Shown: in pieces, positions 1 to 64,000 of the stretch | Numbering within the stretch: the stretch's first letter is position 1 | Layout: each line of letters begins with the position of its first letter | Assembly: GCA_036337105.1 (NCBI GenBank) | Contig: JAYZEV010000005.1 | Coordinates: 3,084 to 67,083 of the forward strand | DNA: 64,000 bases | Origin: Pseudomonadota bacterium | Lineage (GTDB): Bacteria > Pseudomonadota > Alphaproteobacteria > Rhodobacterales > Rhodobacteraceae | Reading direction: 5' to 3' | Made by a program: the position numbers and the translations under genes | Notes under the pieces: generated by a model | The model's input: the letters and a program-made list of their open reading frames with translations, nothing else | The model's database searches: none | Told to the model about the DNA's origin: nothing

Positions 1-756
1 CAGATCGAAAGTGAAACAAAAATCTTCATTGACTTACTTTCCGATATTTACAGAGATTTGGGTTTTGCATCGTTCGATGTTAAATTTTCTGATAGACCGA
101 CTCATAGAGCAGGTGAGGACTCTACATGGGATAAGTCAGAAAAGGCACTTTTGGAAGCTACTAAAGCCGCAGGCTGTGAATATACCTTAAACCCAGGAGA
201 GGGTGCGTTTTACGGACCAAAGTTGGAGTTCGTATTAACGGATGCTATTGGTAGGGAATGGCAGTGTGGGACTCTTCAGGTAGATTTCGTACTTCCCGAA
301 AGACTTGATGCTAATTATATTGATGAAGGGGGAGCAAAAAGAAGGCCTGTAATACTGCATCGAGCTATACTTGGGTCATTTGAAAGATTTATAGGAATTT
401 TGTTAGAGGAAAATTCGGGAAAGCTGCCCCTTTGGCTGGCTCCAACACAGGTGGTTGTGGCATCAGTAGTATCGGACGCAAATAATTATGTGAATAGCAT
501 TACTGATGCTCTTTCTTTAAATAGCATTCGAGCCCTTCCAGATACTAGAAATGAGAAAATTAGTTATAAGATCCGAGAACACTCCTTGAAAAAAATCCCA
601 ATTATAATTGTCGTTGGAGCTCGTGAGGTCGAAGCAGGCACAGTTGTGATTAGAAGACTAGGGAGCAAAGAAACACAAACATTGATTTTAGAAGAATTCT
701 TAAAAGCTATAAAAGCGGAGAGCCTTCGACCTGACTATAGAACTAATATAATCTAA
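1..756 (+). CDS. thrS: Threonine--tRNA ligase, C-terminal part (5' end outside the window)
   Basis: Frame 1 is open from base 1. The translation ([37 protein letters not shown]...[24 protein letters not shown]) matches the class II catalytic core and anticodon-binding domain of ThrRS. It is followed by infC, the usual synteny. Confidence 0.95.
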
Positions 757-892
757 AAAAAGGTCAACAGTCAGGGTCTTAAAACTGAGAAGATGACAGT
801 TTGTACATCCTCCGTCATTAAATTTCCTTCTTGCCAGCGAAAGTTAGAAATAGTAAAAGATAATCAATGTCATGAAGAAAGGAACGTAACCC

Positions 893-1438
893 ATAGCTCG
901 AAGACCTCACAACGCGCCTCAACAGACGCGAAGCGCAGGACCCCGTGTAAATGAACAGGTTATCTGCACAGAAATCCGACTAATTGGAGCCGAAGGCGAG
1001 AACGTCGGACTAATTAACCCAGAAGAAGCACTCGACATGGCCTTAGAAGTCGGATTAGATTTGGTAGAGATATCTCCAAATGCCGAACCGCCAGTGTGCA
1101 AAATAATGGACTTTGGTAAATATAAGTATGAGCAGCAAAAAAAAGAAGCCGAAGCAAGAAGAAAACAGAAGATTATTGAAGTAAAGGAAATAAAATTCCG
1201 ACCGAACACGGATAGGCATGACTATGATGTGAAGATGAGATCGGTTTCCAAATTTTTAGATAATGGCGACAAAGTGAAAATCACTATGAGATTTAGAGGT
1301 CGTGAAATGGCGCATCAGGAGTTAGGAAGGCAGCTTCTGGAACGAGTTGCAGACGACACCAGCGAAATTGGAAAGGTTGATAACATACCGAAATTGGAAG
1401 GTCGCCAGATAGTAATGTTAATTAACCCAGTAAAGTGA
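893..1438 (+). CDS. infC: Translation initiation factor IF-3, apparently initiated at ATA
   Basis: The ORF-track ATG (1037) lies inside the conserved N-domain. The frame is open back to the TAA at 887-889 and encodes [79 protein letters not shown], typical IF-3. There is no ATG/GTG/TTG in that stretch. ATA at 893 is preceded by GAAAGGAA. Confidence 0.9.
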
Positions 1439-1464
1439 AAAGCTACTGAGAAAAAATAACAGTC

Positions 1465-2328
1465 ATGCATATTAAGAAAATTCGTGACGCTATCGAAATA
1501 GTACCTTTGCTTTTTTTACTGGAATTGACGAAACCCTTCAGCTTTAAATATCGTCGTAGAATAGCCTCAGTGTGGTTTGCATTGCTCCTATTTTTTAGCA
1601 GAAAGTTACGAAAGAGAGTTGAAGATAATCTCTCTTTGGCAATGCCCAAACTTTTAGGTTCAAGAAAAAAATCTTTTATACGAAAATTTTCATATTTCAC
1701 TGCTAGTACATTTATCGAGCTTATTTTTAACGAGGAATTTCATACCTCAAGTGAGAGTTTTTTTTACTCAAGGTCAGAACTTGAACCGCTATTTTTGGCC
1801 AAGAAGAGCGGCAGGCCAATTCTAATAGTCTCTGCCCACATAGGTCCATGGGAAGCAGTTCGAGCAGTATTAAAAAACAATGGATTAACAGCTGGAGCGA
1901 TCTACAAAAAAAATAAGAATCAGTTTTATGAGAAAATTCACTTAAACGCGATCAAATCTGGAGGGGAACCTATTTTTCCAACTGGAACATCCGGCACAAA
2001 AAAGATGATCGATTATATAAAAAAAGGGGGAATTGTCGCCGTGATGCTCGATCAGGCAGATGAAAACGGTGAATTTTTCAATTTCTTAGGTGTTCCAGCA
2101 AAAACCTCTACTTCTGTTGCAAAAATCGCTATAAAGTATGACGCGTTGCTGGTGCCAGCGTATGCTCTTCGAGATGAAATGACAAGCTTGATAAGGGTCC
2201 ATTTTGAAAAGCCTTTAGTTAGTTCTAATTATCAAGAGCTTACTGAACTCGTTACAAAAAGTATAGAACGAAGAGTAAGCGCCCATCCAGCCCAATGGTA
2301 CTGGTTCCATAGACGTTGGAAATACTGA
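1465..2328 (+). CDS. Lipid A biosynthesis lauroyl/myristoyl acyltransferase family protein (LpxL/HtrB-like)
   Basis: The 287-aa protein has an N-terminal TM segment, an H(x4)-type acyltransferase region (VSAHIGPWE) and the family-typical C-terminus HPAQWYWFHRRWK. Confidence 0.8.
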   Translation: MHIKKIRDAIEIVPLLFLLELTKPFSFKYRRRIASVWFALLLFFSRKLRKRVEDNLSLAMPKLLGSRKKSFIRKFSYFTASTFIELIFNEEFHTSSESFFYSRSELEPLFLAKKSGRPILIVSAHIGPWEAVRAVLKNNGLTAGAIYKKNKNQFYEKIHLNAIKSGGEPIFPTGTSGTKKMIDYIKKGGIVAVMLDQADENGEFFNFLGVPAKTSTSVAKIAIKYDALLVPAYALRDEMTSLIRVHFEKPLVSSNYQELTELVTKSIERRVSAHPAQWYWFHRRWKY

Positions 2329-2398
2329 TTTTAGATTTGGTCGGCAGAGTGAGAGGCGAGGCTTTCTAACGCCGGCGCCTCCCAACATGCTTATCGTC

Positions 2399-2521
2399 TT
2401 AGCTACAGCCAGAAGCTTTAGAGCAGACCACCGCATCTGCAGGCACGGTCATTGCGGTCTCAGCACAACCTGACACTATAGCAGCAACGGATATTATCGA
2501 TATAGCAAAAAACTTTTTCAT
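2399..2521 (-). CDS. Small putative lipoprotein (40 aa), not in the ORF track
   Basis: The reverse strand reads GAGGA-N7-ATG, then MKKFFAISIISVAAIVSGCAETAMTVPADAVVCSKASGCS*. This has a signal peptide with lipobox V-S-G-C. A GC-rich inverted repeat (GAGGCG...CGCCTC, about 2353-2383) lies downstream. Confidence 0.5.
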   Translation of the reverse strand: MKKFFAISIISVAAIVSGCAETAMTVPADAVVCSKASGCS

Positions 2522-2908
2522 TTGACAATCCTCAAAATTTAATCATTAGCCTTCTTCTAACGAATTTGTAAAAATAGTCAATTATCGTATTGAATAATAG
2601 CTAATTCTTGCAAAAAAAAAGTTTTTATGCTGTAAAAAGGCATCAAAAGCTATACGTTGTCACGGTGACCGACATAGATCAAAAATTCATCAAGCTAATG
2701 AGAAATATCAAAAAAGAAACTGTGGTTTGCACTTTGCGTTTATAAATGTTATCGTCCTCCCCTTATAAAACTTAATGCTAAAATGACTATTTTTTTATGC
2801 AGTAAACCTTTGAGGCAGATTTTTCTAACGAGTGCTAACTATTTGGTAGTTCAAGACGTATTATATAGGTAACGGTTTTAACAGAAGATTAATAAATACG
2901 GTGAAAGC

Positions 2909-3331
2909 ATGTTAGAAAAAGAATTAAGCGAACTTTCAGATATTTCTTTGCTGGGTCTATATAAGGCAATAATACCCTCAACTTCAGTATTGGAGCACTT
3001 TGGTGTAAAACTTGATGGTCAAGGTGGTGGATCTCTTAACGAAATAAAAGAGAAATCTACTGGAAAAAACGAAATAAGTTTTGATGGGGACAAAGCAATT
3101 CTGAATTATAAAAGACACCTAATTGAGATGAAGATTCTATCTTTAAAAATCCTTGAGGAAATAAACCAGAGAGGACTGCAAACTTCAGAAGCGCACGACG
3201 TAATAGATAAAGAAATTGAGTATATCGAAGGTTGTACAGATTATATAGAATCGTCGGCCGGCCCTAGTCTGTCCTCGGTCCCCCAGGGAGCGGAAACACT
3301 ACCTTACCTAAATAGATCTTTAAAAAAGTAA
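2909..3331 (+). CDS. Hypothetical protein (140 aa)
   Basis: Single long ORF with ATG start after a ~390-bp AT-rich non-coding stretch. I recognise no family. It is predicted helical and acidic. Confidence 0.4.
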   Translation: MLEKELSELSDISLLGLYKAIIPSTSVLEHFGVKLDGQGGGSLNEIKEKSTGKNEISFDGDKAILNYKRHLIEMKILSLKILEEINQRGLQTSEAHDVIDKEIEYIEGCTDYIESSAGPSLSSVPQGAETLPYLNRSLKK

Positions 3332-3334
3332 CTT

Positions 3335-4996
3335 TCATCTGTCAGAAGATCTCCAATTTGGATTTATCCACGGCTCGTTGTTTTCCGCTGGGAGCTGTGG
3401 TCTACCCAATATATGATCTGAAGCTTTTTCGCCGACCATGATAGATGGACCGTTTATATTTCCATTCGTAATACGAGGAAAAATAGAGCTATCTGCCACC
3501 CTTAACCTATCGATTCCAATTACTCGACACTCAGGATCGACGACTGACATTTTATCATTTACATCCCCCATTTTACATGTTCCGCAGGGATGGTATGCAC
3601 TCTCAGCATTTTCCGCTATAAATTCATTCAATTGATCGACACTTTGACATTTTTCACCCGGCTTAATCTCTATTCCTCTATACACATCGAAAGGTTTTTG
3701 TGAAAAAATTTCCCTTGCAATAGAAATACATCGCCTGAACTCAAGCCAATCTGTCTCGTGGCTCATATAATTGAATCTTATCTCTGGATGCTCGCTACAG
3801 CTTTTTGAACGCAGTTTTACTGTTCCACGAGAATTAGATCTCATTGGGCCCACATGAACCTGGAACCCATGCCCGTCACTAGCAAAAGAACCATCATATC
3901 TAATTGCAAGTGGTAAAAAATGAAACTGAATATCTGGGTATTCTACTCCAGCAGCCGACCGGACAAATGCTGCGCTCTCAAAATGATTTGAGGCTCCTAA
4001 CCCCTTTTTCGATACAAGCCATTGAGCCCCTATTATGAGCTTCGATAACCAGTTCCAATGTCTATATAGAGTTATTGGCTTATTACAAGTTTGTTGAACA
4101 TATACCTCCAGATGGTCTTGCAAGTTGCGTCCAACGCCCGGCCTATCGGACACTACATCAATTTCATATTCTTTCAAGTGGTCAGCGGGGCCAATGCCAG
4201 AGTGCATCAGTAGTTTCGGTGAATTTATAGCGGAAGCCGCAATAATTACTTCTGAACGCGCTTTTATTTCTCTTCTTTCATCTCCAATCTTTACGGAGAC
4301 CCCCGTAGCTCGACGACTTTCAATTATTACTTTTTCTACAATCCCTCTCACAAGAGATAAATTTTCTCTTCTTAAGCCGGGTTTCAAATAAGCACTCGCT
4401 GCAGACCATCTCCTACCTCTGTAGATAGTTTGCTCCATAACACCAAAACCCTCTTGCTGATAGCCATTATAATCGCTCGTTAATTGAAAGCCAGCTTCAG
4501 CACCAGCCTGAATAAAAATGTCAAAAAGTTCATTATTACGGGAGCCCCTAGTTACATGCATTGGACCCGAATTCCCACGCCAAGCTGTATCCCCTCCTAA
4601 GCCGCACGCGTTCCATTTTTCCATTCTTTTAAAATATGGGAGTACGTCGGCATAACTCCAACCCACCGCACCATTTTCTGACCAAAAATCATAATCACGG
4701 GCGTGCCCCCTGACATAAACCATACCATTAATAGAGGAGGAACCTCCGATAACCTTTCCACGCGGCACGACTAACCGACGACCATTTAGGTGGGGTTCGG
4801 GCTCTGACAGATACCCCCAATCATATTTTTGAGAGTTCATAGGATAAGAAAGAGCAGCAGGCATCTGGATAATTGGGCTGCCATCATGCCCTCCAGCTTC
4901 TACAACTATCACGGAATATTTTCCACTCTCACTAATCCTATATGCAATAGCAGCACCGGCCGAACCACTTCCAACAATAACATAATCTGCTTCCAA
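3335..4996 (-). CDS. GMC family FAD-dependent oxidoreductase (choline dehydrogenase-like)
   Basis: N-terminal ADP-binding fold ([20 protein letters not shown]), GMC signature region ([14 protein letters not shown]) and C-terminal active-site region ([14 protein letters not shown]). Confidence 0.85.
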
Positions 4997-5036
4997 AATA
5001 ATATCCTAAGTTCTAGAACGGGATTTTGACATCAAC

Positions 5037-6212
5037 TCATTTTTTTTTACCAAATATTGATGGCACTGCGGATCTCCATTGTCCAGCCGCTAAAGAGGAC
5101 CTCTTGGCGGCATGTATAGCAGCAACAGACCTTAAGCCATCCTCTACATCCGGATATGGAGGTTTATCAAAATTAAAACCACCAGATTTTCTGAGGTCTA
5201 TGGCATCAGCTATATCAAGATAAATGTTAGCAAAAGCCAGAGGCATACCTTCTGAATGACCAATCGTAACCCTGCTTGCTTTTTGAGCGAGTTCCGATAA
5301 AGTACAGTCACCCCTCTCAATAATTTCAACTCGACCACCCAAGGGCATATGATATAATTGGTTGGGATTCTCCTGAGCCCATGAAAACCCTCCCCGTTCT
5401 CCAAAAACTTGAATTGTTAAACCATGCTGTCTACCAATAGCTATCGCAGACGACCAAAGGCGGCCTATTGCACCACCACTCATACGAAAATTAACCATCG
5501 CATCATCTTCTAGCTTCCTTGATGGCACTGTTGAGACAAAATCAGCAGAAACCTCTGTTACTTCTTGCCCGGTTACGAAACAAGCCAAGTGTAGAGCATG
5601 AATTCCGCAGTCAGCCATAACTGCTGAGTCTCCTGCTTGCTTGGGGTCATATCGCCATCTAACCCGCGGATTCGACTCGTCTCTAGCGTCTGCATGGTGA
5701 CCATGAGCAAACTCCACTTTCACTAGCCTAACATTCCCGATCACACCTTCACTAACCATGCTCTTCATTTCTCGTACCAAAGAAAAACCAGAATACCCGT
5801 AGTTAACAGCACAAATTCTATTGGCGTTTTTTGCAGCCAAATATAAGTTTTCTCCTTGCTCGACTGTCATTGTCATCGGTTTCTCACACAAAACATTAAA
5901 CCCAGCCTCCAAGAAAGCTTTAGAAATCTCAAAATGTGTGACGTTAGGTGTAGCTACTGTAACAAGATCAAGGCGCTTTTGTTTTTTACTTTCTTTTTCT
6001 AACATCTCCTGCCAACTGCCATAAGCTCTATCGGGCTCCAGACCTAACTCTATACCAAAGTTTCTTGCTGCATCAGGATCAATATCGACAGCCCCCGCCA
6101 AAAACTCATACCTTCCATCTATTGTAGCTCCGATGCGGTGTGCTTGACCAATTTGACTTTCTTTGCCACCCCCAATAAGACCCCAGTGATTCTTCTTCAT
6201 TTCTCTTCTCAT
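5037..6212 (-). CDS. Gfo/Idh/MocA family NAD(P)-dependent oxidoreductase (inositol dehydrogenase-like)
   Basis: Rossmann N-terminus (WGLIGGGKESQIGQAHR) and the EKP motif (VLCEKPMTMT) typical of the family. An alternative ATG lies at 6200. Confidence 0.85.
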   Translation of the reverse strand: MRREMKKNHWGLIGGGKESQIGQAHRIGATIDGRYEFLAGAVDIDPDAARNFGIELGLEPDRAYGSWQEMLEKESKKQKRLDLVTVATPNVTHFEISKAFLEAGFNVLCEKPMTMTVEQGENLYLAAKNANRICAVNYGYSGFSLVREMKSMVSEGVIGNVRLVKVEFAHGHHADARDESNPRVRWRYDPKQAGDSAVMADCGIHALHLACFVTGQEVTEVSADFVSTVPSRKLEDDAMVNFRMSGGAIGRLWSSAIAIGRQHGLTIQVFGERGGFSWAQENPNQLYHMPLGGRVEIIERGDCTLSELAQKASRVTIGHSEGMPLAFANIYLDIADAIDLRKSGGFNFDKPPYPDVEDGLRSVAAIHAAKRSSLAAGQWRSAVPSIFGKKK

Positions 6213-6331
6213 TTCTTAAATAATATCTTCCAACTGAAGCGAAAAATTACTAATCTTACTTTTAATTCTTTGTCTATGACAAATACTCATTTTCGTGATA
6301 AGCGTGCATCAAGTATCTTAAACATAACCTA

Positions 6332-7321
6332 GTGGACTTGGGAGAAATGCAAAAGGCTTTTTTAGTTATTGGGAGAGCTGGTATGGATTTATATGCTGAT
6401 CCAGCAGGGGCACGCATTGAGGAAGCAAATACGTTTTCAGCTCAGTTGGGCGGCTCAGCAGGTAACATTGCAGTTGGACTTGCAAAACAAGGCTGCAAGG
6501 TATCCCTTTTGGCTGCAATATCAGACGACTCCATTGGAAGATTTACAAAAAATATCCTTGAAAAACATAATGTTGACACAACCTTTTTGCAAACCATTCC
6601 AAACAGGAGGAATACTTTAGCCGTGGTGGATACAAACGGTAATGAAACTCAAGCAGTAATTTATAGAGATTTAGCTGCAGATTTGTTCCTATCAGAATAT
6701 GCAACCACAAGCATTGATTTTAAAACTTTTTCTACAATTATAACGACAGGAACAGCCTTAACTCATAACCCTTCTCGTAAATCAGTTCTTTGTTTGATGC
6801 AGAAAGCCTGTGAGAATAAGAAGAGAGTTATACTAGATATAGATTACAGGGCAGGAACCTGGAATTCGCCCGAAGAGGCTTATCGAGTTCTTTCACTGGC
6901 TGGAAGCTACTCTGATATTCTGGTAGGTAATGAAGAGGAATTTGACTTTTGGGAGGGAGGAAGTAAAGGCAGCGGTATTAAGTTCGTAAAAAAATTGCAG
7001 AAATCGAAACAAAAAAAAAAGGTAATATACAAAATGGGTGCGCGCGGTTGTATTTTATTTTCAAACGGAAGCGAAACCCGGTTTGATTCCTTTAAGGTAA
7101 ACGCGCTGAAACCTACGGGCGCTGGAGATGCATTCTTAGCCGGCTTTTGTGCACATTATACAAATGAGACAACAGAAAACGAAGCAGTTTTAAGAGGTGC
7201 CGCCACTGCAGCAATAGTTGTGTCAAACGTAGGATGTTCAGAACCAATGCCTAACAAAGAAGAGCTCGCTAAATTTATGAAGTCAAATAAATCAGCTTTT
7301 AGGAGGAGTAAATGCACATAG
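6332..7321 (+). CDS. iolC: PfkB-family sugar kinase, 5-dehydro-2-deoxygluconokinase-like
   Basis: PfkB motifs (GGSAGNIAVGLAKQG near the N-terminus, TGAGDAFLAGF near the C-terminus). It overlaps the iolB start by 10 nt. The start may be GTG 6332 or ATG 6347. Confidence 0.8.
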   Translation: MDLGEMQKAFLVIGRAGMDLYADPAGARIEEANTFSAQLGGSAGNIAVGLAKQGCKVSLLAAISDDSIGRFTKNILEKHNVDTTFLQTIPNRRNTLAVVDTNGNETQAVIYRDLAADLFLSEYATTSIDFKTFSTIITTGTALTHNPSRKSVLCLMQKACENKKRVILDIDYRAGTWNSPEEAYRVLSLAGSYSDILVGNEEEFDFWEGGSKGSGIKFVKKLQKSKQKKKVIYKMGARGCILFSNGSETRFDSFKVNALKPTGAGDAFLAGFCAHYTNETTENEAVLRGAATAAIVVSNVGCSEPMPNKEELAKFMKSNKSAFRRSKCT

Positions 7322-8154
7322 CTTCCTATGAAAATAATAATAAGCCAATAGTTCCAAAAAATAGTTCTTTTGTGCCACTAAATTATTTCAATATCGTAAA
7401 ATTAAAGTCTGGTGAAAGGTTTGTTGATCGCGTATCTGGATATGAAACTTGTGTAGTGCCAGCGACTGGATCGATAGATGTAAGCGTTAACTCATACACT
7501 TTCAAGAATATTGGTGGGAGAGTTAAAGACGTGTGGGACGGCGAGCCAGAGGCCGTATACGTACCCTCAGGTGAGGAATTCGAAATTCATTGTTGTTCAA
7601 ACAAAACAGAGGTTTTTGTAGCCGGGGCAAAATTTGATGAAGTTTTTTCGCCATTTGAAGTGAGGTCTGAAGAACTCGATGTTATCCAATACGGCTCAGA
7701 CGATACAAAAACACATCGGAAGATAAAGCATATACTTGGTCAGAAACAATCTGGGAGAGTCGGTCGATTATTAGTTTCAGAGCTTTTTACAGTCGGTGCG
7801 GGAGGCTGGTCTGGATTCCCAAGCCACAAACACGATACCGATCGACTTCCGATAGAGACTCGTCATGATGAAACTTACAATTTTCGTTTTCGTCCAGAAC
7901 ATGGCTCAGGTGTGCAACTTCTACAGCGCGATGATAAAGAAATAGGAGAGGCATTTCATATCACCAATGGCTCCACAATTTGTATAGCCAACGGCTATCA
8001 TCCTTGCTGCTCATTACCAGGATACGAAATGTATTATTTTACTATACTTGGAGGACAGTCTCAACGTCCACTTGTACAGTTCTTTCAACCTAGTCACGAG
8101 TATCAAGTAGAAATCATTCCAGGTATTAAAGACATGGTTGCTAAATTTAAATGA
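7312..8154 (+). CDS. iolB: 5-deoxy-glucuronate isomerase
   Basis: Cupin-type protein with IolB-typical segments (GWSGFPSHKHDTDRLPIETRHDETYNFRF...ANGYHPCCSLPGYEMYYFTILGG). Confidence 0.85.
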   Translation: MHIASYENNNKPIVPKNSSFVPLNYFNIVKLKSGERFVDRVSGYETCVVPATGSIDVSVNSYTFKNIGGRVKDVWDGEPEAVYVPSGEEFEIHCCSNKTEVFVAGAKFDEVFSPFEVRSEELDVIQYGSDDTKTHRKIKHILGQKQSGRVGRLLVSELFTVGAGGWSGFPSHKHDTDRLPIETRHDETYNFRFRPEHGSGVQLLQRDDKEIGEAFHITNGSTICIANGYHPCCSLPGYEMYYFTILGGQSQRPLVQFFQPSHEYQVEIIPGIKDMVAKFK

Positions 8155-8975
8155 CTATAACGAATTTACGAAAAGCTCTCACCCAAGCAGATAGAAAAGG
8201 ATCTGCATTAGTCGGCTTCGTCGTTCAAGGCTGGGAAGACGCAAGGGCATTTGCTAGAGCGGGTAGTGAATTAAAGAAACCAGTAGTACTTCAGGCTGGT
8301 CCCGGATGTCGTAAAAACACCCCTCTTCCCGTTCTTGCCAAAATGTTCAGAATTTTGGGAGATAGCAGTGACTATGATGTGATCCCGCATTTAGATCACG
8401 CCCTCGATATAGAAACTTGTCACGCAGCATTGGACGAGGGTTTCACCTCTGTTATGTTTGATGGCTCTCAATTAAATCTATCAGAGAACATCAAGCAAAC
8501 CTACGCCGTTTGTAAATTGGCGGAGCGTTACGACGCATCAGTCGAGGCTGAGATTGGGTTTGTTGGTTATACAACAAATATCAAAAATATACCTACAATA
8601 CCTGAGGAGGCAAAAAAATTAGTGTCTGAAACGGAGATTTCAGCCTTGGCAGTTTCAGTGGGCAACACGCACCTTCAATTAGAAAAAAATGCAATTATCG
8701 ATTATGGTGTGTTAATGAAAATTAATGAAATGACACCCATACCTCTCGTAATCCACGGCGCATCTAGTATCTCGAAAGAGGACAAAGCGAAGATGAAAAA
8801 ATTCTTTGGCGTCAAAAAATTTAATGTCGGTACAGAGATAAGGCAAAAGTTTGGAAAATCTTTAAGAAAAACCCTAAAAGAAAATAAAAATGAATTTGAC
8901 CGGATTAAAATCTTTGACTTGGTCGAAAAAGATCTCCTTCGAGAGGCAAAAATCTTATTAGAAGAAATTTCCTAG
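8151..8975 (+). CDS. Class II fructose-bisphosphate aldolase family protein (IolJ-like 6-phospho-5-dehydro-2-deoxygluconate aldolase)
   Basis: Class II aldolase metal-ligand regions (HLDHALDIE, VMFDGS, LVIHGASS). The ATGA overlap with iolB suggests translational coupling. Confidence 0.75.
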   Translation: MTITNLRKALTQADRKGSALVGFVVQGWEDARAFARAGSELKKPVVLQAGPGCRKNTPLPVLAKMFRILGDSSDYDVIPHLDHALDIETCHAALDEGFTSVMFDGSQLNLSENIKQTYAVCKLAERYDASVEAEIGFVGYTTNIKNIPTIPEEAKKLVSETEISALAVSVGNTHLQLEKNAIIDYGVLMKINEMTPIPLVIHGASSISKEDKAKMKKFFGVKKFNVGTEIRQKFGKSLRKTLKENKNEFDRIKIFDLVEKDLLREAKILLEEIS

Positions 8976-9067
8976 AACTTTGGTGCAACGTGGGGATGGT
9001 AGTAGAGCCTGTCAGAATTCAAATAAAATTACCTGCAACATATGTATACTGACACCGCAAAACGTAA

Positions 9068-9856
9068 TTAACCTGCAAGTTCCTTTGTAAGATCTCCGAG
9101 CTCAGCGCCTCCAGCCATTAAACGTCTAACATCATCCCCGCCAAGATCTTTAGCAAGGCCACTACCGATCACTTCACCAAGCGATAAAAAAGTATATCTA
9201 TCAGCAATCAATCTTGCGTGTATTTCATTGTGCGTAATTAATATTATTGCAATATTTCCCAACTGTTGAACACGCTTTATTGTCTTTAAGACCTCCATCT
9301 GCTGACGTTGTCCCAAGGCAGATGTTGGCTCATCCAGTATCAGTACTTTGGCTCCAAAATAGATTGCCCTCGCGATCGCTAATGTTTGTCTTTGCCCCCC
9401 TGACATAGTCCCTACAGGTTGCTCAGGATCTGCTATGTTGATACCGATTTTAGCCATTTCCTCGATCGCGATATCATGCATCTCTTGCATTCTTAATATA
9501 CCAAAGGGACCTCTGCCTCTTGTCACTTCACGACCCAGAAAAAAATTTCGTGTGACCGATGTCAAAGCATTTAGGGCGAGATCTTGGTAAACTGTACCAA
9601 TACCCGCAGAAGATGCATCCCGTGGTGACTTGAAACGAACCTCCTCGCCTTCAACGAGGATTCTGCCCGATGTTGGAGGATGCACGCCGGACAACGTTTT
9701 TATTAGCGTAGATTTCCCTGCACCATTATCACCTAAAAGTGCATGAACCTCACCGGGAAATACCTGTAACGATACTCCATCCAGCGCCGTGAAACTGCCA
9801 AATTTTTTTACCAGTTTATCTATCTCAATTAATGGGGACTTATCTGAGTTTATCAT
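9068..9856 (-). CDS. Sugar ABC transporter ATP-binding protein
   Basis: Walker A (GDNGAGKST), signature (MSGGQRQ), Walker B (LILDEPT). It is the last gene of the binding-protein/permease/ATPase operon. Confidence 0.9.
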   Translation of the reverse strand: MINSDKSPLIEIDKLVKKFGSFTALDGVSLQVFPGEVHALLGDNGAGKSTLIKTLSGVHPPTSGRILVEGEEVRFKSPRDASSAGIGTVYQDLALNALTSVTRNFFLGREVTRGRGPFGILRMQEMHDIAIEEMAKIGINIADPEQPVGTMSGGQRQTLAIARAIYFGAKVLILDEPTSALGQRQQMEVLKTIKRVQQLGNIAIILITHNEIHARLIADRYTFLSLGEVIGSGLAKDLGGDDVRRLMAGGAELGDLTKELAG

Positions 9857-9859
9857 ATT

Positions 9860-11446
9860 CTAGATATTTCCCATCACTCGTTTTCTGATATTCTCGTTCA
9901 GCAATGCTGATGCAATTATAACGAAACCAAGGAACACACGATAAAAAGATCCATCTATGCCCGGGATGTAAAAAAAAGCTTCTTTGGCCAACCCGAATAT
10001 AAAAGCTCCCGTTATTATACCCAGAATGGTTCCGAACCCACCAGTCATCACAATACCGCCAATTACCGCTGCCGCGATGGCCTCCAATTCTTTCAAATTA
10101 CCTTTCGCTGCGTCAGCCGTATTAACTTCAAAAACTTGGCATGTGGCAAAAATCGTAGCACAGAACGCTGAGAACACAAAAAGTGAGATTTTGACTTTGT
10201 TTGTTGGGACACCATTTGCTTGAGCTGCACTCAAATTTCCACCAGTAGAATAAATCCAATTACCTGCCTGGGTCCGACTGAGAACTATATAGCATGCTAT
10301 AGATAAGATGACCCAAATCATAACGCACGAGTAAAGACCTGGTGCGAATTGATTGCCAAAATTATTAGTATTCCAGTCAATTGGGAAATAAAGCCAATCA
10401 AAAATTGGTTCTAAGATATTTCCGCCAAAAAAATCTGCTATGGGACGAGCTGTTCCCAAAGTATCTATATAAGCCCTTGCAATATCCACATCAGTAATCG
10501 ATCTCGGCGCTACTGGCTCAATTTTAAAGTTTGCTATCTTGTCTTCAATTGTTTTTATCATAAATTCATTTCCAGAAGCCTTAGCATTTATCAGCGCGCT
10601 CTCAAGTGGTTTTACACCCTTCGCTATCAAAATATCAGTTTTCGCATCAGCCACTCGTTGAAATGTATATTCAAGCCTTTCAGTGAGTTTTGCTACAGTG
10701 TCACCTGGCAACTGGTTGACCATTTCTAGCAATTCCGGTTCTGGCAAAGATTTCGCGGCTTCTCGTTCGATTTCACCATGTCCCGGCAAATCTATTATGT
10801 TTTTTATATCGGGAATTTCGGTAACGGTTGTCGCGCCTTTAGACTGATCCGCTCTATGGTTAAATGAACGAAGTGAAACCTCGGTCAACCCTCTTAAGAA
10901 AAATAGACCACCAAGTGTCACGATAAATGATGGCAAACCAGATTTCACAACGATAAAACCTTGTATCCAGCCAAAGCTCAAAGTGAAACATAAAGTAATA
11001 AAAATAGCCAGAATGGGGGAAACATCTGGAATGTGGATCAGTGTATAGAATTCAATGTGGGCGCCACCTTCGAAAGATAAATATGGGATAACAATTGAGA
11101 AGCCCCATCGTAATGTCATAGCCATACAGGCACCCGCAAAACCAATCATGGACCCTATAGATAAATCAAATTCACCCGCTATAATTAGTAGCCCAGCTCC
11201 GAGAGCTATTATTCCTAATTGCGATATAACTCTCAAATTATTTCGAATACCAAGAGCATTGAAACCTTCGCCTGCAAAGGGGTTCCAAGTCGTTTCCGCC
11301 GCTGGAATAGAGAAATACCCCAACATCCCAAAGAGAAGTATCATTACTCCGATTGGGCCAATCTCTGGTCTTGAGAGCATACCCCTCAAAAAACCCTTTG
11401 GCTTGTGCCTATCGGCCTCTTGACGAATTAAATCTGATGATGACAT
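9860..11446 (-). CDS. Ribose/xylose-type ABC transporter permease with a large hydrophilic insertion
   Basis: Multiple TM helices with RbsC/AraH-like conserved parts (GEFDLSIGSM; RTQAGNWIYSTGGNLSAAQANGV). At 528 aa it is longer than the ~320-340 aa usual for this family. Confidence 0.85.
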   Translation of the reverse strand: MSSSDLIRQEADRHKPKGFLRGMLSRPEIGPIGVMILLFGMLGYFSIPAAETTWNPFAGEGFNALGIRNNLRVISQLGIIALGAGLLIIAGEFDLSIGSMIGFAGACMAMTLRWGFSIVIPYLSFEGGAHIEFYTLIHIPDVSPILAIFITLCFTLSFGWIQGFIVVKSGLPSFIVTLGGLFFLRGLTEVSLRSFNHRADQSKGATTVTEIPDIKNIIDLPGHGEIEREAAKSLPEPELLEMVNQLPGDTVAKLTERLEYTFQRVADAKTDILIAKGVKPLESALINAKASGNEFMIKTIEDKIANFKIEPVAPRSITDVDIARAYIDTLGTARPIADFFGGNILEPIFDWLYFPIDWNTNNFGNQFAPGLYSCVMIWVILSIACYIVLSRTQAGNWIYSTGGNLSAAQANGVPTNKVKISLFVFSAFCATIFATCQVFEVNTADAAKGNLKELEAIAAAVIGGIVMTGGFGTILGIITGAFIFGLAKEAFFYIPGIDGSFYRVFLGFVIIASALLNENIRKRVMGNI

Positions 11447-11452
11447 AGCAAT

Positions 11453-11484
11453 AAAAAAATGGATGGCAAAAAGCCATCCATTTT
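11453..11484 (-). terminator. Intrinsic terminator/attenuator hairpin between the binding-protein and permease genes
   Basis: The minus strand reads AAAATGGATGGC-TTTTT-GCCATCCATTTT followed by further Ts. That gives an 8-bp core stem extended by A:U pairs, a 5-nt loop and a U-tract, located 14 nt after the SBP stop. Confidence 0.65.
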
Positions 11485-11497
11485 ACCATTTATTTTA

Positions 11498-12403
11498 TTA
11501 ACGGTCTACGCCTGCCAAAGAGGCAACCGACGACGCATTGCTTTTATCAACGAAGCCTGGACCAGATGGAATATTTGCACCTGGAAGAAGGCCAGCGCCA
11601 TTATTATAAAGGTGTAGTACTATGATTGGCATGTAGCCCTGAAGACGCTGCTGTTGGTCTATTGTGTATTGTACTTTTCCAGCGTTAATCAAATCCATCA
11701 CGGGAGGACTTAAGTCAAAGCAGGAATGGTGAACGCTCATACCAAGCTCATCAATAGCCTGTTGGACACCTACACAGACATGTGGACCCACGGAAAGCAC
11801 CGCATCAACATCTGGATTTGCTTGCAAGCCAGCCGCTGCACGCGTTGGAATAGTTGCTGGATCGTTGGAGCTATCAAAATTTGTCGTTGGGATAGCTTCA
11901 CCGTATCCTCCGCATCTATCTGTCAAGGCGGTATTGTAAGCCTCCTGAATAAAGCAAATTCCTTTGGTAGCTCCTTCTGCCTTGGCTCGCTCTCCAGCTT
12001 TCTGTCCCGCAAGAAATTCAGGCTGACCGACATGCATTAGAGCGCCTAGGGACGCCGAAGATTCAAGTCCAGAATTCATCGTGATCAGAGGGATGCCCGC
12101 AGCCACTGCATCTTTTATAGCTTGGCCTAAGGCGTCGGGATCAGGTAGAGACACAACCATTCCATCGGGTTGCGTAGCAGCTGCCGCAGCGATCGATTTT
12201 GCCATATCAGCCATATCGCCTGAAGGAGTGAATACGTACTCAAATTCAGCACCTATAGCCCTAGCGGCATCCTCTCCTCCCTTTTGAACTACTGGCCAAA
12301 AAGGATCCTTACCCTCACCGTGCGTAACCATCACATAACGTTCGGCATATGCGGCACTGGAAAATATAAACATTGCCGATAATGCAAAAAATAATTTTTT
12401 CAT
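11498..12403 (-). CDS. Sugar ABC transporter periplasmic substrate-binding protein (RbsB-like)
   Basis: Signal peptide (MKKLFFALSAMFIFSSAAYA) followed by a type I periplasmic binding fold of about 280 aa. It is the first gene of the transporter operon. Confidence 0.85.
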   Translation of the reverse strand: MKKLFFALSAMFIFSSAAYAERYVMVTHGEGKDPFWPVVQKGGEDAARAIGAEFEYVFTPSGDMADMAKSIAAAAATQPDGMVVSLPDPDALGQAIKDAVAAGIPLITMNSGLESSASLGALMHVGQPEFLAGQKAGERAKAEGATKGICFIQEAYNTALTDRCGGYGEAIPTTNFDSSNDPATIPTRAAAGLQANPDVDAVLSVGPHVCVGVQQAIDELGMSVHHSCFDLSPPVMDLINAGKVQYTIDQQQRLQGYMPIIVLHLYNNGAGLLPGANIPSGPGFVDKSNASSVASLAGVDR

Positions 12404-12600
12404 AAGATACTCCCAATTTTCTTATAAGTATGTTTAGTATGTTTTGTTTAGCCGCATTTCTTTGCGACGATAATCGTCCACCTTAGAAACGAACTATGAA
12501 CTTGTAAAGGCTTTTTTGGGTCTATTTTTTTCTTAAAGATTAGGGGGATAGGAAAAACTAATTTCTGACATACAAAGAAAATATTAACTTTGTAGCTTTG

Positions 12601-12644
12601 GTCATTTAAATCTACTGTTTGGGCATTTAAATCTACTGAATGAC
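12601..12644. promoter_or_regulatory. Candidate operator: 15-nt direct repeat at 21-bp phasing, bracketed by a 6-bp inverted repeat
   Basis: CATTTAAATCTACTG occurs at 12603-12617 and again at 12624-12638. GTCATT (12601-12606) and AATGAC (12639-12644) flank them. The site lies in the divergent intergenic region between the SBP operon and the MatB-like gene. Confidence 0.4.
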
Positions 12645-12760
12645 AAATTGATGAAACAAAAAAAAACTGCTAGAAGAACGCCATATTAGTTCAACTGTTT
12701 AATCATATAAACTGTTATTTGAAATCATTCGGCTGCATAATAGCTACAGAAGACTAAGAG

Positions 12761-14293
12761 ATGTATATGAACAAAAACTTCTTCAGTTTAATAATCGAAA
12801 ACCTCAGTAACTTTAATCTTCCGTTTATAAAGACCAGTGGACGACGCAGCTATTCTTATCAGGATATGATCCAACTTAGCGGAGCTTATGCCAACGCACT
12901 TACCAAGATGGGGATACGAAAAGGATCTAGGGTTATGGTTCAAACAGAAAAAAAAATAGAATGCGTTTGGCTATACCTTGCGTGTTTGCGGGTAGGCGCA
13001 ATATTTGTAACAATAAATCCATCCTACACAAGATCTGAAACGAAATTTTTTCTGGATGACTCCGATCCCGCATTATTTGTTACTGATAATAATTTGCGTT
13101 ACAGAGAGGTTTTAGATTTTTTAGATCAAGACTCACATACCAAAGCTATATATTTAATTAGACCAAAAGGTCCATGTTTAGAGAAAACGGCCTCAATGTC
13201 AGCAAGTAACTTTAGGAGTTCACACTGTCTTGGAACGGATGTTGCTGCTATACTCTATACCTCTGGCACGACAGGCCGCTCTAAAGGCGCTATGATAACT
13301 CACGAAAACCTTGCATCAAACGCTAGAGCGCTCGCAGAAATTTGGAACTTTACCTCCGAAGACATCCTCTTACATATTTTGCCAATTTACCATACTCATG
13401 GTCTATTTGTTGCCTTCAATACAGTGATGGTAGCGGGAGCCTCAATTTTCTTCGAAGACAGATTCGAGATGAGTCGCATTTTAAAATTGGTTCCAAACAT
13501 CTCTGTGATGATGGGCGTTCCCACGCATTATGCAAGATTAACGCGAGAAAAAAAATTTTCAGCTGACCTTACACGCAAGGTGAGACTTTTTGTCTCCGGA
13601 TCAGCTCCATTGTCATCTGATTTACATAGAAAATTTGAAGAGCAAACACGCCACACTATACTGGAACGTTACGGCATGACCGAGACTAACATGATTACCT
13701 CCAACCCGTACCATGGCCAAAGAAAACCGGGCACCGTAGGATTCCCACTGCCAGACGTTAAAATTCGAGTCACGAGTCTAGAAACAAAGAAAGTAGTGGA
13801 AAACGAAACAGTCGGGCGAGTAGAGGTGCGCGGCCCCAACGTATTTAAAGGATACTGGAATCTTCCCGAGAAAACAAAAATGGATTTCACTGCAGATAAC
13901 TATTTCATCACAGGAGATTTAGGTTTTATAGACTCTGATGGTCATTTAAACCTCTCTGGCCGGAATAAAGACCTCATAATATCGGGCGGTCTCAACGTCT
14001 ACCCCGCAGAAATCGAACAAATCATAGACTCATTGCCGGAGGTATCCGAATCTGCAGTTATCGGCCTGCCTCATCAAGATTATGGAGAAGGCGTAACGGC
14101 TGCTGTAACAATTGAACCAGGCCTAGAATTTAACGAGTATCAAATTAAGAAAAGACTGCGAGAAAAGTTGGCAAGTTTCAAGATTCCAATTAAGATCCTT
14201 CGGCTAGACTCTATGCCAAAAAATGCAATGGGGAAAATAGAGAAGGTCGTTCTCAGAGACTTGTTCAAAAATGAATATTCTACCAACTCTTAA
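12761..14293 (+). CDS. AMP-dependent acyl-CoA synthetase, malonyl-CoA synthetase (MatB)-like
   Basis: AMP-binding motif (YTSGTTGRSKGAM), GYG/TE region (ERYGMTET), and C-terminal KIPIKI...GKIEK. The N-terminal region resembles MatB (GSRVMVQTEKKIECVWLYLACLRVGAIF). Confidence 0.75.
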   Translation: MYMNKNFFSLIIENLSNFNLPFIKTSGRRSYSYQDMIQLSGAYANALTKMGIRKGSRVMVQTEKKIECVWLYLACLRVGAIFVTINPSYTRSETKFFLDDSDPALFVTDNNLRYREVLDFLDQDSHTKAIYLIRPKGPCLEKTASMSASNFRSSHCLGTDVAAILYTSGTTGRSKGAMITHENLASNARALAEIWNFTSEDILLHILPIYHTHGLFVAFNTVMVAGASIFFEDRFEMSRILKLVPNISVMMGVPTHYARLTREKKFSADLTRKVRLFVSGSAPLSSDLHRKFEEQTRHTILERYGMTETNMITSNPYHGQRKPGTVGFPLPDVKIRVTSLETKKVVENETVGRVEVRGPNVFKGYWNLPEKTKMDFTADNYFITGDLGFIDSDGHLNLSGRNKDLIISGGLNVYPAEIEQIIDSLPEVSESAVIGLPHQDYGEGVTAAVTIEPGLEFNEYQIKKRLREKLASFKIPIKILRLDSMPKNAMGKIEKVVLRDLFKNEYSTNS

Positions 14294-14322
14294 ATAAAGG
14301 TGTTTTTTTAGCCAAAGGGCGT

Positions 14323-15231
14323 TTAAATATCGAAAGTCACTTTAAACTCGTTCCATTCTCCGGCGCTCATACCTGACGTCTCCCTCGTTACCTGTTTTCC
14401 AGCCAACATTTTTTTTATACAATCCAATGCAGTCGCCGATAATTGCGCTCCTCCCAAACGATAATCTTCAAAGGCCTGATATGCAGCAGGCACCCAATCA
14501 GAAACTATTTTTACTATTTCTTCCGCATACACTCTTATCTCGTATTGAGCGTGAATATCCGCTCTCAGACGCAGGAAGTGGAAAAGATTATGAAGATTGG
14601 TTTTCCAATACCACTGGGTATATATATTCATTGGAAGATTCATTCTGGCAAGTTCTCGAGCCAATCCTTGTTGTCCATCTTGAGAAAGCATCTTCTGATA
14701 ATGATCGTACGACCGTATACTGTCTGTTTTTAACATGTCTAAAACTCTGCTTGCCTCATCTCCTGTCAAGGTCTCCCCTCGCCCCTGATGGTTATTTTTT
14801 GATTGAGCTGCAAGATTTTCTTTTGATGGAATATAAAACTCCTTATCCAGTATCGAATATCTAGCGGAATATTCATTGATATTTGCAGTGCGGTGCCTGA
14901 TCCACTGTCTTGCAACAAAAACTGGAAGCTTAACATGAAGTTTTATCTCACACATTTCGAATGGCGTAGAATGCCAGTGCCTCATCAGATATCTGATAAG
15001 TCCAGTATCGTCCCTAGATTTTTTCGTACCATGACCATAAGATACTCTGGCCGCTTGAACAATTGCTGAGTCATCTCCCATGTAATCAATTAATCTTACA
15101 AAACCGTGATCGAGGACCTGATAGGGTTTATATAAATGCTTCTCAGCACCATCCACCGTAATGCGCCTAGTCCTATATGACCTACTTCTCTGTTGCGAAA
15201 TTTCCTCTTTCTGTTCATTAGTTAGCGTCAT
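14323..15231 (-). CDS. thyX: FAD-dependent thymidylate synthase
   Basis: ThyX signature [15 protein letters not shown] (RHR-x7-S-x-R-Y) and typical surrounding sequence ([27 protein letters not shown]). Confidence 0.9.
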
Positions 15232-15306
15232 ACTTAAACTTTCATGATAGTTTATTAATAAGAATCATTTTTGTTTACAGTTAGTATATGCGGAGGATAG
15301 CATAAG

Positions 15307-15735
15307 ATGAACATTAAATATTTGCATACAATGGTCCGCGTCACAAATATCGAGGACTCCTTGCACTTCTATTGTGAATTGCTTGGTCTCAATGAGATTC
15401 GTCGTTCAGAAAACGAAGCGGGCAAATTTACTCTTATTTTTTTGGCGCCTCGCGGTCAGGAGGAGGCTGCCCTTGAACTAACATTTAATTGGGACGGTGA
15501 AGAGGACTACACCGAAGGCAGAAATTTCGGTCATTTGGCTTATGAAGTTGATGACATTTACGAAATTTGCGAGCGACTACAAAAAAATGGGGTTGTGATT
15601 AACAGACCTCCCCGTGACGGAAGAATGGCTTTCGTTCGTTCTCCTGACAATATTTCAATAGAAATTTTGCAGAGTGGCAATCCTCGTGAGCCCATTGAAC
15701 CATGGAAATCAATGGCAAATACCGGCCATTGGTAA
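15307..15735 (+). CDS. gloA: Lactoylglutathione lyase (glyoxalase I)
   Basis: VOC-fold protein with GloA-like N-terminus (LHTMVRVTNIEDSLHFYCELLGL) and metal-ligand regions (GHLAYEV, ISIEILQ). Confidence 0.85.
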   Translation: MNIKYLHTMVRVTNIEDSLHFYCELLGLNEIRRSENEAGKFTLIFLAPRGQEEAALELTFNWDGEEDYTEGRNFGHLAYEVDDIYEICERLQKNGVVINRPPRDGRMAFVRSPDNISIEILQSGNPREPIEPWKSMANTGHW

Positions 15736-15753
15736 AAAAATATCAATACGCCC

Positions 15754-15783
15754 TTGAAAAAAAATACGAAGTATTCATACTAT
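15754..15783 (+). promoter_or_regulatory. Candidate sigma70-type promoter for the tmRNA precursor
   Basis: TTGAAA (15754-15759), an 18-nt spacer, then TACTAT (15778-15783), just upstream of the GC-rich tmRNA segment. Confidence 0.35.
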
Positions 15784-15794
15784 TAGTGTTTTCT

Positions 15795-16095
15795 TAGTAA
15801 AACTATGGTGATAAACGCGCATGTAATAAACGGATCGGACCCGGGGGCGGTACCCGGCGGCTCCACCAGATAAATGAGGGGCCGAAATAGGATCGACGGA
15901 CGTCAAAAGATGTAAGCTTTCACTCGGCGGGATGGCCACCGATATCGGCGCAAAACGTATAATTGCAAATGACAATTATGCTCCGGTAGCGGTTGCTGCA
16001 TAAGCAGTAACTAAGCCGAAACTTAAGTCCAGTCCGATAGCTCGCACTGGCGGGGTCCGCAGGCACCTGGCAACAGAAGCCTGCACTCGATTTTG
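15795..16095 (+). ncRNA. ssrA: Circularly permuted (two-piece) tmRNA gene; ends approximate
   Basis: The acceptor piece ends ...CCGGG-GGCGGTA-CCCGG-CGGCTCC-ACCA (CCA at 15866-15868). Nine nt later the coding piece starts GGGGCCGAAATAGGATCGACGG (15878-). The acceptor stem GGGGCCG/CGGCTCC contains the G3:U70 alanine identity pair. The tag reading frame GCA AAT GAC AAT TAT GCT CCG GTA GCG GTT GCT GCA TAA (15965-16003) encodes ANDNYAPVAVAA*. Confidence 0.8.
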
Positions 16096-16143
16096 AACGG
16101 CGTTATTTGGCTTTGTATTGAGATGTAAGGGAAGATTTATTGA

Positions 16144-16632
16144 ATGACGAAAAGAATCGAATATGGGAAAATAATGAGGAAGGCAACGCTTGACGCAATA
16201 AGAAAGCTATTATCGGATGTTGCATGCCACGGCCTGCCGGGCGACCATCATTTTTTTATAACCTTCGATATGAATCACCCAAGTTTAGAAATTTCGAACG
16301 GACTTCGCGAGAAGTACCCTGAAGAGATGACAATAGTCCTGCAACATTGGTTTAAGGATTTATCCATCAAGGATGAGTATTTCACGGTCACTCTTAATTT
16401 TTCGAACCAGCTGGAACCTATGAAAATACCTTTTGACGCATTAAAGTCTTTCGTAGACCCTTCAGTAGAATTTATCCTCCGTTTTCAGAATGAAGATGTT
16501 GATGATACATCGCCCACCCAAGTATTTTTATCGGAAAAAGACGAGAAAGACTCAGTCGTTAAGAACGAGGCAAGCTCAGGCGAAATCGTAAATCTTGAAA
16601 GTTTTAGGAAGCCTAAATCACGTAAAGATTAA
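16144..16632 (+). CDS. sspB: ClpXP adaptor SspB, alphaproteobacterial type
   Basis: EYGKIMRKA...LPGDHHFFITFDMNHP...KYPEEMTIVLQHWFKDL...TLNFSNQLEPMKIPFDALKSFVDPSVEF matches the conserved core of alpha-type SspB. An acidic, disordered tail ends in a basic ClpX-binding-like tip. Confidence 0.8.
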   Translation: MTKRIEYGKIMRKATLDAIRKLLSDVACHGLPGDHHFFITFDMNHPSLEISNGLREKYPEEMTIVLQHWFKDLSIKDEYFTVTLNFSNQLEPMKIPFDALKSFVDPSVEFILRFQNEDVDDTSPTQVFLSEKDEKDSVVKNEASSGEIVNLESFRKPKSRKD

Positions 16633-16656
16633 ACCAAAAAATATGTGAGTAATAAA

Positions 16657-18051
16657 ATGAAAGATTACAGGATCGAAGAAGATAGTTTTGGTAAACTAAA
16701 TGTACCTTCAGACAAATATTGGGGCGCCCAAACACAACGATCCTTGATCAACTTCCCAATTGGTTGGGAAAGACAACCGTCGGTAATAATCAAGGCTCTT
16801 GGTATTGTTAAAATGGCTGCTGCTAAAGTCAATATGAAACAAATGAAGCTAGAATCTCGTCTTGGAGAAGCTATTGTCGAGGCAGCAAAGGAAGTTATTT
16901 CCGGAAATTATAGCGATCATTTCCCACTTCATATTTGGCAGACGGGTTCAGGCACACAAACGAATATGAATGCGAACGAGGTCATCAGTAATATTGCAAT
17001 TGAAAAACTAGGAGGGCAGCTAGGAAGCAAAAACCCTATCCACCCTAACGACCACGTGAATATGTCACAAAGCTCTAATGATACATTCCCTACGGCAATG
17101 CATATCGCAATTGCTCTTTTGGCTCATGAAAAAACTCTTCCAAATCTTCAGAAGCTCTATGAGTCCCTAAAATCGAAGGAAAAAGCATTTGAACACATAG
17201 TAAAAATAGGGCGCACGCATACCCAGGATGCAACCCCTATTACATTGGGACAAGAGTTTAGCGGTTATGCTTTTCAAGTAAAAAAAGGAATTGATCGTTT
17301 TTCTTTGGCATTAAATGACATTTATCAGCTTGCTCAGGGAGGTACGGCCGTAGGTACAGGTTTAAACACTAAGGCTGGATTTGACATTGCAGTTGCCAAT
17401 GAGATAGCGGACTATACGGGTATTCCTTTCAAGACAGCTCCAAACAAGTTTGAAGCTTTGGCCAGTCACGACGCAATAGTGCAATTGTCAGGAAGCTTAA
17501 AAACAATTGCTGTTTCTATTTTTAAGATAGCTAATGACCTTAGGTTTTTGGGATCTGGTCCCAGATGTGGTTTAGGTGAAATTACACTTCCTGAAAATGA
17601 ACCTGGCAGTTCAATTATGCCCGGCAAGGTAAACCCAACTCAAGTAGAGGCTATTACAATGGTGTGCGCTCAAGTTATTGGTAATGATGCCGCAATAGCT
17701 TTCGGAGGAAGTCAAGGGCACTTTGAACTCAACGTCTTTAAACCGATGATAGCATATAATACTTTGCAGTCTTTGCAGCTCCTTGCAGACTCAGTGGATG
17801 TTTTTTCTTCGAAATGTATTGATGGTTTGAAACCAAACGAAGAGCGAATTTCAAAATTAATGCGTGAAAGTTTAATGCTTGTAACTGCTTTGGCCCCAAA
17901 AATAGGCTACGATAACGCAGCGCTCGTGGCGAAGACAGCGCATAAAAATGGTACCACTCTTCGCGAGGAAGCGGTTAATTTAGGATTTGTGGACGTGGAA
18001 ACGTTTGAGGAAATTGTAAAGCCTGACGATATGCTAGGTCCTCAAAAATGA
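16657..18051 (+). CDS. fumC: Class II fumarate hydratase
   Basis: [13 protein letters not shown] signature, N-terminus [21 protein letters not shown], length about 464 aa. I prefer ATG 16657 over the GTG at 16645. Confidence 0.95.
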
Positions 18052-18085
18052 ACCAATTCGTTAATTTCAATCCCAAGACAATATT

Positions 18086-18322
18086 GTGTTGAATAAAATG
18101 AAACCAAGAAAACAATCTGTCGTCGTAAATGGCCACAAAACCTCAATTTCCTTGGAACCACCATTTTGGGAATATCTAAAGGCTGTAGCGCAAGAAAAAA
18201 AACAATCAGTTGGGCAGCTAGTATCTCAAATTGACTTCGATCGCCATCCGACTACAGGTCTTACTACCTATCTGAGGGTTTTTTGTCTAAGAGAAGCTCA
18301 AAAGTCTCACAAATATAGATAA
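18086..18322 (+). CDS. Ribbon-helix-helix domain protein (RHH_4-like)
   Basis: VVVNGHKTSISLEPPFWEYLKAVAQEKKQSVGQLVSQID...LTTYLRVFCL matches the small RHH protein commonly found in alphaproteobacteria. Confidence 0.6.
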   Translation: MLNKMKPRKQSVVVNGHKTSISLEPPFWEYLKAVAQEKKQSVGQLVSQIDFDRHPTTGLTTYLRVFCLREAQKSHKYR

Positions 18323-18371
18323 AAATATGGAATAACGGTGTGATTTGTATGATTCTCTTGTATTAAAACCG

Positions 18372-19139
18372 CTATCCAAATGTAGATAGAAAAGGTACAT
18401 TTTCTAATAGCCAAAAAGATAAGATTGAAAACCTATCTGAGATAAGCAAAAAACCGATCATGATAAGTAGAACTCCTATCATTTTCTCAGTAATTCTTGC
18501 ATATCTTTTCAATAATCCGATAACACGGGTAGAATTCGCAAAAAACACCCCGGCAAATAGAAAGGGTAACCCTAATCCTAGAGCATAAAAAAACATGAGA
18601 GTAACTCCGTGTTGCAGAGTATTGGATTGCAGAGACATGGAAAGGATTGCGCCGAGTATTGGACCGATACAAGGTGTCCACCCAAATGCGAAAGCTAAAC
18701 CGAGAAAATACGCACTCCAAACCCTTCCTGCCGCCAAGTTCAAGTTTAATCTTAACTCTCTGTTTAAAATTTCGAAATTTATTATTTTGAGAAAATGCAA
18801 CCCAAAGGCTAAAACTATAACACCGGAAACGTACCTTAATTCATTTTGATAATTGATAAAAACTGCGCCAAACGCGAACGCAGCGAAGCCTAACATTATA
18901 AAAACAGTGGACAACCCAAAAACAAAAGCCAATGCGATTAACCCAGTTCCTGAGGAGTTACTTGAATTAAGACTGTTAGGTTTAGATTTCATACCTGCAA
19001 TAGATGTCCCAGCCATAAATGCCAGATATGGGGGAACTATCGGCAAAACACACGGCGATAAAAAACTAAGCGTACCAGCAAAAAACGCAATCACAAGAGA
19101 ACTTAGTATAGATAAATCTGTTAGTTCTTGTCCAAACAT
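18372..19139 (-). CDS. ccdA: Cytochrome c biogenesis thiol:disulfide transporter CcdA (DsbD family)
   Basis: Six-TM protein with the two conserved Cys/Pro motifs (LSFLSPCVLPIVPPYL and FGWTPCIGPILGAIL). Confidence 0.85.
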   Translation of the reverse strand: MFGQELTDLSILSSLVIAFFAGTLSFLSPCVLPIVPPYLAFMAGTSIAGMKSKPNSLNSSNSSGTGLIALAFVFGLSTVFIMLGFAAFAFGAVFINYQNELRYVSGVIVLAFGLHFLKIINFEILNRELRLNLNLAAGRVWSAYFLGLAFAFGWTPCIGPILGAILSMSLQSNTLQHGVTLMFFYALGLGLPFLFAGVFFANSTRVIGLLKRYARITEKMIGVLLIMIGFLLISDRFSILSFWLLENVPFLSTFG

Positions 19140-19194
19140 CGTTTCCCATCACGTAATCTAATACAAAAAAACGCAGTTTTTTTTATTTAACCAC

Positions 19195-22100
19195 TTATTC
19201 AGCAGCACGCAAATTGAGTGCGTTTAACTCTAATTTCTTCATTATAACCTTACGTTTCTCTGAAGCCAAAACAATGGACTGCTCTTTAACATGGCCAAAA
19301 CCTTTTATATCCAGAGGAATTACTGCTCTTTCGACAGCTAGATTTTGATCAATGGTCTCATAAAACGATAGGATCTTTCTTACGTCAGTTTCAAATTCAA
19401 TTATCAAAGATTTTTCCCTTTTTCTTTCCGTTGAATAACCAAATATGTCAAATACTGTTCCTCTTAAGAACCGTCCTTTTGCTAACATCCTTAATAGAAC
19501 TAACATCCACGGACCAAATTCTCTTTTTTTCGATCTTGTTTTTCCGCTTCCTAGAAATGTCGGAGCGAAATAAAAGCTAAGTTTAGAATAACTCTGAAAC
19601 TCTTTATCTAAAGCATCTTTCAAATATTGGACATGAAGCCGCGCTACTTCATACTCGTCTTTATACGCCAGAAGCTTGTAATAACTCTCAGCCACTGCCA
19701 ACGCCATTTCGTTACTCTTTTCGTCCACTGCAAGTACTAACTTTTCGTACTTTGAAGCGAGTCTTTCGTTTTGATATTGTTTTAGTCTATTTTTGCGGTC
19801 TGATAAAATACTCTCGAGACTGCATTTCGAGTCTAATGGCGTATTTTTAACATGTTTTCCCTCAAAAAACTCTGGTTCTAATGCCGTCCAGCGTCCGAGC
19901 CTAAACGCAGTAAGGTTTCCTTGCACACCAGCTCCATTTATTCGAATTGCTTGCTCAATAGCTTCTGAAGAAAAAGGAAGCAAACCTCTCTGGTATGCAT
20001 TACCTAAAATCAACACATTTGCATATATTGAGTCCCCTAAATATTTCTCAGAAATAGTAGAAGCATTTACAAAGTACGCATTTTTATCGCCAACTTTTGC
20101 CGATATCGAAATCTTCATTTGATCGCATGGTAAGGTAAAATTTTTGTCTCGAGTAAATTCACCGGCATTGGCAGCCTCGTTGGCACAAACAACTTTACTT
20201 TTGGTATTTTGCAAAAGCGAGAGAGTTTTTTCACCAGCCGCGACTACAAGGTCGCAACCCAATAAGGTGTCGACCTCGGCGTCCGCCACCCGAACAGCAT
20301 TAATATCAGTTGGTGCTTCAGCAACCCTCGAGTGAATATGCACGGCGCCACCCTTTTGAGCAAGGCCGGCCATCTCCATTACCCCCACCCCTTTTCCTTC
20401 GAGGTGCGCGCTCATCGCAATCAAAGCTCCAATCGTTACGACGCCCGTACCACCGACACCAGCAATTACAATATTGAATGTTTTCTGGATTCTGGGGAGA
20501 TTAGGATTGGGAAAATCAGGGAATACGAGCTCCTCTTTTGGCTGCCGTTTTAACTCAGGGTCAAAAATAGTAACAAAACTGGGGCAGAATCCGTCAATAC
20601 AAGAAAAATCTTTATTGCATGCAGATTGATCAATTCTTCTTTTCACGCCTAGGTGGGTCTCGTATGGTAAAATAGAAATACAGTTGGACTGTAGGCCACA
20701 GTCACCGCACCCCTCGCAAACCTCCGGGTTTATAAAAACCCTCTTATTTGGATCAGCTAATTTACCTCTTTTACGTCGACGCCTTTTTTCGGCTGCACAG
20801 GTCTGCACATAAACAAGTGCACTAACGCCTCTCACCTGAGATAATTTTTTTTGAACCGTGTTCAATTCCTCCCTTTTAAAAGTTTTTACATGTCTATTAT
20901 ATTCCTTAACATCCAAATCTTCTTTATCGTCATAGACAAGTATAACTTCTTTCACGCCGATAGATTTTAATTCATGGACTATGTCAAGAGCTGTAAGATC
21001 ACCATCGTTCGACTGCCCACCAGTCATAGCGACAGCGTCGTTATATAGTATTTTGTAAGTGATGTTGACTTTAGCAGACACAGCCGCTCTTATTGACATC
21101 AACCCAGAGTGGTTATAGGTCCCGTCACCAATGTTTTGGAAGACGTGATCTCTTTCTGAAAATGGCGCTTCGCCAATCCAATTTGCACCTTCACCACCCA
21201 TGTGAGTGAACCCTTCCGTCTCACGGTCCATCCATTGGGCCATATAATGACAACCTATGCCTGCGTAAGCTCTGGACCCAGCTGGGATTTTCGTGGACGT
21301 GTTATGCGGACAGCCAGAACAAAAATATGGAGTTCTCGGCGGGACAACCGAATTACCCTCTTGAACTTTTTGAATTGATAAGCTTTCTAATTTATCAGAA
21401 ATTTTTTTCGATTTCACTTGCGAGGAAATCACTTTCCCTAGCTGAGTTGAAATTACTATCGGATCTAGAGCAAAGTGACTATCGAACATTGTTGCCCCAG
21501 CCAAATCAAATTCCCCAATGACAATTGGTTTTTCTTTAATATTATATAAAATATTCCTAACCTGACTTTCTATCAGTTTTCTTTTTTCTTCTACCACAAC
21601 GATTATTTTTAAGCCATTTGCCCACTCAATCAATTGTTCTGGTTCCACTGGCCAAACTACACCTAATTTGTACGTAGTTAAGCCTAGCTTCTGAGCTTCA
21701 GCTTCATCAATTCCCAATATAGAGAGAGCGTGGCATGTATCCAACCAGCTTTTTCCTGCTGAAATTATACCAATGGTTGCCTCATCATCTTTCAAGCCAA
21801 TGCGATTTATTTTGTTACTTCTGATAAATTTTTTTACTGCTGGAAGCTTTCTTAAATGTAATCGTTTCTCTTGCTCAATGGGTAGATCGTACAATCTAAT
21901 CGAGTTATCTACTGAGTCCACATCACTTGGCAAACGCGGTTCTATCCTATCTATTCTACCGTCAACCACCTGCGTAACTTCTATAGTATCTTTTATACAT
22001 TTGAGGCCAACCCATACACCAGCATATCGACTCAAGGCCCAGCCATAAGCACTGTAGTCTAGAAGCTCTTGCACTCCAGAGGGAGAAAAAATTGGCATCA

Positions 22101-22596
22101 TAGCATCGACCAATGCATAATCTGACTGATGTAAAGTGGTAGAGCTTTCCCCAGTGTGGTCATCACCCATCGCAACTATCACACCCCCATATGAAGAGGT
22201 GCCCGCTAGATTTGCGTGTCGGAAAACATCGCCAGACCTGTCAACACCAGGCCCTTTCCCATACCAAAGTCCGAATACACCTTGATATTTCCCTTCTCCG
22301 CGAAGCTCAGCCTGCTGTGATCCCCACAAGGCTGTAGCAGCCGTATCTTCATTTAAGCCAGCTTTAAAGGTAATATTACACTCTTCTATTTGCTTAGTCG
22401 CTAAAGAAAATTGTTGATCTAGAGCTCCGAGTGGTGAACCGCGATAACCAGTTACGTAACCTGCCGAATTTATATTATTTTTTTTGTCGCGAGCCGCTTG
22501 CATCATGACAGCTCTAACGAGAGACTGCGTTCCCGTTAGAAGTATAGTCTCTTTTTCCAAGTCATACTTATCTTCTAAAGAAACCTTATTGAGCAT
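19195..22596 (-). CDS. Indolepyruvate/2-oxoacid:ferredoxin oxidoreductase family protein (fused alpha/beta)
   Basis: The protein is about 1130 aa, with a ThDP-binding region (GIGCHYM...GDGTYNHSG), 4Fe-4S Cys clusters (CEGCGDCGLQSNC) and a C-terminal IorB-like domain. Likely start is MLNKVSLEDKYDL at 22596. Confidence 0.9.
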   Translation of the reverse strand: MLNKVSLEDKYDLEKETILLTGTQSLVRAVMMQAARDKKNNINSAGYVTGYRGSPLGALDQQFSLATKQIEECNITFKAGLNEDTAATALWGSQQAELRGEGKYQGVFGLWYGKGPGVDRSGDVFRHANLAGTSSYGGVIVAMGDDHTGESSTTLHQSDYALVDAMMPIFSPSGVQELLDYSAYGWALSRYAGVWVGLKCIKDTIEVTQVVDGRIDRIEPRLPSDVDSVDNSIRLYDLPIEQEKRLHLRKLPAVKKFIRSNKINRIGLKDDEATIGIISAGKSWLDTCHALSILGIDEAEAQKLGLTTYKLGVVWPVEPEQLIEWANGLKIIVVVEEKRKLIESQVRNILYNIKEKPIVIGEFDLAGATMFDSHFALDPIVISTQLGKVISSQVKSKKISDKLESLSIQKVQEGNSVVPPRTPYFCSGCPHNTSTKIPAGSRAYAGIGCHYMAQWMDRETEGFTHMGGEGANWIGEAPFSERDHVFQNIGDGTYNHSGLMSIRAAVSAKVNITYKILYNDAVAMTGGQSNDGDLTALDIVHELKSIGVKEVILVYDDKEDLDVKEYNRHVKTFKREELNTVQKKLSQVRGVSALVYVQTCAAEKRRRRKRGKLADPNKRVFINPEVCEGCGDCGLQSNCISILPYETHLGVKRRIDQSACNKDFSCIDGFCPSFVTIFDPELKRQPKEELVFPDFPNPNLPRIQKTFNIVIAGVGGTGVVTIGALIAMSAHLEGKGVGVMEMAGLAQKGGAVHIHSRVAEAPTDINAVRVADAEVDTLLGCDLVVAAGEKTLSLLQNTKSKVVCANEAANAGEFTRDKNFTLPCDQMKISISAKVGDKNAYFVNASTISEKYLGDSIYANVLILGNAYQRGLLPFSSEAIEQAIRINGAGVQGNLTAFRLGRWTALEPEFFEGKHVKNTPLDSKCSLESILSDRKNRLKQYQNERLASKYEKLVLAVDEKSNEMALAVAESYYKLLAYKDEYEVARLHVQYLKDALDKEFQSYSKLSFYFAPTFLGSGKTRSKKREFGPWMLVLLRMLAKGRFLRGTVFDIFGYSTERKREKSLIIEFETDVRKILSFYETIDQNLAVERAVIPLDIKGFGHVKEQSIVLASEKRKVIMKKLELNALNLRAAE

Positions 22597-22804
22597 AAAA
22601 TACCGTCCCCCACTCCAACTCCCAATACGCACATAAATTGATCAAGGTATTACCAGTAAACTACATATGAGTAATTGTAATGCTTTTTTTATATTTTTCA
22701 AAAGTTTAATCCATCTCAAAAAAAATTAATTGATTCCCCTTAATTTTCATGGAACAGGTAAATTTTAAATTCAATTGTTTATGCACACGTCGAAAGAAAG
22801 AAAA

Positions 22805-23704
22805 ATGGATTGGGATAAACTTAGGATCTTCCATGCAGTAGCAGATATCGGGAGTTTAACTCACGCTGGGGTAAAACTTCGTCTTTCACAATCTGCGGTC
22901 AGCCGGCAAATCAGAAACCTCGAGGATCACCTGAACGTAATTTTATTTCATAGGCATGCGAGAGGACTTATACTTACTGAGCAAGGAGAACTCCTTTTTG
23001 AAGCTACCCGCCAGATGTCCAAGAGGCTTGATGCAGCTTCCGCGCGTATAAAAGATAGCAAAGATGGGGTTTCAGGAGAATTAAGAGTTACAACTACCAC
23101 AGGTTTTGGAACTTTATGGTTAGCTCCTAGATTAGGGCGACTATATGAAAAATATCCAAAGTTGCGAATAAATTTAATGCTCGAAGAGCGGGTTCTTGAT
23201 TTACCAATGAGAGAAGCTGATGTAGCTATTCGAATGAAAGAGCCGAGTCAAGCCGATCTTATTCGACGTCGCCTCATGCAAATAAGTATAAAATTTTTCG
23301 CGCATCCGAACTATGTGAACCAGTACGGATATCCTCAATCATCGGAGGAGATGTCCAGTCATCGTCTAATCTGTCATAGTCCAGATTCACCTCAGGTTAG
23401 CGCAGGGGCAAGGTGGGTAGAGCAATTTGTAAGCGCAAACGATAGCTCTATGATGATGGTTAACAATTACTATGGAATTTTACAGGCGGTTCTTCACGGC
23501 TTTGGCATAGGAGCACTGCCAGATTACTTGGTTTTGGATTTTCCCGAATTAGTCCCTATACTTCCCGGATCAGTATCCGATAGTTTCCCTGTGTTTCTCG
23601 CTTATCCAGAGGAGTTGAGGCATTCTAAGAGAGTAAATGCGTTCAGAGATTTCGTAATCAAGGAAATTGTAGAAGATCGTAAAAAAAGAGACTCAGTTAG
23701 TTGA
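22805..23704 (+). CDS. LysR family transcriptional regulator
   Basis: N-terminal wHTH (MDWDKLRIFHAVADIGSLTHAGVKLRLSQSAVSRQIRNLEDHL) plus a LysR substrate-binding domain. It is divergent from the oxidoreductase gene. Upstream TTG 22775 and ATG 22781 are also possible starts. Confidence 0.9.
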   Translation: MDWDKLRIFHAVADIGSLTHAGVKLRLSQSAVSRQIRNLEDHLNVILFHRHARGLILTEQGELLFEATRQMSKRLDAASARIKDSKDGVSGELRVTTTTGFGTLWLAPRLGRLYEKYPKLRINLMLEERVLDLPMREADVAIRMKEPSQADLIRRRLMQISIKFFAHPNYVNQYGYPQSSEEMSSHRLICHSPDSPQVSAGARWVEQFVSANDSSMMMVNNYYGILQAVLHGFGIGALPDYLVLDFPELVPILPGSVSDSFPVFLAYPEELRHSKRVNAFRDFVIKEIVEDRKKRDSVS

Positions 23705-23817
23705 CCATTTTTTTATATCTGTAGTTTTGTCCGTTAATCAGAGAAATCCTTCTGAAAAAAATTCGGCTAAGTAAGTTTACAAAAAGGCAATATTTTTTAA
23801 AAAAAGACCAAAATTTC

Positions 23818-24693
23818 ATGAAGAAAAAAGAATTTAAAATTGACGGAGAGACTTTTAATGTTTGGTATTGGGAAGGACCAAAAGATGGAAGAGTTTTTCA
23901 TTGGGCGCATGCAAACGGTTTTAATGGAGCCACGTATGAAAACTTTTTGTCAAGACTATCTAAATATTTTCATGTTTATGCGTGGGACGGTCGTCTTCAT
24001 GGATTGTCTCAAAACCTAGCTAAACCTGTTGATGGGCGCCTATATGATGGTTATTCCCAAGACCTAATTAAAATAATTGACACTATCAATTCAAATCATG
24101 AGAAACCCGTGGTTCTGGCTGGTCATTCATTTGGAGCATCTTTATGTGTTAAGGCTGAAGCCTCTTTGCGAGACAAAATAGAGTGTATCATTCTTGCTGA
24201 CCCTGTGTTTTTTACTCCTTTACAAAGAACTGCTTGCCGAACTCTTAGATTCTTAGGCTTCAAACTACCAAGAAACCTATATCTTTCACAGAACGCGCTA
24301 AAACGAAAAAACTTTTGGAGAAATTCGGCTGCTCTGCTGGACGAATATTCAAAAAAATCCCTGTTTAAAAATTGGGACGAGTATAGCTTAAAAAATTATG
24401 TAAAATATGGAACAACTAAACAAGGAAATGGTATTAAATTGGCTTGCTCACCGGAGCTAGAGTCTCAGATTTTCCGGGAAAGCGAAAACACATTCCTCAG
24501 TAACCACATTATTTCACTGAAAACACCCACTTATATATTCTCTGCGCAATATGGTTCTCCACCGTCCTCAAAAAGTGCTATTTGGAGATCTAAGTATGTA
24601 ATTGCAAAAACAAGAATATCAGGGGCTAATCATTTTTTCCCTGTGGAAAGAGCGGCCACTTTCTCAGAGATGATAATTGAACTTCTTTGTTAA
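23818..24693 (+). CDS. Alpha/beta-fold hydrolase
   Basis: Nucleophile elbow GHSFGAS, an HG-type oxyanion region (WAHANGFNG), and a length typical of the fold. Confidence 0.75.
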   Translation: MKKKEFKIDGETFNVWYWEGPKDGRVFHWAHANGFNGATYENFLSRLSKYFHVYAWDGRLHGLSQNLAKPVDGRLYDGYSQDLIKIIDTINSNHEKPVVLAGHSFGASLCVKAEASLRDKIECIILADPVFFTPLQRTACRTLRFLGFKLPRNLYLSQNALKRKNFWRNSAALLDEYSKKSLFKNWDEYSLKNYVKYGTTKQGNGIKLACSPELESQIFRESENTFLSNHIISLKTPTYIFSAQYGSPPSSKSAIWRSKYVIAKTRISGANHFFPVERAATFSEMIIELLC

Positions 24694-24824
24694 GGTTTTT
24701 GAAATCTATTTTGCGCATTTACTTAATATGTGACGCTAAGTTATAACTAAATGTGCAGGTATTACCAAAACAGATTGATGAATATGGGCACAAATTAAGG
24801 CTAGTGAATGCAAGGAATAGAATT

Positions 24825-25100
24825 ATGCAGAAATTATTCATAATTTTGTTAATGAATGTTTGGGCTAATGGCGAACCAGAAATTGTTCAATATGGAACAA
24901 GCGTATTAGGTGATTACTATGATACAAGAGAAGAATGCGAAGCAAGGCTCATACAGCTCTCCGACGGAGAAGACCTTAGGAAAGAAAAAGGGATCAGGGG
25001 TATAGTCAGGACTGATACAGTTTTCAGAGCGTACGACCAAGCAGGTAGCGTTGTACAGCAATATTCCTGCTTAGAAGTAAACTTACGAAATTCAAATTAA
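24825..25100 (+). CDS. Small secreted hypothetical protein (91 aa)
   Basis: ATG at 24825 is preceded by AAGGA at 8-nt spacing. MQKLFIILLMNVWANG looks like a signal peptide. I recognise no family. Confidence 0.4.
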   Translation: MQKLFIILLMNVWANGEPEIVQYGTSVLGDYYDTREECEARLIQLSDGEDLRKEKGIRGIVRTDTVFRAYDQAGSVVQQYSCLEVNLRNSN

Positions 25101-25114
25101 TTGGCAGTTTTATA

Positions 25115-25561
25115 GTGCGAAAAATAGTGAGAAGAGCTTTTACAGGGTTAGAGTTGATTTTTTTATTTGCGGGGGTTTCGTTACCCTTGGTAACAATCGA
25201 CGAATTTTGGTTCTTTACTTCCAATTTTTCAATACTTTCTTTAATTTTTACACTTTTCCAGTCAGGAGAGAGCATACTGGGAGCATTGCTAGTTGTCTTT
25301 TGCGTTTTTATTCCATTTTATAAAAGCTTCAGTCGTATCATTAGTGAAGAAAGGTTCGAAAAAATACCCCTACATAAATTTGCAATGATAGATATGTTTC
25401 TTATAAGCTTCTTAATTTTTGGAAGCAAAATGTCATATTTTTATGAAGTTCGGCTTGAAGAAGGCTTCTATTTCCTATGTGCATATCTGCTCATGAGTTA
25501 CTTTAGCACAATATTAAATTACCTTCAAATCAAGCAAACAAGTTCAAAAAAAAACCTTTGA
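25115..25561 (+). CDS. Single-domain PqiA-like integral membrane protein
   Basis: Four predicted TM segments. FLFAGVSLPLVTI...SGESILGALLVVFCVFIPFYK...KFAMIDMFLISFLIF resembles the paraquat-inducible protein A repeat unit (compare the WSMLDVF motif). GTG start. Confidence 0.5.
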   Translation: MRKIVRRAFTGLELIFLFAGVSLPLVTIDEFWFFTSNFSILSLIFTLFQSGESILGALLVVFCVFIPFYKSFSRIISEERFEKIPLHKFAMIDMFLISFLIFGSKMSYFYEVRLEEGFYFLCAYLLMSYFSTILNYLQIKQTSSKKNL

Positions 25562-25693
25562 ATCCGCGCTTCTAGATCTTTAAAAGACAAATAAATTATT
25601 AATAAGGTATTCTCTAAACCAAAAAAATTTGGTTGTCATCAGTATGATTACAGCGTGAATGTAACGATAATTTTATGCAAAAATCATCAAATT

Positions 25694-25709
25694 TGGCATG
25701 CATTTTGCT
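25694..25709 (+). promoter_or_regulatory. Candidate sigma54 (-24/-12) promoter upstream of the flagellin-like gene
   Basis: TGGCAT-gcatt-TTGCT compares with the consensus TGGCAC-N5-TTGCW. GG (25695-96) and GC (25707-08) are separated by exactly 10 nt. The site is 72 nt upstream of the ATG at 25781. Confidence 0.45.
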
Positions 25710-25780
25710 TCTATAAACTAAATAAAATCTCGTCGTTATCCGTGTTGATGAAGAGTAAAAACAAGCAATACGGGTGACAG

Positions 25781-28315
25781 ATGAGTCTTGTAATAAATAC
25801 AAACATGAGCAGTTATATTTCTACACAACATGTAGATAGATATTCACGAAACACAGAAAACTCAATAGCAGCTATAGCGTCGGGCAAGAGAGTAAATAGC
25901 GCAAAAGATTTCCTTAATGGGGAGTCTTTGATAAATAGTTTTCGAGTGCAATCGACGGCGCTGAAAGTTAACTTGTCAAATATCAAGGATGGGCTAAGTC
26001 TTGCTGACAGGGCTGAGCAATCAATTTCCCAAGGGCAAGCTATATTACAAACTATGAGAGCACTGTCCGTGCAATCAGCAAATGGAATTTATAAAACTCG
26101 CGCTGGAGATTCAGTGTATTCTCCGGCCACTGCCACCTTTCAAGTAACAGGTGGGACGAACGGGACTTATGCCTCTGGCACCATTACCCTTACAGGCGCA
26201 ACTGAGGGGTCGCAAGCAAGTGGGTCTCTCACTTTTTCTGGCGCACACGCAGGAACCCAAGCAAGCGGAAGCTTCGCGATTTCAAATGCGACAGACGAGG
26301 CAAATGCGCGCGGTCAATTTACCGTTGGCGGGGGATCAGGAGCAAGTGGCGACAACATAAATACTATTACGGTAAACGGCGTTCAAATAAATGATAATGC
26401 CATTTCACATACCGGAAACAACAGGACAACAGCCGCAGCGATTGTTACTGAAATCAATGGATCAAGCCAGAGTGGAAACTTCACTGCATCCCGAAGTGGA
26501 AGCACGGTATATATTACGGCTGATACTGCGGGTACTGCACCAAATGGGCACGTAGTCGCTGTCTCAACGTCAGGCAGCGCATCTGCAAGTGGCATCAGCA
26601 ATATGGCGAACGGACTTGATAATACTCAGACGACCATTAGTAGTTTAACCGTGAATGGAACAAATGTCTTGTCGGGAGCACCATTGAGTGTGACCGGCGG
26701 CAACAATGCTATAGCCAGTGCCATAAGATCAGCATTCTCGAGTAGCGATTTTTCGGTTTCGGGATCTGGATCAACTGTAACTGTGACCTCAAATACGAAA
26801 AACTCAAGTCAAAATGGATATGCCGTGCGACTTAACAAGTCAAATGTCTCAGGACCCGCCGCTTCAAGTAACGACGGCTCTCTCAATTTATCTGGAGGGG
26901 TCACAGCCACAACGACCACAATTACTAATGTAACTGTTAATGGCGGCTCAAATCTTATCAATGGCTCCGGATCAGTCACGGTAACGGGTGATAACAGTGA
27001 TATCGCCACAGCAGTTGCTGCCCGGATATCGAGCGGTGATTACACAGCTTTTAGAAGTGGCTCGAGTGTTACATTCCTGTCAAACACTAAAGATCAAAGT
27101 CAAAATGGTTTCGCGGTTACCGGAAGCGTCTCACATGTTAGTGGGGATAATACTACGAGTCGCAGCGCGGGAACATTAAGCAGTGGTGATACTACTTCCA
27201 CCAATAGTGTTTCGGCCATCACCGTAAACGGAACCAATATTTTAGCGGGAACAGTAAATCACAACGGCGGCAACTCAGGGACAGCCAATGCGATAAGAGA
27301 CGCCATAAATGCTAATTCAGCAGCATCTGGTTTTCAAGCTTCTACATCGGGTGCACGAATAACAATTACCGCAACAACGAAAAATACAGGTCATAATGGC
27401 TACGTTATCGCCATGACAAAAGCAAACTCCGATACTTTTAATGAAATCGCAATGAGCTCACGCACCAACTTTTCCGGAGGGGATACACCTTCAAACAACG
27501 CTTTCACCGAGATTCGGGTAAAAGGTACCAAAATAAACAACAACAATATTCTGCATACTGGCAATAATGCGACTACTGCCGATGCAATTGCTAATGAAAT
27601 TAACAATTCGACGACAGACAGAAACTACACGGCCTCCTCCACAGGAAATTCTGTGACCATTTACTCAGACACTGTTCCACTTTGGGAAGACAATGACGAG
27701 TCAGTCACGGTAGCTGTTATTGGAACAGCAACTCACAACAACGACAATAGTAATGCAAAAATGGATGGCTCCGTCAGGATAGAGGGTGGAGCATTGACTT
27801 ATATCAACAATGAAATCACCAAACTAATTGTAGAATACGATAGCGGCATGAGTGAAACAACTTTCAACGATAAAAGCCTCTTTAATGGCACCAGTTATTC
27901 GTTTAGTTCGGGCGCGGCCGATGTATCAAGCTCAATAGAAACTCCGACTTTCACGCATTCATCCTTGAATACCGACACGTTGGACTTGACGGTAAACGAA
28001 GCGTCGACATCACTGACTTATATTGATACGCAATTGGAGAGCTTAAGGCAGGCTCGCTCGGAATATGCCGCCTTCGCTAATCGGCTTGAATTTGAAATCG
28101 ATTATATAGCCGATGCAATAGTAACAGCCACCAGAAGTGTTTCAATTATTCAAGACACTGATATGGCGGAGTACACAACGCAATTCGTAAGGAACAGTTT
28201 CTTAGAAGATGCAGCTCTCTCAGTGCATATGCAATCAAGACTACAAAAACGCGATGTCCTTAATTTATATTTTTCTCAGTCAAGGGTTGAAGGACAAGGA
28301 CGCTTCTATTTTTAA
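25781..28315 (+). CDS. Giant flagellin-family protein (844 aa) with a repeat-built central region
   Basis: The N-terminus MSLVINTNMSSY...ASGKRVNSAKD...GQAILQTMRALSVQSANG and C-terminus YAAFANRLEFEIDYI...RSVSIIQDTDMAEYTTQFVRNSFLEDAALSVHMQ align to the flagellin D0/D1 helices. The S/T/G/N-rich centre has no Cys. Confidence 0.85.
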   Translation: MSLVINTNMSSYISTQHVDRYSRNTENSIAAIASGKRVNSAKDFLNGESLINSFRVQSTALKVNLSNIKDGLSLADRAEQSISQGQAILQTMRALSVQSANGIYKTRAGDSVYSPATATFQVTGGTNGTYASGTITLTGATEGSQASGSLTFSGAHAGTQASGSFAISNATDEANARGQFTVGGGSGASGDNINTITVNGVQINDNAISHTGNNRTTAAAIVTEINGSSQSGNFTASRSGSTVYITADTAGTAPNGHVVAVSTSGSASASGISNMANGLDNTQTTISSLTVNGTNVLSGAPLSVTGGNNAIASAIRSAFSSSDFSVSGSGSTVTVTSNTKNSSQNGYAVRLNKSNVSGPAASSNDGSLNLSGGVTATTTTITNVTVNGGSNLINGSGSVTVTGDNSDIATAVAARISSGDYTAFRSGSSVTFLSNTKDQSQNGFAVTGSVSHVSGDNTTSRSAGTLSSGDTTSTNSVSAITVNGTNILAGTVNHNGGNSGTANAIRDAINANSAASGFQASTSGARITITATTKNTGHNGYVIAMTKANSDTFNEIAMSSRTNFSGGDTPSNNAFTEIRVKGTKINNNNILHTGNNATTADAIANEINNSTTDRNYTASSTGNSVTIYSDTVPLWEDNDESVTVAVIGTATHNNDNSNAKMDGSVRIEGGALTYINNEITKLIVEYDSGMSETTFNDKSLFNGTSYSFSSGAADVSSSIETPTFTHSSLNTDTLDLTVNEASTSLTYIDTQLESLRQARSEYAAFANRLEFEIDYIADAIVTATRSVSIIQDTDMAEYTTQFVRNSFLEDAALSVHMQSRLQKRDVLNLYFSQSRVEGQGRFYF
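26150..26329 (+). repeat. Four tandem 15-aa coding micro-repeats inside the flagellin-like gene
   Basis: GGTNGTYASGTITLT / GATEGSQASGSLTFS / GAHAGTQASGSFAIS / NATDEANARGQFTVG (aa 124-183). Confidence 0.7.
26366..27760 (+). repeat. Five tandem ~93-98-aa coding repeats (flagellin-IN-motif-like modules)
   Basis: Units start at aa 196 (ITVNGVQIN), 289 (LTVNGTNVL), 384 (VTVNGGSNL), 480 (ITVNGTNIL) and 578 (IRVKGTKIN). Each continues ...G(G/N)N..(I/T)A.A(I/V)...(I/F)N/S......(F/Y)(T/S/Q)AS.SG(S/A/N).(V/I)T(I/V/F)...T....NG(Y/F/H)(A/V)(V/I). The units are diverged at the DNA level. Confidence 0.75.
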
Positions 28316-28400
28316 CTTTGGTTTAGGCAAATTAGCCATGCAAAATTAAGGGTGAGAAAACGTGTCTGGCGTAATCAAAAGCTATCCCAATAACCTACAA

Positions 28401-28422
28401 CTTGGCCGCGTTTGTGGCCAAG
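28401..28422. terminator. Candidate bidirectional terminator hairpin between the convergent flagellin-like and methyltransferase genes
   Basis: CTTGGCC-gcgtttgt-GGCCAAG (7-bp stem, 8-nt loop) is followed by a T-rich stretch on the plus strand. It is the only obvious hairpin in the 170-bp convergent spacer. Confidence 0.35.
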
Positions 28423-28485
28423 CTGTTAATTTCTTATATTGCCCCAAAGGAACGAGTTTCATTTGGCAATGAAAAAAGAAACTCT

Positions 28486-29137
28486 TTAAAACTCTATTAT
28501 ACCACATTTATTCCCTACAACTCTATGTGTTAAGCCATTTTCATCCACAAAACTCATAAATGCATCATGAGCTCCATCGCACCATTGATTTTCCAGAACA
28601 TCATCCACTATGACAACCGCATTGGCTCCCAAAAAGGGTTTACAGCTGTTCAAAACGGCTTTGGTCGGTTTATACAAATCAACGTCCAAAAATAAAAAAT
28701 CGATTGTTCCTATTTTCGAGAAGTCAAACCTGGCTGCATCTATCATTACAGGCTTTACAAAATCAAACTCCTTGAAGTTTTTTCGGAACCTATCGTAATC
28801 ATTGTAACGAAATCCAAAAAAATCGCTTCGGTTCTTTCCTCTGTTTTGGACCTCGTAATTGACATCTGTTTCAGTGAACCCAGAAAAAGTGTCTATACAA
28901 AAGTATGTGCACAAAAGATTGCTACTTACAATGTACTGGCAAATGAATCTGGTGGTCATTCCGCGAGCAACTCCAACTTCAACTATGTTTATATGTTTTT
29001 TGCCTGCGGCGGCTCTATTTATACCGTTGACAAGCTCTACCAACTGGATCGGCTCGAGGTTGTAAGGATATGTGGCATCACCGAGTTTCGTGTAACGAAA
29101 GACTATTTTTTTAAGAAATTCTTTGATTTTTTTTCAT
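28486..29137 (-). CDS. TylF/MycF-family SAM-dependent O-methyltransferase; 5' end out of frame with its ATG (A8 tract)
   Basis: SAM motif I (VEVGVARGMTT) and the TylF-type LFLDVDLYKPT...VVIVDDV...CDGAHDAFMSF. The frame stays open and protein-like upstream of the track's TTG start (KKIKEFLKKIVFRYTKLGDATYPYNLEPIQL) up to a TGA at 29134-29136. An ATG at 29137-29135 is one base out of frame across A8 (29127-29134). Confidence 0.7.
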
Positions 29138-29539
29138 CTTCTTATTCAATATCTTTTTACAAATTATAATCTTTTTTTCTTTTTAACAAGAAGAAACCCG
29201 TAGAGTTTAATCTTAACAGATCTAAATGAAAAAAAACAAAAGATGTTTGAGTATATAAAAATCTATCCCCAACCATTAACTTGATTCTTAAGATGATGTA
29301 TTTCTTGTGTTGATTTAATTATCACCTACCATATTAACTATAATACCTGTAACTCTTATTTCGCATTCCACCAGGCCTAATTTATTTTGTTTCTGAAAGA
29401 GAAAAGCACAGCTCCGCTTTAAAAAAATTAAGCGTAAAATAGGTATTTGTGGCTGCAAGTTTTGTCGCAAAAAAAAGTAATGAAAATTGTCAGGTTAGTG
29501 ATAGGTTCTTATTTATTTGTCTTTGAGAGAGTGCTGAGT

Positions 29540-31249
29540 ATGGAAATCACGATCGATGCCGCTTTGCAAAGAGGTATCAAAGCACACAAGTCTGGGAATA
29601 TTCATGAAGCGCATAAGTTTTTTTCCGCCATTTTAAAAGTGCAACCTAATCATCCCAATGCAAATCACAACATGGGACTTCTTGCCATCAATATGGGAAA
29701 GGTTGTGGAAGCCCTTCCTTTTTTTAAAGCATCACTAAAAGCGGATGCAAGTGTTGAGAAGTTTTGGGTAAGCTACATCGACGCGCATCTGAGACTCAAC
29801 AGAATATCTGATGCTAAACACCTTTTCCAGATAGCTGAAGAAAAGGGGTTTAAAGGACACGTTTTGAGAAAGATGCGGCTAAAGCTTGATGAGACTGCAT
29901 TAAAGAGCGCGTCAAATTATTTGATTGCAGGAAATAATTTCTATAAAAGTGGCGACTTCGAACGCGCCATAGAAAAATATGAACAGGCTCTCAGTGCAAA
30001 CCCAGAATATGCAGAGGCCTACTTTAATAAAGCGAATGCCTTGATTGAGAATAATAACGATGCTTTCAACGCAATAAAAAATTATAAAAGTGCGCTTGAG
30101 ATAAACCCAAATTACATGAGAGCTTATAACAATCTGGGTAATATCTTTAAAGATATAGGAGATCAAGCTTCTGCAAAGAAACAGTATAAGACCGCCATCA
30201 AGATTAGCCATAAATATGCGACAGCCCATTTTAATCTTGCACAAGTGAAGAAATACAAAAGAATTGATAAACAGTTCTCAAGAATGAAAAGGCTCCACGA
30301 AAGCCTAAACACTAGTATTGAGGATAGATGTGTTTTAGGCTTTGCCTTATCCAAAGCATATGAAGATATGGGAAAACTAGACAAATCATTTTATTTATTG
30401 AAAGAAGCTAATGCTCTTCGCAAGCAAAGTTTAAGTTACGACTTCAAAAACGACAAAAAAATTTTTGAAAAAATTAAAGGTACAAACCAAAGCATTTTTA
30501 ACAAATCGTTACATTATAAAACTGCTGATCAAGCTGATTTAATACCGGTTTTTATTGTTGGTATGCCTCGGTCCGGTACAACCCTAATAGAGCAAATTAT
30601 TTCCTCACACTCTCAAATTACTGGAGGAGGCGAATTAAATTTTGTTGGCCTTTATGGTACGCAACTTGTTACCGGAAGTTCCAAACCTTCCCCGAAAACT
30701 TTGACTGACTTTAGAGAAAAATATCTATCTGCTCTAGGTAAATTTTCAAACGAAAAGCGTTTCGTAACTGATAAAATGCCTCATAATTTCTTGTTCCTTG
30801 GTCTAATCTGTGCCGCGTTACCAGAGGCAAAGATAGTTCATGTCACTCGAGAACCACGCGCAACCTGCTGGTCAAATTTTAAGCATTACTTTCCATCAAC
30901 AAATTTGGGCTACTGCTATGACCTGAATGATTTGGTCAAATATTATGAGATGTACCGAAATCTGATGGGATTTTGGCAAGAAAAATACGCAAGTAGGATT
31001 CATCACGTTAACTATGACGTTCTCACTAACAATCAAAACCTCGAAACCAAAAAACTAATTAAATACTTAGAAATAGGGTGGGAGAGGGACTGCCTTTATC
31101 CCCAGAAAAATCAAAGATTCGTGCGTTCTGCGTCGAGTCAGCAGGTAAGGGAAAAGATTTATAAGAATAGTTCAAAAAAATGGCTTGATTTTGAGGTTTT
31201 TTTAAATGGGGCCTTCGAGGGTTTAACAAATACGTCTTTGGGCGATTAG
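29540..31249 (+). CDS. TPR-repeat protein fused to a C-terminal sulfotransferase domain
   Basis: The N-terminal ~300 aa hold several TPR units (e.g. AHKSGNIHEAHKFFSAILKVQPNHPNANHNMGLL; GNNFYKSGDFERAIEKYEQALSANPEYAEAYFNKANAL). The C-terminal domain has the PAPS 5'-phosphosulfate-binding loop GMPRSGTTL (PRSGTT at 30566-30583). Start is taken as MEITIDAAL. Confidence 0.8.
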   Translation: MEITIDAALQRGIKAHKSGNIHEAHKFFSAILKVQPNHPNANHNMGLLAINMGKVVEALPFFKASLKADASVEKFWVSYIDAHLRLNRISDAKHLFQIAEEKGFKGHVLRKMRLKLDETALKSASNYLIAGNNFYKSGDFERAIEKYEQALSANPEYAEAYFNKANALIENNNDAFNAIKNYKSALEINPNYMRAYNNLGNIFKDIGDQASAKKQYKTAIKISHKYATAHFNLAQVKKYKRIDKQFSRMKRLHESLNTSIEDRCVLGFALSKAYEDMGKLDKSFYLLKEANALRKQSLSYDFKNDKKIFEKIKGTNQSIFNKSLHYKTADQADLIPVFIVGMPRSGTTLIEQIISSHSQITGGGELNFVGLYGTQLVTGSSKPSPKTLTDFREKYLSALGKFSNEKRFVTDKMPHNFLFLGLICAALPEAKIVHVTREPRATCWSNFKHYFPSTNLGYCYDLNDLVKYYEMYRNLMGFWQEKYASRIHHVNYDVLTNNQNLETKKLIKYLEIGWERDCLYPQKNQRFVRSASSQQVREKIYKNSSKKWLDFEVFLNGAFEGLTNTSLGD

Positions 31250-31382
31250 CATCCTGACGTAGTTTTTTTTGAAAAATTTATTATTTTCACTATCTAGAAA
31301 TTGATCGGACAAGCCTAATACTTCGAATCTGCTCGGAGCAGCCTCTGGTAATTGAACCCGGTCTCCCGTTAGAGCTAATCAG

Positions 31383-32687
31383 TCATACAAACCGATTAAC
31401 GGCATTCTCGAGGCGTTCTTGCCCGCCAGACCGTGGTTCGGGAGAAATGTCATCGGCGATTATCCTATCCGAAATCGATGATAGCGTCTCTTCCGCTAGC
31501 ATCTTCTTTGCGGATGGAGTGTCCCAACCAGCATACCGTTTTGATCGTTCATGTTCGATCAAGCCGTCTTCAAGTAGAGCGGCAGCGGATTTAAGCGCCC
31601 TTGCGCAAACATCCATTGCTCCTACATGCGAAAGGATTAGATCCGCTGGGTCCAAAGATTGGCGGCGAAGTTTTGCGTCAAAGTTTGTCCCTCCAGAGGT
31701 GAAGCCTCCGCCCCTTAGAATCTCATAGTAAGCCATCATGACTTCAGGCACATTGTTGGGAAATTGGTCTGTATCCCAACCAGACTGGTAGTCGTTTCTA
31801 TTCATATCAATCGAACCAAATATTCCCATTGAATTAGCTAGAGCGATTTCATGTTCGAAACTATGACCCGCAAGGATTGCATGACCCGCTTCAATATTTA
31901 CCCTAACCTCGTCCTCAAGGCCAAAACGCCGAAGAAACCCATAGACGGTCGCAACATCGTAGTCATATTGATGCTTTGAGGGTTCCTGCGGTTTGGGTTC
32001 TACCAGAATCTGCCCTTTGAAGCCGATCTTATGCTTGTAGTCGACGACCATTTGCAGGAAACGACCAGCCTGTTGCACCTCTCGTGTTAGATCGGTATTC
32101 AGCAGCGTTTCATAACCTTCTCGGCCGCCCCACAAGACATAGTTTTCTCCACCAAGCTTCACTGTTGCATCCATACAGGATTTCACTGTGGCAGCAGAAT
32201 AGGCAAAGACATCTGGGTCGGGGTTTGTCGCAGCGCCAGACATGAACCGCCGATGCGTAAATAAGTTGGCCGTACCCCAAAGAAGCTTGGTGCCGCTAGA
32301 GTCCATTTTTTCGGCGATATAGTCGGTGATTTTTTCAAGATTACTCAGACTTTCGGCAAAGCTTCTGCCTTCGGGACGAACGTCGAGGTCGTGAAAACAG
32401 AAGTAGGGTACTCCCAAAATCTCGAACATCTCAAACGCAACATCTGCCTTACGACGCGCATGTTCCATTGTGTCCCCGAACCACGGTCGTTCGAAAGTCT
32501 GACCACCAAACGGATCGCCTCCAGGCCATGCAAAGCTGTGCCAATAGGCGACCGCGAATCTTAGGTGGTCCTCCATTCGTTTACCCATAACCAGTTCGTT
32601 TGCGTCATAGTGTCGAAACGCGAAGTCGTTTTTGGTCTCTGTGCCCTCAAAAGTGCACTTTGGAATCCCATGGAAAAAATCAGTCAT
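31383..32687 (-). CDS. xylA: Xylose isomerase
   Basis: 434 aa with [23 protein letters not shown] and [17 protein letters not shown] motifs. It is clearly more GC-rich than the flanks. Confidence 0.95.
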
Positions 32688-34123
32688 TTAAGCTCCTTAA
32701 TCGCGCCCTGCGCGTCTTTGAATTGTTCGTGCTTGGCGCTGTAGGCGCTCGTGAGTGATGGATCTGGTTCGATTGTGCAGGATATTTTTGGTCGACCTGC
32801 AACCTCAACGTCGCCGGCGTCAGCTGCCATCATCGCCAAGCGCGCCGCGCCAAATGCACCACCAAAATCCCCATCAATGGGTAAATCGATAGGAATGTTT
32901 AGGGCGGTTGCAAGGATCTGTAGCCAATAATCTGAGTTACTGCCACCTCCAACGGCCAACAAGCTGTCAAATTTCGTGCCCGTTGAAGCCAGCGCGTCAC
33001 GGCAATCGCAAAAAGCAAATGCTACTCCTTCCAAAACTGCCTTGCTCACCGCCTTAAGATCCGAGGCGTGATCCAGCCCAACAAACGCACCGCGTATTTT
33101 TGCGTCGTTTAGCGGTGTCCGTTCACCGCCGATATAGGGAAGAAAAAGTGCGCGCCCGGGTGCCGACACCGGTCCCAAATCGGCCGTTAACTCGGATGGC
33201 AATTTCCCAGCTAGACCGGAAAACCAATTGAGCGCATCCGTTGCTGCCAAAATAACACCCATTTGGTGCCAGGTGTTGGGGAGCGCATGGCAAAAGGTGT
33301 GAACGGCCGTTTCTGGCGCCGGGGAATATGTATCCGTCGCTGCGAACAGAACACCGGAAGTCCCAAGTGACAGAAACGCTTGCCCATCGGTAACCGCGCC
33401 AACGCCAATACCGGAGGCAGCGTTATCGCCGCCACCGCCAGCCACGACGACCGAGGGGCTAAAGCCCCAGCGTGACGAGATATCCTGTCGTAAATTCCCA
33501 CCAGGCTCTGAGCCCTCGACTATTTCGGGCATGTGACCTCGATCGAGATCGGAAAGGGCCAAGAGATCATCTGACCAATCACGCTTGGCCGTGTTAAGCC
33601 AACTTGTTCCGGCGCTGTCAGATGGATCACTAATGTATTCACCCGTTAGCCAAAGACGCAAATAATCTTTGGGTAACAGGACTTTGTGAATTTGCGAAAA
33701 CAAGTCCGCTTCGTGATTTTGTATCCACTTCAGCTTGGGCGCCGTGAACCCAGGAAAGACGATGTTGCCACTTATTGCGCGCCAATCCTCTACCGCGTCC
33801 ATTTCAGAGGCTTCACTGCTGCTACGGGTGTCATTCCACAAAATGCTTGGTCTAAGAACGCGGTTTTGCGCATCAATGACCGTGGCGCCGTGCATCTGAC
33901 CGGATAGTCCAATTCCACGAACTGTACCTAGAGCGCTTCGGGAACTCAACTCGTCAAATACGTTCTCAGCTGCCGAAATCCAGTCAGCAGGATCTTGTTC
34001 AGACCAGCCATCGTGAGGACGTGAAACCTCTAAACCTGACGAAGCGGAATCCACAACTGCTTGATCATCGTTGATCAAAACACCTTTTAGTCCCGACGTC
34101 CCAAGATCCAGGCCTAGAAACAT
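32684..34123 (-). CDS. xylB: Xylulokinase
   Basis: FGGY kinase N-terminus ([16 protein letters not shown]) and C-terminal domain ([17 protein letters not shown]). There is a 4-nt overlap with xylA. Confidence 0.9.
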
Positions 34124-34272
34124 TTCACCTGTCCAGACTCCCTAAGTACACTGATTTGCTCAAGTGCTTCCGAATGCACCCATCCCAACTCAAAATTGTA
34201 CCCACTCGTCATTCTTACTGTTACTTTCAATGCAGGATTCTATGGTCAGAATTATCGAAATATCAGTATATT

Positions 34273-34358
34273 TGGTGGAGGGGATAGGATTCGAACCTAT
34301 GTAGGGTTTCCCCGACGGAGTTACAGTCCGTTGCATTTGACCGCTCTGCCACCCCTCC
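34273..34358 (-). tRNA. tRNA-Tyr (anticodon GTA), CCA encoded
   Basis: The reverse complement is GGAGGGG-TG-GCAGAGCGGTCAAATGC-A-ACGGA-CTGTAAC-TCCGT-CGGGGAAACCCTAC-ATAGG-TTCGAAT-CCTAT-CCCCTCC-ACCA. It folds as a cloverleaf with a long variable arm, 86 nt. Confidence 0.9.
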
Positions 34359-34754
34359 ATATCAATAAAAACAGGCTAAATCAGTATTTCTCATCCTAAA
34401 ATTTTTAGCTCTTTTAACTTTTATTTACTACAATTCTAACTCAATCGTGTTAACCATACTATCTCGTTTATGTCCAGACATACATGCTCAAATTCAGTTA
34501 AATTTTCTTTCAAGTTTTTTAGAGTATCTGGAGTCTCGGTTTGATCAGTATCAACATACTAATAACTTACTGAGAGTTCATGATAATTCTTAATCCTTTT
34601 ATTTCTTAGACAATACAAAGAAAATGTCTCCCCGGAATCTATCTATTTACTTATAAGTACAAGAGTAGAATATAAATGGAACCCGAAATCAATTTCGCTT
34701 ATAACGCACAACGTGGAAGCTCTACTTGTACAAAACCGTCAAGAAATCTTTTCG

Positions 34755-35525
34755 ATGAGGTATAAAATCGAACATATAAAAAGAAATATAAAGAATCGTA
34801 AGAACCGAATTTGGATCTTTGGAGTGCACGCCGTTACAGCAGCTTTACTCAACCCAAACCGTGTTAAGCACAGGCTAATGTTAACGCCTAATGCTAGTAA
34901 GAAGTTTTTGGATATCCCCAAAACTAAGGCTATAAAAGTGGAGATTACCACTGCTAAGCAATTTTGTCCGCCTCTTGATAATAATAGCGCACATCAAGGC
35001 GCTGCACTAGAAGCTGATCCCTTAAAGTGGGGCCCTGTACAGGAAATTTGTAAACCTGACACCAGACCAAAGTTTGTTGTACTTCTGGATCGTTTAACCG
35101 ATCCAAATAATGTTGGTGCTATTATCAGGTCGGCAGAAGTTTTTGGATCATCAGCAGTTATTGCGCCACTTCGGTATAGCGCACCCGAAACTGGTGCCTT
35201 AGCCAAATCAGCGTCTGGCGCACTGGAAAGACAGCCTTACATTAGAGTCAAAAACCTCTCACAGGAAATTGAGAGATTAAAGAAACTAGGCTACTGGTGC
35301 ATAGGCTTAGAAGGTTCTAGCGAGACTAATCTCGAGGATGGACTTATCAAAAGATTTCCAGAGGGTTCATTTGCCTTGGTTTTAGGGGGTGAAGGTAAAG
35401 GTTTAAGAGAACTCACAAAAAGAAATTGTGACGAACTTGTTCGCATTGGAGAAAACAGGTTCTTTGGTTCTTTAAATGTATCCAATGCAGCAGCTGTAGC
35501 AATGTTTTGCATTAAAAAACGGTGA
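34755..35525 (+). CDS. rlmB: SpoU/TrmH-family rRNA 2'-O-methyltransferase (RlmB-like)
   Basis: N-terminal substrate-binding domain (IFGVHAVTAALLNPNR) and SPOUT motifs (DPNNVGAIIRSAEVFG; LVLGGEGKGLR; LNVSNAAAVAMF). The start is uncertain (GTG 34713 or ATG 34755). Confidence 0.8.
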   Translation: MRYKIEHIKRNIKNRKNRIWIFGVHAVTAALLNPNRVKHRLMLTPNASKKFLDIPKTKAIKVEITTAKQFCPPLDNNSAHQGAALEADPLKWGPVQEICKPDTRPKFVVLLDRLTDPNNVGAIIRSAEVFGSSAVIAPLRYSAPETGALAKSASGALERQPYIRVKNLSQEIERLKKLGYWCIGLEGSSETNLEDGLIKRFPEGSFALVLGGEGKGLRELTKRNCDELVRIGENRFFGSLNVSNAAAVAMFCIKKR

Positions 35526-35771
35526 AAAGGCGCAGAAGAAAGGTTCTAAAATTCCATACGTTGACTGAATTTAATGATTTGCATAATTATTGCAACTTTG
35601 GTTTTTTTAAACTATTATATTGAGCTCACTTTCAAAAGTTTAGTGTTTAATGTGAACAGAGATCTTATTTAGAAACTAGCAATAGTATTTGATAGAATCT
35701 TAAGAAGGACACAACAGAGCATTGTAATTTAACTGGAACTTTCGTCATAGGTTGCCAAAGAAACTTGAAAA

Positions 35772-37598
35772 ATGAAATTACCAGACCGTTTTGCGCTTAA
35801 GCTTTCCAAGGAAAACATCCATTTACTCGTTCAAAGTCCCGACGGGTGTCAAAGAATTATTGGGACAAGTGACCCAAACAAACCGACACTTACAAACGAC
35901 TTAAAACGGCTCTTGGACCAACTCAAAGCTCTTACTGATGACTATCCTGTAGTGGACGTTTTGCTGCCAAATGATCTTGTTTTGTGCCAGAGGGTCAAGG
36001 TTGATGAACCGTTTAGCCAATCTAGCGCAACCGATTTTATTGGGGAAAAGTGTGACCTAGAGAAACACGAAGTTATGGTGGCAATAAGTACAGTCAGCAA
36101 TGAAAATAATCAAACAATAGCAGCAGTGACTTCCAAAACTATAACGGAAACAAGAATATTTCTAAAGAATGCAGGATTTTATACCCAACACTTCATGGCG
36201 GCAAGCCCAGTAAGTGGATTTAAAAAGGCACCAATTTTCGCCTCCGATAAGGTTCCTTGGAATCGTAACACGATAAAGAAAACTGCCACAGCTACAGCTT
36301 GGACTGTTGCCGCCGGATTTTTAATTGCATTATTTCAAATTTTTTCAAATACTTACCTAGTAACACCCAGTGCAAAAATACTGGATAATCCTGAGATAGC
36401 TCAATTTGAATACCAAACACCATCAAAATATTCACCCTCAAATCTAAACAAAAAACCTTTATACCACATCGAGGCACCAGAAATCACTCAGCTCAAACCA
36501 TTGAGTAAAGTCACAACATCTAATCCAAAGAAACATTCAAGTCTTAACTTTCTAACTGACCAATCAGTGACAACAAGTTCTAAGCCAGTGGAAGTTAAAG
36601 GTCGATATTTGGAGCGGTCCGCTAGTATAGAAACTGAGGCTCGTCTTGGCTACGTAGAGGCTAAGTACAACGAAAGCTATGCCAGAAAAATGTCTCATAT
36701 AACCTCGCCAGCAGGAAATAGTATTTTGTACCTTTACTTAACTCCAAAATTAAAGATGCAGCTGTTAACGACGTCGATAGGCAGTTTGAGTCCTCTACCA
36801 GAAGAGAGAGTTTCTAGATCAGAGGTAGTGTCACTAAAAGGTGAATTCTCGCGAATACAAACCCCATCTGTCAAAAATAACCACTTGACGGATTTCGTGC
36901 CTTCTTCTGAGCGACCGATGCATAGCAATTTAGATTGGTTAATGAGAGATAGTACTTTAACCAAAAATCAAAATTTAGACTTAACACCATTAGCACGTTT
37001 CTTTCACAATGACTATCGGTTAGAAAGCCAATTGAAGGATAAACCGATATTGAAAGTAAAGGTTTTTGAGTACTCCCAAACCATTGAAACAGGGCAATAC
37101 TATGAAACCATAGCAGCAATCGATCCCTACGAGCTGACCGAGAAGGAGCGTTTGCTTTCTAAAAAGTACAAACCGAATGAAAGGCCGAAAATTATTGCAG
37201 CCATAAAACTATTAGCCGAACCAACTCTCTCATCTGGCGCTATAACCTATAGCGAATTCCCGATGGTCCGTCCATTAAACGTAATCGAACTTGCTAGGTT
37301 GGAGCCTAATTCGATCAGTATCTCAGCAAAAGCCACCAAACGACCTACATTCCCTCGTCGAGCCTCAGTTGAAAGTAACGCGACAATCAATAATATTCTA
37401 GAACTTAATAGGACTAACCTTATCGGAGTATTTGGAACAGAATTAAATGCAGTAGCACTTATAAGACTCTCTTCAGGTAGGGTAATTAAAGTTAAGGTAG
37501 GGGATAGATTCCAAGGATGGCAGGTACTTACCATACATAAAGATAAAATTGACCTTGCAAACGGAGCAAAATTAGAAACCTTACGACTTCCTGGTTGA
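35772..37598 (+). CDS. Hypothetical single-pass membrane protein (608 aa)
   Basis: A long ORF after an AT-rich 245-bp spacer. It has a ~165-aa N-terminal domain, one TM (about aa 172-192, TATAWTVAAGFLIALFQIF), a long S/T/P/K/N-rich region and a compact beta-rich C-terminal ~70 aa. Confidence 0.5.
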   Translation: MKLPDRFALKLSKENIHLLVQSPDGCQRIIGTSDPNKPTLTNDLKRLLDQLKALTDDYPVVDVLLPNDLVLCQRVKVDEPFSQSSATDFIGEKCDLEKHEVMVAISTVSNENNQTIAAVTSKTITETRIFLKNAGFYTQHFMAASPVSGFKKAPIFASDKVPWNRNTIKKTATATAWTVAAGFLIALFQIFSNTYLVTPSAKILDNPEIAQFEYQTPSKYSPSNLNKKPLYHIEAPEITQLKPLSKVTTSNPKKHSSLNFLTDQSVTTSSKPVEVKGRYLERSASIETEARLGYVEAKYNESYARKMSHITSPAGNSILYLYLTPKLKMQLLTTSIGSLSPLPEERVSRSEVVSLKGEFSRIQTPSVKNNHLTDFVPSSERPMHSNLDWLMRDSTLTKNQNLDLTPLARFFHNDYRLESQLKDKPILKVKVFEYSQTIETGQYYETIAAIDPYELTEKERLLSKKYKPNERPKIIAAIKLLAEPTLSSGAITYSEFPMVRPLNVIELARLEPNSISISAKATKRPTFPRRASVESNATINNILELNRTNLIGVFGTELNAVALIRLSSGRVIKVKVGDRFQGWQVLTIHKDKIDLANGAKLETLRLPG

Positions 37599-38225
37599 AC
37601 TTGAGTTACAGAGTCTTTTCTTAAAATTCTCCCAATCCTGGTAATAATCGATATCAAATAAAGCTCTATCGCCGCTCATTCTAACCTCCTCTACCTGCAA
37701 TTTACGACTCTCAAAAATATTTTTTGCCCCTATATCACCGCGTAACGACTTCAAATGACCAAAAACACTTTTGGGAAATAAAACAGGATGGCCTGCCGTC
37801 CCCTCTTCTGAAACGGCTCTCAGAACGCAGGATTTCGGAGAGTGGTTAAACTTTTGGATTAAGTCATCAAAGTCACGTCGGGAGACAAATGGCATATCTG
37901 CCAGCGCGATAATCACAGCATCTACCGACGCATTCAATTTCTTTATTCCGGCGCGAATTGAGGCACCAACACCAAACTTAAAATTGTTACAATATATAAT
38001 ATCAATCGGAAGTCCATTTAGAGCTCGCCTTCTTTCAGCTGAGTTATAGCCAAGAACCACTCTTACTAAGCCCGCATTGCTTTCAACCGCCTCTTTAGTT
38101 GTCCGTTGGATAAGCTTTTCGCCATTAAGCTCCAGTAACAATTTATCAACACCTTTCATTCTGGAGGATGTTCCAGCTGCGAGCATAATAATTTCAATTT
38201 CATTCTTCTTATCAAAATTTCTCAT
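37581..38225 (-). CDS. MobA/MocA-like nucleotidyltransferase (molybdenum cofactor cytidylyl/guanylyltransferase family)
   Basis: N-terminal NTP-binding loop (MLAAGTSSRMKGVDKLLLELNGEKLI) and a length of about 200 aa. Its 3' end overlaps the convergent 608-aa ORF by 18 nt. Confidence 0.7.
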   Translation of the reverse strand: MRNFDKKNEIEIIMLAAGTSSRMKGVDKLLLELNGEKLIQRTTKEAVESNAGLVRVVLGYNSAERRRALNGLPIDIIYCNNFKFGVGASIRAGIKKLNASVDAVIIALADMPFVSRRDFDDLIQKFNHSPKSCVLRAVSEEGTAGHPVLFPKSVFGHLKSLRGDIGAKNIFESRKLQVEEVRMSGDRALFDIDYYQDWENFKKRLCNSSSTRKS

Positions 38226-38285
38226 GTTTTACATTTATCTTCATAAAAAGTCTCTTTGGCTGAAACTATAATCTACAACTCAAAT

Positions 38286-39302
38286 CTATCTCAATTCTAT
38301 TTTTCGTAACTTTAAAATCACCTCAGACATAATTGATACCGCTATTTCCTCTGGCGTAATTGCCCCGATATCCAAACCTACTGGAGCATGAATCCTATTG
38401 ATATCCCCATCTGAAAATCCCATTTTCAAGAGCCTGTCTCTTCTCTTCTTATGTGTTTTCCGCGAGCCTAAACAGCCAACATAAAACGCATCAGACCTCA
38501 GAGCTATCTTTAATCCTGAGTCATCGATTTTTGGATCATGTGTTAAGAAAACAATTGCAGTAGAGGTGTTAGGCGCCAATTGCGGAATTGCCTTATCTGG
38601 CCACTCAACTATTACTTTTGAACTCGGGAATCTCACTGGCGACGAAAAAATATCGCGCGGGTCAATTACAATAATTTCAAATGCAGCGAGTTCCGCAATT
38701 TTAACCAAAGCCTGAGCGATGTGTACTGCTCCTATAATTACCAACCTTGGCATTGGTCCGAAATAGTTAAAGAAGCGACTACCGATAACGAATGATTTTT
38801 CTGTACTTAAAGCGGAACTTTTCTCCATATTTTTTGAAAAGTTTTCCACTTCCCGACTGCTAGCAAAGGTATGGATTGATCGTTCAAAGGAGTTTAAGTC
38901 GGTAACGAGAAAAAATTTCTCGTTTCTTGATATCAGCTCACTGAGTTTCTCTAAAATCTTCTTGGGAATTCCTTGTCCAAAGTTAACAGGCTCGATCAAC
39001 ACTTTAATTTTTCCGCCGCAACTTAAACCCACTGAAAACGCAGTCTCATCAGAGACACCAAATTCATGCAACTGACACTTTCCAATCCTGATTGCATCTA
39101 GCCCGTAGTGCAGCACTGCACTTTCTACACATCCACCAGATATCGACCCATCCATAATACCTTCCGACGTTAATAACAATTGTGATCCTGGAGGCCTGGG
39201 TGCAGAACCCCAAGTTTCGATCACAGTTGCTATACAGATCCGTTGCCCTTGTCGCAAAAGGTCTAAAGCAACTATTGGGATCGTATCTTCAGAGTGTTTC
39301 AT
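38286..39302 (-). CDS. XdhC/CoxI family molybdo-enzyme maturation protein
   Basis: XdhC_CoxI N-domain (ATVIETWGSAPRPPGSQLLL...GSISGGCVE) and a Rossmann-like C-domain (RLVIIGAVHIAQAL). Confidence 0.8.
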   Translation of the reverse strand: MKHSEDTIPIVALDLLRQGQRICIATVIETWGSAPRPPGSQLLLTSEGIMDGSISGGCVESAVLHYGLDAIRIGKCQLHEFGVSDETAFSVGLSCGGKIKVLIEPVNFGQGIPKKILEKLSELISRNEKFFLVTDLNSFERSIHTFASSREVENFSKNMEKSSALSTEKSFVIGSRFFNYFGPMPRLVIIGAVHIAQALVKIAELAAFEIIVIDPRDIFSSPVRFPSSKVIVEWPDKAIPQLAPNTSTAIVFLTHDPKIDDSGLKIALRSDAFYVGCLGSRKTHKKRRDRLLKMGFSDGDINRIHAPVGLDIGAITPEEIAVSIMSEVILKLRKIELR

Positions 39303-39335
39303 GTCTTTCCTGATAAAATATAATTCCTACCAAAC

Positions 39336-40712
39336 TTATAGTAACAGATGTGACGCCAGGAAAAGAAATATAAAAAGTCCAATAATATCAGTGACTGTGG
39401 TAACAAAAACTCCAGAAGAAACTGCCGGATCTACCTTGAGTTTCGATAAACCGACTGGAAGGAGTATCCCCGCCAGACCCGCCACGATCATATTTACAAT
39501 CATTGCAATCGCAATCACAATACCAAGATAATAATTGTGGTACCAGACTATACCCACCAGTCCTGTGACAAACGCAAAAACACAACCGTTCATTAGACCT
39601 ACCAGCGTTTCTCGAATAATGATTCTGTACAGGTTTTCTCTTGTGAGATCTCTGGTAGCAATTGCGCGAACTGCAATTGTAAGCGTTTGAGTTCCTGCGT
39701 TTCCACCCATCGATGCTACTATCGGCATAAGAACTGCTAGCGCAATCACAGCATTTAAAGTTTCCGTGAACTGATATATCACCGTTGAGGCCAAAACGGC
39801 AGTTATAAGGTTTGCAAATAGCCACGGGAATCTGGCTGCAGTAATTCCTAAAACGCTGTCCGATAGCTCTTCATTTCCCAGCCCAGCCAATCTTTTTAAA
39901 TCTTCTTCAGTCTCATCTTCTAATACAGTCATTGCATCATCGATTGTTATTACGCCAACCAACCGATTATCCTCGTCAGTCACCGGCGCCGAAACCATAT
40001 GATACTGATTAAAAGCATATGCGACATCTTCCTTTGACTGATTTACATCAAAGACTTCAAAATCAATTTTCATTATTTTTTTCAACGAGGTTTCTCTCGG
40101 AGAGCTCATTAATACACCTAATGGAACCACGCCAATGGGGTGCCCCTTTGGTGACGAAACAATAATCTCATAGAAATTTGATGGCAACCGTGTGTTGGCT
40201 CGTAGGAAATCGATCGTATTTCCAACATTCCAGTGCTCTGGGGCATTTACCACCTCTAATTGCATTAACTTACCAGCGCTGTCTTCACTGTACTTCAGAG
40301 TCCGTTCTATCGCATCGCGCTCAGATTTTAAAAATGAATTTAAGATTTTATTTTTTTTTGGTTCGTCGATTTTTTCAAGCAGTGAGATTATATCATCCGT
40401 TTGCAAGCCCTTTACCGCTGCAATTAGATGATCTACCGCAATCTCCTCTAGGAGTTCAGTTAAAACGCCTTCTCCTAATTCTGACAGGACATCCCCTCGA
40501 AGCTCCTGTCCCCACAGTTTTACAATTGCTAATCGCTCCGCCCTACTAATTTGCTCCAAAAAATCTGCGAGGTCAGCACCATGTAGTTTTCTAGCGATTT
40601 GGCTAAAGGTGGTACTATCCTTTTCATAGACTGCCTTGTGAATTGATGCAAAGTGGTGTTGGCGTATGTTACCAACTTCTAAATGCCTAGTCTTAAAAAT
40701 GTCGTCCGTCAT
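39336..40712 (-). CDS. mgtE: Magnesium transporter MgtE
   Basis: MgtE N-domain, a tandem CBS pair and a five-TM C-terminal domain (PIVASMGGNAGTQ...DPAVSSGVFVTTVTDIIG). Confidence 0.95.
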   Translation of the reverse strand: MTDDIFKTRHLEVGNIRQHHFASIHKAVYEKDSTTFSQIARKLHGADLADFLEQISRAERLAIVKLWGQELRGDVLSELGEGVLTELLEEIAVDHLIAAVKGLQTDDIISLLEKIDEPKKNKILNSFLKSERDAIERTLKYSEDSAGKLMQLEVVNAPEHWNVGNTIDFLRANTRLPSNFYEIIVSSPKGHPIGVVPLGVLMSSPRETSLKKIMKIDFEVFDVNQSKEDVAYAFNQYHMVSAPVTDEDNRLVGVITIDDAMTVLEDETEEDLKRLAGLGNEELSDSVLGITAARFPWLFANLITAVLASTVIYQFTETLNAVIALAVLMPIVASMGGNAGTQTLTIAVRAIATRDLTRENLYRIIIRETLVGLMNGCVFAFVTGLVGIVWYHNYYLGIVIAIAMIVNMIVAGLAGILLPVGLSKLKVDPAVSSGVFVTTVTDIIGLFIFLFLASHLLL

Positions 40713-40752
40713 AGCCTCTCCACTTAGTCAAGAAATTGCTATCAAATTTTAT

Positions 40753-41382
40753 TTATTTTGTTCCATACATGCGATCACCCGCATCCCCGAGGCCTGGTAA
40801 GATATAACCAATATCATTAAGCTTTCTATCAAGAGCCGCAGTTACTATTGGGACATCTGGATGATTCTCGGTCAAAGTTTTTACGCCTTCTGGGGCTGCC
40901 AACAAGCACAGGTATCGAATATTTGCAGCTCCAGCTTCTTTCAAAAGATCGATAGCTTTGACAGCAGAATTACCAGTTGCCAACATCGGATCCAAAGCAA
41001 TTGTGACACGACTCTGCAAGTCTTTTGGGACTTTGAAGTAATACTGCACTGGCTTTAAAGTCTCCTCATCTCTAAACAAGCCTACGAAACCCACCCGAGC
41101 GGAAGGTATCAAATCTAAAACACCGTCTAAAAGTCCATTTCCAGCACGGAGTATAGATATCAATGCAAGCTTCTTCCCGCTTAGCGTCGGTGCATTCATT
41201 TCCTCCAAGGGAGTCCTTATTCGATCCAAAGTCATTGGTAGAGATCGAGTTATTTCATATGCTAACAATAAGCTAATCTCGCGGAGCAGGTTACGGAAGT
41301 GGTTAGTGGGTGTTTCCAGCTTCCGCAACTCGGTAAGCTTATGTTGGACCAGCGGATGATCTACTATCGTCAAATTCTTCAT
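40753..41382 (-). CDS. upp: Uracil phosphoribosyltransferase
   Basis: 209 aa with [12 protein letters not shown] at the N-terminus, a PRPP loop ([11 protein letters not shown]) and the C-terminus [17 protein letters not shown]. Confidence 0.95.
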
Positions 41383-41489
41383 GTTCCCTCCTTATTTATA
41401 ATGACTATATGTTATTTTTTGTTTTTATCTTCAAACTGCTTTACTCAGACTCTGTTCAATCAGTACCTTGTAGAAGCAAACAGCTTCTT

Positions 41490-42716
41490 TTATTTATAAT
41501 TAGCGTATTTTATAAGCGAACTGCCGTGCCCTCCTTGAGAAAGCCTCAAGAACTCAGCCATTGTTTCTCCAACGTCACAAAAATCAACTATTCCATAGCT
41601 TCCCCTGACCACGCCCTTGCCCCGCAGAAGAACGGGAACTCTCTCTCTCGTATGATCTGTTCCTCGAAACGTGGGGTCATTGCCGTGATCTGCCGTGATA
41701 ATGAGCAAATCCTCATTCGAAAGTCGCTCCAAAAGTTTAGGTAAATTCTTGTCGAATTTTTCAAGAGCCCTGGCATACCCACTGATATCTCTTCGATGCC
41801 CATACATCGAGTCAAACTCAACAAAATTCGCAAAAATAAGATCATTATCCTCAGCGACAGCTAATAGTTCCAATAGCTTGAAAAACAATTTTTCGTCCGA
41901 GAGACCCGATGAAAATGTCTCCACGGATCTGTTGTCAAATATATCACCAATTTTTCCAATACCCCAGCACCGAGACCCTTTTGAAACGACACGATCACAC
42001 AAATTTCCTTCAGGTGGTGGAACAGCAAAATCTTTGCGCGCATCAGTACGAAAAAAACCAAATTTATTGTCTCCGGCAAATGGGCGCGCAATTATTCGGC
42101 AAACACCCCGTGGGTGAAAAATACCTGCAGTAATTTCACTTAGGTGCATTAATTTTTCGAGTCCAAAAAAATCCTCGTGAGCGGCTATTTGAATTACACT
42201 ATCATTCGATGTATAAAATATTGGTTTTCCTGTCTCTATGTGTTTGGATCCCAAAGTCGCAATTATTTCCGTTCCAGAAGCGTGACAATTTCCTAGAATA
42301 CCTGGAATCTTTGCCAAAGTGCATATACGAGACAACTCTGTTCCGCAAAGAACTGGCTTTCCCAGTTTAAAATAATGCCATTTAGTGGCTGCGGGGGCAC
42401 CGGTCAACTCCCAGTGGCCAGATGGTGTATCTTTTCCAGACGAATTGGAAGTGGCCACAGCATATGAAGCTTCACTTTGGGTCGGGGCGATGGCTTCAAA
42501 CTTTTTTTCAGATAAGGCGAGCGCTTGATATATACCCAAAGAACTAAGATTTGGAATTTCTAGTTTTCCACTGCGGTCGACGTTTGCTTCACCAGCCTCA
42601 CATGCTCGGATTAAATTTCCTAACGTGTTCGCACCTAAATCGTTAAACTTCTGTGCATCCGGGGCACCACCTACGCCAACCGAGTCTAAAACTAATAGAA
42701 TGCCTTTTCCCATCAC
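41490..42716 (-). CDS. deoB: Phosphopentomutase
   Basis: The alkaline-phosphatase-superfamily N-terminus (LLVLDSVGVGGAPDA), FANFVEFDSMYGHRRD and ITADHGNDPT are characteristic of DeoB. Confidence 0.9.
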   Translation of the reverse strand: MMGKGILLVLDSVGVGGAPDAQKFNDLGANTLGNLIRACEAGEANVDRSGKLEIPNLSSLGIYQALALSEKKFEAIAPTQSEASYAVATSNSSGKDTPSGHWELTGAPAATKWHYFKLGKPVLCGTELSRICTLAKIPGILGNCHASGTEIIATLGSKHIETGKPIFYTSNDSVIQIAAHEDFFGLEKLMHLSEITAGIFHPRGVCRIIARPFAGDNKFGFFRTDARKDFAVPPPEGNLCDRVVSKGSRCWGIGKIGDIFDNRSVETFSSGLSDEKLFFKLLELLAVAEDNDLIFANFVEFDSMYGHRRDISGYARALEKFDKNLPKLLERLSNEDLLIITADHGNDPTFRGTDHTRERVPVLLRGKGVVRGSYGIVDFCDVGETMAEFLRLSQGGHGSSLIKYANYK

Positions 42717-44020
42717 TTTACATAATCGATTATTAAGTCACACTTTTTGATTTTTTGGTCGTCAATTTTGTAAGCCCTTATCATCCTGCTTTTAGCCTCT
42801 TCAAATTTTTCCCAGTCATTCGCATGGATTCGACCAATCGGGATATTTTTATCGGCCTTATCACCAATCGAGAGCAAATTGTCAAAACCTACAGAATAAT
42901 CTATCTTATCTTTCACTGTTCGCCTACCACCCCCCAGTTCAACTACCGAAATTCCCAAAGATCTCGTGTCAACAGCTGAAACGGTCCCCGACTGAGGAGC
43001 ATAAACATCCTCAACAATTGTTGCCCTTGGCAAAATAGAAGAAGCTTTATCAAGAAAATTAGATGGTCCTCCCAGTACAGCAATCATTTTAGAAAATATC
43101 TCTGCAGAAGAACCTGAATCAAATGAATTCTTTATCTTTGCAAACCCCGAAGATCTATTTTCCACTAAATCCATTAAGACCAAAAGCTCAGCCCCCAAAC
43201 TACAAACTACGTTGAAGAGTCGTTGGTCTCTCTTCTTTCCTGACAAAAACTCTACTGCATTCATCACCTCGAGTGAATTTCCTACGCTTGAAGCAAGAGG
43301 CTCATTCATATCAGTCAATAACGCAATCGTTTTACAGCCCAGTAAATTTGAAACGCTCACCAGAGATTCCGCTAATGTTTTAGCGTCTCTGTGTGATGTC
43401 ATGAAAGCTCCGTTCCCACATTTTATATCAAGCACTAATGCGTCTAAGTTTGCAGAGAGCTTTTTGGAAAGTATAGAGGCGGTTATAAGATCTATTGACT
43501 CCACGGTAGCCGTAACATCACGAATCGAATACAGAATTTTATCTGCGGGAGCTACTTTTGGAGTTTGCCCAACAATTGCACAACCGGTGCTTTTTACCGC
43601 TCTTTTAAAAGTATCTAAATCTGGTTGGGTATTATAGCCAGGGATTGAGTCAAATTTGTCTAAGGTCCCACCCGTGTGTCCCAATCCCCTACCCGAAACC
43701 ATTGGCACATATCCACCGCATGCAGCAAGTGCCGGAGCCAACAATAATGATACGTTGTCACCAATGCCTCCTGTAGAGTGTTTGTCAATAATTGGACCAG
43801 TAGATTGCCAGTCTATGACTTCTCCACTATCACGCATACTCATTGTAAAGGCAACTCTCTCTTCTAAACTCATACCGTTAAAATAAGTCGCCATTGCAAA
43901 GGCGGCAGCCTGTCCCTCCGATATGTAGCCGGACGTAAGGCGCTTAACAAACCAGTCAAGTTCACTACTAGTTAAACTTAAACCGTCTCGTTTTTTTCTA
44001 ATTAATTCTTGTGCTAACAT
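42713..44020 (-). CDS. deoA: Thymidine phosphorylase
   Basis: N-terminus MLAQELIRKKRDG, the phosphate/pyrimidine site (DKHSTGGIGDNVSL; SGRGLGHTGGTLDK). The start is taken at ATG 44020, and the 3' end overlaps deoB by 4 nt. Confidence 0.9.
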   Translation of the reverse strand: MLAQELIRKKRDGLSLTSSELDWFVKRLTSGYISEGQAAAFAMATYFNGMSLEERVAFTMSMRDSGEVIDWQSTGPIIDKHSTGGIGDNVSLLLAPALAACGGYVPMVSGRGLGHTGGTLDKFDSIPGYNTQPDLDTFKRAVKSTGCAIVGQTPKVAPADKILYSIRDVTATVESIDLITASILSKKLSANLDALVLDIKCGNGAFMTSHRDAKTLAESLVSVSNLLGCKTIALLTDMNEPLASSVGNSLEVMNAVEFLSGKKRDQRLFNVVCSLGAELLVLMDLVENRSSGFAKIKNSFDSGSSAEIFSKMIAVLGGPSNFLDKASSILPRATIVEDVYAPQSGTVSAVDTRSLGISVVELGGGRRTVKDKIDYSVGFDNLLSIGDKADKNIPIGRIHANDWEKFEEAKSRMIRAYKIDDQKIKKCDLIIDYVK

Positions 44021-44065
44021 TACGGCCCTCTTTGCTCCTGTAAAGACTGTTAACACCGATAAGTC

Positions 44066-44485
44066 TCAACTTGACCTCTTACCTTTATTCTCTAAATAAC
44101 TATTATCAAAAGAGAACGGTAGAAGTTTTTCAAATGATAAAGTCTTTTTTATACCCGTCGAGTCGGCAAGATGAACTATAGTTTCTTTATATGAAAATTC
44201 TCTAATTTTTTGTCTGCAACCCCCGCACGGTACGATTAGTTTCTTTGCGTCGGATCGGATCAAAATCTCTCTTATTTTGAAACAACCACCTGCTATCATA
44301 GCAGATATCGCTCCAGACTCTGCACAAAGGCCCTGAGGGTACGCCGCGTTTTCAACGTTGCAACCCTTATAGAGATTTCCAGTTGTCGATAGGATAGCCA
44401 CCCCAACTTTAAAATTTGAATAGGGCGTGTATGCGTTTTTCATAACCAAACCAGCTAAATTAAATAAATCCATCTCATCACCCAT
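44066..44485 (-). CDS. cdd: Cytidine deaminase (homotetrameric type)
   Basis: Zinc ligand motifs CAESGAI and PCGGCRQ. About 135 aa. Confidence 0.9.
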   Translation of the reverse strand: MGDEMDLFNLAGLVMKNAYTPYSNFKVGVAILSTTGNLYKGCNVENAAYPQGLCAESGAISAMIAGGCFKIREILIRSDAKKLIVPCGGCRQKIREFSYKETIVHLADSTGIKKTLSFEKLLPFSFDNSYLENKGKRSS

Positions 44486-44523
44486 CTACGTGAACAATCT
44501 TATTTCGACCCAAATGACATAAA

Positions 44524-46419
44524 TCAGGCGTGCTTTGGGTACCCAATTGAATGCAGGACCTCCTTTATTTCATTCAATATTTCTGGATCGTCTATTGTCG
44601 CGGGAGCCTTAAAATTTTCACCATTCGCAATTTTTGCTATTGTAGACCTCAATATTTTGCCTGACCTTGTTTTGGGCAAACGCTCTACAACCGCTACCAA
44701 TTTGAATGCCGCAACCGGCCCAATTTTCTCTCGTACAAGAACAATTACTTCCTTTGCAATAGTCTCATGAGCTTTATTAACTCCAGAATTCAAACAGACT
44801 AACCCAAACGGAAGTTGCCCCTTTAAATCATCCAAAACCCCTACTACAGCGCACTCTGCAACATCTGGGTGGCTAGCCAAAACTTCTTCCATTGCCCCTG
44901 TGGAAAGCCGATGTCCCGCCACGTTAATTACATCGTCTGTCCGAGCCATAATATACACATAACCGTCCTGATCGATCAATCCAGCATCTCCAGTCTGATA
45001 ATACCCAGGGAAGGTACTCATATATGCTGATAGAAATCGATCATCCGCATTCCACAATGTACTTAGCGCTCCTGGTGGAAGCGGCAATTTCACTGCAATA
45101 GAACCAAGCTCGCCAGGCTCAAGCGTCTCGCCATTTTCTCCTAATATACAAATCTCATAACCAGGCATTGGCACAGACGGGGATCCAATCTTAACTGGCA
45201 AGTTTTCTATTCCAATTGGATTTCCTACCATTCCAAACCCTGTCTCAGTTTGCCACCAATGATCAATGACCGGTACCTGCAGTTTATCTTGAGCCCATAC
45301 TACTGTATCGGGATCGGCTCGTTCGCCAGCGAGAAATAAGGAATTTAAACTAGAAGTATCATATGCCTCTATATATTCCCCATCTGGATCAACTCTTTTG
45401 ATTGCTCTGAAAGCTGTTGGTGCCGTGAAAAGACAACTTACTTTATGCTCCTCGATTATCCTCCAAAAAGTACCAGCGTCTGGCGTATCGACAGGCTTAC
45501 CCTCAAACAATACCGTCGTATTTGAATTCAATAAAGGGGCATAACAAATATATGAATGACCAACTACCCAACCAACATCGGAAGCCGCCCAAAAAACTTC
45601 ATCAGGCTCAACACCATAAAGATTTTTCATTGTCCATATTAAGCTTACCATATGACCACCAGTTGGCCTTACCACTCCCTTGGGTTGCCCAGTGGTTCCA
45701 GAGGTGTACAGTATATACAAAGGATGCGAAGCTGGAACGGGAATACATTCGCAGAGCCCTGCATCCTTTTGGAACTCCTCCCATTCATGGTCTCTACCCT
45801 TTATTAAATCGGCTACAGCATTTTCTCTTTGCAATATAACGCAAAAATCGGGGTTATGCTGAGCAATTTCTATTGCTTCGTCCAAAAGAGGCTTATAGGC
45901 GACAATCTTGGAAGGTTCTATCCCGCAGGATCCAGCGATGATAGCTCTAGGCCTACAGTCATCTATTCGAACCGCTAATTCATTTGCAGCGAACCCACCA
46001 AATACCACCGAATGTATAGCCCCAATCCTTGCGCAAGCAAGCATAGCAACCAGTGCCTCAGGAATCATTGGCATATAAATGATTACGCGATCACCTTTTG
46101 AGATACCCCTTGTAAGTAGTGCAGCCCCAAGTTTTGAAACCTTTTCCAGAAGAGTTGAGAAAGAAATATTGTACTTTTGTCCCGTCACTGGACTATCGTA
46201 TATTATTGCCGTCTTATTGCCTAAGCCTTTATTTACATGCCTATCCAAAGCGTTATGACAAGTGTTCGCCACTCCATCGTCAAACCAACTAAAAAAGGGA
46301 GGGTTAGCATCGTTTAAAGCTTTTGTAGGGAATGTTTCCCAATCCACAGTTTTCGCGGCAGCCATCCAAAAATCATCAGGAGAGTTCTTCCACGAATTAT
46401 AAATTTGTGCATAGTTCAT
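44524..46419 (-). CDS. prpE: Propionate--CoA ligase / acetyl-CoA synthetase family
   Basis: 631 aa with AMP-binding signature (YTSGTTGQPKGV), the YQTGD motif and C-terminal PKTRSGKILR. The PrpE-like N-terminus and the methylmalonyl-pathway neighbours favour propionate as substrate. Confidence 0.75.
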   Translation of the reverse strand: MNYAQIYNSWKNSPDDFWMAAAKTVDWETFPTKALNDANPPFFSWFDDGVANTCHNALDRHVNKGLGNKTAIIYDSPVTGQKYNISFSTLLEKVSKLGAALLTRGISKGDRVIIYMPMIPEALVAMLACARIGAIHSVVFGGFAANELAVRIDDCRPRAIIAGSCGIEPSKIVAYKPLLDEAIEIAQHNPDFCVILQRENAVADLIKGRDHEWEEFQKDAGLCECIPVPASHPLYILYTSGTTGQPKGVVRPTGGHMVSLIWTMKNLYGVEPDEVFWAASDVGWVVGHSYICYAPLLNSNTTVLFEGKPVDTPDAGTFWRIIEEHKVSCLFTAPTAFRAIKRVDPDGEYIEAYDTSSLNSLFLAGERADPDTVVWAQDKLQVPVIDHWWQTETGFGMVGNPIGIENLPVKIGSPSVPMPGYEICILGENGETLEPGELGSIAVKLPLPPGALSTLWNADDRFLSAYMSTFPGYYQTGDAGLIDQDGYVYIMARTDDVINVAGHRLSTGAMEEVLASHPDVAECAVVGVLDDLKGQLPFGLVCLNSGVNKAHETIAKEVIVLVREKIGPVAAFKLVAVVERLPKTRSGKILRSTIAKIANGENFKAPATIDDPEILNEIKEVLHSIGYPKHA

Positions 46420-46465
46420 TGCAGACTTCCTTTTTCTGTAGGCGTCTTAAATCGTTAATTTAACG

Positions 46466-48757
46466 TTAACCATATTCCTTTACCGGTGTGCCAGCAAGAG
46501 TGGCAATATTTAGCAGACCACGCGCGGTTATCGATGGCGTGACTATATGGGCTTTATTGCCCATCCCCATCAAAATCGGACCTACTTCGATTCCGCTAGC
46601 GCACATCTTAAGAATATTACGAACACCACTAGCCGCATCTGTATTAGAAAAAACTAACACATTAGCAGAGCCATCAAACCTAGAGTTCGGTAGAATACGT
46701 GACCTCAATTCTGCATCCAAAGCGGCATCTGAATGCATTTCCCCTTCGTAAAGGAAGTCTCTATTTCTACTATCTAGGATCTCTAAAGCTTCACGCATTC
46801 GTAAACCAGAGCTACTATCTAAATTACCGAATTGCGAATGCGAACACAGAGCAACTTTCGGATCTATACCGAATCTTCGCGTGTGCCGCGCTGCCGCTAT
46901 TGTAATTTCTGACAACTGCTCAGCTGAAGGCTCCGCATGAATTTGAGTATCAGCTATAAACAACGGTCCATTTTCGAGAATCATCAAGGAAAGAGCGCCT
47001 TTGGGACTTAAATCAGAGTTAGCTAAGACATTTGTAATATACTTTAAATGCCATAGGTATTGTCCATAAGTACCGCAGATTAGGCTATCTGCTTCATTTC
47101 TATTCACCATAATCGACGCTATTGCTGTGGTATTTGTACGCATTACAGAGCGGGCCAATGCTGGCGTTACACCTCTTCTTTGCATGATAGCGTGATAGGA
47201 TTCCCAATATTCGCGAAAACGCTCGTCGTTTTCCGGATTTACAAGCTCTAAATCCTTATCTATCGAAAGCGGAAGCCCATATTTTTCAATCCTACTGGAT
47301 ACCACAGTAGGTCGACCAATTAGAATCGGCACGTCACTTGTCTCTTCAATCATTGCCAAAGCTGCCCTTAGCACTCGCTCATCTTCTCCCTCGGAGAAGA
47401 CGATGCGCCGCGACGCGGTTTTTGCAGCACTAAAAACTGGTCTCATCAAGATTGAAGTCTTGTGGACGGAGCTCTCTAAATGTTGCCGGTATTCATCAAG
47501 GTCTTTTATTGGACGAGTTGCAACTCCCGATTCTATGGCGGCTCTAGCGACAGCAGTTGCTACAACGGGAAGTAACCGGGGATCAAAAGGTTTAGGAATT
47601 ACGTAATCGGGACCAAACTTTAAGCTTTCATCCTTGTAAGCTGCGGCAGCTTCAGCAGTAGAGTGAAGTCTAGCCAACTCAGCAATCGCTTCAACACAAG
47701 CCACCTTCATTTCCTCATTTATTCGAGTAGCGCCAACGTCGAGAGCTCCCCGAAAAATAAAAGGGAAACAGAGGACATTATTTACTTGGTTAGGGTAATC
47801 TGATCTACCAGTCGCAATTATTGCATCACTGGCTACCAACCTGGCATCCTCTGGACGAATCTCGGGCTCAGGATTGGCAAGAGCTAATATTATTGGCTGC
47901 TTATTCATTTTTTTCACTAGCTCGGCAGTTAAAACTCCTGGACCAGAAAGCCCCAAAAACAAATCCGCATCAGTAAGACAATCAGCGAGGCTCTGAAAAT
48001 CAGAAGGTTGCGCAAAACTTTTTTTATGAATGTCAAGGTTACTTCTTTCTTTCGTTATCAAACCAGATCTATCAAAAAGCCAAATATTACTCTTTTTACA
48101 GCCGAGGTTTAAAAGCATGTTAAGACAAGCTATACCAGCAGCACCGCCCCCAACAGCGACGATTTTTATGTCAGAGCTCTTTTTCTTGCAAATTCGCAAA
48201 GCGTTCACAACCGCGGCACCCACAACAATCGCAGTACCATGCTGATCATCATGAAATACAGGAATATTCATATTATCTTTACAAATTTTCTCTACCAAAA
48301 AGCAGTCTGGAGCCTTGATATCTTCCAGATTCACGGCTCCAAACGAAGGTTCCAAGGCGGTAACTATTTCCGCGAGTTTTTTAGGGTTTTTCTCATTTAC
48401 TTCAATATCAAAGCAATCAATGTTCGCAAATTTCTTAAATAATACTGCCTTTCCTTCCATCACGGGTTTTGCAGCTAATGCACCAATATCACCTAAACCC
48501 AGTACCGCAGAACCATTAGAAACAACTGCCACTAAATTCGATTTCGAAGTATACTTGGATGCATTACCAGAATTCTCTCTGATTTCGAGACAGGCCTCTG
48601 CCACGCCAGGAGAATATGCTAAAGACAAATCCCGCTGATTAGCCAAAGGTTTGGTAGCTCGTATTTCTAATTTTCCGGGTCTCGGATATTGGTGGTAATC
48701 CAAGGCCGCCTGTCTTGAACTGCCACTTGCTTTTCTGCTCATTTTAATCAACCTCAT
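46466..48757 (-). CDS. maeB: NADP-dependent malic enzyme (malic enzyme fused to a PTA-like domain)
   Basis: An N-terminal malic enzyme domain (LSLAYSPGVAEAC; FHDDQHGTAIV; GGGAAGIA) followed by a ~330-aa phosphate acetyltransferase-like C-domain. Confidence 0.9.
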   Translation of the reverse strand: MRLIKMSRKASGSSRQAALDYHQYPRPGKLEIRATKPLANQRDLSLAYSPGVAEACLEIRENSGNASKYTSKSNLVAVVSNGSAVLGLGDIGALAAKPVMEGKAVLFKKFANIDCFDIEVNEKNPKKLAEIVTALEPSFGAVNLEDIKAPDCFLVEKICKDNMNIPVFHDDQHGTAIVVGAAVVNALRICKKKSSDIKIVAVGGGAAGIACLNMLLNLGCKKSNIWLFDRSGLITKERSNLDIHKKSFAQPSDFQSLADCLTDADLFLGLSGPGVLTAELVKKMNKQPIILALANPEPEIRPEDARLVASDAIIATGRSDYPNQVNNVLCFPFIFRGALDVGATRINEEMKVACVEAIAELARLHSTAEAAAAYKDESLKFGPDYVIPKPFDPRLLPVVATAVARAAIESGVATRPIKDLDEYRQHLESSVHKTSILMRPVFSAAKTASRRIVFSEGEDERVLRAALAMIEETSDVPILIGRPTVVSSRIEKYGLPLSIDKDLELVNPENDERFREYWESYHAIMQRRGVTPALARSVMRTNTTAIASIMVNRNEADSLICGTYGQYLWHLKYITNVLANSDLSPKGALSLMILENGPLFIADTQIHAEPSAEQLSEITIAAARHTRRFGIDPKVALCSHSQFGNLDSSSGLRMREALEILDSRNRDFLYEGEMHSDAALDAELRSRILPNSRFDGSANVLVFSNTDAASGVRNILKMCASGIEVGPILMGMGNKAHIVTPSITARGLLNIATLAGTPVKEYG

Positions 48758-48763
48758 TGTAGT

Positions 48764-50920
48764 TCATTTATTTAAAACCTTTTTTGTTCTCTTTCCTCGC
48801 TCGATTAGACTTAGTACTTCTCTTGCCGCCTCAGGAATATTTGTGCCAGGGCCGAATATGGCACTCACCCCGGCTTTATATAACAAATTGTGATCTCTTG
48901 ACGGTATGACACCTCCACAAATTACTAATATTTCTGTGGCATTTAACTTTGCTAACTCTTGTATTAGTTTGGGAGCTAAAGTTCTATGTCCTGCCGCTTG
49001 ACTTGAGAGACCGATTACATGAACATCATTGTCTACCGCATCTCTTGCAGCTTCAGTCGGAGTCTGGAAAAGTGGTCCTACATCGACATCAAAACCAACA
49101 TCAGCAAATGCGGTAGCAATTACTTTAGCGCCTCTGTCATGACCATCTTGCCCCATTTTTACTACCAAAAGCCTTGGTCGTCTTCCTTCACGTTCAGCAA
49201 AGTCTCCAATATCTTTTTGAACAGCTTTAAATGTCTCGTCACTTCCATTCTCTGAACCATACACCCCAGACAAAACTGTGACCTTCGCGCGGTGTCGACC
49301 AAAAATCTGTTCCATCGCAAACGATATTTCTCCGACAGTTGCTCTCTTCTTGGCGGCTTCTATAGCAGCCTCTAAAAGATTTCCGCTTTCATCTTGAGCG
49401 ACTATCTTTAGTCGCTCAAGAGCTTCTTCACAATCTTTTTGGTTTCTACTATTTTTTAGATCAGCGAGTCTTTGAATTTGCTTTTCCCTAACTTTGTTAT
49501 CATCTACATCCAATATATCAACAGGCTCCTCAGTTTCGGGCTGATATTTATTAACCCCAACGATAACTTCTTCGCCCTTATCCACAGCTGCCTGACGCAG
49601 AGCAGCAGACTCCTCTATCCTCATTTTTGGCATTCCCGACTGTACTGCTTTAGTCATACCACCCAAACTATCAATTTCTAATATTAAATCCCACGCCTTG
49701 TTCACTAGTTCATTTGTAAGACTTTCCACATAGTAACTTCCTGCTAGCGGATCAACGACTTTCGTGACACCGGTTTCTTCTTGTAGAATGATCTGCGTAT
49801 TGCGAGCAATACGCGCCGAAAATTCAGTCGGCAGACCCATTGCTTCATCAAGTGCATTCGTGTGAAGACTCTGAGTGCCACCTAGAACAGCTGACATTGC
49901 CTCATATGCTGTTCTCACTATATTATTGTAAGGGTCTTGCTGCTGCAGGCTAACACCCGAAGTTTGACAGTGAGTTCTTAAAATCGATGAAGTTGCATTT
50001 TTGGGTGCAAAATCTTTCATTATTCTTGCCCAAAGAATCCTAGCCGCTCGTAGCTTCGCAACCTCCATAAAGAAGTTCATCCCAATGGCAAAAAAGAACG
50101 AAAGACGACCAGCGAATTTATCCACATCTAATCCAGCCGATATGGCAGACTTTACATATTCCTTACCGTCTGAGAGGGTAAATGCCAGTTCTTGAACCAA
50201 GTTGGCGCCGGCCTCTTGCATATGATAACCAGATATAGATATTGAATTGAATTTTGGCATCTCAGAGCTGGTAAAGCCAATTATATCAGAAACAATTTTC
50301 ATCGAGGGTTCAGGAGGGTAGATGTAGGTATTTCTCACCATGAACTCCTTAAGTATATCGTTCTGGATCGTTCCTGTTAGTTCTCTTCGATTAACACCTT
50401 GTTCTTCCCCAGTAACTATAAAGTTTGCAAGAATTGGTATGACTGCACCGTTCATGGTCATTGACACCGACATGCCGTCTAGAGGAATACCATTAAAAAG
50501 AACTTTCATATCCTCAACACTGTCAATTGCCACGCCGGCCTTTCCAACATCGCCCTCAACCCTAGGGTGATCACTATCATAGCCTCGATGTGTTGCCAAA
50601 TCAAAGGCAACGGAAATTCCCTTCTGTCCAGAGGCAAGGTTTCTCTTATAGAATCTATTACTCTCTTCCGCAGTAGAAAATCCGGCATACTGTCTGATAG
50701 TCCACTTACGACCGGGATACATAGTAGCCTTGGGCCCCCGGACGTAGGGGGAGAAGCCAGGAAGCGACTCCGTATGATTGAGCCCTCTTAAGTCGTGTTT
50801 GGTGTAAAGCGGCTTTACCTCTATCCCCTCCGGAGTCCTCCAAATCAAGTCATCAATCGGCCTAGTTTTCAGCTCTTTGCGCGCTAAATTTTCCCACTTC
50901 TTTAACTCGTCATCACCCAT
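48764..50920 (-). CDS. Methylmalonyl-CoA mutase, single large polypeptide with a B12-binding domain
   Basis: A catalytic TIM-barrel region ([13 protein letters not shown]; [15 protein letters not shown]) and a C-terminal cobalamin-binding DxHxxG motif ([11 protein letters not shown]). Confidence 0.95.
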
Positions 50921-50940
50921 AATTTAACCTTGCTTTAATT

Positions 50941-52938
50941 CTACTCATATTCGATAATAACATCGTTAACGTTAAGAGTTAAACCCGCTTTAAAATTAAT
51001 CTTTCTGATTATCCCATTTTTTTCGGCACGTAAAACATTCTCCATTTTCATTGCTTCAATTATACATAGTGGCTGACCAGCAGTTACCTTATCGCCAACT
51101 GATACATTAAGCGAAATCAGCAAGCCCGGCATTGGGCAAAGCAACAACTTTGATACGTCCTCTGGTTCTCTCTGAATCAAAAAATTTCTAAGCTCAGCTT
51201 CTCTTAAGGTTTGAACTTTCGCACTAGACTTAAAGCCTCTATAATTAATTAATAAGTTATCCCCTTCCCTTTTAATTTTAGAGACGCGTTCCTCGCCATT
51301 GATTGAAGAACGTGCAATACTTGTGTTCCTATTCCAATCTATATTTACCGTCCACTCTCTATTTTTTTCGTCCATCACTACAAACTCGGTAGCGTAACGC
51401 TTAGCACTCAACTTAAAGTGACTTTCTCCGATAGAAACAATAAGATCAGATTTTGGCTGGTTTCCGTGAAAGACACTCAATTCGGGCTCTACGAACTCAG
51501 ACTGACAAAGCTTTGACACGCAAACAGCAATTATTGCAAATTGTAGTCTAAGATTATCTGGCAGATCGAGTGGAGAAAAACAATTTTTATACTCCTTTTC
51601 CAGAAAATTGGTATTAAACTCCCCTGAAATTATATTCTGGTTATCCGCCAGAGCAGATAAGAAACTCAAATTGTGTGCTATACCTTCGATAACGAAGCTG
51701 TCAAGCGCATATCTCATTGCTATGAGTGCGGTATTACGATCGGGACCCCAAGTACATAATTTAGCAATCATTGGATCGTAATAAATAGAAATTTCAGAAC
51801 CTTCGAAAACTCCAGTATCATTTCTAATAATGCAGTCCTCACTAACAGAATTATCTGGCGGTTTATATTTTGTTAACCGGCCCACTGATGGAAGAAATTT
51901 CTTTGAAGGATCCTCCGCATAGACTCTACTCTCAAGTGCCCACCCTCGTGGTTTCAGATCTTCCTGTTTAAAGGGAAGCTTCTCCCGCGCTGCCAATCTT
52001 ATCATTTCCTCTACAAGGTCTACCCCGAACACAAGTTCTGTCACCGGATGCTCGACTTGGAGTCGAGTGTTCATTTCCAGAAAATAAAAATTTTGATCTC
52101 TATCCACTACAAACTCAACGGTGCCTGCAGAATAGTACCCAACGGCTTTGCATAATAAGATCGCTTGCTCCCCCATTCTTTCTCTTACTACACTCTTCAA
52201 GAACGGACTTGGAGCTTCTTCAAAAACCTTCTGGTTTCTACGCTGGATAGAACATTCACGCTCACCCAAATAAACATAGTTCCCATACACATCTCCAAGA
52301 ATTTGGATTTCTATATGTCGTGGGTTCGAAATAAATTTCTCTATAAAAACTCGATCATCATCAAAGCTTTTCAAGGCTTCACTTTTAGCTAAGCTAAAAT
52401 TCTCTTTTAGCTCCGACGCATTTCGAGCAACCCGCATGCCTTTACCACCTCCACCAGCGGATGCCTTGATCATGACAGGGTATCCAATGCTATCAGCTAT
52501 TTTCTCTCCCTCTATGAGACTATCTATGACACCGACGTGTCCTGGTATCGTGGATACTCCTGCGGACTCTGCAACTTTTTTTGATGTTATTTTGTCGCCC
52601 ATTGCGTTTATTGCATCCTTGGGGGGACCTATGAATGTGATATTTTCTTTCTCCAGCGCCTCACTAAAATTCCCTTTCTCAGACAGAAAGCCATACCCTG
52701 GATGTACTGCATCAACATCGTGTTTCTTACAAGCCTCAATGATTTTATCTATTGATAGATAGGAGTCACTTGCAGGAGCCAATCCTATATAGGCCGCTTC
52801 ATCCGCATCCAAAACATGTTGAGCATTTTTGTCAGCCTCGGAGAAAACTGCAACCGTCCGAATCCCCATTTTTTTTGCTGAACGAATTATTCGGCAAGCG
52901 ATTTCACCTCGATTTGCTATTAAAATCTTATTAAACAT
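50941..52938 (-). CDS. pccA: Propionyl-CoA carboxylase alpha (biotin carboxylase + BCCP) subunit
   Basis: Biotin carboxylase N-terminus (MFNKILIANRGEIACRIIR), ATP-grasp (GGGGKGMRV) and a C-terminal biotinyl-lysine motif (EAMKMEN). Confidence 0.9.
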   Translation of the reverse strand: MFNKILIANRGEIACRIIRSAKKMGIRTVAVFSEADKNAQHVLDADEAAYIGLAPASDSYLSIDKIIEACKKHDVDAVHPGYGFLSEKGNFSEALEKENITFIGPPKDAINAMGDKITSKKVAESAGVSTIPGHVGVIDSLIEGEKIADSIGYPVMIKASAGGGGKGMRVARNASELKENFSLAKSEALKSFDDDRVFIEKFISNPRHIEIQILGDVYGNYVYLGERECSIQRRNQKVFEEAPSPFLKSVVRERMGEQAILLCKAVGYYSAGTVEFVVDRDQNFYFLEMNTRLQVEHPVTELVFGVDLVEEMIRLAAREKLPFKQEDLKPRGWALESRVYAEDPSKKFLPSVGRLTKYKPPDNSVSEDCIIRNDTGVFEGSEISIYYDPMIAKLCTWGPDRNTALIAMRYALDSFVIEGIAHNLSFLSALADNQNIISGEFNTNFLEKEYKNCFSPLDLPDNLRLQFAIIAVCVSKLCQSEFVEPELSVFHGNQPKSDLIVSIGESHFKLSAKRYATEFVVMDEKNREWTVNIDWNRNTSIARSSINGEERVSKIKREGDNLLINYRGFKSSAKVQTLREAELRNFLIQREPEDVSKLLLCPMPGLLISLNVSVGDKVTAGQPLCIIEAMKMENVLRAEKNGIIRKINFKAGLTLNVNDVIIEYE

Positions 52939-52994
52939 ATTTATATTTTTATTTTCATAGTCCCGTAAAGCAGCCTAGTGCAACTAGTCAATGA

Positions 52995-53342
52995 TTATAA
53001 TACAAAAATCTCCGGAAAAGAAAGTTTTGCCTCATTTAAATCCACTCGAAGCATCGCTTCATAACAATTTGGGTCAAAAGGATCTGAAGCTGGAACAATC
53101 TCTCTACCCAAAAGCCATGAAAGTCGGCCAGCATCAAGACAACCCCGCTGAAACTTCTTCTCTCCAAAATACTCTATAATATTTCTTAAAAACTCACGAT
53201 CTGCAGCTAAATCTGATTGCCGTCGATCTCGATATCGATCCCGTCTGACTAGCTTTGTCGCTCCTTTTGGGTTAGCACGCCGTATCTTAAATTGGTAATC
53301 TGTACCTGACATTCTAGAGGGAAACCCATTATACTTTTGCAT
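52995..53342 (-). CDS. Hypothetical protein (115 aa) inserted between pccB and pccA
   Basis: ATG-initiated ORF on the operon strand that fills the pccB-pccA gap. It has a basic N-terminal half (RRANPKGATKLVRRDRYRDRRQ). I recognise no family. Confidence 0.4.
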   Translation of the reverse strand: MQKYNGFPSRMSGTDYQFKIRRANPKGATKLVRRDRYRDRRQSDLAADREFLRNIIEYFGEKKFQRGCLDAGRLSWLLGREIVPASDPFDPNCYEAMLRVDLNEAKLSFPEIFVL

Positions 53343-53352
53343 CTACGAGCGC

Positions 53353-54885
53353 CTACAAAGGGATATTATCGTGTTTCTTCCAAGGATTGGAAATATTTTT
53401 CTTTTTCAAGCTAGAGAAAGCTCGTATCACACGTTTTCGGGTGCTCCTCGGCATTATGACTTCATCAATAAAGCCTTTCTCAGCAGCCACAAAGGGAGTC
53501 GCAAATCGCTCTTCATAAGATTTTGTATAATTATCAATTTTTTCTTTATTTCCTAATTCGGATTTATAAATAATTTCTACCGCTCCCTTCGCTCCCATCA
53601 CCGCGATCTCTGCAGTGGGCCATGCATAATTGAAATCACCTCTGAGATGTTTTGAGGACATCACATCATAGGCACCGCCGTATGCTTTTCTAGTAATTAC
53701 TGTTACTTTGGGTACAGTGGCTTCTCCAAAAGCAAACAAGAGCTTTGCACCATGTTTTATTATGCCTCCATACTCCTGAGATGTACCCGGCAAGAACCCT
53801 GGGACATCTACAAAAGTCAGCAGAGGAATTTCAAAAGCATCACAAAATCGAACAAATCGTGCAGCCTTCCGTGAGCTATCAATATCTAAGCAACCTGCCA
53901 AAACCATAGGTTGATTGGCAACGACACCAACGGTAGAACCGTTTAGCCGAATAAATCCTATAAGAATATTCTTGGCAAATTCCTCCTGCAACTCAAAAAA
54001 ATCTCCATTGTCCGCAACTTTTTGAATCAGTTCGTGCATGTCATACGGTTTGTTTGGATTATCAGGTATTAAAGTGTCAAGGCTCGGCTCAATTCTCTCC
54101 AAGCTATCATCGCACCGAACTTGGGGAGGCTTTTCACGATTACTCAAGGGTAAAAAATCAAAAAAACGCCTTATCTCCTTAAGAGCACTGATGTCATTGT
54201 CAAAAGCTAGATCAGCAATTGAAGACTTACTGGTATGGGTCCCCGCTCCACCTAAATCCTCTGCCGAAACGACTTCATTTGTCACAGTCTTCACTACTTC
54301 AGGACCTGTAACAAACATGTAACTGCTGTCTTTAACCATAAATATGAAATCTGTCATGGCGGGGGAATAAACGGCGCCTCCAGCACAAGGCCCCATAACA
54401 ACGCTTACCTGTGGAACAACCCCGGAGGCTAGTATGTTCCTCTGAAAAACCTCGGCATAACCAGCGAGAGAAGCGACTCCTTCCTGAATTCTCGCACCAC
54501 CACTGTCATTCAAACCAATTATGGGGGCGCCGTTTTGCATAGCCATATCCATAATTTTGCATATTTTTATAGCATGGGTCTCTGATAACGAACCTCCCAA
54601 AACAGTAAAGTCCTGGCTGAATACGTATACCTGGCGACCGTTTATGGTACCCCAACCGGTAACCACTCCATCCCCAGGGTATTTTTGATTTGCCATTCCA
54701 AAGTCAACACACCGATGAGCGACAAACATATCAAATTCTTCGAAAGAGTCTTGGTCCAGCAGTATTTCAAGTCTCTCCCTAGCGGTTAGTTTGCCTTTTT
54801 CATGCTGAGCATCAATCCTCTTTTCTCCGCCGCCCAACTTCGCCTGTTCGCGACGCAACTTAAGTTCATCTAGTATATCTTTCAT
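53353..54885 (-). CDS. pccB: Propionyl-CoA carboxylase beta (carboxyltransferase) subunit
   Basis: 510 aa with two carboxyltransferase domains and typical segments (GGARIQEGV; [17 protein letters not shown]; [11 protein letters not shown]). Confidence 0.95.
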
Positions 54886-55058
54886 TTAAGCTCTCTACGA
54901 AATACATATTATAGATTATTGTCACATCTTAACAAACAAAGGTCAAAAATGCGATACCAAATAAGAATTACATTTATACTCAGTTTGTGCGATAAACAAA
55001 CACCCCTTACTAAAACTTTTATGTTATAAGTTGAAAATTAGCGACTTTGAGGTAAATT

Positions 55059-55505
55059 GTGAACTTACGGGATAATATAGTAATTAAATCCAACAGGAAA
55101 AGGGTATGGGATGCTCTTAATGATCCTACCATACTTAGAGTTTGTATACCTGGGTGCACCGACCTCTCTGGGGATTACCAAAACGGGTTTGATGCTACGG
55201 TAAATCAGAAGATTGGCCCTGTGAAAGCAACATTTACGGGTAAGGTAACATTGTCTGAGGTAAGAGAAAGCGAAAGTTACGTAATTAGCGGCGAAGGTAA
55301 AGGAGGTGCTGCAGGCTTTGCAAAAGGTCTTGCGCGGGTTAAATTACATGATATAGCGGAAGGTACAAAATTATCGTACGAAGTTGAAGCGAAAGTTGGT
55401 GGGAAGATAGCTCAGCTAGGAGCCAGACTTATTGATGGCTTCGCCAAAAGTATGGCAAAAAAGTTTTTTGACCAATTTAAGATGGAATTGGAGAAATGTG
55501 ATTAG
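55059..55505 (+). CDS. SRPBCC-fold protein, CoxG family
   Basis: A 148-aa protein with a CoxG-like pattern (VWDALNDPTILRVCIPGC...KATFTGKVTLSE...GKGGAAGFAKG...GGKIAQLGARLIDGFAKSMAKKFF). GTG start is preceded by GAGGT. Confidence 0.7.
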   Translation: MNLRDNIVIKSNRKRVWDALNDPTILRVCIPGCTDLSGDYQNGFDATVNQKIGPVKATFTGKVTLSEVRESESYVISGEGKGGAAGFAKGLARVKLHDIAEGTKLSYEVEAKVGGKIAQLGARLIDGFAKSMAKKFFDQFKMELEKCD

Positions 55506-55581
55506 CTAATTACATAAAATGTTCGATTCAAACCAAGTCCAGTCAAGCATTTGAGGTTACTTCACTCCAATGGCTGTCTGT

Positions 55582-56307
55582 TTACCCGACTTCCTCCTCG
55601 AAATTTGTGGTCACAGTCTGCACATCATCGTCGTCTTCTAACGCATAAACCAATTTAATTAGTCTTTCCGCAGTTTCTCGATTTACCCTGGCAATCGTCT
55701 TCGGCTTCCAGATAAGCCTCGCTGTAGAGGACTCACCAAGGGTTTTTTCTAACTCTGAAGATACATAGTTTAAATCTGAGTCCGAACAAAAAATAACGTG
55801 TTCCTCACCTTCGTTGTCCACATCTTCTGCCCCAGCTTCGATAGCAGCCTCTAAAACCGTTTCAGAGTCTGAGACAGTGAGTGGATAAGTAATTAAACCA
55901 ACTCGATCGAACATAAAAGATACGGATCCTGTTTCACCTAAGTTGCCACCAAATTTACTAAAGATTGATCTAACGGTGGATGCAGTTCTATTTTTGTTAT
56001 CTGTCAAAGTCTCAACTATTATTGCAACGCCCCCGATTCCATACCCCTCGTAGCGAATTTCATCGTAATTTTCAGATGCTGACAAATCACTTTTTTTGAT
56101 CGCTCTATCTATGACATCCTTTGGTACTGAATTGGACTTTGCGTCTTTGATGGCAAGCCTCAGTCTAGGGTTTTTGTCTGGATCGGAGTCTCCCATTTTT
56201 GCCGCAACTGTTATCTCCTTTGCTATCTTCGAAAACAATTTTGATCGCACAGCATCTTGCCTACCCTTGCGATGTTGAATATTAGCCCATTTCGAATGAC
56301 CAGCCAT
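55582..56307 (-). CDS. yebC: YebC/PmpR family DNA-binding regulator
   Basis: The N-terminus [32 protein letters not shown] is diagnostic for the family. Confidence 0.9.
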
Positions 56308-56400
56308 AGATCCTCCTGGAAATTGTTACAAGACTTATATAAAAAACTATCTTAAATGGGCAAGAGTTATCTAACTTTTATTCTTTACTGAAGCCTTTAC

Positions 56401-57222
56401 TCACCTGAACCAGTGCGGAGATGATTGTCCTAATTTTCCACCGCTCCGGATAGACACAGCTCGATTAGCGTGTCCAGTAGCCGAAACTTCTAATAGGACT
56501 CCGCACAAAGTGGCCTCACCCTTTGCTGGAGAGAAGCGACCACTTCTCATTCCGGTAACAAACCGAGAAATTGGTTCTAGCTTGTCCATTCCGATAACAC
56601 TATTATAGTCACCGCACATCCCAGCGTCAGACTGGAACGCGGTCCCTTTATCTAAAATTTGAAGATCAGATGTCGGAATATGCGTATGTGTTCCGACGAC
56701 TAAGGTTACTCTACCATCACACCAATGCGCAAGCGCCATTTTCTCCGATGTTGCTTCCGCATGCACATCCAACACTATTGCATCAATATTTTTACTCAGT
56801 GTAATACCATTTAACGCAGCTTTTACCGCTTGAAATGGATCGGAGAAATTGTTTTTCATAAATACTTGTCCGAGAACCTGAAGGACCAGCACTCTCTTGC
56901 CAGAGTCAGTATTAAATATTCGGCGTCCATGCCCAGGGGCAACATTTGCAAAATTCAGAGGTCTAATTATTCGGGTGTCTTGTTCAGAAAATGCAATCAT
57001 TTCTCGATGATCGAATGCATGGTCTCCCAAAGTTATACAATCAACCCCAGCTGAGAAAATTAATTTCGCATGTTCTATATTCAAACCAGCTCCACCAGTA
57101 GCGTTTTCAGCATTCGCTATTACAAAATCTACTCTCCACTCATTTCGGAGTCTCTTCAACTGGTTGTTTAACGCGGTTCTACCGCTTCGGCCAACTATGT
57201 CACCAAGAAATAATATATTCAT
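56401..57222 (-). CDS. YmdB-like metallophosphoesterase (TIGR00282 family)
   Basis: MNILFLGDIVGRSGR...ANAENATGGAGL...TLGDHAFD...VGTHTHIPT are calcineurin-like metal-binding motifs in YmdB order. Confidence 0.8.
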   Translation of the reverse strand: MNILFLGDIVGRSGRTALNNQLKRLRNEWRVDFVIANAENATGGAGLNIEHAKLIFSAGVDCITLGDHAFDHREMIAFSEQDTRIIRPLNFANVAPGHGRRIFNTDSGKRVLVLQVLGQVFMKNNFSDPFQAVKAALNGITLSKNIDAIVLDVHAEATSEKMALAHWCDGRVTLVVGTHTHIPTSDLQILDKGTAFQSDAGMCGDYNSVIGMDKLEPISRFVTGMRSGRFSPAKGEATLCGVLLEVSATGHANRAVSIRSGGKLGQSSPHWFR

Positions 57223-57270
57223 AAAAGGGCATTAGCCCGTAATAAGCGTAATTTCAAGGTGCATCAGCCT

Positions 57271-57849
57271 TCAACCAAAAAATCTTATGCCTTCTTCAGT
57301 TAAGACGCCATCTACTTTACAGTCCCAATTATCGACTGGAAGTGGCTCACAAGACAACTGTCCTGCATAAGCACAGCCAAATACCAAAATGTTCCTTTCA
57401 GCAGAAAGCTTCCCGATGGTCCTATCGTAAAATCCGCCACCATAACCAAGTCTATTGCCAACTATATCATAGCTTAAAAGCGGACAAAGAATTAAATCGG
57501 GCTCTATGAATTCTCCATCTCTAGGCACTCTAATCCCAAACTTTCCAGTTACTAGCTCGGATCTTGAGTCCCAATACTTGAATTTAAGAGGATGGTTAAT
57601 TTCTAAAACCACTGGCAAGCAGAGAGTGATTCCAATGGAGCTTAGTGATTCCAATGCCGGTAGAACATTTATCTCCGTATTTATAGGCATATATCCTGCC
57701 ACTACTTTAATTTGTGGTTTAGATTGAAGAAAATCGAGGAGGAATGTCTGTAACTTTTGTGCAGCACTCTTAGAGCCCTTCGAATGTAAATGCTGCCGCG
57801 CTTTACGAGCAACTTGTCGTACAGTGATCTTGTTTGAATGAGGTGACAA
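57271..57849 (-). CDS. 5-formyltetrahydrofolate cyclo-ligase
   Basis: 192 aa with conserved C-terminal segments (DLILCPLLSYDIVGNRLGYGGGFYDR). It appears to start with TTG. Confidence 0.8.
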   Translation of the reverse strand: MSPHSNKITVRQVARKARQHLHSKGSKSAAQKLQTFLLDFLQSKPQIKVVAGYMPINTEINVLPALESLSSIGITLCLPVVLEINHPLKFKYWDSRSELVTGKFGIRVPRDGEFIEPDLILCPLLSYDIVGNRLGYGGGFYDRTIGKLSAERNILVFGCAYAGQLSCEPLPVDNWDCKVDGVLTEEGIRFFG

Positions 57850-57864
57850 AATATACCCTAGCTT

Positions 57865-58040
57865 AAAAAACTAACGGTGGGACCGGAAGAACCGTAAAGA
57901 GTTCTAATCCTTGAGAGCCTGGAAAACCAGGTGGGTGCCGGATAATCAAGGCCACAACCGAAAACAGAGCCAGCTCCCTTTCAAGAACTTAAGGCCACTA
58001 GGATGTAGGTCTTGTACGAAAACCCCAGAACCACCGAAAA
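57865..58040 (-). ncRNA. ssrS: Candidate 6S RNA (ends approximate)
   Basis: A GC-enriched, non-coding stretch lies directly upstream of the 5-FCL gene, matching the conserved ssrS-ygfA synteny. The minus-strand 5' arm GGTGGTTCTGGGGTTTTCGTA pairs imperfectly with the 3' arm TACGGTTCTTCCGGTCCCACC. Internal helices (AGTTCT/AGAACT, CCTGG-TTTT-CCAGG) and a 3' T-run are present. A TAATAT -10-like box lies at 58045-58050. Confidence 0.4.
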
Positions 58041-58103
58041 CAGGATATTACAAAAATTTTTACTATGAAAGTAAAAATCTAAGACTAAATATACTCTTAT
58101 TTT

Positions 58104-58307
58104 CTATTGCGAGTTCTCTTTTTCAGTGATTGAGCGGGCTTTCTTCGACGCTACTTGGATCTCCTCAGCTATTTCATCCGCTTCGTCAGGAGTGAAATCT
58201 AAGGCCACCTCAGCATCGGTGCTATATATAAAAAACCTTACCATTCCCAATGTTGTAGGACCTATCTGTAGATCGGCGGTTATCTGACTTTGTTTGTTTA
58301 TGTTCAT
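58104..58307 (-). CDS. Hypothetical small protein (67 aa)
   Basis: ATG-initiated ORF on the same strand as its neighbours, with an acidic C-terminal half. No family recognised. Confidence 0.35.
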   Translation of the reverse strand: MNINKQSQITADLQIGPTTLGMVRFFIYSTDAEVALDFTPDEADEIAEEIQVASKKARSITEKENSQ

Positions 58308-58543
58308 TTATTATTCTTCCTACTAAATAGTTTGCCGAACAGTTTTCAGAGACTTGCGGTTAAAAGCAAAATTTAAGGCTCTGGCGCGGGTATAGCCACT
58401 CCTTATCGCATCAGAATGTTAATGGTTGGTTCAATACTTATAAATCGAACAATCAAACTAAGCATTTTCTAAAAAAAAACTTACGATTGACCCATTTCTA
58501 TAAATTGTTTTAGAGGTCACCTAAAGATAGAAGTGTCCCCCGA

Positions 58544-59257
58544 CTATATTGGACAGTCAACAAATTTCGTTCCGACGGTCTTCGAAACTTCCTCTATATC
58601 CTCTACTGCCTGGCACACAGCTAATATGTTATTTTTACCTTCAAAGGGATCAGTATCAAAAAGCTCCCTAAATTCACCGAATCCTGCACACCGTTGGACT
58701 GCTCTAACGCACGTGTAAAGGAAGATATCTGAATAAGAACATACCCCTCCTACCATAAAATTATTACTTCCTAGACTTGCCAAGTGTTTTTCTAAAAAGC
58801 TTACTCTTTTTTCGTGCAACAACTTTAAATTTTTAAGGGCAACCGACTTGCCTCCCTCAGCAAGACTATCCGTGAGCCTCAAATTCCTCCAAAAAATCTC
58901 ACTATGACCCGTAATAATATCGTGCAAGGGCGAAAGAACGAATGAATAATAATCATTGCTCCATGCCCAGAGATTGGCAATTGATGCTGCAGCCGAATTA
59001 GATTTAGGTGTTAGCTGACCTTTATATTCATTCACTAAATATTGCACAATTGCCATTGAGTCGTTCAACACGAGACCGTTTGCTTTATCCTTCATCCACG
59101 GAACTGTTCCAAACAAAGCGTCCGTATTGAGCTGGAAATCATTACCCATGGGAGTAGAATGAAGCATATTTAGTTTAATGTCGTGCATCGCACAGATTAT
59201 ATGAACTTGCTCGCCACGTCCTATTATGGGTAGGTACGCAAAGTCAATTTCTCTCAT
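58544..59257 (-). CDS. Glutathione S-transferase-like protein
   Basis: A thioredoxin-like N-domain with the pattern FGTVPWMKD...LVLNDSMAIVQYL (compare VPxLxD...ES.AI..YL), followed by a helical C-domain. Confidence 0.6.
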   Translation of the reverse strand: MREIDFAYLPIIGRGEQVHIICAMHDIKLNMLHSTPMGNDFQLNTDALFGTVPWMKDKANGLVLNDSMAIVQYLVNEYKGQLTPKSNSAAASIANLWAWSNDYYSFVLSPLHDIITGHSEIFWRNLRLTDSLAEGGKSVALKNLKLLHEKRVSFLEKHLASLGSNNFMVGGVCSYSDIFLYTCVRAVQRCAGFGEFRELFDTDPFEGKNNILAVCQAVEDIEEVSKTVGTKFVDCPI

Positions 59258-59405
59258 CTCTAAAATCCCCTTTCCAATCAGTTAGAAATAAACAGTTAAG
59301 ATTTCTAGTAATAGTAGTGTCAAAAGAATATTTCAACCACTGCAGATTCTTTCGAAACTTTTAACCTTGAGTTCAGACCTCAGATACCGTATCCGTATTG
59401 TGAGT

Positions 59406-59482
59406 GCCGATGTAGCTCAGTTGGTTAGAGCACTAGATTGTGGATCTAGGGGTCCCCCGTTCGAGCCGGGGCATCGGTACCA
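59406..59482 (+). tRNA. tRNA-His (anticodon GTG) without encoded G-1; CCA encoded
   Basis: GCCGATG-TA-GCTC-AGTTGGTT-AGAGC-A-CTAGA-TTGTGGA-TCTAG-GGGTC-CCCCG-TTCGAGC-CGGGG-CATCGGT-A-CCA. The base at -1 is T, position 1:72 is G:U, and the discriminator is A73. Confidence 0.9.
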
Positions 59483-59535
59483 TCAAAGATACAGTTGCAA
59501 AGTAATTGAAATAGCTTTTATTGATTGGGGGCTAC

Positions 59536-60951
59536 ATGAACAATCTGGAAAACTTGGTTTCAACAAGAGAACTCCAAGCAATCGATGCGCGACATCATAT
59601 ACACCCTTTTACTGATACAGCTTATTTAAATAAAGTCGGGGCAAAAGTTATTGTTCGTGGGGATGGCATTTTTCTTTTTGATAATGAAGGTAACAAGTAT
59701 TTAGATGCAATGTCAGGTCTCTGGTGCGTAAATATTGGATACGGTCGCCATGAATTAGCAGAGGTCGCACAAAAACAAATGAGTAATTTAGCCTACTACA
59801 ACACCTTCTTTGGCACAACTCACCCTCCTGCCATAAGGTTATCCGAAAAGTTAGCCTCATTGACCCCCCCAAATTTAAACAAAGTTTTTTTCTGCTCTTC
59901 CGGCTCAGAAGCGAATGATACCAATATCCGTCTGGTTCGTCATTATTGGAGTAGTCTAGGTAAACCAGACAAAAACATAATTCTTTCAAGAAAAAATGCA
60001 TATCATGGATCGTCGATGGGTTCGGCAAGCTTAGGTGGAATGCATTCTATGCATGTGCAAGGTGGAATGCCGATACCAGACATCCTACACGTTAACCAGC
60101 CCTACTGGTACGGAGAAGCTGGCGAGTTGTCCGAGGAGGAGTTCGGTAGAACTCGGGCAAAGGAATTAGAGGAAAAAATCTGTAGTATCGGTGTTGATAG
60201 AATTGCTGCATTCATAGCCGAGCCTATTCAGGGCGCTGGAGGCGTAATAATTCCTCCAAAAAGCTATTGGCCTGAGGTATCACGCATTTGCAAAGAGTAT
60301 GGTGTTTTATTAATCGCAGACGAAGTGATATGTGGGTTTGGAAGAACTGGAAAATGGTTTGGAAGTGATAGTTTCAAGATCCAGCCAGATTTAATGACGG
60401 TGGCTAAGGGTTTATCATCAGGTTATCAACCCATCGGGGGAAGTATTGTTTCAGACAAGATTGCCTCAGTTCTAGAGGACTTTGGCGGAGAGTTTTGTCA
60501 CGGTTATACTTACTCGGGACATCCCGTCGCGGCTGCGGTCGCTCTAGAAAATCTTCGGGTTATTGAAAAAGAAGGGTTGATAACAAAAGTAGAAAAAGAT
60601 ACAGGACCGTATCTTGCATCTAGGTGGCAAGAGCTTTCACAGCACCCAATGGTAGGACAAGCTAGAGTTTTTGGTATGCTGGGAGCCCTGGAGCTGTCAC
60701 CCGATCCCGATAGTCGTGCTTCATTTGAAGCACCAGAAGGTACTGTTGGATTGATAACCCGCGAAATTTGTATTGATAATGGATTAATAATGCGACATGT
60801 GGGAGATAAAATGATTATTTCGCCACCCTTAATGATATCGAGGGAACAGATAGATAGCTTAATTAACCTTGCCTGGTTGTCGCTAGAAAAGTCCCACCAG
60901 GAAATTGTCTCGAGAGGTTTGATGAAAATCGGTGAAAGAAGGGCTGAATGA
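59536..60951 (+). CDS. Class III (omega) aminotransferase, e.g. putrescine/beta-alanine:pyruvate type
   Basis: PLP-fold type I class III motifs (SGSEANDTNIRL; LLIADEVICGFGRTGKWFG; MTVAKGLSSGYQPIG). The ATG at 59536 is preceded by GGGGG. Confidence 0.9.
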   Translation: MNNLENLVSTRELQAIDARHHIHPFTDTAYLNKVGAKVIVRGDGIFLFDNEGNKYLDAMSGLWCVNIGYGRHELAEVAQKQMSNLAYYNTFFGTTHPPAIRLSEKLASLTPPNLNKVFFCSSGSEANDTNIRLVRHYWSSLGKPDKNIILSRKNAYHGSSMGSASLGGMHSMHVQGGMPIPDILHVNQPYWYGEAGELSEEEFGRTRAKELEEKICSIGVDRIAAFIAEPIQGAGGVIIPPKSYWPEVSRICKEYGVLLIADEVICGFGRTGKWFGSDSFKIQPDLMTVAKGLSSGYQPIGGSIVSDKIASVLEDFGGEFCHGYTYSGHPVAAAVALENLRVIEKEGLITKVEKDTGPYLASRWQELSQHPMVGQARVFGMLGALELSPDPDSRASFEAPEGTVGLITREICIDNGLIMRHVGDKMIISPPLMISREQIDSLINLAWLSLEKSHQEIVSRGLMKIGERRAE

Positions 60952-60978
60952 TCGGTAATACCACTAGAGAGGACTACA

Positions 60979-61542
60979 ATGCCAAAAATCAATGGAAATG
61001 AAATACGGCCAAACAACGTTTTAGAACACAACCAGGGTCTTTGGTTAGTTGTTAAGGTCTCACATGTGAAACCCGGAAAGGGGGGAGCGTTCGCACAAGT
61101 TGAATTAAGAAATCTCCGAAATGGTTCAAAACTTAATGAGAGATTTAGGTCAGCAGATAAGGTAGAAAAAATAAGACTAGAACAAAGGGAACAGCAGTTT
61201 TTATATGAATCTGGCGGTGCTCTCGTTTTTATGGATTTAGAAACCTTTGAGCAAACTGAACTGCCAGTTGATATGTTAGGAAAGAAGAGACCTTGTCTAA
61301 GGGAGGGTCTCACAGTCCAAATAGAGTATTACAATTCTGAAGCACTAAATATCACATTACCCGATAAAGTGTCTTGCGTGGTTGTCGAAACTGAGCCAGT
61401 AGTAAAGGGGCAGACTGCATCTAACAGCTTTAAGCCGGCATTATTAGACAATGATCTTCGGATAAATGTACCTCCTTTTATTGAGAAAAATGAACGAATT
61501 ATTATTTCTACCGAGACACTGGACTACGTAGAAAGAGAATAG
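60979..61542 (+). CDS. efp: Elongation factor P
   Basis: 187 aa. GNEIRPNNVLEHNQGLWLVVKVSHVKPGKGGAFAQVELRNL contains the conserved KPGKG loop. Confidence 0.95.
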   Translation: MPKINGNEIRPNNVLEHNQGLWLVVKVSHVKPGKGGAFAQVELRNLRNGSKLNERFRSADKVEKIRLEQREQQFLYESGGALVFMDLETFEQTELPVDMLGKKRPCLREGLTVQIEYYNSEALNITLPDKVSCVVVETEPVVKGQTASNSFKPALLDNDLRINVPPFIEKNERIIISTETLDYVERE

Positions 61543-61555
61543 AACTGAAAAAACT

Positions 61556-62344
61556 ATGTTTAAGACTAGCGCGAACTTAAATATAATGATGAAAACCGCT
61601 CGGATTGCAGCACGGGGACTTTTAAGAGACTTTGGCGAGGTAGAAAACCTACAAGTTTCGTCGAAAGCTGCCGGTGATTTTGTTTCGAAAGCGGATATTA
61701 AATCTGAAAAGATTATTTACGAAGCACTTTCCGGAGCCAGACCAAATTATGGTTGGCTCGCAGAAGAAAGTGATGAAAAATTTGGTAAAGACCCGACTCG
61801 CAAATGGATTGTCGACCCTTTGGATGGTACAACTAATTTTTTACATGGCATACCGCATTGGGCAATCTCAATCGGACTCGAATATAAGAAAGAAATGATT
61901 GCTGCTGTAGTTTATGATCCAATAAAAGATGAAATGTTTACAGCCGAAAAAGGTCAAGGAGCTTGGTTAAATGATAGGCGATTGAGAGTATCTGATCGAA
62001 AAAATATGATCGAAATGCTTTTTGCAACTGGGATGCCTTTCGCAGATAAACCTGGACTTGACGAAACAATCCAAGAGGTAACACGTTTAATGCCGAAATG
62101 TGCTGGAATACGCCGAAATGGTGCCGCAGCATTAGACTTGGTTTATGTGGCAGCTGGGCGATTTGATGGATATTGGGAAAGGGGGCTACAAGCATGGGAT
62201 ATAGCTGCTGGAATTCTTATTGCAAAGGAAGCAGGAGCACTTGTCGAAGCGCTTGACACCAACCAAAATCCACTGAAATCTGGCGATATCATTTGTGCAA
62301 ACAACTTCATTTTTGAAAACTTCGCAGGACTAATTAGGCGTTAA
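61556..62344 (+). CDS. suhB: Inositol monophosphatase family protein (SuhB-like)
   Basis: IMPase motifs (WIVDPLDGTTNF; WDIAAG). Confidence 0.85.
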   Translation: MFKTSANLNIMMKTARIAARGLLRDFGEVENLQVSSKAAGDFVSKADIKSEKIIYEALSGARPNYGWLAEESDEKFGKDPTRKWIVDPLDGTTNFLHGIPHWAISIGLEYKKEMIAAVVYDPIKDEMFTAEKGQGAWLNDRRLRVSDRKNMIEMLFATGMPFADKPGLDETIQEVTRLMPKCAGIRRNGAAALDLVYVAAGRFDGYWERGLQAWDIAAGILIAKEAGALVEALDTNQNPLKSGDIICANNFIFENFAGLIRR

Positions 62345-63139
62345 TTAGAATCTCTCCAAAATTTCAATTTTTGTATTTCCACAAAAGAGTATTTGTCCAC
62401 AGAACTTAAACCTCAAATAGGCTATTGCAAGGTCATTTGATCGGGTAAGCAGGTGCCCAACAGCCTTTTGGCCAGCAATTATCGACAAATCTGAAGTGAC
62501 CAACTCCCCCAGTATCCGAACCTTAGCCAATCCCTTTTGAAGGTCTGCCTTGTGCTTCATTCTTGCGGTAACTTCCTGCCCAACATAACAACCTTTTGAA
62601 AAGCTAACACCGTTTAATCTTTCAAATCCAGCTTCCAAAATATAAGTCTTTTCTTGGATGAGCTCTATACCAGTTTCAGGTATCATCAGATTAACCCTTA
62701 AATCATCATAAAAGTTTTGATTCAATAAGTCATATTGAGAACTCTTTTCGCCTTCAAGGAGATATCTTCTCCATCCCATTTCAGGTGATCGTGGGTCCCT
62801 CAGGGCCTTACTAGGAGTCCCGCAGAATCCAACCAAAACATCACTGCAAAGCAGATTGATTGTTAAATCAGAGCGTAGCTTGTAGATTTTTAGTTTTCTA
62901 ATAAAAGCATCAGAAATGCTGCTTGAGATATCTATTAAAAATCGACTAGGTGAAACCGAGATAATAAAAAAATCAAATAAATATTTTCCTTGTGGGTTAA
63001 GCATAGCCGCATACCTGAGTGATCTTTCACCGTCACCAATGTCGTTAGTTACCAAACCTTGAAGAAATTTTTTTGCATCTGGTCCTTGCAGTTCAATTAT
63101 CTGTCGATCTGGAACCAAAAATGTATCAGACTGATCCAA
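62345..63139 (-). CDS. ygfZ: YgfZ/CAF17 folate-binding Fe-S cluster repair protein
   Basis: An aminomethyltransferase-like fold with the YgfZ signature KGCYVGQE. It appears to start with TTG. Confidence 0.8.
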   Translation of the reverse strand: MDQSDTFLVPDRQIIELQGPDAKKFLQGLVTNDIGDGERSLRYAAMLNPQGKYLFDFFIISVSPSRFLIDISSSISDAFIRKLKIYKLRSDLTINLLCSDVLVGFCGTPSKALRDPRSPEMGWRRYLLEGEKSSQYDLLNQNFYDDLRVNLMIPETGIELIQEKTYILEAGFERLNGVSFSKGCYVGQEVTARMKHKADLQKGLAKVRILGELVTSDLSIIAGQKAVGHLLTRSNDLAIAYLRFKFCGQILFCGNTKIEILERF

Positions 63140-63175
63140 AAAAGTTCCTCCTGTAAAAATCTAAAATTATAATTC

Positions 63176-64000
63176 TTATTTGCTACCGTTTTTTTCTATT
63201 AATTGCGATTTCACCAGCTCTGGATAGTAATTACCTCGTAGCAGCAAATCCTGATGTGTTCCATGCTCTACAATTTGTCCCGACTTCAAAACCGATATCT
63301 TCTCGGCATTTACTATAGTGGAAATCCTATGAGCAACAACTATTGTAGTTCGCCCTGCTGATAACCTTCTCAGCGCAGCCTCTACCATTTTTTCCGATTT
63401 CGAGTCTAGAGCCGAAGTTGGCTCATCCAAAATCAGAATAGGTTTATCTCTAAGAAGGGCTCGAGCAATCAGCACTCGTTGTCTTTGTCCACCAGACAGA
63501 TGTTCTCCTCTCGGTCCTACTCTATAATTCAGACCTTCATCTAAATTCGAAAGAAACTCAGAAACAAATGAGTCCGCAAGTACTTCCTCAAGTTTGCTCT
63601 GAGAGTACGAACTTTGGCCCATTACTATATTTGCGAGAACTGTATCATCAAACAAACTGTTCTCCTGACTTACTATCGAAATGAGACTCCTAAGCTCGCG
63701 AAGATTGATTAACCTAACATCGACATCTCCTATTAATAGCTTACCTTTAGTGGGATCTATCAATCTCGGTATCATGTTTATGAGCGTCGTTTTACCTGCA
63801 CCAGACGCTCCGACAATTGCTGTTATTTTACCTGGTTCGCAATGCAGGTTTATTCCACTTAGCACCTCTTGGGCCCCGTAGGAACAGGATACATCCTGAA
63901 ATTTAATGTCGAGTGTTTTAGACAGGCCAGCTACCGATATCGCCACATTTGAATTTACGATTTTGGGAACCTCATTAAAAATAACGTGAACCTTGTCTAT
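63176..64000 (-). CDS. ABC exporter, fused permease/ATPase (MsbA-like); only the C-terminal NBD and the end of the TMD are in the window
   Basis: Walker A (GASGAGKTT), signature (LSGGQRQR), Walker B (LILDEPTSALD). The frame stays open upstream of the track's start through base 64000 (IDKVHVIFNEVPKIVNSN...), so the gene continues beyond the window. Confidence 0.85.
   Translation of the reverse strand: MDKVHVIFNEVPKIVNSNVAISVAGLSKTLDIKFQDVSCSYGAQEVLSGINLHCEPGKITAIVGASGAGKTTLINMIPRLIDPTKGKLLIGDVDVRLINLRELRSLISIVSQENSLFDDTVLANIVMGQSSYSQSKLEEVLADSFVSEFLSNLDEGLNYRVGPRGEHLSGGQRQRVLIARALLRDKPILILDEPTSALDSKSEKMVEAALRRLSAGRTTIVVAHRISTIVNAEKISVLKSGQIVEHGTHQDLLLRGNYYPELVKSQLIEKNGSK

What the first reader, a model, noticed from the sequence alone, without database searches (positions are those of the whole stretch)
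25781..28315. Giant flagellin homologue with no flagellar genes anywhere in the 64-kb window
The first ~110 aa and last ~100 aa align convincingly to the flagellin D0/D1 helices. The matching segments include INTN, SGKRVNSAKD, LQTMRALSVQSANG, FANRLEFEIDY and IQDTDMAEYTTQF. At 844 aa the protein is 2-3 times the length of ordinary flagellins, and the excess is an S/T/G/N-rich, Cys-free repeat array. Its neighbours are an alpha/beta hydrolase, a small secreted protein, a PqiA-like membrane protein, a sugar-type O-methyltransferase and a TPR-sulfotransferase. The window contains no fli, flg, flh, mot, che, fliS or flaG gene. It could be the filament protein of a flagellum encoded elsewhere, that is, a giant flagellin. 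Alternatively it could be a flagellin-derived surface or secreted filament used in another context. The window alone cannot distinguish these.
Basis: partly seen in the sequence, partly recalled or inferred. Interest (0 to 1): 0.85.

Follow-up and report, generated by a model that had tools for sequence, protein, structure and literature searches.

The report
Large divergent flagellin with phage-like repeats
This gene encodes a real but unusually divergent 844-residue flagellin from an uncultured low-GC marine Rhodobacteraceae bacterium, whose exposed middle is five copies of a small domain otherwise found mostly in phage tail proteins; whether the host builds a flagellum could not be checked.

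Summary
ORF 25781-28315 (+) encodes an 844-aa, Cys-free protein. Its termini pass Pfam's cut-offs for Flagellin_N and Flagellin_C, and no ORF of 120 aa or more in the 64-kb window has a flagellar, motor or chemotaxis domain.

NCBI already annotates the protein as "flagellin". At 844 aa it is "large" (>800 aa) rather than "giant" (>1000 aa) by the published definition.

New findings:
- The centre is five ancient tandem ~95-aa alpha/beta units. They are weakly Flagellin_IN-like and occur mostly in podophage nozzle-type tail proteins.
- The family is rare and confined to low-GC pelagic Rhodobacteraceae. It sits at one fixed chromosomal site (LysR, alpha/beta-hydrolase, flagellin).
- It is under strong purifying selection throughout (dN/dS 0.045).
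- Its D0/D1 core is only 24-27% identical to any other flagellin found. It lacks the DDAAG and AQAN motifs and carries a conserved 13-16-residue C-terminal extension that none of 11 comparison flagellins has.
- Methyl- and sulfotransferase genes recur just downstream.

The most likely reading is a filament subunit of a flagellum encoded elsewhere, with a thick, possibly modified outer layer. A non-motility role in a flagellum-less host is not excluded, because the carrier genomes could not be scanned.

The parts
25781..28315 (+). Flagellin gene, 844 aa plus stop codon (NCBI MEE2773950.1)
   Evidence: ORF. Pfam Flagellin_N and Flagellin_C both above cut-off. Exact sequence found in NCBI, named flagellin. 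dN/dS 0.045 against the 91%-identical relative.
25781..26116 (+). aa 1-112: N-terminal D0/D1 helical region. The near-universal DDAAG motif is replaced by DFLNGES.
   Evidence: Pfam match at aa 5-107. PDB phmmer N half scores 50 bits. AF2 predicts helix 41-100, with D0 at low confidence. Motif comparison. dN/dS 0.085.
26117..26356 (+). aa 113-192: Gly/Ser/Thr/Ala-rich short repeats of about 15 aa, predicted to form a beta-strand stalk
   Evidence: AF2 places strands at 117-124, 132-138, 147-153, 162-166 and 177-184, with pLDDT about 75-85. Mean family identity 0.55.
26357..27811 (+). aa 193-677: five tandem ~95-aa alpha/beta units. U1 26357-26635, U2 26636-26920, U3 26921-27208, U4 27209-27502, U5 27503-27811.
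   Evidence: Unit HMM E-values 1e-25 to 1e-29. AF2 of U3+U4 has pLDDT 75, each unit being beta-alpha-beta-beta-beta. Pfam Flagellin_IN is the top family but below threshold. The same unit occurs in phage tail proteins. dN/dS 0.038.
27812..28012 (+). aa 678-744: return segment with a helix at 672-691 followed by short strands, leading back to D1
   Evidence: AF2 secondary structure. Mean family identity 0.52.
28013..28267 (+). aa 745-829: C-terminal D1/D0 helical region. The AQAN motif is replaced by MQSR.
   Evidence: Pfam Flagellin_C covers profile positions 1-85 of 86. PDB phmmer C half scores 30 bits. dN/dS 0.02. Motifs.
28268..28312 (+). aa 830-844: family-specific C-terminal extension SQSRVEGQGRFYF, beyond the point where ordinary flagellins end
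   Evidence: The alignment of 9 family members with 11 other flagellins shows the extension only in the family. V836, G838, Q839 and G840 are nearly invariant. It is predicted to be coil.
25714..25737 (+). Conserved promoter-like bipartite motif TAAAC-N13-GTCGTT, about 45 nt upstream of the ATG
   Evidence: Invariant columns in the five-locus alignment. It occurs once per locus, always upstream of the flagellin, with 0.07 matches expected by chance in the window. There is no sigma-70-like site on the + strand in this region. It is not recognisable in the divergent locus L011.
25694..25709 (+). Sigma-54-like element TGGCAT-N5-TTGCT; its meaning is ambiguous
   Evidence: One mismatch to the consensus; 7 such sites in the window against 2 expected. 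The equivalent GG-N10-GC element lies on the opposite strand in L002, L005, L006 and L007.
28401..28422 (+). Terminator-like hairpin about 85 nt after the stop codon
   Evidence: Consensus scan: 9-bp stem with 6 G-C pairs and a T-rich tail.
23818..24693 (+). Alpha/beta-hydrolase (Hydrolase_4). Together with LysR (22775-23704) it is the only neighbour present in every family locus examined.
   Evidence: Pfam. Synteny. A functional link to the flagellin is not shown.
24825..25561 (+). Small 92-aa protein with a hydrophobic N-terminus (24825-25100) and a PqiA-like 148-aa membrane protein (25115-25561). They are frequent but not obligatory neighbours.
   Evidence: Pfam PqiA at 37.9 bits. Orthologues in L002 and L005. 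Both are absent in L011 and L016, which still carry the flagellin.
28486..29043 (-). TylF/Methyltransf_24-type O-methyltransferase; candidate flagellin or glycan modification enzyme
   Evidence: Pfam. It is kept at the same position in the 91% relative L015. Methyltransferases also lie in this slot in L006 and L010.
29447..31249 (+). TPR-repeat plus sulfotransferase protein (600 aa); candidate flagellin modification enzyme
   Evidence: Pfam Sulfotransfer_3 at 129 bits plus TPR repeats. In L010 the same slot holds a TPR plus SAM-methyltransferase protein. The role is inferred and not tested.

Best explanation
This is the structural subunit (flagellin) of a flagellar filament in an uncultured, low-GC, pelagic member of the Rhodobacteraceae (Paracoccaceae). 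The N- and C-terminal helices (aa 1-112 and 745-829) form the D0/D1 core. That core is exported by a flagellar type III apparatus encoded elsewhere in the genome and polymerises into the filament tube. The roughly 630 residues in between leave D1 through a beta-strand stalk, form five bead-like Flagellin_IN-like alpha/beta domains, and return through a helix. This would give a thick outer layer rich in Ser, Thr and Asn. The layer is probably modified after translation by the methyl- and sulfotransferases encoded next door. It probably serves a surface function such as adhesion or shielding, because the same module decorates phage tail tips. The gene is a single transcription unit with its own non-sigma-70 promoter and its own terminator. 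Shown here: homology, domain architecture, the repeat module and its distribution, fixed synteny, and purifying selection. Inferred: export route, polymerisation, modification, and the surface function.
For: Both flagellin domains pass Pfam's curated cut-offs, and both halves match solved flagellar filaments. The full-length model has the out-and-back flagellin layout, and its best structural match is the 792-aa Geovibrio thiophilus flagellin from a solved filament (9au6, E 1.5e-9). Large and giant flagellins with duplicated outer domains are proven filament subunits in Bermanella and Oleibacter (PMC6248924) and in Geovibrio (PMC11532411). dN/dS is 0.045 overall, 0.085 for the N-terminal and 0.02 for the C-terminal polymerisation regions. 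The gene has been kept intact at one locus across lineages whose housekeeping neighbours are only 47-85% identical. Such constraint on D0/D1 is what a polymerising, exported subunit would show. A conserved promoter-like motif specific to this gene, with no sigma-70 site, fits control by a dedicated sigma factor. Modification-type enzymes recur directly downstream in four lineages, as in known flagellin modification loci (my own knowledge).
Against: No flagellar, chaperone (FliS), cap (FliD) or junction (FlgK/L) gene lies within about 10 kb of any of the ten loci inspected, or anywhere in the 64-kb window. The D0/D1 core is only 24-27% identical to the nearest non-family flagellins found and lacks the DDAAG and AQAN motifs. 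A conserved 13-16-residue extension follows the point where all 11 comparison flagellins end. From established filament structures (my own knowledge), that terminus lines the narrow central export channel. The outer domains are as conserved as the core, which is unlike ordinary flagellins. Streamlined pelagic roseobacters often lack motility genes: HTCC2255 (36.9% GC) is scored as lacking fliC and cheAB, and the CHUG lineage has lost them. The presence of a flagellar apparatus in the carrier genomes was not tested.
Confidence: 0.6

Rival explanations
1. The protein is a flagellin-derived surface or secreted protein that no longer serves motility. The host has lost the flagellar motor, as many streamlined pelagic roseobacters have, and keeps this divergent flagellin as an adhesin, surface layer or other extracellular structure. 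It would be exported by a reduced flagellar export core or by another route. The family-specific C-terminal extension and the altered D0/D1 motifs would reflect the new assembly or export mode.
For: D0/D1 is extremely divergent and canonical motifs are lost. The conserved C-terminal extension is absent from all comparison flagellins. Constraint is uniform and strong on the outer domains. No flagellar gene lies near any of ten loci. Related streamlined lineages are reported to lack fliC and cheAB. The outer module is shared with phage tail-tip proteins, which contact cell surfaces. Sphingomonas A1 flagellins p5 and p6 are a precedent: they sit on the cell surface and bind alginate (PMC9751261).
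Against: No flagellum-independent export or assembly route for a flagellin is established. Even the Sphingomonas proteins turned out to build a flagellum under other conditions. Strong purifying selection on the polymerisation helices (dN/dS 0.02-0.085) is most simply explained by canonical assembly. The absence of linked flagellar genes is uninformative at a vertically inherited housekeeping locus. HTCC2255 is not itself a carrier of this gene.
Confidence: 0.22
2. It is one of several flagellins in the genome. It would be a minor or condition-specific subunit co-assembled with, or replacing, an ordinary short flagellin encoded in a flagellar gene cluster elsewhere, for example to make the filament sticky during particle or phytoplankton attachment.
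For: Multiple flagellins per genome are common in Alphaproteobacteria, and roseobacter genomes carry 1-6 fliC copies in the Feng et al. table. The gene has its own promoter and terminator and lies away from any cluster. Geovibrio also has several flagellin genes.
Against: No ordinary flagellin from the same lineage turned up. The D0/D1-only search found no closer relative than 24-27% identity, whereas co-assembling flagellins usually share very similar cores (my own knowledge). The carrier genomes were not scanned.
Confidence: 0.12
3. It is a decaying relic, a prophage or phage-derived structural protein, or a mis-assembled chimera.
For: The central module is mainly a phage tail-protein module. 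The gene's GC content (44.8%) is slightly above that of the window (41.4%).
Against: dN/dS is 0.045 with dS about 1.1. Full-length intact orthologues occur in ten or more independent assemblies at the same chromosomal site. There are no phage genes in the window. No DNA-level repeats are present that could cause mis-assembly.
Confidence: 0.03

Closest known systems
Large and giant flagellins with duplicated outer domains (Bermanella marisrubri, Oleibacter marinus; Thomson et al. 2018, PMC6248924)
   Same: Both have a conserved D0/D1 core and a very long central insert built by internal domain duplication, and both come from marine bacteria. The size class is 'large' for the window and 'giant' for the homologue P0002 (1165 aa).
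   Different: Those are gammaproteobacterial and have two 'DE' regions plus an insert. Here there are 5-8 tandem copies of a small Flagellin_IN-like alpha/beta unit in an alphaproteobacterium. Homology of the unit to the DE region was not tested. Those proteins were shown by mass spectrometry to form the filament; this one has no experimental data.
Geovibrio thiophilus flagellin, 792 aa, solved in the filament (PDB 9au6; PMC11532411)
   Same: It is the best structural match to the full-length model (E 1.5e-9). It is a multi-domain outer region on a canonical core, and its outer domains arose by duplication of a domain related to flagellar proteins.
   Different: Sequence identity is only 14% over the structural alignment. 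The domain types differ (Ig-like and FliD-D2-like there) and are not a uniform tandem array. It has no C-terminal extension.
Vibrio-type polar flagellins (FlaA-E, about 377 aa; PDB 9rcb, 9n8m; NCBIfam PRK08869)
   Same: They are the closest sequence relatives of the D0/D1 core (about 76 bits in phmmer, 103 bits for the NCBIfam model).
   Different: The scores are far below the family cut-offs (103 bits against 436). The DDAAG and AQAN motifs are changed, the length is more than twice as great, and a C-terminal extension is present.
Sphingomonas sp. A1 'cell-surface flagellins' p5 and p6 (PDB 2zbi, 3k8v; PMC9751261)
   Same: They are alphaproteobacterial flagellins with a Flagellin_IN-containing beta-domain that resembles a phage baseplate domain. 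They are the known precedent for a flagellin with a role on the cell surface beyond motility.
   Different: p5 and p6 are short and have one central domain. Their genome has flagellar gene sets, and they do form a flagellum on semi-solid medium. No polysaccharide binding is known for the present protein.
Podophage nozzle-type tail proteins following an SU10-type adaptor gene (e.g. P0019 in locus L008; BFVD hits including Rhodobacter phage RcTitan A0A0K1LKT2)
   Same: They carry 1-5 copies of the same ~95-aa unit (unit HMM E-values 1e-20 to 1e-22; Foldseek E 7e-5 to 1e-3). About 109 of the 150 best representative clusters have this scaffold.
   Different: The scaffold is entirely different, with no flagellin helices, and the genes lie in phage structural modules. 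Only the exposed module is shared.

Membership tests
Bacterial flagellin (FliC/Fla, Pfam PF00669 + PF00700) | N-terminal flagellin helical domain | tested here: met
   Flagellin_N at aa 5-107, 50.3 bits against a cut-off of 26.6. The N half scores 50 bits against Vibrio flagellins.
Bacterial flagellin (FliC/Fla, Pfam PF00669 + PF00700) | C-terminal flagellin helical domain | tested here: met
   Flagellin_C at aa 745-829 covers profile positions 1-85 of 86, at 29.6 bits against a cut-off of 23.
Bacterial flagellin (FliC/Fla, Pfam PF00669 + PF00700) | Flagellin rather than the hook-filament junction protein FlgL, which shares the N domain | tested here: met
   NCBIfam flagellin models score up to 103 bits, against 28.6 bits for the FlgL model NF005187.
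Bacterial flagellin (FliC/Fla, Pfam PF00669 + PF00700) | Out-and-back topology, with the terminal helices pairing into D0/D1 | tested here: inconclusive
   AF2 predicts long helices at 41-100 and 738-787 with the central domains between them. D0 (aa 1-53 and 778-844) has pLDDT below 50 and the overall pTM is 0.37. Low D0 confidence is expected for a monomer, but the pairing is not demonstrated.
Bacterial flagellin (FliC/Fla, Pfam PF00669 + PF00700) | Chain ends within a few residues of the last D0 helix (...LLR/Q/G) | tested here: not met
   All nine family members continue for 13-16 residues (...LYFSQSKVEGQGKFYF). All 11 other flagellins aligned end at ...LLQ/R/I.
Bacterial flagellin (FliC/Fla, Pfam PF00669 + PF00700) | Membership of a named NCBIfam flagellin equivalog or subfamily | tested here: not met
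   The best model, PRK08869.1-3, scores 103 bits against a cut-off of 436.
Bacterial flagellin (FliC/Fla, Pfam PF00669 + PF00700) | Encoded in a genome with a flagellar export apparatus, hook-basal body and motor | not testable with these tools
The window's MAG is not in the contig index. None of these genes is present in the 64-kb window or within 10 kb of the gene in ten loci.
Bacterial flagellin (FliC/Fla, Pfam PF00669 + PF00700) | Polymerises into an extracellular filament | not testable with these tools
   This needs electron microscopy and proteomics. Strong purifying selection on D0/D1 is only indirect support.
Giant flagellins sensu Thomson et al. 2018 | Length above 1000 aa | tested here: not met
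   At 844 aa the protein is 'large' (>800 aa) by that paper. The homologue P0002 is 1165 aa and has 8 units.
Giant flagellins sensu Thomson et al. 2018 | Central region built from the Oceanospirillales 'DE' region | not tested
   The DE-region HMM was not available. The unit here is about 95 aa and matches Flagellin_IN weakly.
Flagellin_IN motif (Pfam PF07196) | Match to the 55-position profile with a central Ile-Asn pair | tested here: inconclusive
   It is the top family among the unit pairs but below threshold: 4 of 28 members, best E 0.0055. Window unit U4 aligns to profile positions 2-55 of 55 at E 0.9 and 10.2 bits, against a cut-off of 22.7. An I-N pair at the end of the unit helix is visible in the sequence.
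Flagellin modification locus (glycosylation or methylation island) | Transferase genes adjacent to the flagellin gene, recurring across relatives | tested here: inconclusive
   The window has a TylF-type methyltransferase and a TPR-sulfotransferase. L015 has a TylF-type methyltransferase, L010 a TPR plus SAM-methyltransferase, and L006 an FkbM methyltransferase. L002, L005, L007 and L016 have none. No glycosyltransferase or sugar-nucleotide pathway is present, and the substrate is unknown.

The most novel reading that the evidence does not exclude
A lineage of streamlined, non-motile pelagic roseobacters has kept and remodelled a flagellin, giving it a new C-terminal extension, altered D0/D1 motifs and 5-8 phage-type adhesion modules. 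It would form a non-motility extracellular structure (adhesive fibre, surface coat or phage decoy) that is assembled without a complete flagellum.
Probability: 0.2. Interest if true: 0.85.

Novelty: new variant of a known kind. Interest (0 to 1): 0.42.

Why it matters
If the carriers are flagellated, this adds a well-defined new outer-domain architecture to the known diversity of flagellins. It is a tandem array of a module shared with phage tail tips, in an ecologically important group, the pelagic roseobacters, where motility governs interactions with particles and phytoplankton. It also points to possible sulfation or methylation of a flagellar surface. If the carriers lack a flagellum, this would be a clear case of a flagellin recruited to a new extracellular role, and it would raise the question of how such a protein is exported and assembled. 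In either case, the sharing of a module between flagellar surfaces and phage nozzle proteins is a concrete lead on domain exchange between phages and the host structures they touch.

Tried and rejected
- **BLASTP self-comparison for repeats.** It returned nothing because of self-hit handling. I replaced it with hand-seeded units and an iterated HMM.
- **Exact look-up of the window's genes in the contig index.** The flagellin and the LysR protein are 'not on record', so the MAG could not be walked beyond the window.
- **Exact-sequence cluster look-ups for taxonomy.** Only unnamed metagenome members were found in the 90% clusters. Several minus-strand look-ups failed because my references trimmed the start codon instead of the stop codon.
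- **Sigma-54 promoter idea.** A near-consensus site faces the gene in the window, but the equivalent element is on the other strand in four relatives. I did not adopt it.
- **Sigma-28 consensus.** Only 4-5 of 8 positions match in the -10 element, and CtrA boxes are not conserved. The conserved TAAAC-N13-GTCGTT motif is therefore left unassigned.
- **Functional coupling with the small secreted protein and the PqiA-like protein.** Rejected, because both are absent in L011 and L016, which keep the flagellin.
- **The conserved ~610-aa unknown protein (35772-37598) and the 159-aa membrane protein in relatives.** Neither has an informative family match, and I did not link either to the flagellin.
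- **PHROGs scan of the P0020-type proteins.** No hit. Their phage nature rests on gene context and BFVD structural matches.
- **Fold search of the unit against PDB.** No significant match; the best is E 0.28.
- **Literature search for motility in the exact host lineage.** Only indirect data on HTCC2255 and CHUG were found.


Full report
**Observation.**
The ORF at 25781-28315 (+) is real and encodes 844 aa. Pfam places Flagellin_N at aa 5-107 (50.3 bits, cut-off 26.6) and Flagellin_C at aa 745-829 (29.6 bits, cut-off 23). NCBIfam flagellin models match at up to 103 bits and the FlgL model at only 28.6 bits, but no model comes near its curated cut-off. A phmmer search against all PDB chains matches both halves to solved flagellar filaments, best to the ~377-aa Vibrio-type polar flagellins at about 76 bits. 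The protein has no Cys, and its middle part is 30% Ser plus Thr. I scanned every ORF of 120 aa or more in the window with Pfam. All are housekeeping or metabolic, and none carries a flagellar, motor or chemotaxis domain. The one correction is to the word "giant": by the published definition, 844 aa is "large" (>800 aa), not "giant" (>1000 aa) (PMC6248924).

**Source organism.**
The exact protein is in NCBI as MEE2773950.1, "MAG: flagellin [Pseudomonadota bacterium]", on a 170,832-bp contig, so the flagellin annotation already exists. The window holds an alpha-type two-piece tmRNA and a 6S RNA. The adjacent LysR regulator has named relatives only in Rhodobacteraceae/Paracoccaceae. The window is 41.4% GC and the related loci are 36.5-38.8% GC. 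That is the range of the streamlined pelagic roseobacters such as HTCC2255, at 36.9% GC.

**The family and its locus.**
A search of 5.8 billion proteins found one 91% relative and about 17 full-length homologues at 41-54% identity, 804-1165 aa long. All come from metagenomes or MAGs, and one is labelled Rhodobacteraceae/Paracoccaceae. Only one of the GTDB species representative genomes, the Tara MAG NAT185, was found to encode the family. That scan used two peptide patterns and could have missed divergent members.

In all ten loci I could read, the gene sits at the same chromosomal site, directly after LysR and an alpha/beta-hydrolase. In most loci it lies between a POR-like oxidoreductase upstream and SpoU, a ~610-aa unknown protein and MgtE downstream. 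Flanking housekeeping proteins are only 47-85% identical between the window and L002, and the flagellin is 46% identical. The gene has therefore been inherited vertically across considerable divergence. More distant Rhodobacteraceae keep only the POR-LysR pair.

The small secreted protein and the PqiA-like protein are absent in two lineages that retain the flagellin, so they are not obligatory partners. No flagellar gene lies within about 10 kb in any locus.

**Architecture.**
After the N-terminal helices comes a stretch of short ~15-aa G/S/T/A-rich repeats (aa 113-192), followed by five tandem ~95-aa units (aa 193-677). Homologues have 5 to 8 units. No repeat is detectable at the DNA level, so the array is ancient.

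AlphaFold2 on a deep alignment of unit pairs gives a moderately confident model (pLDDT 75) in which each unit is a small beta-alpha-beta-beta-beta domain. The full-length model (pLDDT 70.5, pTM 0.37) shows these features:
- long D1 helices at 41-100 and 738-787;
- a low-confidence D0, as expected for an unpolymerised monomer;
- a beta-stalk, five beads, and a return helix at 672-691;
- a disordered C-terminal tail.

Its best structural match is the 792-aa Geovibrio thiophilus flagellin solved within a filament (9au6, E 1.5e-9). Helicobacter, Campylobacter and Pseudomonas flagellins follow.

**The repeat unit.**
Pfam Flagellin_IN is the family matched by most unit pairs, but always below threshold (4 of 28, best E 0.0055). 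The units carry the motif's characteristic Ile-Asn pair.

An exhaustive profile search of 1.84 billion representative proteins found the unit in 739 clusters at E ≤ 1e-3. Of the best 150, only four are flagellins. Three of these are family members, and the fourth is P0136, a 1392-aa flagellin with an ordinary C-terminus. About 109 share the scaffold of P0019 and P0020. P0019 is encoded in a phage structural module directly after an SU10-type adaptor gene, with terminase, portal-sized and capsid-sized genes upstream and an integrase nearby. That is the position of a podovirus nozzle or tail-tip protein.

Foldseek against predicted viral structures gives E-values of 7e-5 to 1e-3 to uncharacterised tailed-phage proteins, including one from Rhodobacter phage RcTitan. 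The central part of P0136 matches a tail-sheath PHROG. The weak PDB matches of the unit are to flagellin outer domains and to sheath decorations of flagellotropic phages; none is significant. The exposed module is thus shared between phage tail surfaces and this flagellin's outer surface.

**What is unusual.**
- *Divergent core.* Searching with the termini alone found family fragments and then nothing closer than 24-27% identity. That search uses a word prefilter, so closer relatives could in principle have been missed.
- *Changed motifs.* The near-universal DDAAG motif is DFLxGE/G in this family, and AQAN is MQTR/MQSR.
- *C-terminal extension.* All nine aligned family members continue 13-16 residues beyond the canonical end, with a conserved VEGQG followed by a hydrophobic or aromatic tripeptide. 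All 11 other flagellins aligned stop at ...LLQ/R/I. In solved filaments that terminus lines the narrow central channel (established knowledge), so the extension is mechanistically interesting.
- *Flat conservation.* Mean pairwise identity is 0.52-0.55 in D0/D1 and 0.47-0.60 in the units. In ordinary flagellins the middle is hypervariable.
- *Strong selection throughout.* dN/dS against the 91% relative is 0.045 overall, 0.085 for the N half, 0.02 for the C half and 0.038 for the units, with dS about 1.1. The protein is functional and constrained along its whole length.

**Expression signals.**
The 219-nt upstream region has no sigma-70-like site on the coding strand. It does contain a bipartite motif, TAAAC-N13-GTCGTT, about 45 nt before the ATG. 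The motif is invariant in the main clade and occurs once per locus; 0.07 matches are expected by chance in the window, where there is one further match inside a gene. Its geometry resembles sigma-28 or ECF-type promoters, but the -10 element matches the sigma-28 consensus at only 4-5 of 8 positions, so I leave it unassigned. It is not recognisable in the divergent locus L011.

A near-consensus sigma-54 element faces the gene in the window (25694-25709). The equivalent element is on the opposite strand in four relatives, so I do not rely on it. A terminator-like hairpin follows the gene at 28401-28422.

**Downstream slot.**
The segment between the flagellin and SpoU varies between lineages. It repeatedly holds modification-type enzymes:
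- window: a TylF-type O-methyltransferase and a TPR-sulfotransferase;
- L015: the same TylF-type methyltransferase;
- L010: a TPR plus SAM-methyltransferase protein;
- L006: an FkbM methyltransferase.

Other lineages have none. This pattern fits post-translational modification of the Ser/Thr-rich surface, but that is inference. In the window this slot also holds a TIM-barrel gene and an FGGY kinase gene of 49-53% GC next to tRNA-Tyr. That looks like a small acquired island.

**Interpretation.**
The simplest explanation is a genuine filament subunit of a flagellum whose other genes lie elsewhere, with a thick and probably modified outer layer built from a phage-shared module (confidence 0.6). 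It fits the complete flagellin domains, the strong constraint on the polymerisation helices, and the proven examples of large and giant flagellins.

The main rival (0.22) is a flagellin recruited to a non-motility extracellular role in a host without a flagellum. Support for it comes from the extreme core divergence, the C-terminal extension, the constrained outer domains, and the lack of any linked flagellar gene. In addition, related streamlined roseobacters (HTCC2255, CHUG) are scored as lacking fliC and cheAB.

The Sphingomonas A1 "cell-surface flagellins" are both the precedent and the caution. They do act at the cell surface, yet they also build a flagellum under other conditions.

A third possibility (0.12) is that this is one of several flagellins and a minor or conditional subunit. 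Relic, prophage-protein and artefact readings are effectively excluded by the selection and synteny data (0.03).

**What could not be done.**
I could not scan the carrier genomes for the flagellar apparatus. That scan is the decisive next step.

**Verdict.**
This is a real, already-annotated flagellin and a new variant of a known kind. Interest is moderate as it stands. It would be high if the carriers prove to lack flagella.

Noticed in passing
window 28486-34358: The variable slot after the flagellin holds a window-specific insert: a TylF-type methyltransferase, a TPR-sulfotransferase, a xylose-isomerase-like TIM-barrel protein and an FGGY sugar kinase. The last two genes are 49-53% GC against 41% for the window, and the insert abuts tRNA-Tyr (34273-34358, minus strand). 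It looks like a small horizontally acquired island at a tRNA.
   Followed up: partly
L008 10001-13147 (P0019) and its neighbours; P0020: The flagellin's ~95-aa repeat unit occurs 5 times in P0019 and twice in P0020. P0019 is encoded right after an SU10-type adaptor gene in a 67%-GC prophage-like module with terminase, portal-sized and capsid-sized genes and an integrase. About 109 of the 150 best representative clusters share this scaffold, yet it has no PHROG or Pfam family.
   Followed up: partly
P0136 (1392 aa) and P0077 (5533 aa): P0136 is a separate giant flagellin with an ordinary C-terminus. It carries about 6 matched stretches of the same unit, and part of its centre matches a phage tail-sheath PHROG (phrog_165, E 3e-15). 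P0077 is a 5533-aa protein with 28 matched stretches of the unit.
   Followed up: partly
window 25694-25709 (+) versus L002, L005, L006 and L007 upstream regions (- strand): A sigma-54-like GG-N10-GC element is conserved in the intergenic region upstream of the flagellin. It is inverted in the window relative to the four other loci, and the window has about 34 extra nucleotides there. No explanation was found.
   Followed up: partly
window 35772-37598 (+): A 608-aa protein has no family match apart from a faint PilP-like C-terminal stretch in its orthologue. It is conserved next to SpoU in all related loci; the C-terminal 164 aa are 66% identical to the L002 orthologue.
   Followed up: partly
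L002 13069-13548, L005 6211-6690, L006 13066-13545, L007 12876-13367, L010 13659-14135: A ~159-aa predicted membrane protein with no family match lies directly downstream of the flagellin in five relatives. It is absent from the window, from L015 and from L016.
   Followed up: no
window 15750-16087 (+) and 57876-58034 (-): The window holds an alphaproteobacterial two-piece (permuted) tmRNA (278 bits) next to SspB, and a 6S RNA (52 bits). Both are ordinary but useful for placing the organism.
   Followed up: no
window 23818-24693 (+): The alpha/beta-hydrolase (Hydrolase_4) immediately precedes the flagellin, or is separated from it only by small genes, in every family locus. It is missing from this position in distant Rhodobacteraceae that lack the flagellin. 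It is about as divergent as the flagellin (47% identity to L002). This could be a co-inherited block or a coincidence.
   Followed up: partly

What the first reader, a model, noticed from the sequence alone, without database searches (positions are those of the whole stretch)
29540..31249. TPR-sulfotransferase fusion beside the flagellin-like gene: candidate flagellin-directed sulfation enzyme
The protein combines about 300 aa of TPR repeats with a C-terminal PAPS-type sulfotransferase domain (GMPRSGTTL 5'-PSB loop). In Caulobacter crescentus the flagellin glycosyltransferase FlmG is described as modular. It has an N-terminal TPR domain that recognises flagellin and a C-terminal catalytic domain. 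By analogy, this TPR domain could dock onto the S/T/Y-rich repeat flagellin 1.2 kb away. The sulfotransferase domain could then sulfate it or its glycans. I am not aware of a described flagellin sulfation system, so this would be new. The evidence is only gene proximity and architecture. TPR-sulfotransferase fusions also occur in unrelated contexts.
Basis: inference. Interest (0 to 1): 0.75.

Follow-up and report, generated by a model that had tools for sequence, protein, structure and literature searches.

The report
TPR-sulfotransferase next to giant flagellin
A cytoplasmic enzyme that joins a protein-docking TPR array to a tyrosine-sulfotransferase-like domain lies beside a giant flagellin-like gene; related enzymes sit inside true flagellar gene clusters in four other bacteria, so flagellin sulfation is plausible but unproven, and here the adjacency could also come from a tRNA-linked insertion hot spot.

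Summary
Window 29540-31249 (+) encodes 569 aa: about 320 aa of TPR helices, then a PAPS-type sulfotransferase (ST) with the GMPRSGTTL loop. An 844-aa protein with flagellin N and C domains ends 1.2 kb upstream.

- For: in 4 of 79 genomic loci, TPR-STs lie directly beside 684-846-aa flagellins inside verified flagellar clusters. Two of these loci also hold TPR-methyltransferases. One orthologous locus carries a TPR-methyltransferase with the same N-terminal head in the same slot. The ST + TylF-methyltransferase pairing recurs.
- Against: 155 of 159 TPR-ST loci show no flagellin. No informative orthologous flagellin-like locus has a TPR-ST. The slot lies on the 3' side of a conserved tRNA-Tyr and elsewhere holds unrelated cargo. 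No flagellar genes are nearby.

New points: the ST domain is closest to protein-tyrosine sulfotransferases, with their catalytic residues conserved. Its 110-aa N-terminal head is shared with enzymes carrying methyltransferase, 2OG-oxygenase, GT41 and PRMT-like domains. This suggests a modular protein-modifying toolkit.

Verdict: a new variant of FlmG-like modular enzymes. The flagellin-like protein as target has a probability of about 0.45.

The parts
29540..31249 (+). TPR-sulfotransferase gene, 569 aa, no signal peptide or membrane segment at the N-terminus
   Evidence: ORF; Pfam Sulfotransfer_3 plus TPR families; 100 % identical to NCBI 'MAG: sulfotransferase [Pseudomonadota bacterium]'; AF2 model pLDDT 87.8
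29540..29872 (+). Conserved N-terminal head module (aa 1-111; three TPR-like helix pairs)
   Evidence: About 60-70 % conserved across the family. The same head precedes other catalytic domains in other proteins: methyltransferases, 2OG oxygenase, GT41, PRMT-like
29873..30502 (+). Further TPR repeats and helical linker (aa 112-321)
   Evidence: Pfam TPR hits at aa 113-260; helices H107-321 in the AF2 model. The number of repeats varies between homologues
30545..31174 (+). PAPS-type sulfotransferase domain (aa 336-545). Key residues: 5'-PSB loop GMPRSGTTL (aa 341-349, R344), E365, K412, and the 3'-PB pair R437/S445
   Evidence: Pfam; residue-by-residue alignment to human TPST1; family profile against PDB gives seven best hits that are all TPSTs, E 8e-15 to 5e-12; these residues are invariant or nearly so
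28486..29137 (-). TylF/Methyltransf_24-type SAM methyltransferase, transcribed divergently from the TPR-ST gene. The reading frame is broken in a T8 run (29127-29134) just after the ATG
   Evidence: Pfam; 72 % identical to the 220-aa methyltransferase beside the flagellin-like gene in L161; sequence read; homologous to the C-terminal domains of head-TPR-TylF fusions
29138..29539 (.). AT-rich intergenic region shared by the divergent methyltransferase and TPR-ST genes
   Evidence: Sequence; no strong consensus promoter found
25781..28315 (+). Giant flagellin-like gene (844 aa), the candidate substrate. Layout: flagellin D0/D1 helices, a segment of 15-aa beta repeats, then five ~96-aa tandem domains
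   Evidence: Pfam; NCBIfam partial flagellin hits; AF2 model; Foldseek best hits are flagellar filaments; 18 full-length homologues
28401..28422 (+). Terminator-like hairpin after the flagellin-like gene
   Evidence: 9 pairs, 6 G-C; weak T tail
24825..25561 (+). Two small genes that precede the flagellin-like gene in nearly all relatives: a ~90-aa secreted-looking protein and a PqiA-like two-TM protein
31383..34358 (-). Other cargo of the variable slot (xylA, xylB; G+C 52 % against ~40 % around) and the conserved tRNA-Tyr at its right edge (34273-34358)

Best explanation
The gene encodes a cytoplasmic, modular, PAPS-dependent sulfotransferase.

Domain roles:
- The N-terminal TPR array starts with a conserved 110-aa head, followed by a variable number of repeats. 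It most likely docks a protein substrate, as in FlmG, Maf-1, OGT and SPINDLY.
- The C-terminal domain has a protein-tyrosine-sulfotransferase-like core with the complete catalytic set. It would transfer sulfate from PAPS to a hydroxyl of the docked protein before that protein is exported.

Partners and substrate:
- With the divergently transcribed TylF-type methyltransferase it forms a recurrent sulfotransferase + methyltransferase pair.
- In this genome the most likely substrate is the adjacent 844-aa flagellin-like protein.

Shown here: the architecture, the conserved catalytic residues, the closest structural relatives, the recurrence of TPR-ST and TPR-methyltransferase genes beside giant flagellins in four true flagellar loci, and the recurrence of the ST + TylF pairing.

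Inferred: that the TPR binds the flagellin-like protein, that the acceptor is a protein side chain (Tyr, or Ser/Thr) rather than a glycan, and that PAPS is available.
For: Enzyme class:
- Pfam Sulfotransfer_3, E 2.4e-37.
- R344, E365, K412 and R437/S445 align with the 5'-PSB Arg, the Glu base, the Lys and the 3'-PB Arg/Ser of TPST1. They are invariant or nearly so in the family.
- A profile of the domain against PDB ranks seven TPST entries first (E 8e-15 to 5e-12). CurM ST follows at 1e-8 and the cytosolic SULTs at 4e-7 or weaker.

Protein-directed logic:
- The same head module is fused in other proteins to GT41 (OGT-like), PRMT-like, 2OG-Fe(II) oxygenase, class I SAM-methyltransferase and TylF-like domains.
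- Foldseek matches of the TPR part are SPINDLY and OGT.

Flagellin link:
- L023, L031, L061 and L075 hold a TPR-ST beside 684-846-aa flagellins. FliD, FlgK, FlgI, FliF and FliS in these loci were verified by Pfam.
- My estimate for direct adjacency by chance in 79 loci is about 0.1-0.2 loci (inference).
- The four ST domains are not a clade: pairwise identity is 35-51 %. The association is therefore spread over the family.
- L167 has a head-TPR-methyltransferase in the same slot beside an orthologous flagellin-like gene.
- Methyltransferases occupy the slot in 5 of the 8 configurations that show at least one gene of the slot: TylF twice, FkbM twice, TPR-MT once.
- The TylF methyltransferase lies beside the flagellin-like gene in a second species, L161.
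- TPR-TylF fusions lie beside TPR-ST genes in L081, L144 and L088/L089.

Precedent: TPR domains bind flagellin in FlmG and Maf-1.
Against: - 75 of 79 genomic loci and 80 of 80 metagenomic TPR-ST loci show no flagellin within reach. Many contigs are short, but about 48 genomic loci hold 15 kb or more.
- No neighbour family is conserved.
- Orthologous flagellin-like loci L162, L163, L164-166, L168-172 and L174 have no TPR-ST.
- The slot lies on the 3' side of a tRNA-Tyr that is conserved in all relatives. Elsewhere it holds xylAB, zwf-pgl-eda-pgi or EamA, so adjacency may reflect an insertion hot spot.
- The two genes are separated by an opposite-strand gene and a terminator-like hairpin.
- The flagellin-like gene is an orphan in a housekeeping frame with no flagellar genes. 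It has an atypical C-terminal extension, and whether the organism is flagellated is unknown.
- Tyr makes up only 1.5 % of the central region. The repeat position that holds Tyr in two repeats holds Phe in three (read from the sequence).
- TPR-less or head-less relatives occur in a Polaribacter MAG and other lineages.
Confidence: 0.45

Rival explanations
1. The enzyme is a TPR-guided protein sulfotransferase, but its substrate is some other protein, for example another exported surface protein or a cytoplasmic protein. It lies near the flagellin-like gene only because the 3' side of tRNA-Tyr is a hot spot where accessory genes accumulate.
For: - tRNA-Tyr is at the right edge of the slot in the window and in all 7 relatives tested.
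- The cargo differs between relatives and includes unrelated sugar-catabolism cassettes. Here it includes xylAB at 52 % G+C.
- Most family members have no flagellin nearby and no conserved neighbour.
- Family members cluster with each other (GT41, MT25, TylF, 2OG fusions in 18 loci) rather than with a fixed partner.
Against: - Four independent flagellar loci have a TPR-ST directly beside giant flagellins.
- A second head-TPR enzyme sits in the same slot in L167.
- The slot is enriched for methyltransferases.
- No integrase or mobile-element gene is seen in the slot.
Confidence: 0.35
2. The enzyme sulfates a carbohydrate: either a glycan already attached to the flagellin-like protein or a cell-envelope polysaccharide. 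The TylF-type methyltransferase would then O-methylate the same sugar. The TPR array would only hold the enzyme in a biosynthetic complex.
For: - TylF and FkbM family methyltransferases are typically sugar O-methyltransferases (family knowledge). They recur in the slot.
- The central region of the flagellin-like protein is 30 % Ser+Thr, typical of O-glycosylated flagellins.
- Sulfated glycans are known on Halobacterium archaellins (PMC11980604).
Against: - No glycosyltransferase or sugar-nucleotide gene appears in the slot or among the window ORFs scanned.
- The catalytic domain is about six orders of magnitude closer to protein-tyrosine sulfotransferases than to any other solved sulfotransferase.
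- The head module's other fusion partners are mostly protein-modifying domain types.
Confidence: 0.15
3. The gene is a decaying remnant without function.
For: The neighbouring methyltransferase has a frameshift in a homopolymer. The window protein is the shortest of its family, with fewer TPRs.
Against: The ORF is intact, all invariant family residues are present, and the model is confident.
Confidence: 0.03

Closest known systems
FlmG (Caulobacter crescentus flagellin glycosyltransferase)
   Same: Cytoplasmic two-module enzyme. [quoted passage not shown]
   Different: The catalytic domain here is a PAPS sulfotransferase, not a GT-B glycosyltransferase. Sequence relatedness of the TPR parts was not tested. 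Binding to flagellin is not shown here.
Maf-1 (Shewanella oneidensis flagellin pseudaminyl transferase)
   Same: [quoted passage not shown] The gene lies in a flagellin modification locus.
   Different: In Maf-1 the TPR is C-terminal and the catalytic domain is MAF_flag10, with a sugar donor.
Protein-tyrosine sulfotransferases TPST1/TPST2 (animals) and RaxST (Xanthomonas oryzae)
   Same: Closest solved relatives of the catalytic domain. The 5'-PSB Arg, the Glu base, the Lys and the 3'-PB Arg/Ser are conserved. RaxST is a bacterial cytoplasmic enzyme that sulfates a secreted peptide (PMC4646787).
   Different: TPSTs and RaxST have no TPR array. TPSTs are Golgi-lumenal. An acidic Tyr context is not evident in the window's flagellin-like protein.
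OGT / SPINDLY (TPR + GT41 protein glycosyltransferases)
   Same: A TPR superhelix delivers protein substrates to a C-terminal transferase. They are the best structural matches of the TPR part. GT41 domains are also found fused to the same head module.
   Different: Different donor and catalytic fold; eukaryotic nucleocytoplasmic enzymes.
Sulfotransferases acting on the N-glycan of Halobacterium salinarum archaellins and S-layer
   Same: The only sulfated motility filament found in the literature searched (PMC11980604, PMC11239922).
   Different: Archaeal; the sulfate goes on N-linked sugars; archaellins are unrelated to flagellins; no TPR module is reported.

Membership tests
PAPS-dependent sulfotransferases (Pfam Sulfotransfer_3 / Sulfotransfer_1) | Profile match above the curated cut-off | tested here: met
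   PF13469, 129.8 bits against 27; PF00685, 47 bits against 22
PAPS-dependent sulfotransferases (Pfam Sulfotransfer_3 / Sulfotransfer_1) | 5'-phosphosulfate-binding loop (PxxSGTT-type P-loop) | tested here: met
   GMPRSGTTL at aa 341-349, invariant in 20 and in 14 aligned homologues
PAPS-dependent sulfotransferases (Pfam Sulfotransfer_3 / Sulfotransfer_1) | 3'-phosphate-binding Arg/Ser motif | tested here: met
   R437...S445 aligns with RDGRASVHS of TPST1. R437 is invariant and S445 nearly so
PAPS-dependent sulfotransferases (Pfam Sulfotransfer_3 / Sulfotransfer_1) | Sulfotransfer from PAPS to an acceptor | not testable with these tools
   Needs an enzyme assay
Protein-tyrosine sulfotransferases (TPST/RaxST type) | Closest sequence relatives among solved structures, with the catalytic Glu and Lys conserved | tested here: met
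   Seven best PDB hits are TPST1/2. E365 and K412 align with the TPST catalytic Glu and Lys. The numbering of the TPST residues is from my own knowledge
Protein-tyrosine sulfotransferases (TPST/RaxST type) | The acceptor is a Tyr, usually in an acidic context | tested here: inconclusive
   The window's flagellin-like protein has few Tyr (1.5 % centrally). Only SGDYTAF and IVEYDSG have an acidic neighbour. The L061 flagellins beside a double-ST protein carry repeated D-Y-A-x-G-D
FlmG-like modular flagellin-modifying enzymes | TPR module plus a separate catalytic module in one cytoplasmic polypeptide | tested here: met
FlmG-like modular flagellin-modifying enzymes | GT-B glycosyltransferase catalytic domain | tested here: not met
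   The catalytic domain is a sulfotransferase. It is therefore not a FlmG family member, only an architectural analogue
FlmG-like modular flagellin-modifying enzymes | The TPR domain binds flagellin | not testable with these tools
   Needs two-hybrid or pull-down assays, or a complex prediction. No multimer tool was available
FlmG-like modular flagellin-modifying enzymes | Genetic linkage to flagellin or flagellar genes | tested here: inconclusive
   4 of 79 genomic loci are directly linked, as is the window. There were 0 of 80 metagenomic loci, and none of the informative orthologous flagellin-like loci has a TPR-ST. One has a TPR-methyltransferase
Flagellin (for the neighbouring 844-aa protein) | Flagellin_N and Flagellin_C helical domains and a flagellin fold | tested here: met
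   Pfam above cut-offs. AF2 model with ND1 and CD1/CD0 helices. Foldseek best hit is the Geovibrio flagellar filament 9au6, E 8e-10
Flagellin (for the neighbouring 844-aa protein) | Encoded with, or in a genome with, a flagellar apparatus; forms a filament | tested here: inconclusive
   No flagellar gene among the window ORFs scanned or in any syntenic frame.

The most novel reading that the evidence does not exclude
Marine Alpha- and Gammaproteobacteria carry a large toolkit of cytoplasmic enzymes. In each, one conserved 110-aa TPR head is combined with an interchangeable protein-modifying domain: TPST-like sulfotransferase, several methyltransferases, 2OG oxygenase, GT41, or PRMT-like. The toolkit's common job would be to decorate giant flagellins and flagellin-like surface proteins before export. 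Direct O-sulfation of a bacterial flagellin would be a modification not described so far.
Probability: 0.25. Interest if true: 0.85.

Novelty: new variant of a known kind. Interest (0 to 1): 0.6.

Why it matters
Flagellin modification is known as glycosylation and lysine methylation. A sulfotransferase recruited by a TPR adaptor would add a new chemistry to a well-studied surface structure. It could affect filament charge, phage and grazer recognition, and immune detection.

Independently of the flagellin question, two findings stand out. One conserved TPR head is combined with at least seven catalytic domain types. The sulfotransferase is of the protein-tyrosine type, of which RaxST was the only characterised bacterial example found in the literature searched. 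Together these point to an unexplored and very abundant protein-modification system in ocean bacteria. It can be tested directly by co-expression and mass spectrometry.

Tried and rejected
- The window protein itself is not on record in the contig index, so the rest of its 170-kb contig could not be read.
- The metagenome scan for close relatives returned nothing closer than about 50 % identity, mostly on 2-6 kb contigs, and none held a flagellin.
- The closest relative (P0002, 61 %) lies on a 2.8-kb contig with only 293 bp upstream. That stretch does not align with the window's intergenic region.
- A jackhmmer search with the central repeats of the flagellin-like protein against all ORFs of the TPR-ST loci found nothing. 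There is therefore no shared 'substrate domain' between the window's flagellin-like protein and the giant flagellins of L023, L031, L061 and L075.
- Self-BLAST did not detect the internal repeats. They were read by eye and from the AF2 model.
- Foldseek with the full-length TPR-ST model was dominated by TPR proteins and said nothing about the sulfotransferase domain. The profile-against-PDB search replaced it.
- I considered whether the flagellin-linked sulfotransferases form a dedicated subfamily. This was rejected: pairwise identity is 35-51 % and their nearest neighbours are unlinked.
- I considered that the fast divergence of the TPR-ST against xylA (61 % against 94 % in L001) marks diversifying selection. 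This was rejected because xylAB has foreign G+C and may have been transferred recently.
- Literature searches for flagellin sulfation, for TPR-sulfotransferases in roseobacters, and for the flagellation of Planktomarina (which has a head-TPR-ST, P0055) gave no usable answer.
Full report
**The observation**

The window comes from an alphaproteobacterium. It carries a two-piece alpha tmRNA and has about 41 % G+C.

At 29540-31249 (+) lies an intact 569-aa ORF.
- Pfam finds Sulfotransfer_3 at aa 336-515 (E 2.4e-37), Sulfotransfer_1, and a dozen TPR families over aa 17-260.
- An AlphaFold2 model built on 20 homologues (pLDDT 87.8) shows 17 helices from aa 5 to 321, followed by an alpha/beta domain.
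- GMPRSGTTL sits at aa 341-349.
- The N-terminus has no hydrophobic stretch, so the protein is read as cytoplasmic.

The 844-aa ORF at 25781-28315 passes both flagellin Pfam models. Its model has the long ND1 and CD1/CD0 helices of flagellins. Its best Foldseek hits are flagellar filaments, led by the 792-aa Geovibrio flagellin.

Between the two genes, on the other strand, lies a TylF/Methyltransf_24 methyltransferase. The exception is 'Y-rich': the central region has 15.8 % S, 14.5 % T, 12.1 % N and 10.6 % G, but only 1.5 % Y.

**What the enzyme is**

The protein is identical to an NCBI MAG protein annotated only as 'sulfotransferase'. The family is very large: 5502 clusters at E<=1e-10 among just 8000 scored candidates, mostly marine.

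By sequence, the catalytic domain is closest to human protein-tyrosine sulfotransferase 1 (E 1e-5). A profile of 14 family members ranks seven TPST entries first (E 8e-15 to 5e-12). CurM ST follows at 1e-8 and the cytosolic SULTs at 4e-7 or weaker.

In the pairwise alignment, R344, E365, K412 and R437/S445 fall on the 5'-PSB Arg, the Glu, the Lys and the 3'-PB Arg/Ser of TPST1. All are invariant or nearly invariant in the family. In TPST2 these are R78, E99, K158 and R183/S191; that numbering is from my own knowledge. The domain is thus a complete sulfotransferase of the protein-tyrosine type. In the literature searched, RaxST of Xanthomonas was the only characterised bacterial example of this type.

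**A shared N-terminal head**

The first ~110 aa form a module far better conserved than ordinary TPRs. Its consensus reads MELTLDQALQKGIEAHKAG..QEAD.YTAILKAQPKHPDANHNMGVLAV..GK..ALPFFKTALEANP...QFWLSYIDALIKL.

An exhaustive search with this module alone found 4607 representatives at E<=1e-10. Of the best 149, only 22 carry the sulfotransferase domain. The others carry the same head at their N-terminus. They end in the following domains:
- a conserved domain without a Pfam match (52 representatives), which in other members precedes a class I SAM methyltransferase (6 representatives);
- a 2OG-Fe(II) oxygenase (16);
- a GT41 OGT-like glycosyltransferase (11);
- an unknown domain (11);
- a TylF-like methyltransferase (4);
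- a divergent Sulfotransfer_3 (4);
- a PRMT-like methyltransferase (3).

Several of these are protein-modifying domain types. The TPR part resembles those of SPINDLY and OGT. I infer that the head plus TPR array is a protein-docking adaptor with exchangeable chemistry.

**Linkage test from the sulfotransferase side**

A scan of one genome per GTDB species returned 79 loci. About 48 of them hold 15 kb or more.

An iterated flagellin search found flagellins in only four:
- L023, a K189A-clade gammaproteobacterium;
- L031, alpha proteobacterium SCGC AAA015-N04;
- L061, Porticoccaceae;
- L075, a gammaproteobacterium.

In all four, the TPR-ST lies within 125-600 bp of a 684-846-aa flagellin, or one gene away in L075. 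Each locus is a true flagellar cluster: FliD, FlgK, FlgL-like, FlgI, FliF and FliS were verified by Pfam.
- L031 and L075 also carry TPR-methyltransferase fusions next to the TPR-ST.
- The L061 protein has two sulfotransferase domains.

By my estimate, direct adjacency by chance would give 0.1-0.2 loci in 79 (inference). The association is therefore real for part of the family.

The four sulfotransferase domains do not form a clade. Pairwise identity is 35-51 %, and their nearest relatives are unlinked genes.

On the other side of the ledger:
- The remaining 75 genomic loci and all 80 metagenomic loci show no flagellin.
- The most frequent unrelated neighbour family occurs in only 8 loci and is an ABC transporter.
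- What does recur near TPR-ST genes are other members of the TPR-enzyme toolkit: GT41 in 7 loci, Methyltransf_25 fusions in 6, TylF fusions in 4, and 2OG in 1.

**Linkage test from the flagellin side**

The flagellin-like protein has only about 18 full-length homologues (41-91 % identity, 830-1165 aa). One is named 'flagellin [Rhodobacteraceae/Paracoccaceae bacterium]'.

Nearly all lie in one syntenic housekeeping frame:
fumC - dsbD - indolepyruvate oxidoreductase - LysR - hydrolase - 89-aa ORF - PqiA-like - flagellin-like - (159/163-aa ORF) - variable slot - tRNA-Tyr - SpoU methylase - 618-aa ORF - ... - mgtE - upp.

No flagellar gene appears in any frame. The conserved small neighbours match no flagellar family.

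The slot content varies:
- window: TylF methyltransferase, TPR-ST and xylAB;
- L161: TylF methyltransferase, then the contig ends;
- L167: an 818-aa protein with the same head and TPRs but a class I SAM-methyltransferase domain in place of the sulfotransferase;
- L162 and L174: an FkbM methyltransferase, with EamA as well in L162;
- L164-166: EamA alone;
- L163: small ORFs;
- L168-172: zwf-pgl-eda-pgi.

tRNA-Tyr sits at the right edge of the slot in every relative tested, with its 3' end facing the slot. That is a classic insertion site.

So no informative orthologue has a TPR-ST, and one has a head-TPR methyltransferase. Methyltransferases are present in 5 of the 8 configurations that show at least one gene of the slot. 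Unrelated metabolic cassettes use the same slot.

**The methyltransferase partner**

The window's TylF gene is 72 % identical to the one beside the flagellin-like gene in L161. It is homologous to the C-terminal domains of head-TPR-TylF fusions (25-27 % over ~160 aa, E down to 9e-10). Such fusions lie directly beside TPR-ST genes in L081, L144 and L088/L089.

The sulfotransferase + TylF-methyltransferase pair is thus a recurrent module. Here it is transcribed divergently from a 400-bp AT-rich spacer.

The window's copy has a one-base frameshift in a T8 run right after its ATG.

**Weighing the evidence**

The enzyme class and the modular, probably protein-directed nature are well supported.

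That some family members act on giant flagellins is well supported by position, and by the FlmG and Maf-1 precedents.

That this particular enzyme acts on the adjacent flagellin-like protein is plausible:
- it lies close by;
- a second head-TPR enzyme sits in the orthologous slot;
- the slot is enriched for methyltransferases.

The inference is weakened by four things:
- the tRNA-linked hot spot;
- the lack of a TPR-ST in other orthologous loci;
- separate transcription;
- the orphan, atypical status of the flagellin-like gene.

I put it at 0.45, against 0.35 for an unrelated protein substrate. The acceptor residue is open. The TPST-like core suggests Tyr, but the candidate substrate is poor in Tyr.

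No paper on sulfation of a bacterial flagellin was found. Sulfated N-glycans on Halobacterium archaellins are the nearest known case.

Noticed in passing
window 29127-29137 (- strand gene 28486-29137): The TylF-type methyltransferase starts with an ATG (29137-29135) followed by an A8 run on the coding strand. With A7 the frame would match the 220-aa orthologue of L161 from its first residues. As it stands, the longest ORF starts 32 codons later at a TTG. This is either a homopolymer sequencing error or a slippage-prone tract like those in flagellin-modification genes of other bacteria.
   Followed up: partly
window 29540-29872; proteins P0141-P0289: The 110-aa N-terminal head of the TPR-ST is shared, at roughly 50-70 % identity by eye, with proteins ending in class I SAM methyltransferase, TylF-like methyltransferase, PRMT-like methyltransferase, 2OG-Fe(II) oxygenase, GT41, a divergent sulfotransferase and two unknown domains. 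4607 representatives match at E<=1e-10 (TPR repeats inflate this count).
   Followed up: partly
window 25781-28315 against L161 10001-12511: The flagellin-like protein is 91 % identical between the window and L161. The flanking housekeeping proteins are less conserved: fumC 85 %, oxidoreductase 80 %, dsbD 79 %, hydrolase 68 %. That is unusual for a protein with a surface-exposed hypervariable region. It suggests strong constraint or recent exchange.
   Followed up: no
window 31383-34358: xylA-xylB has 52 % G+C in a ~40 % genome. It lies between the TPR-ST gene and a tRNA-Tyr that marks the right edge of a variable slot in all relatives. xylA is 94 % identical on a Tara contig (L001) whose TPR-ST is only 61 % identical.
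   Followed up: partly
window 24825-25561: A ~90-aa ORF with a signal-like N-terminus and a PqiA-like two-TM protein precede the flagellin-like gene in nearly all relatives (not L175). A 159-163-aa ORF without any family match follows it in most relatives but is absent here and in L161.
   Followed up: partly
window 26129-27781 (aa 117-667 of the flagellin-like protein): The model shows a run of 15-aa beta repeats (aa 117-198) followed by five ~96-aa beta-beta-alpha-beta domains. Each carries an ITVNG...A.AI..IN motif reminiscent of the 'flagellin hook IN' motif.
   Followed up: partly
L061 3367-11287: Two 684-700-aa flagellins carry four repeats containing D-Y-A-[TA]-G-D, a Tyr in an acidic context. 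They lie directly upstream of a 1089-aa TPR protein with two sulfotransferase domains. This is the best candidate pair for testing tyrosine sulfation of a flagellin.
   Followed up: no
window 35772-37598: A 608-aa protein without any Pfam match always follows the SpoU methylase in the syntenic frame of all relatives (613-618 aa).
   Followed up: no
window 15750-16087 and 57876-58034: A two-piece alphaproteobacterial tmRNA (278.5 bits) and a 6S RNA (52.3 bits). These are ordinary housekeeping RNAs.
   Followed up: no
window 44524-54885: A propionate/methylmalonyl-CoA cluster on the - strand: acyl-CoA synthetase, malic enzyme-PTA fusion, methylmalonyl-CoA mutase, and the biotin carboxylase and carboxyltransferase subunits. 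It is ordinary metabolism, unrelated to the finding.
   Followed up: no
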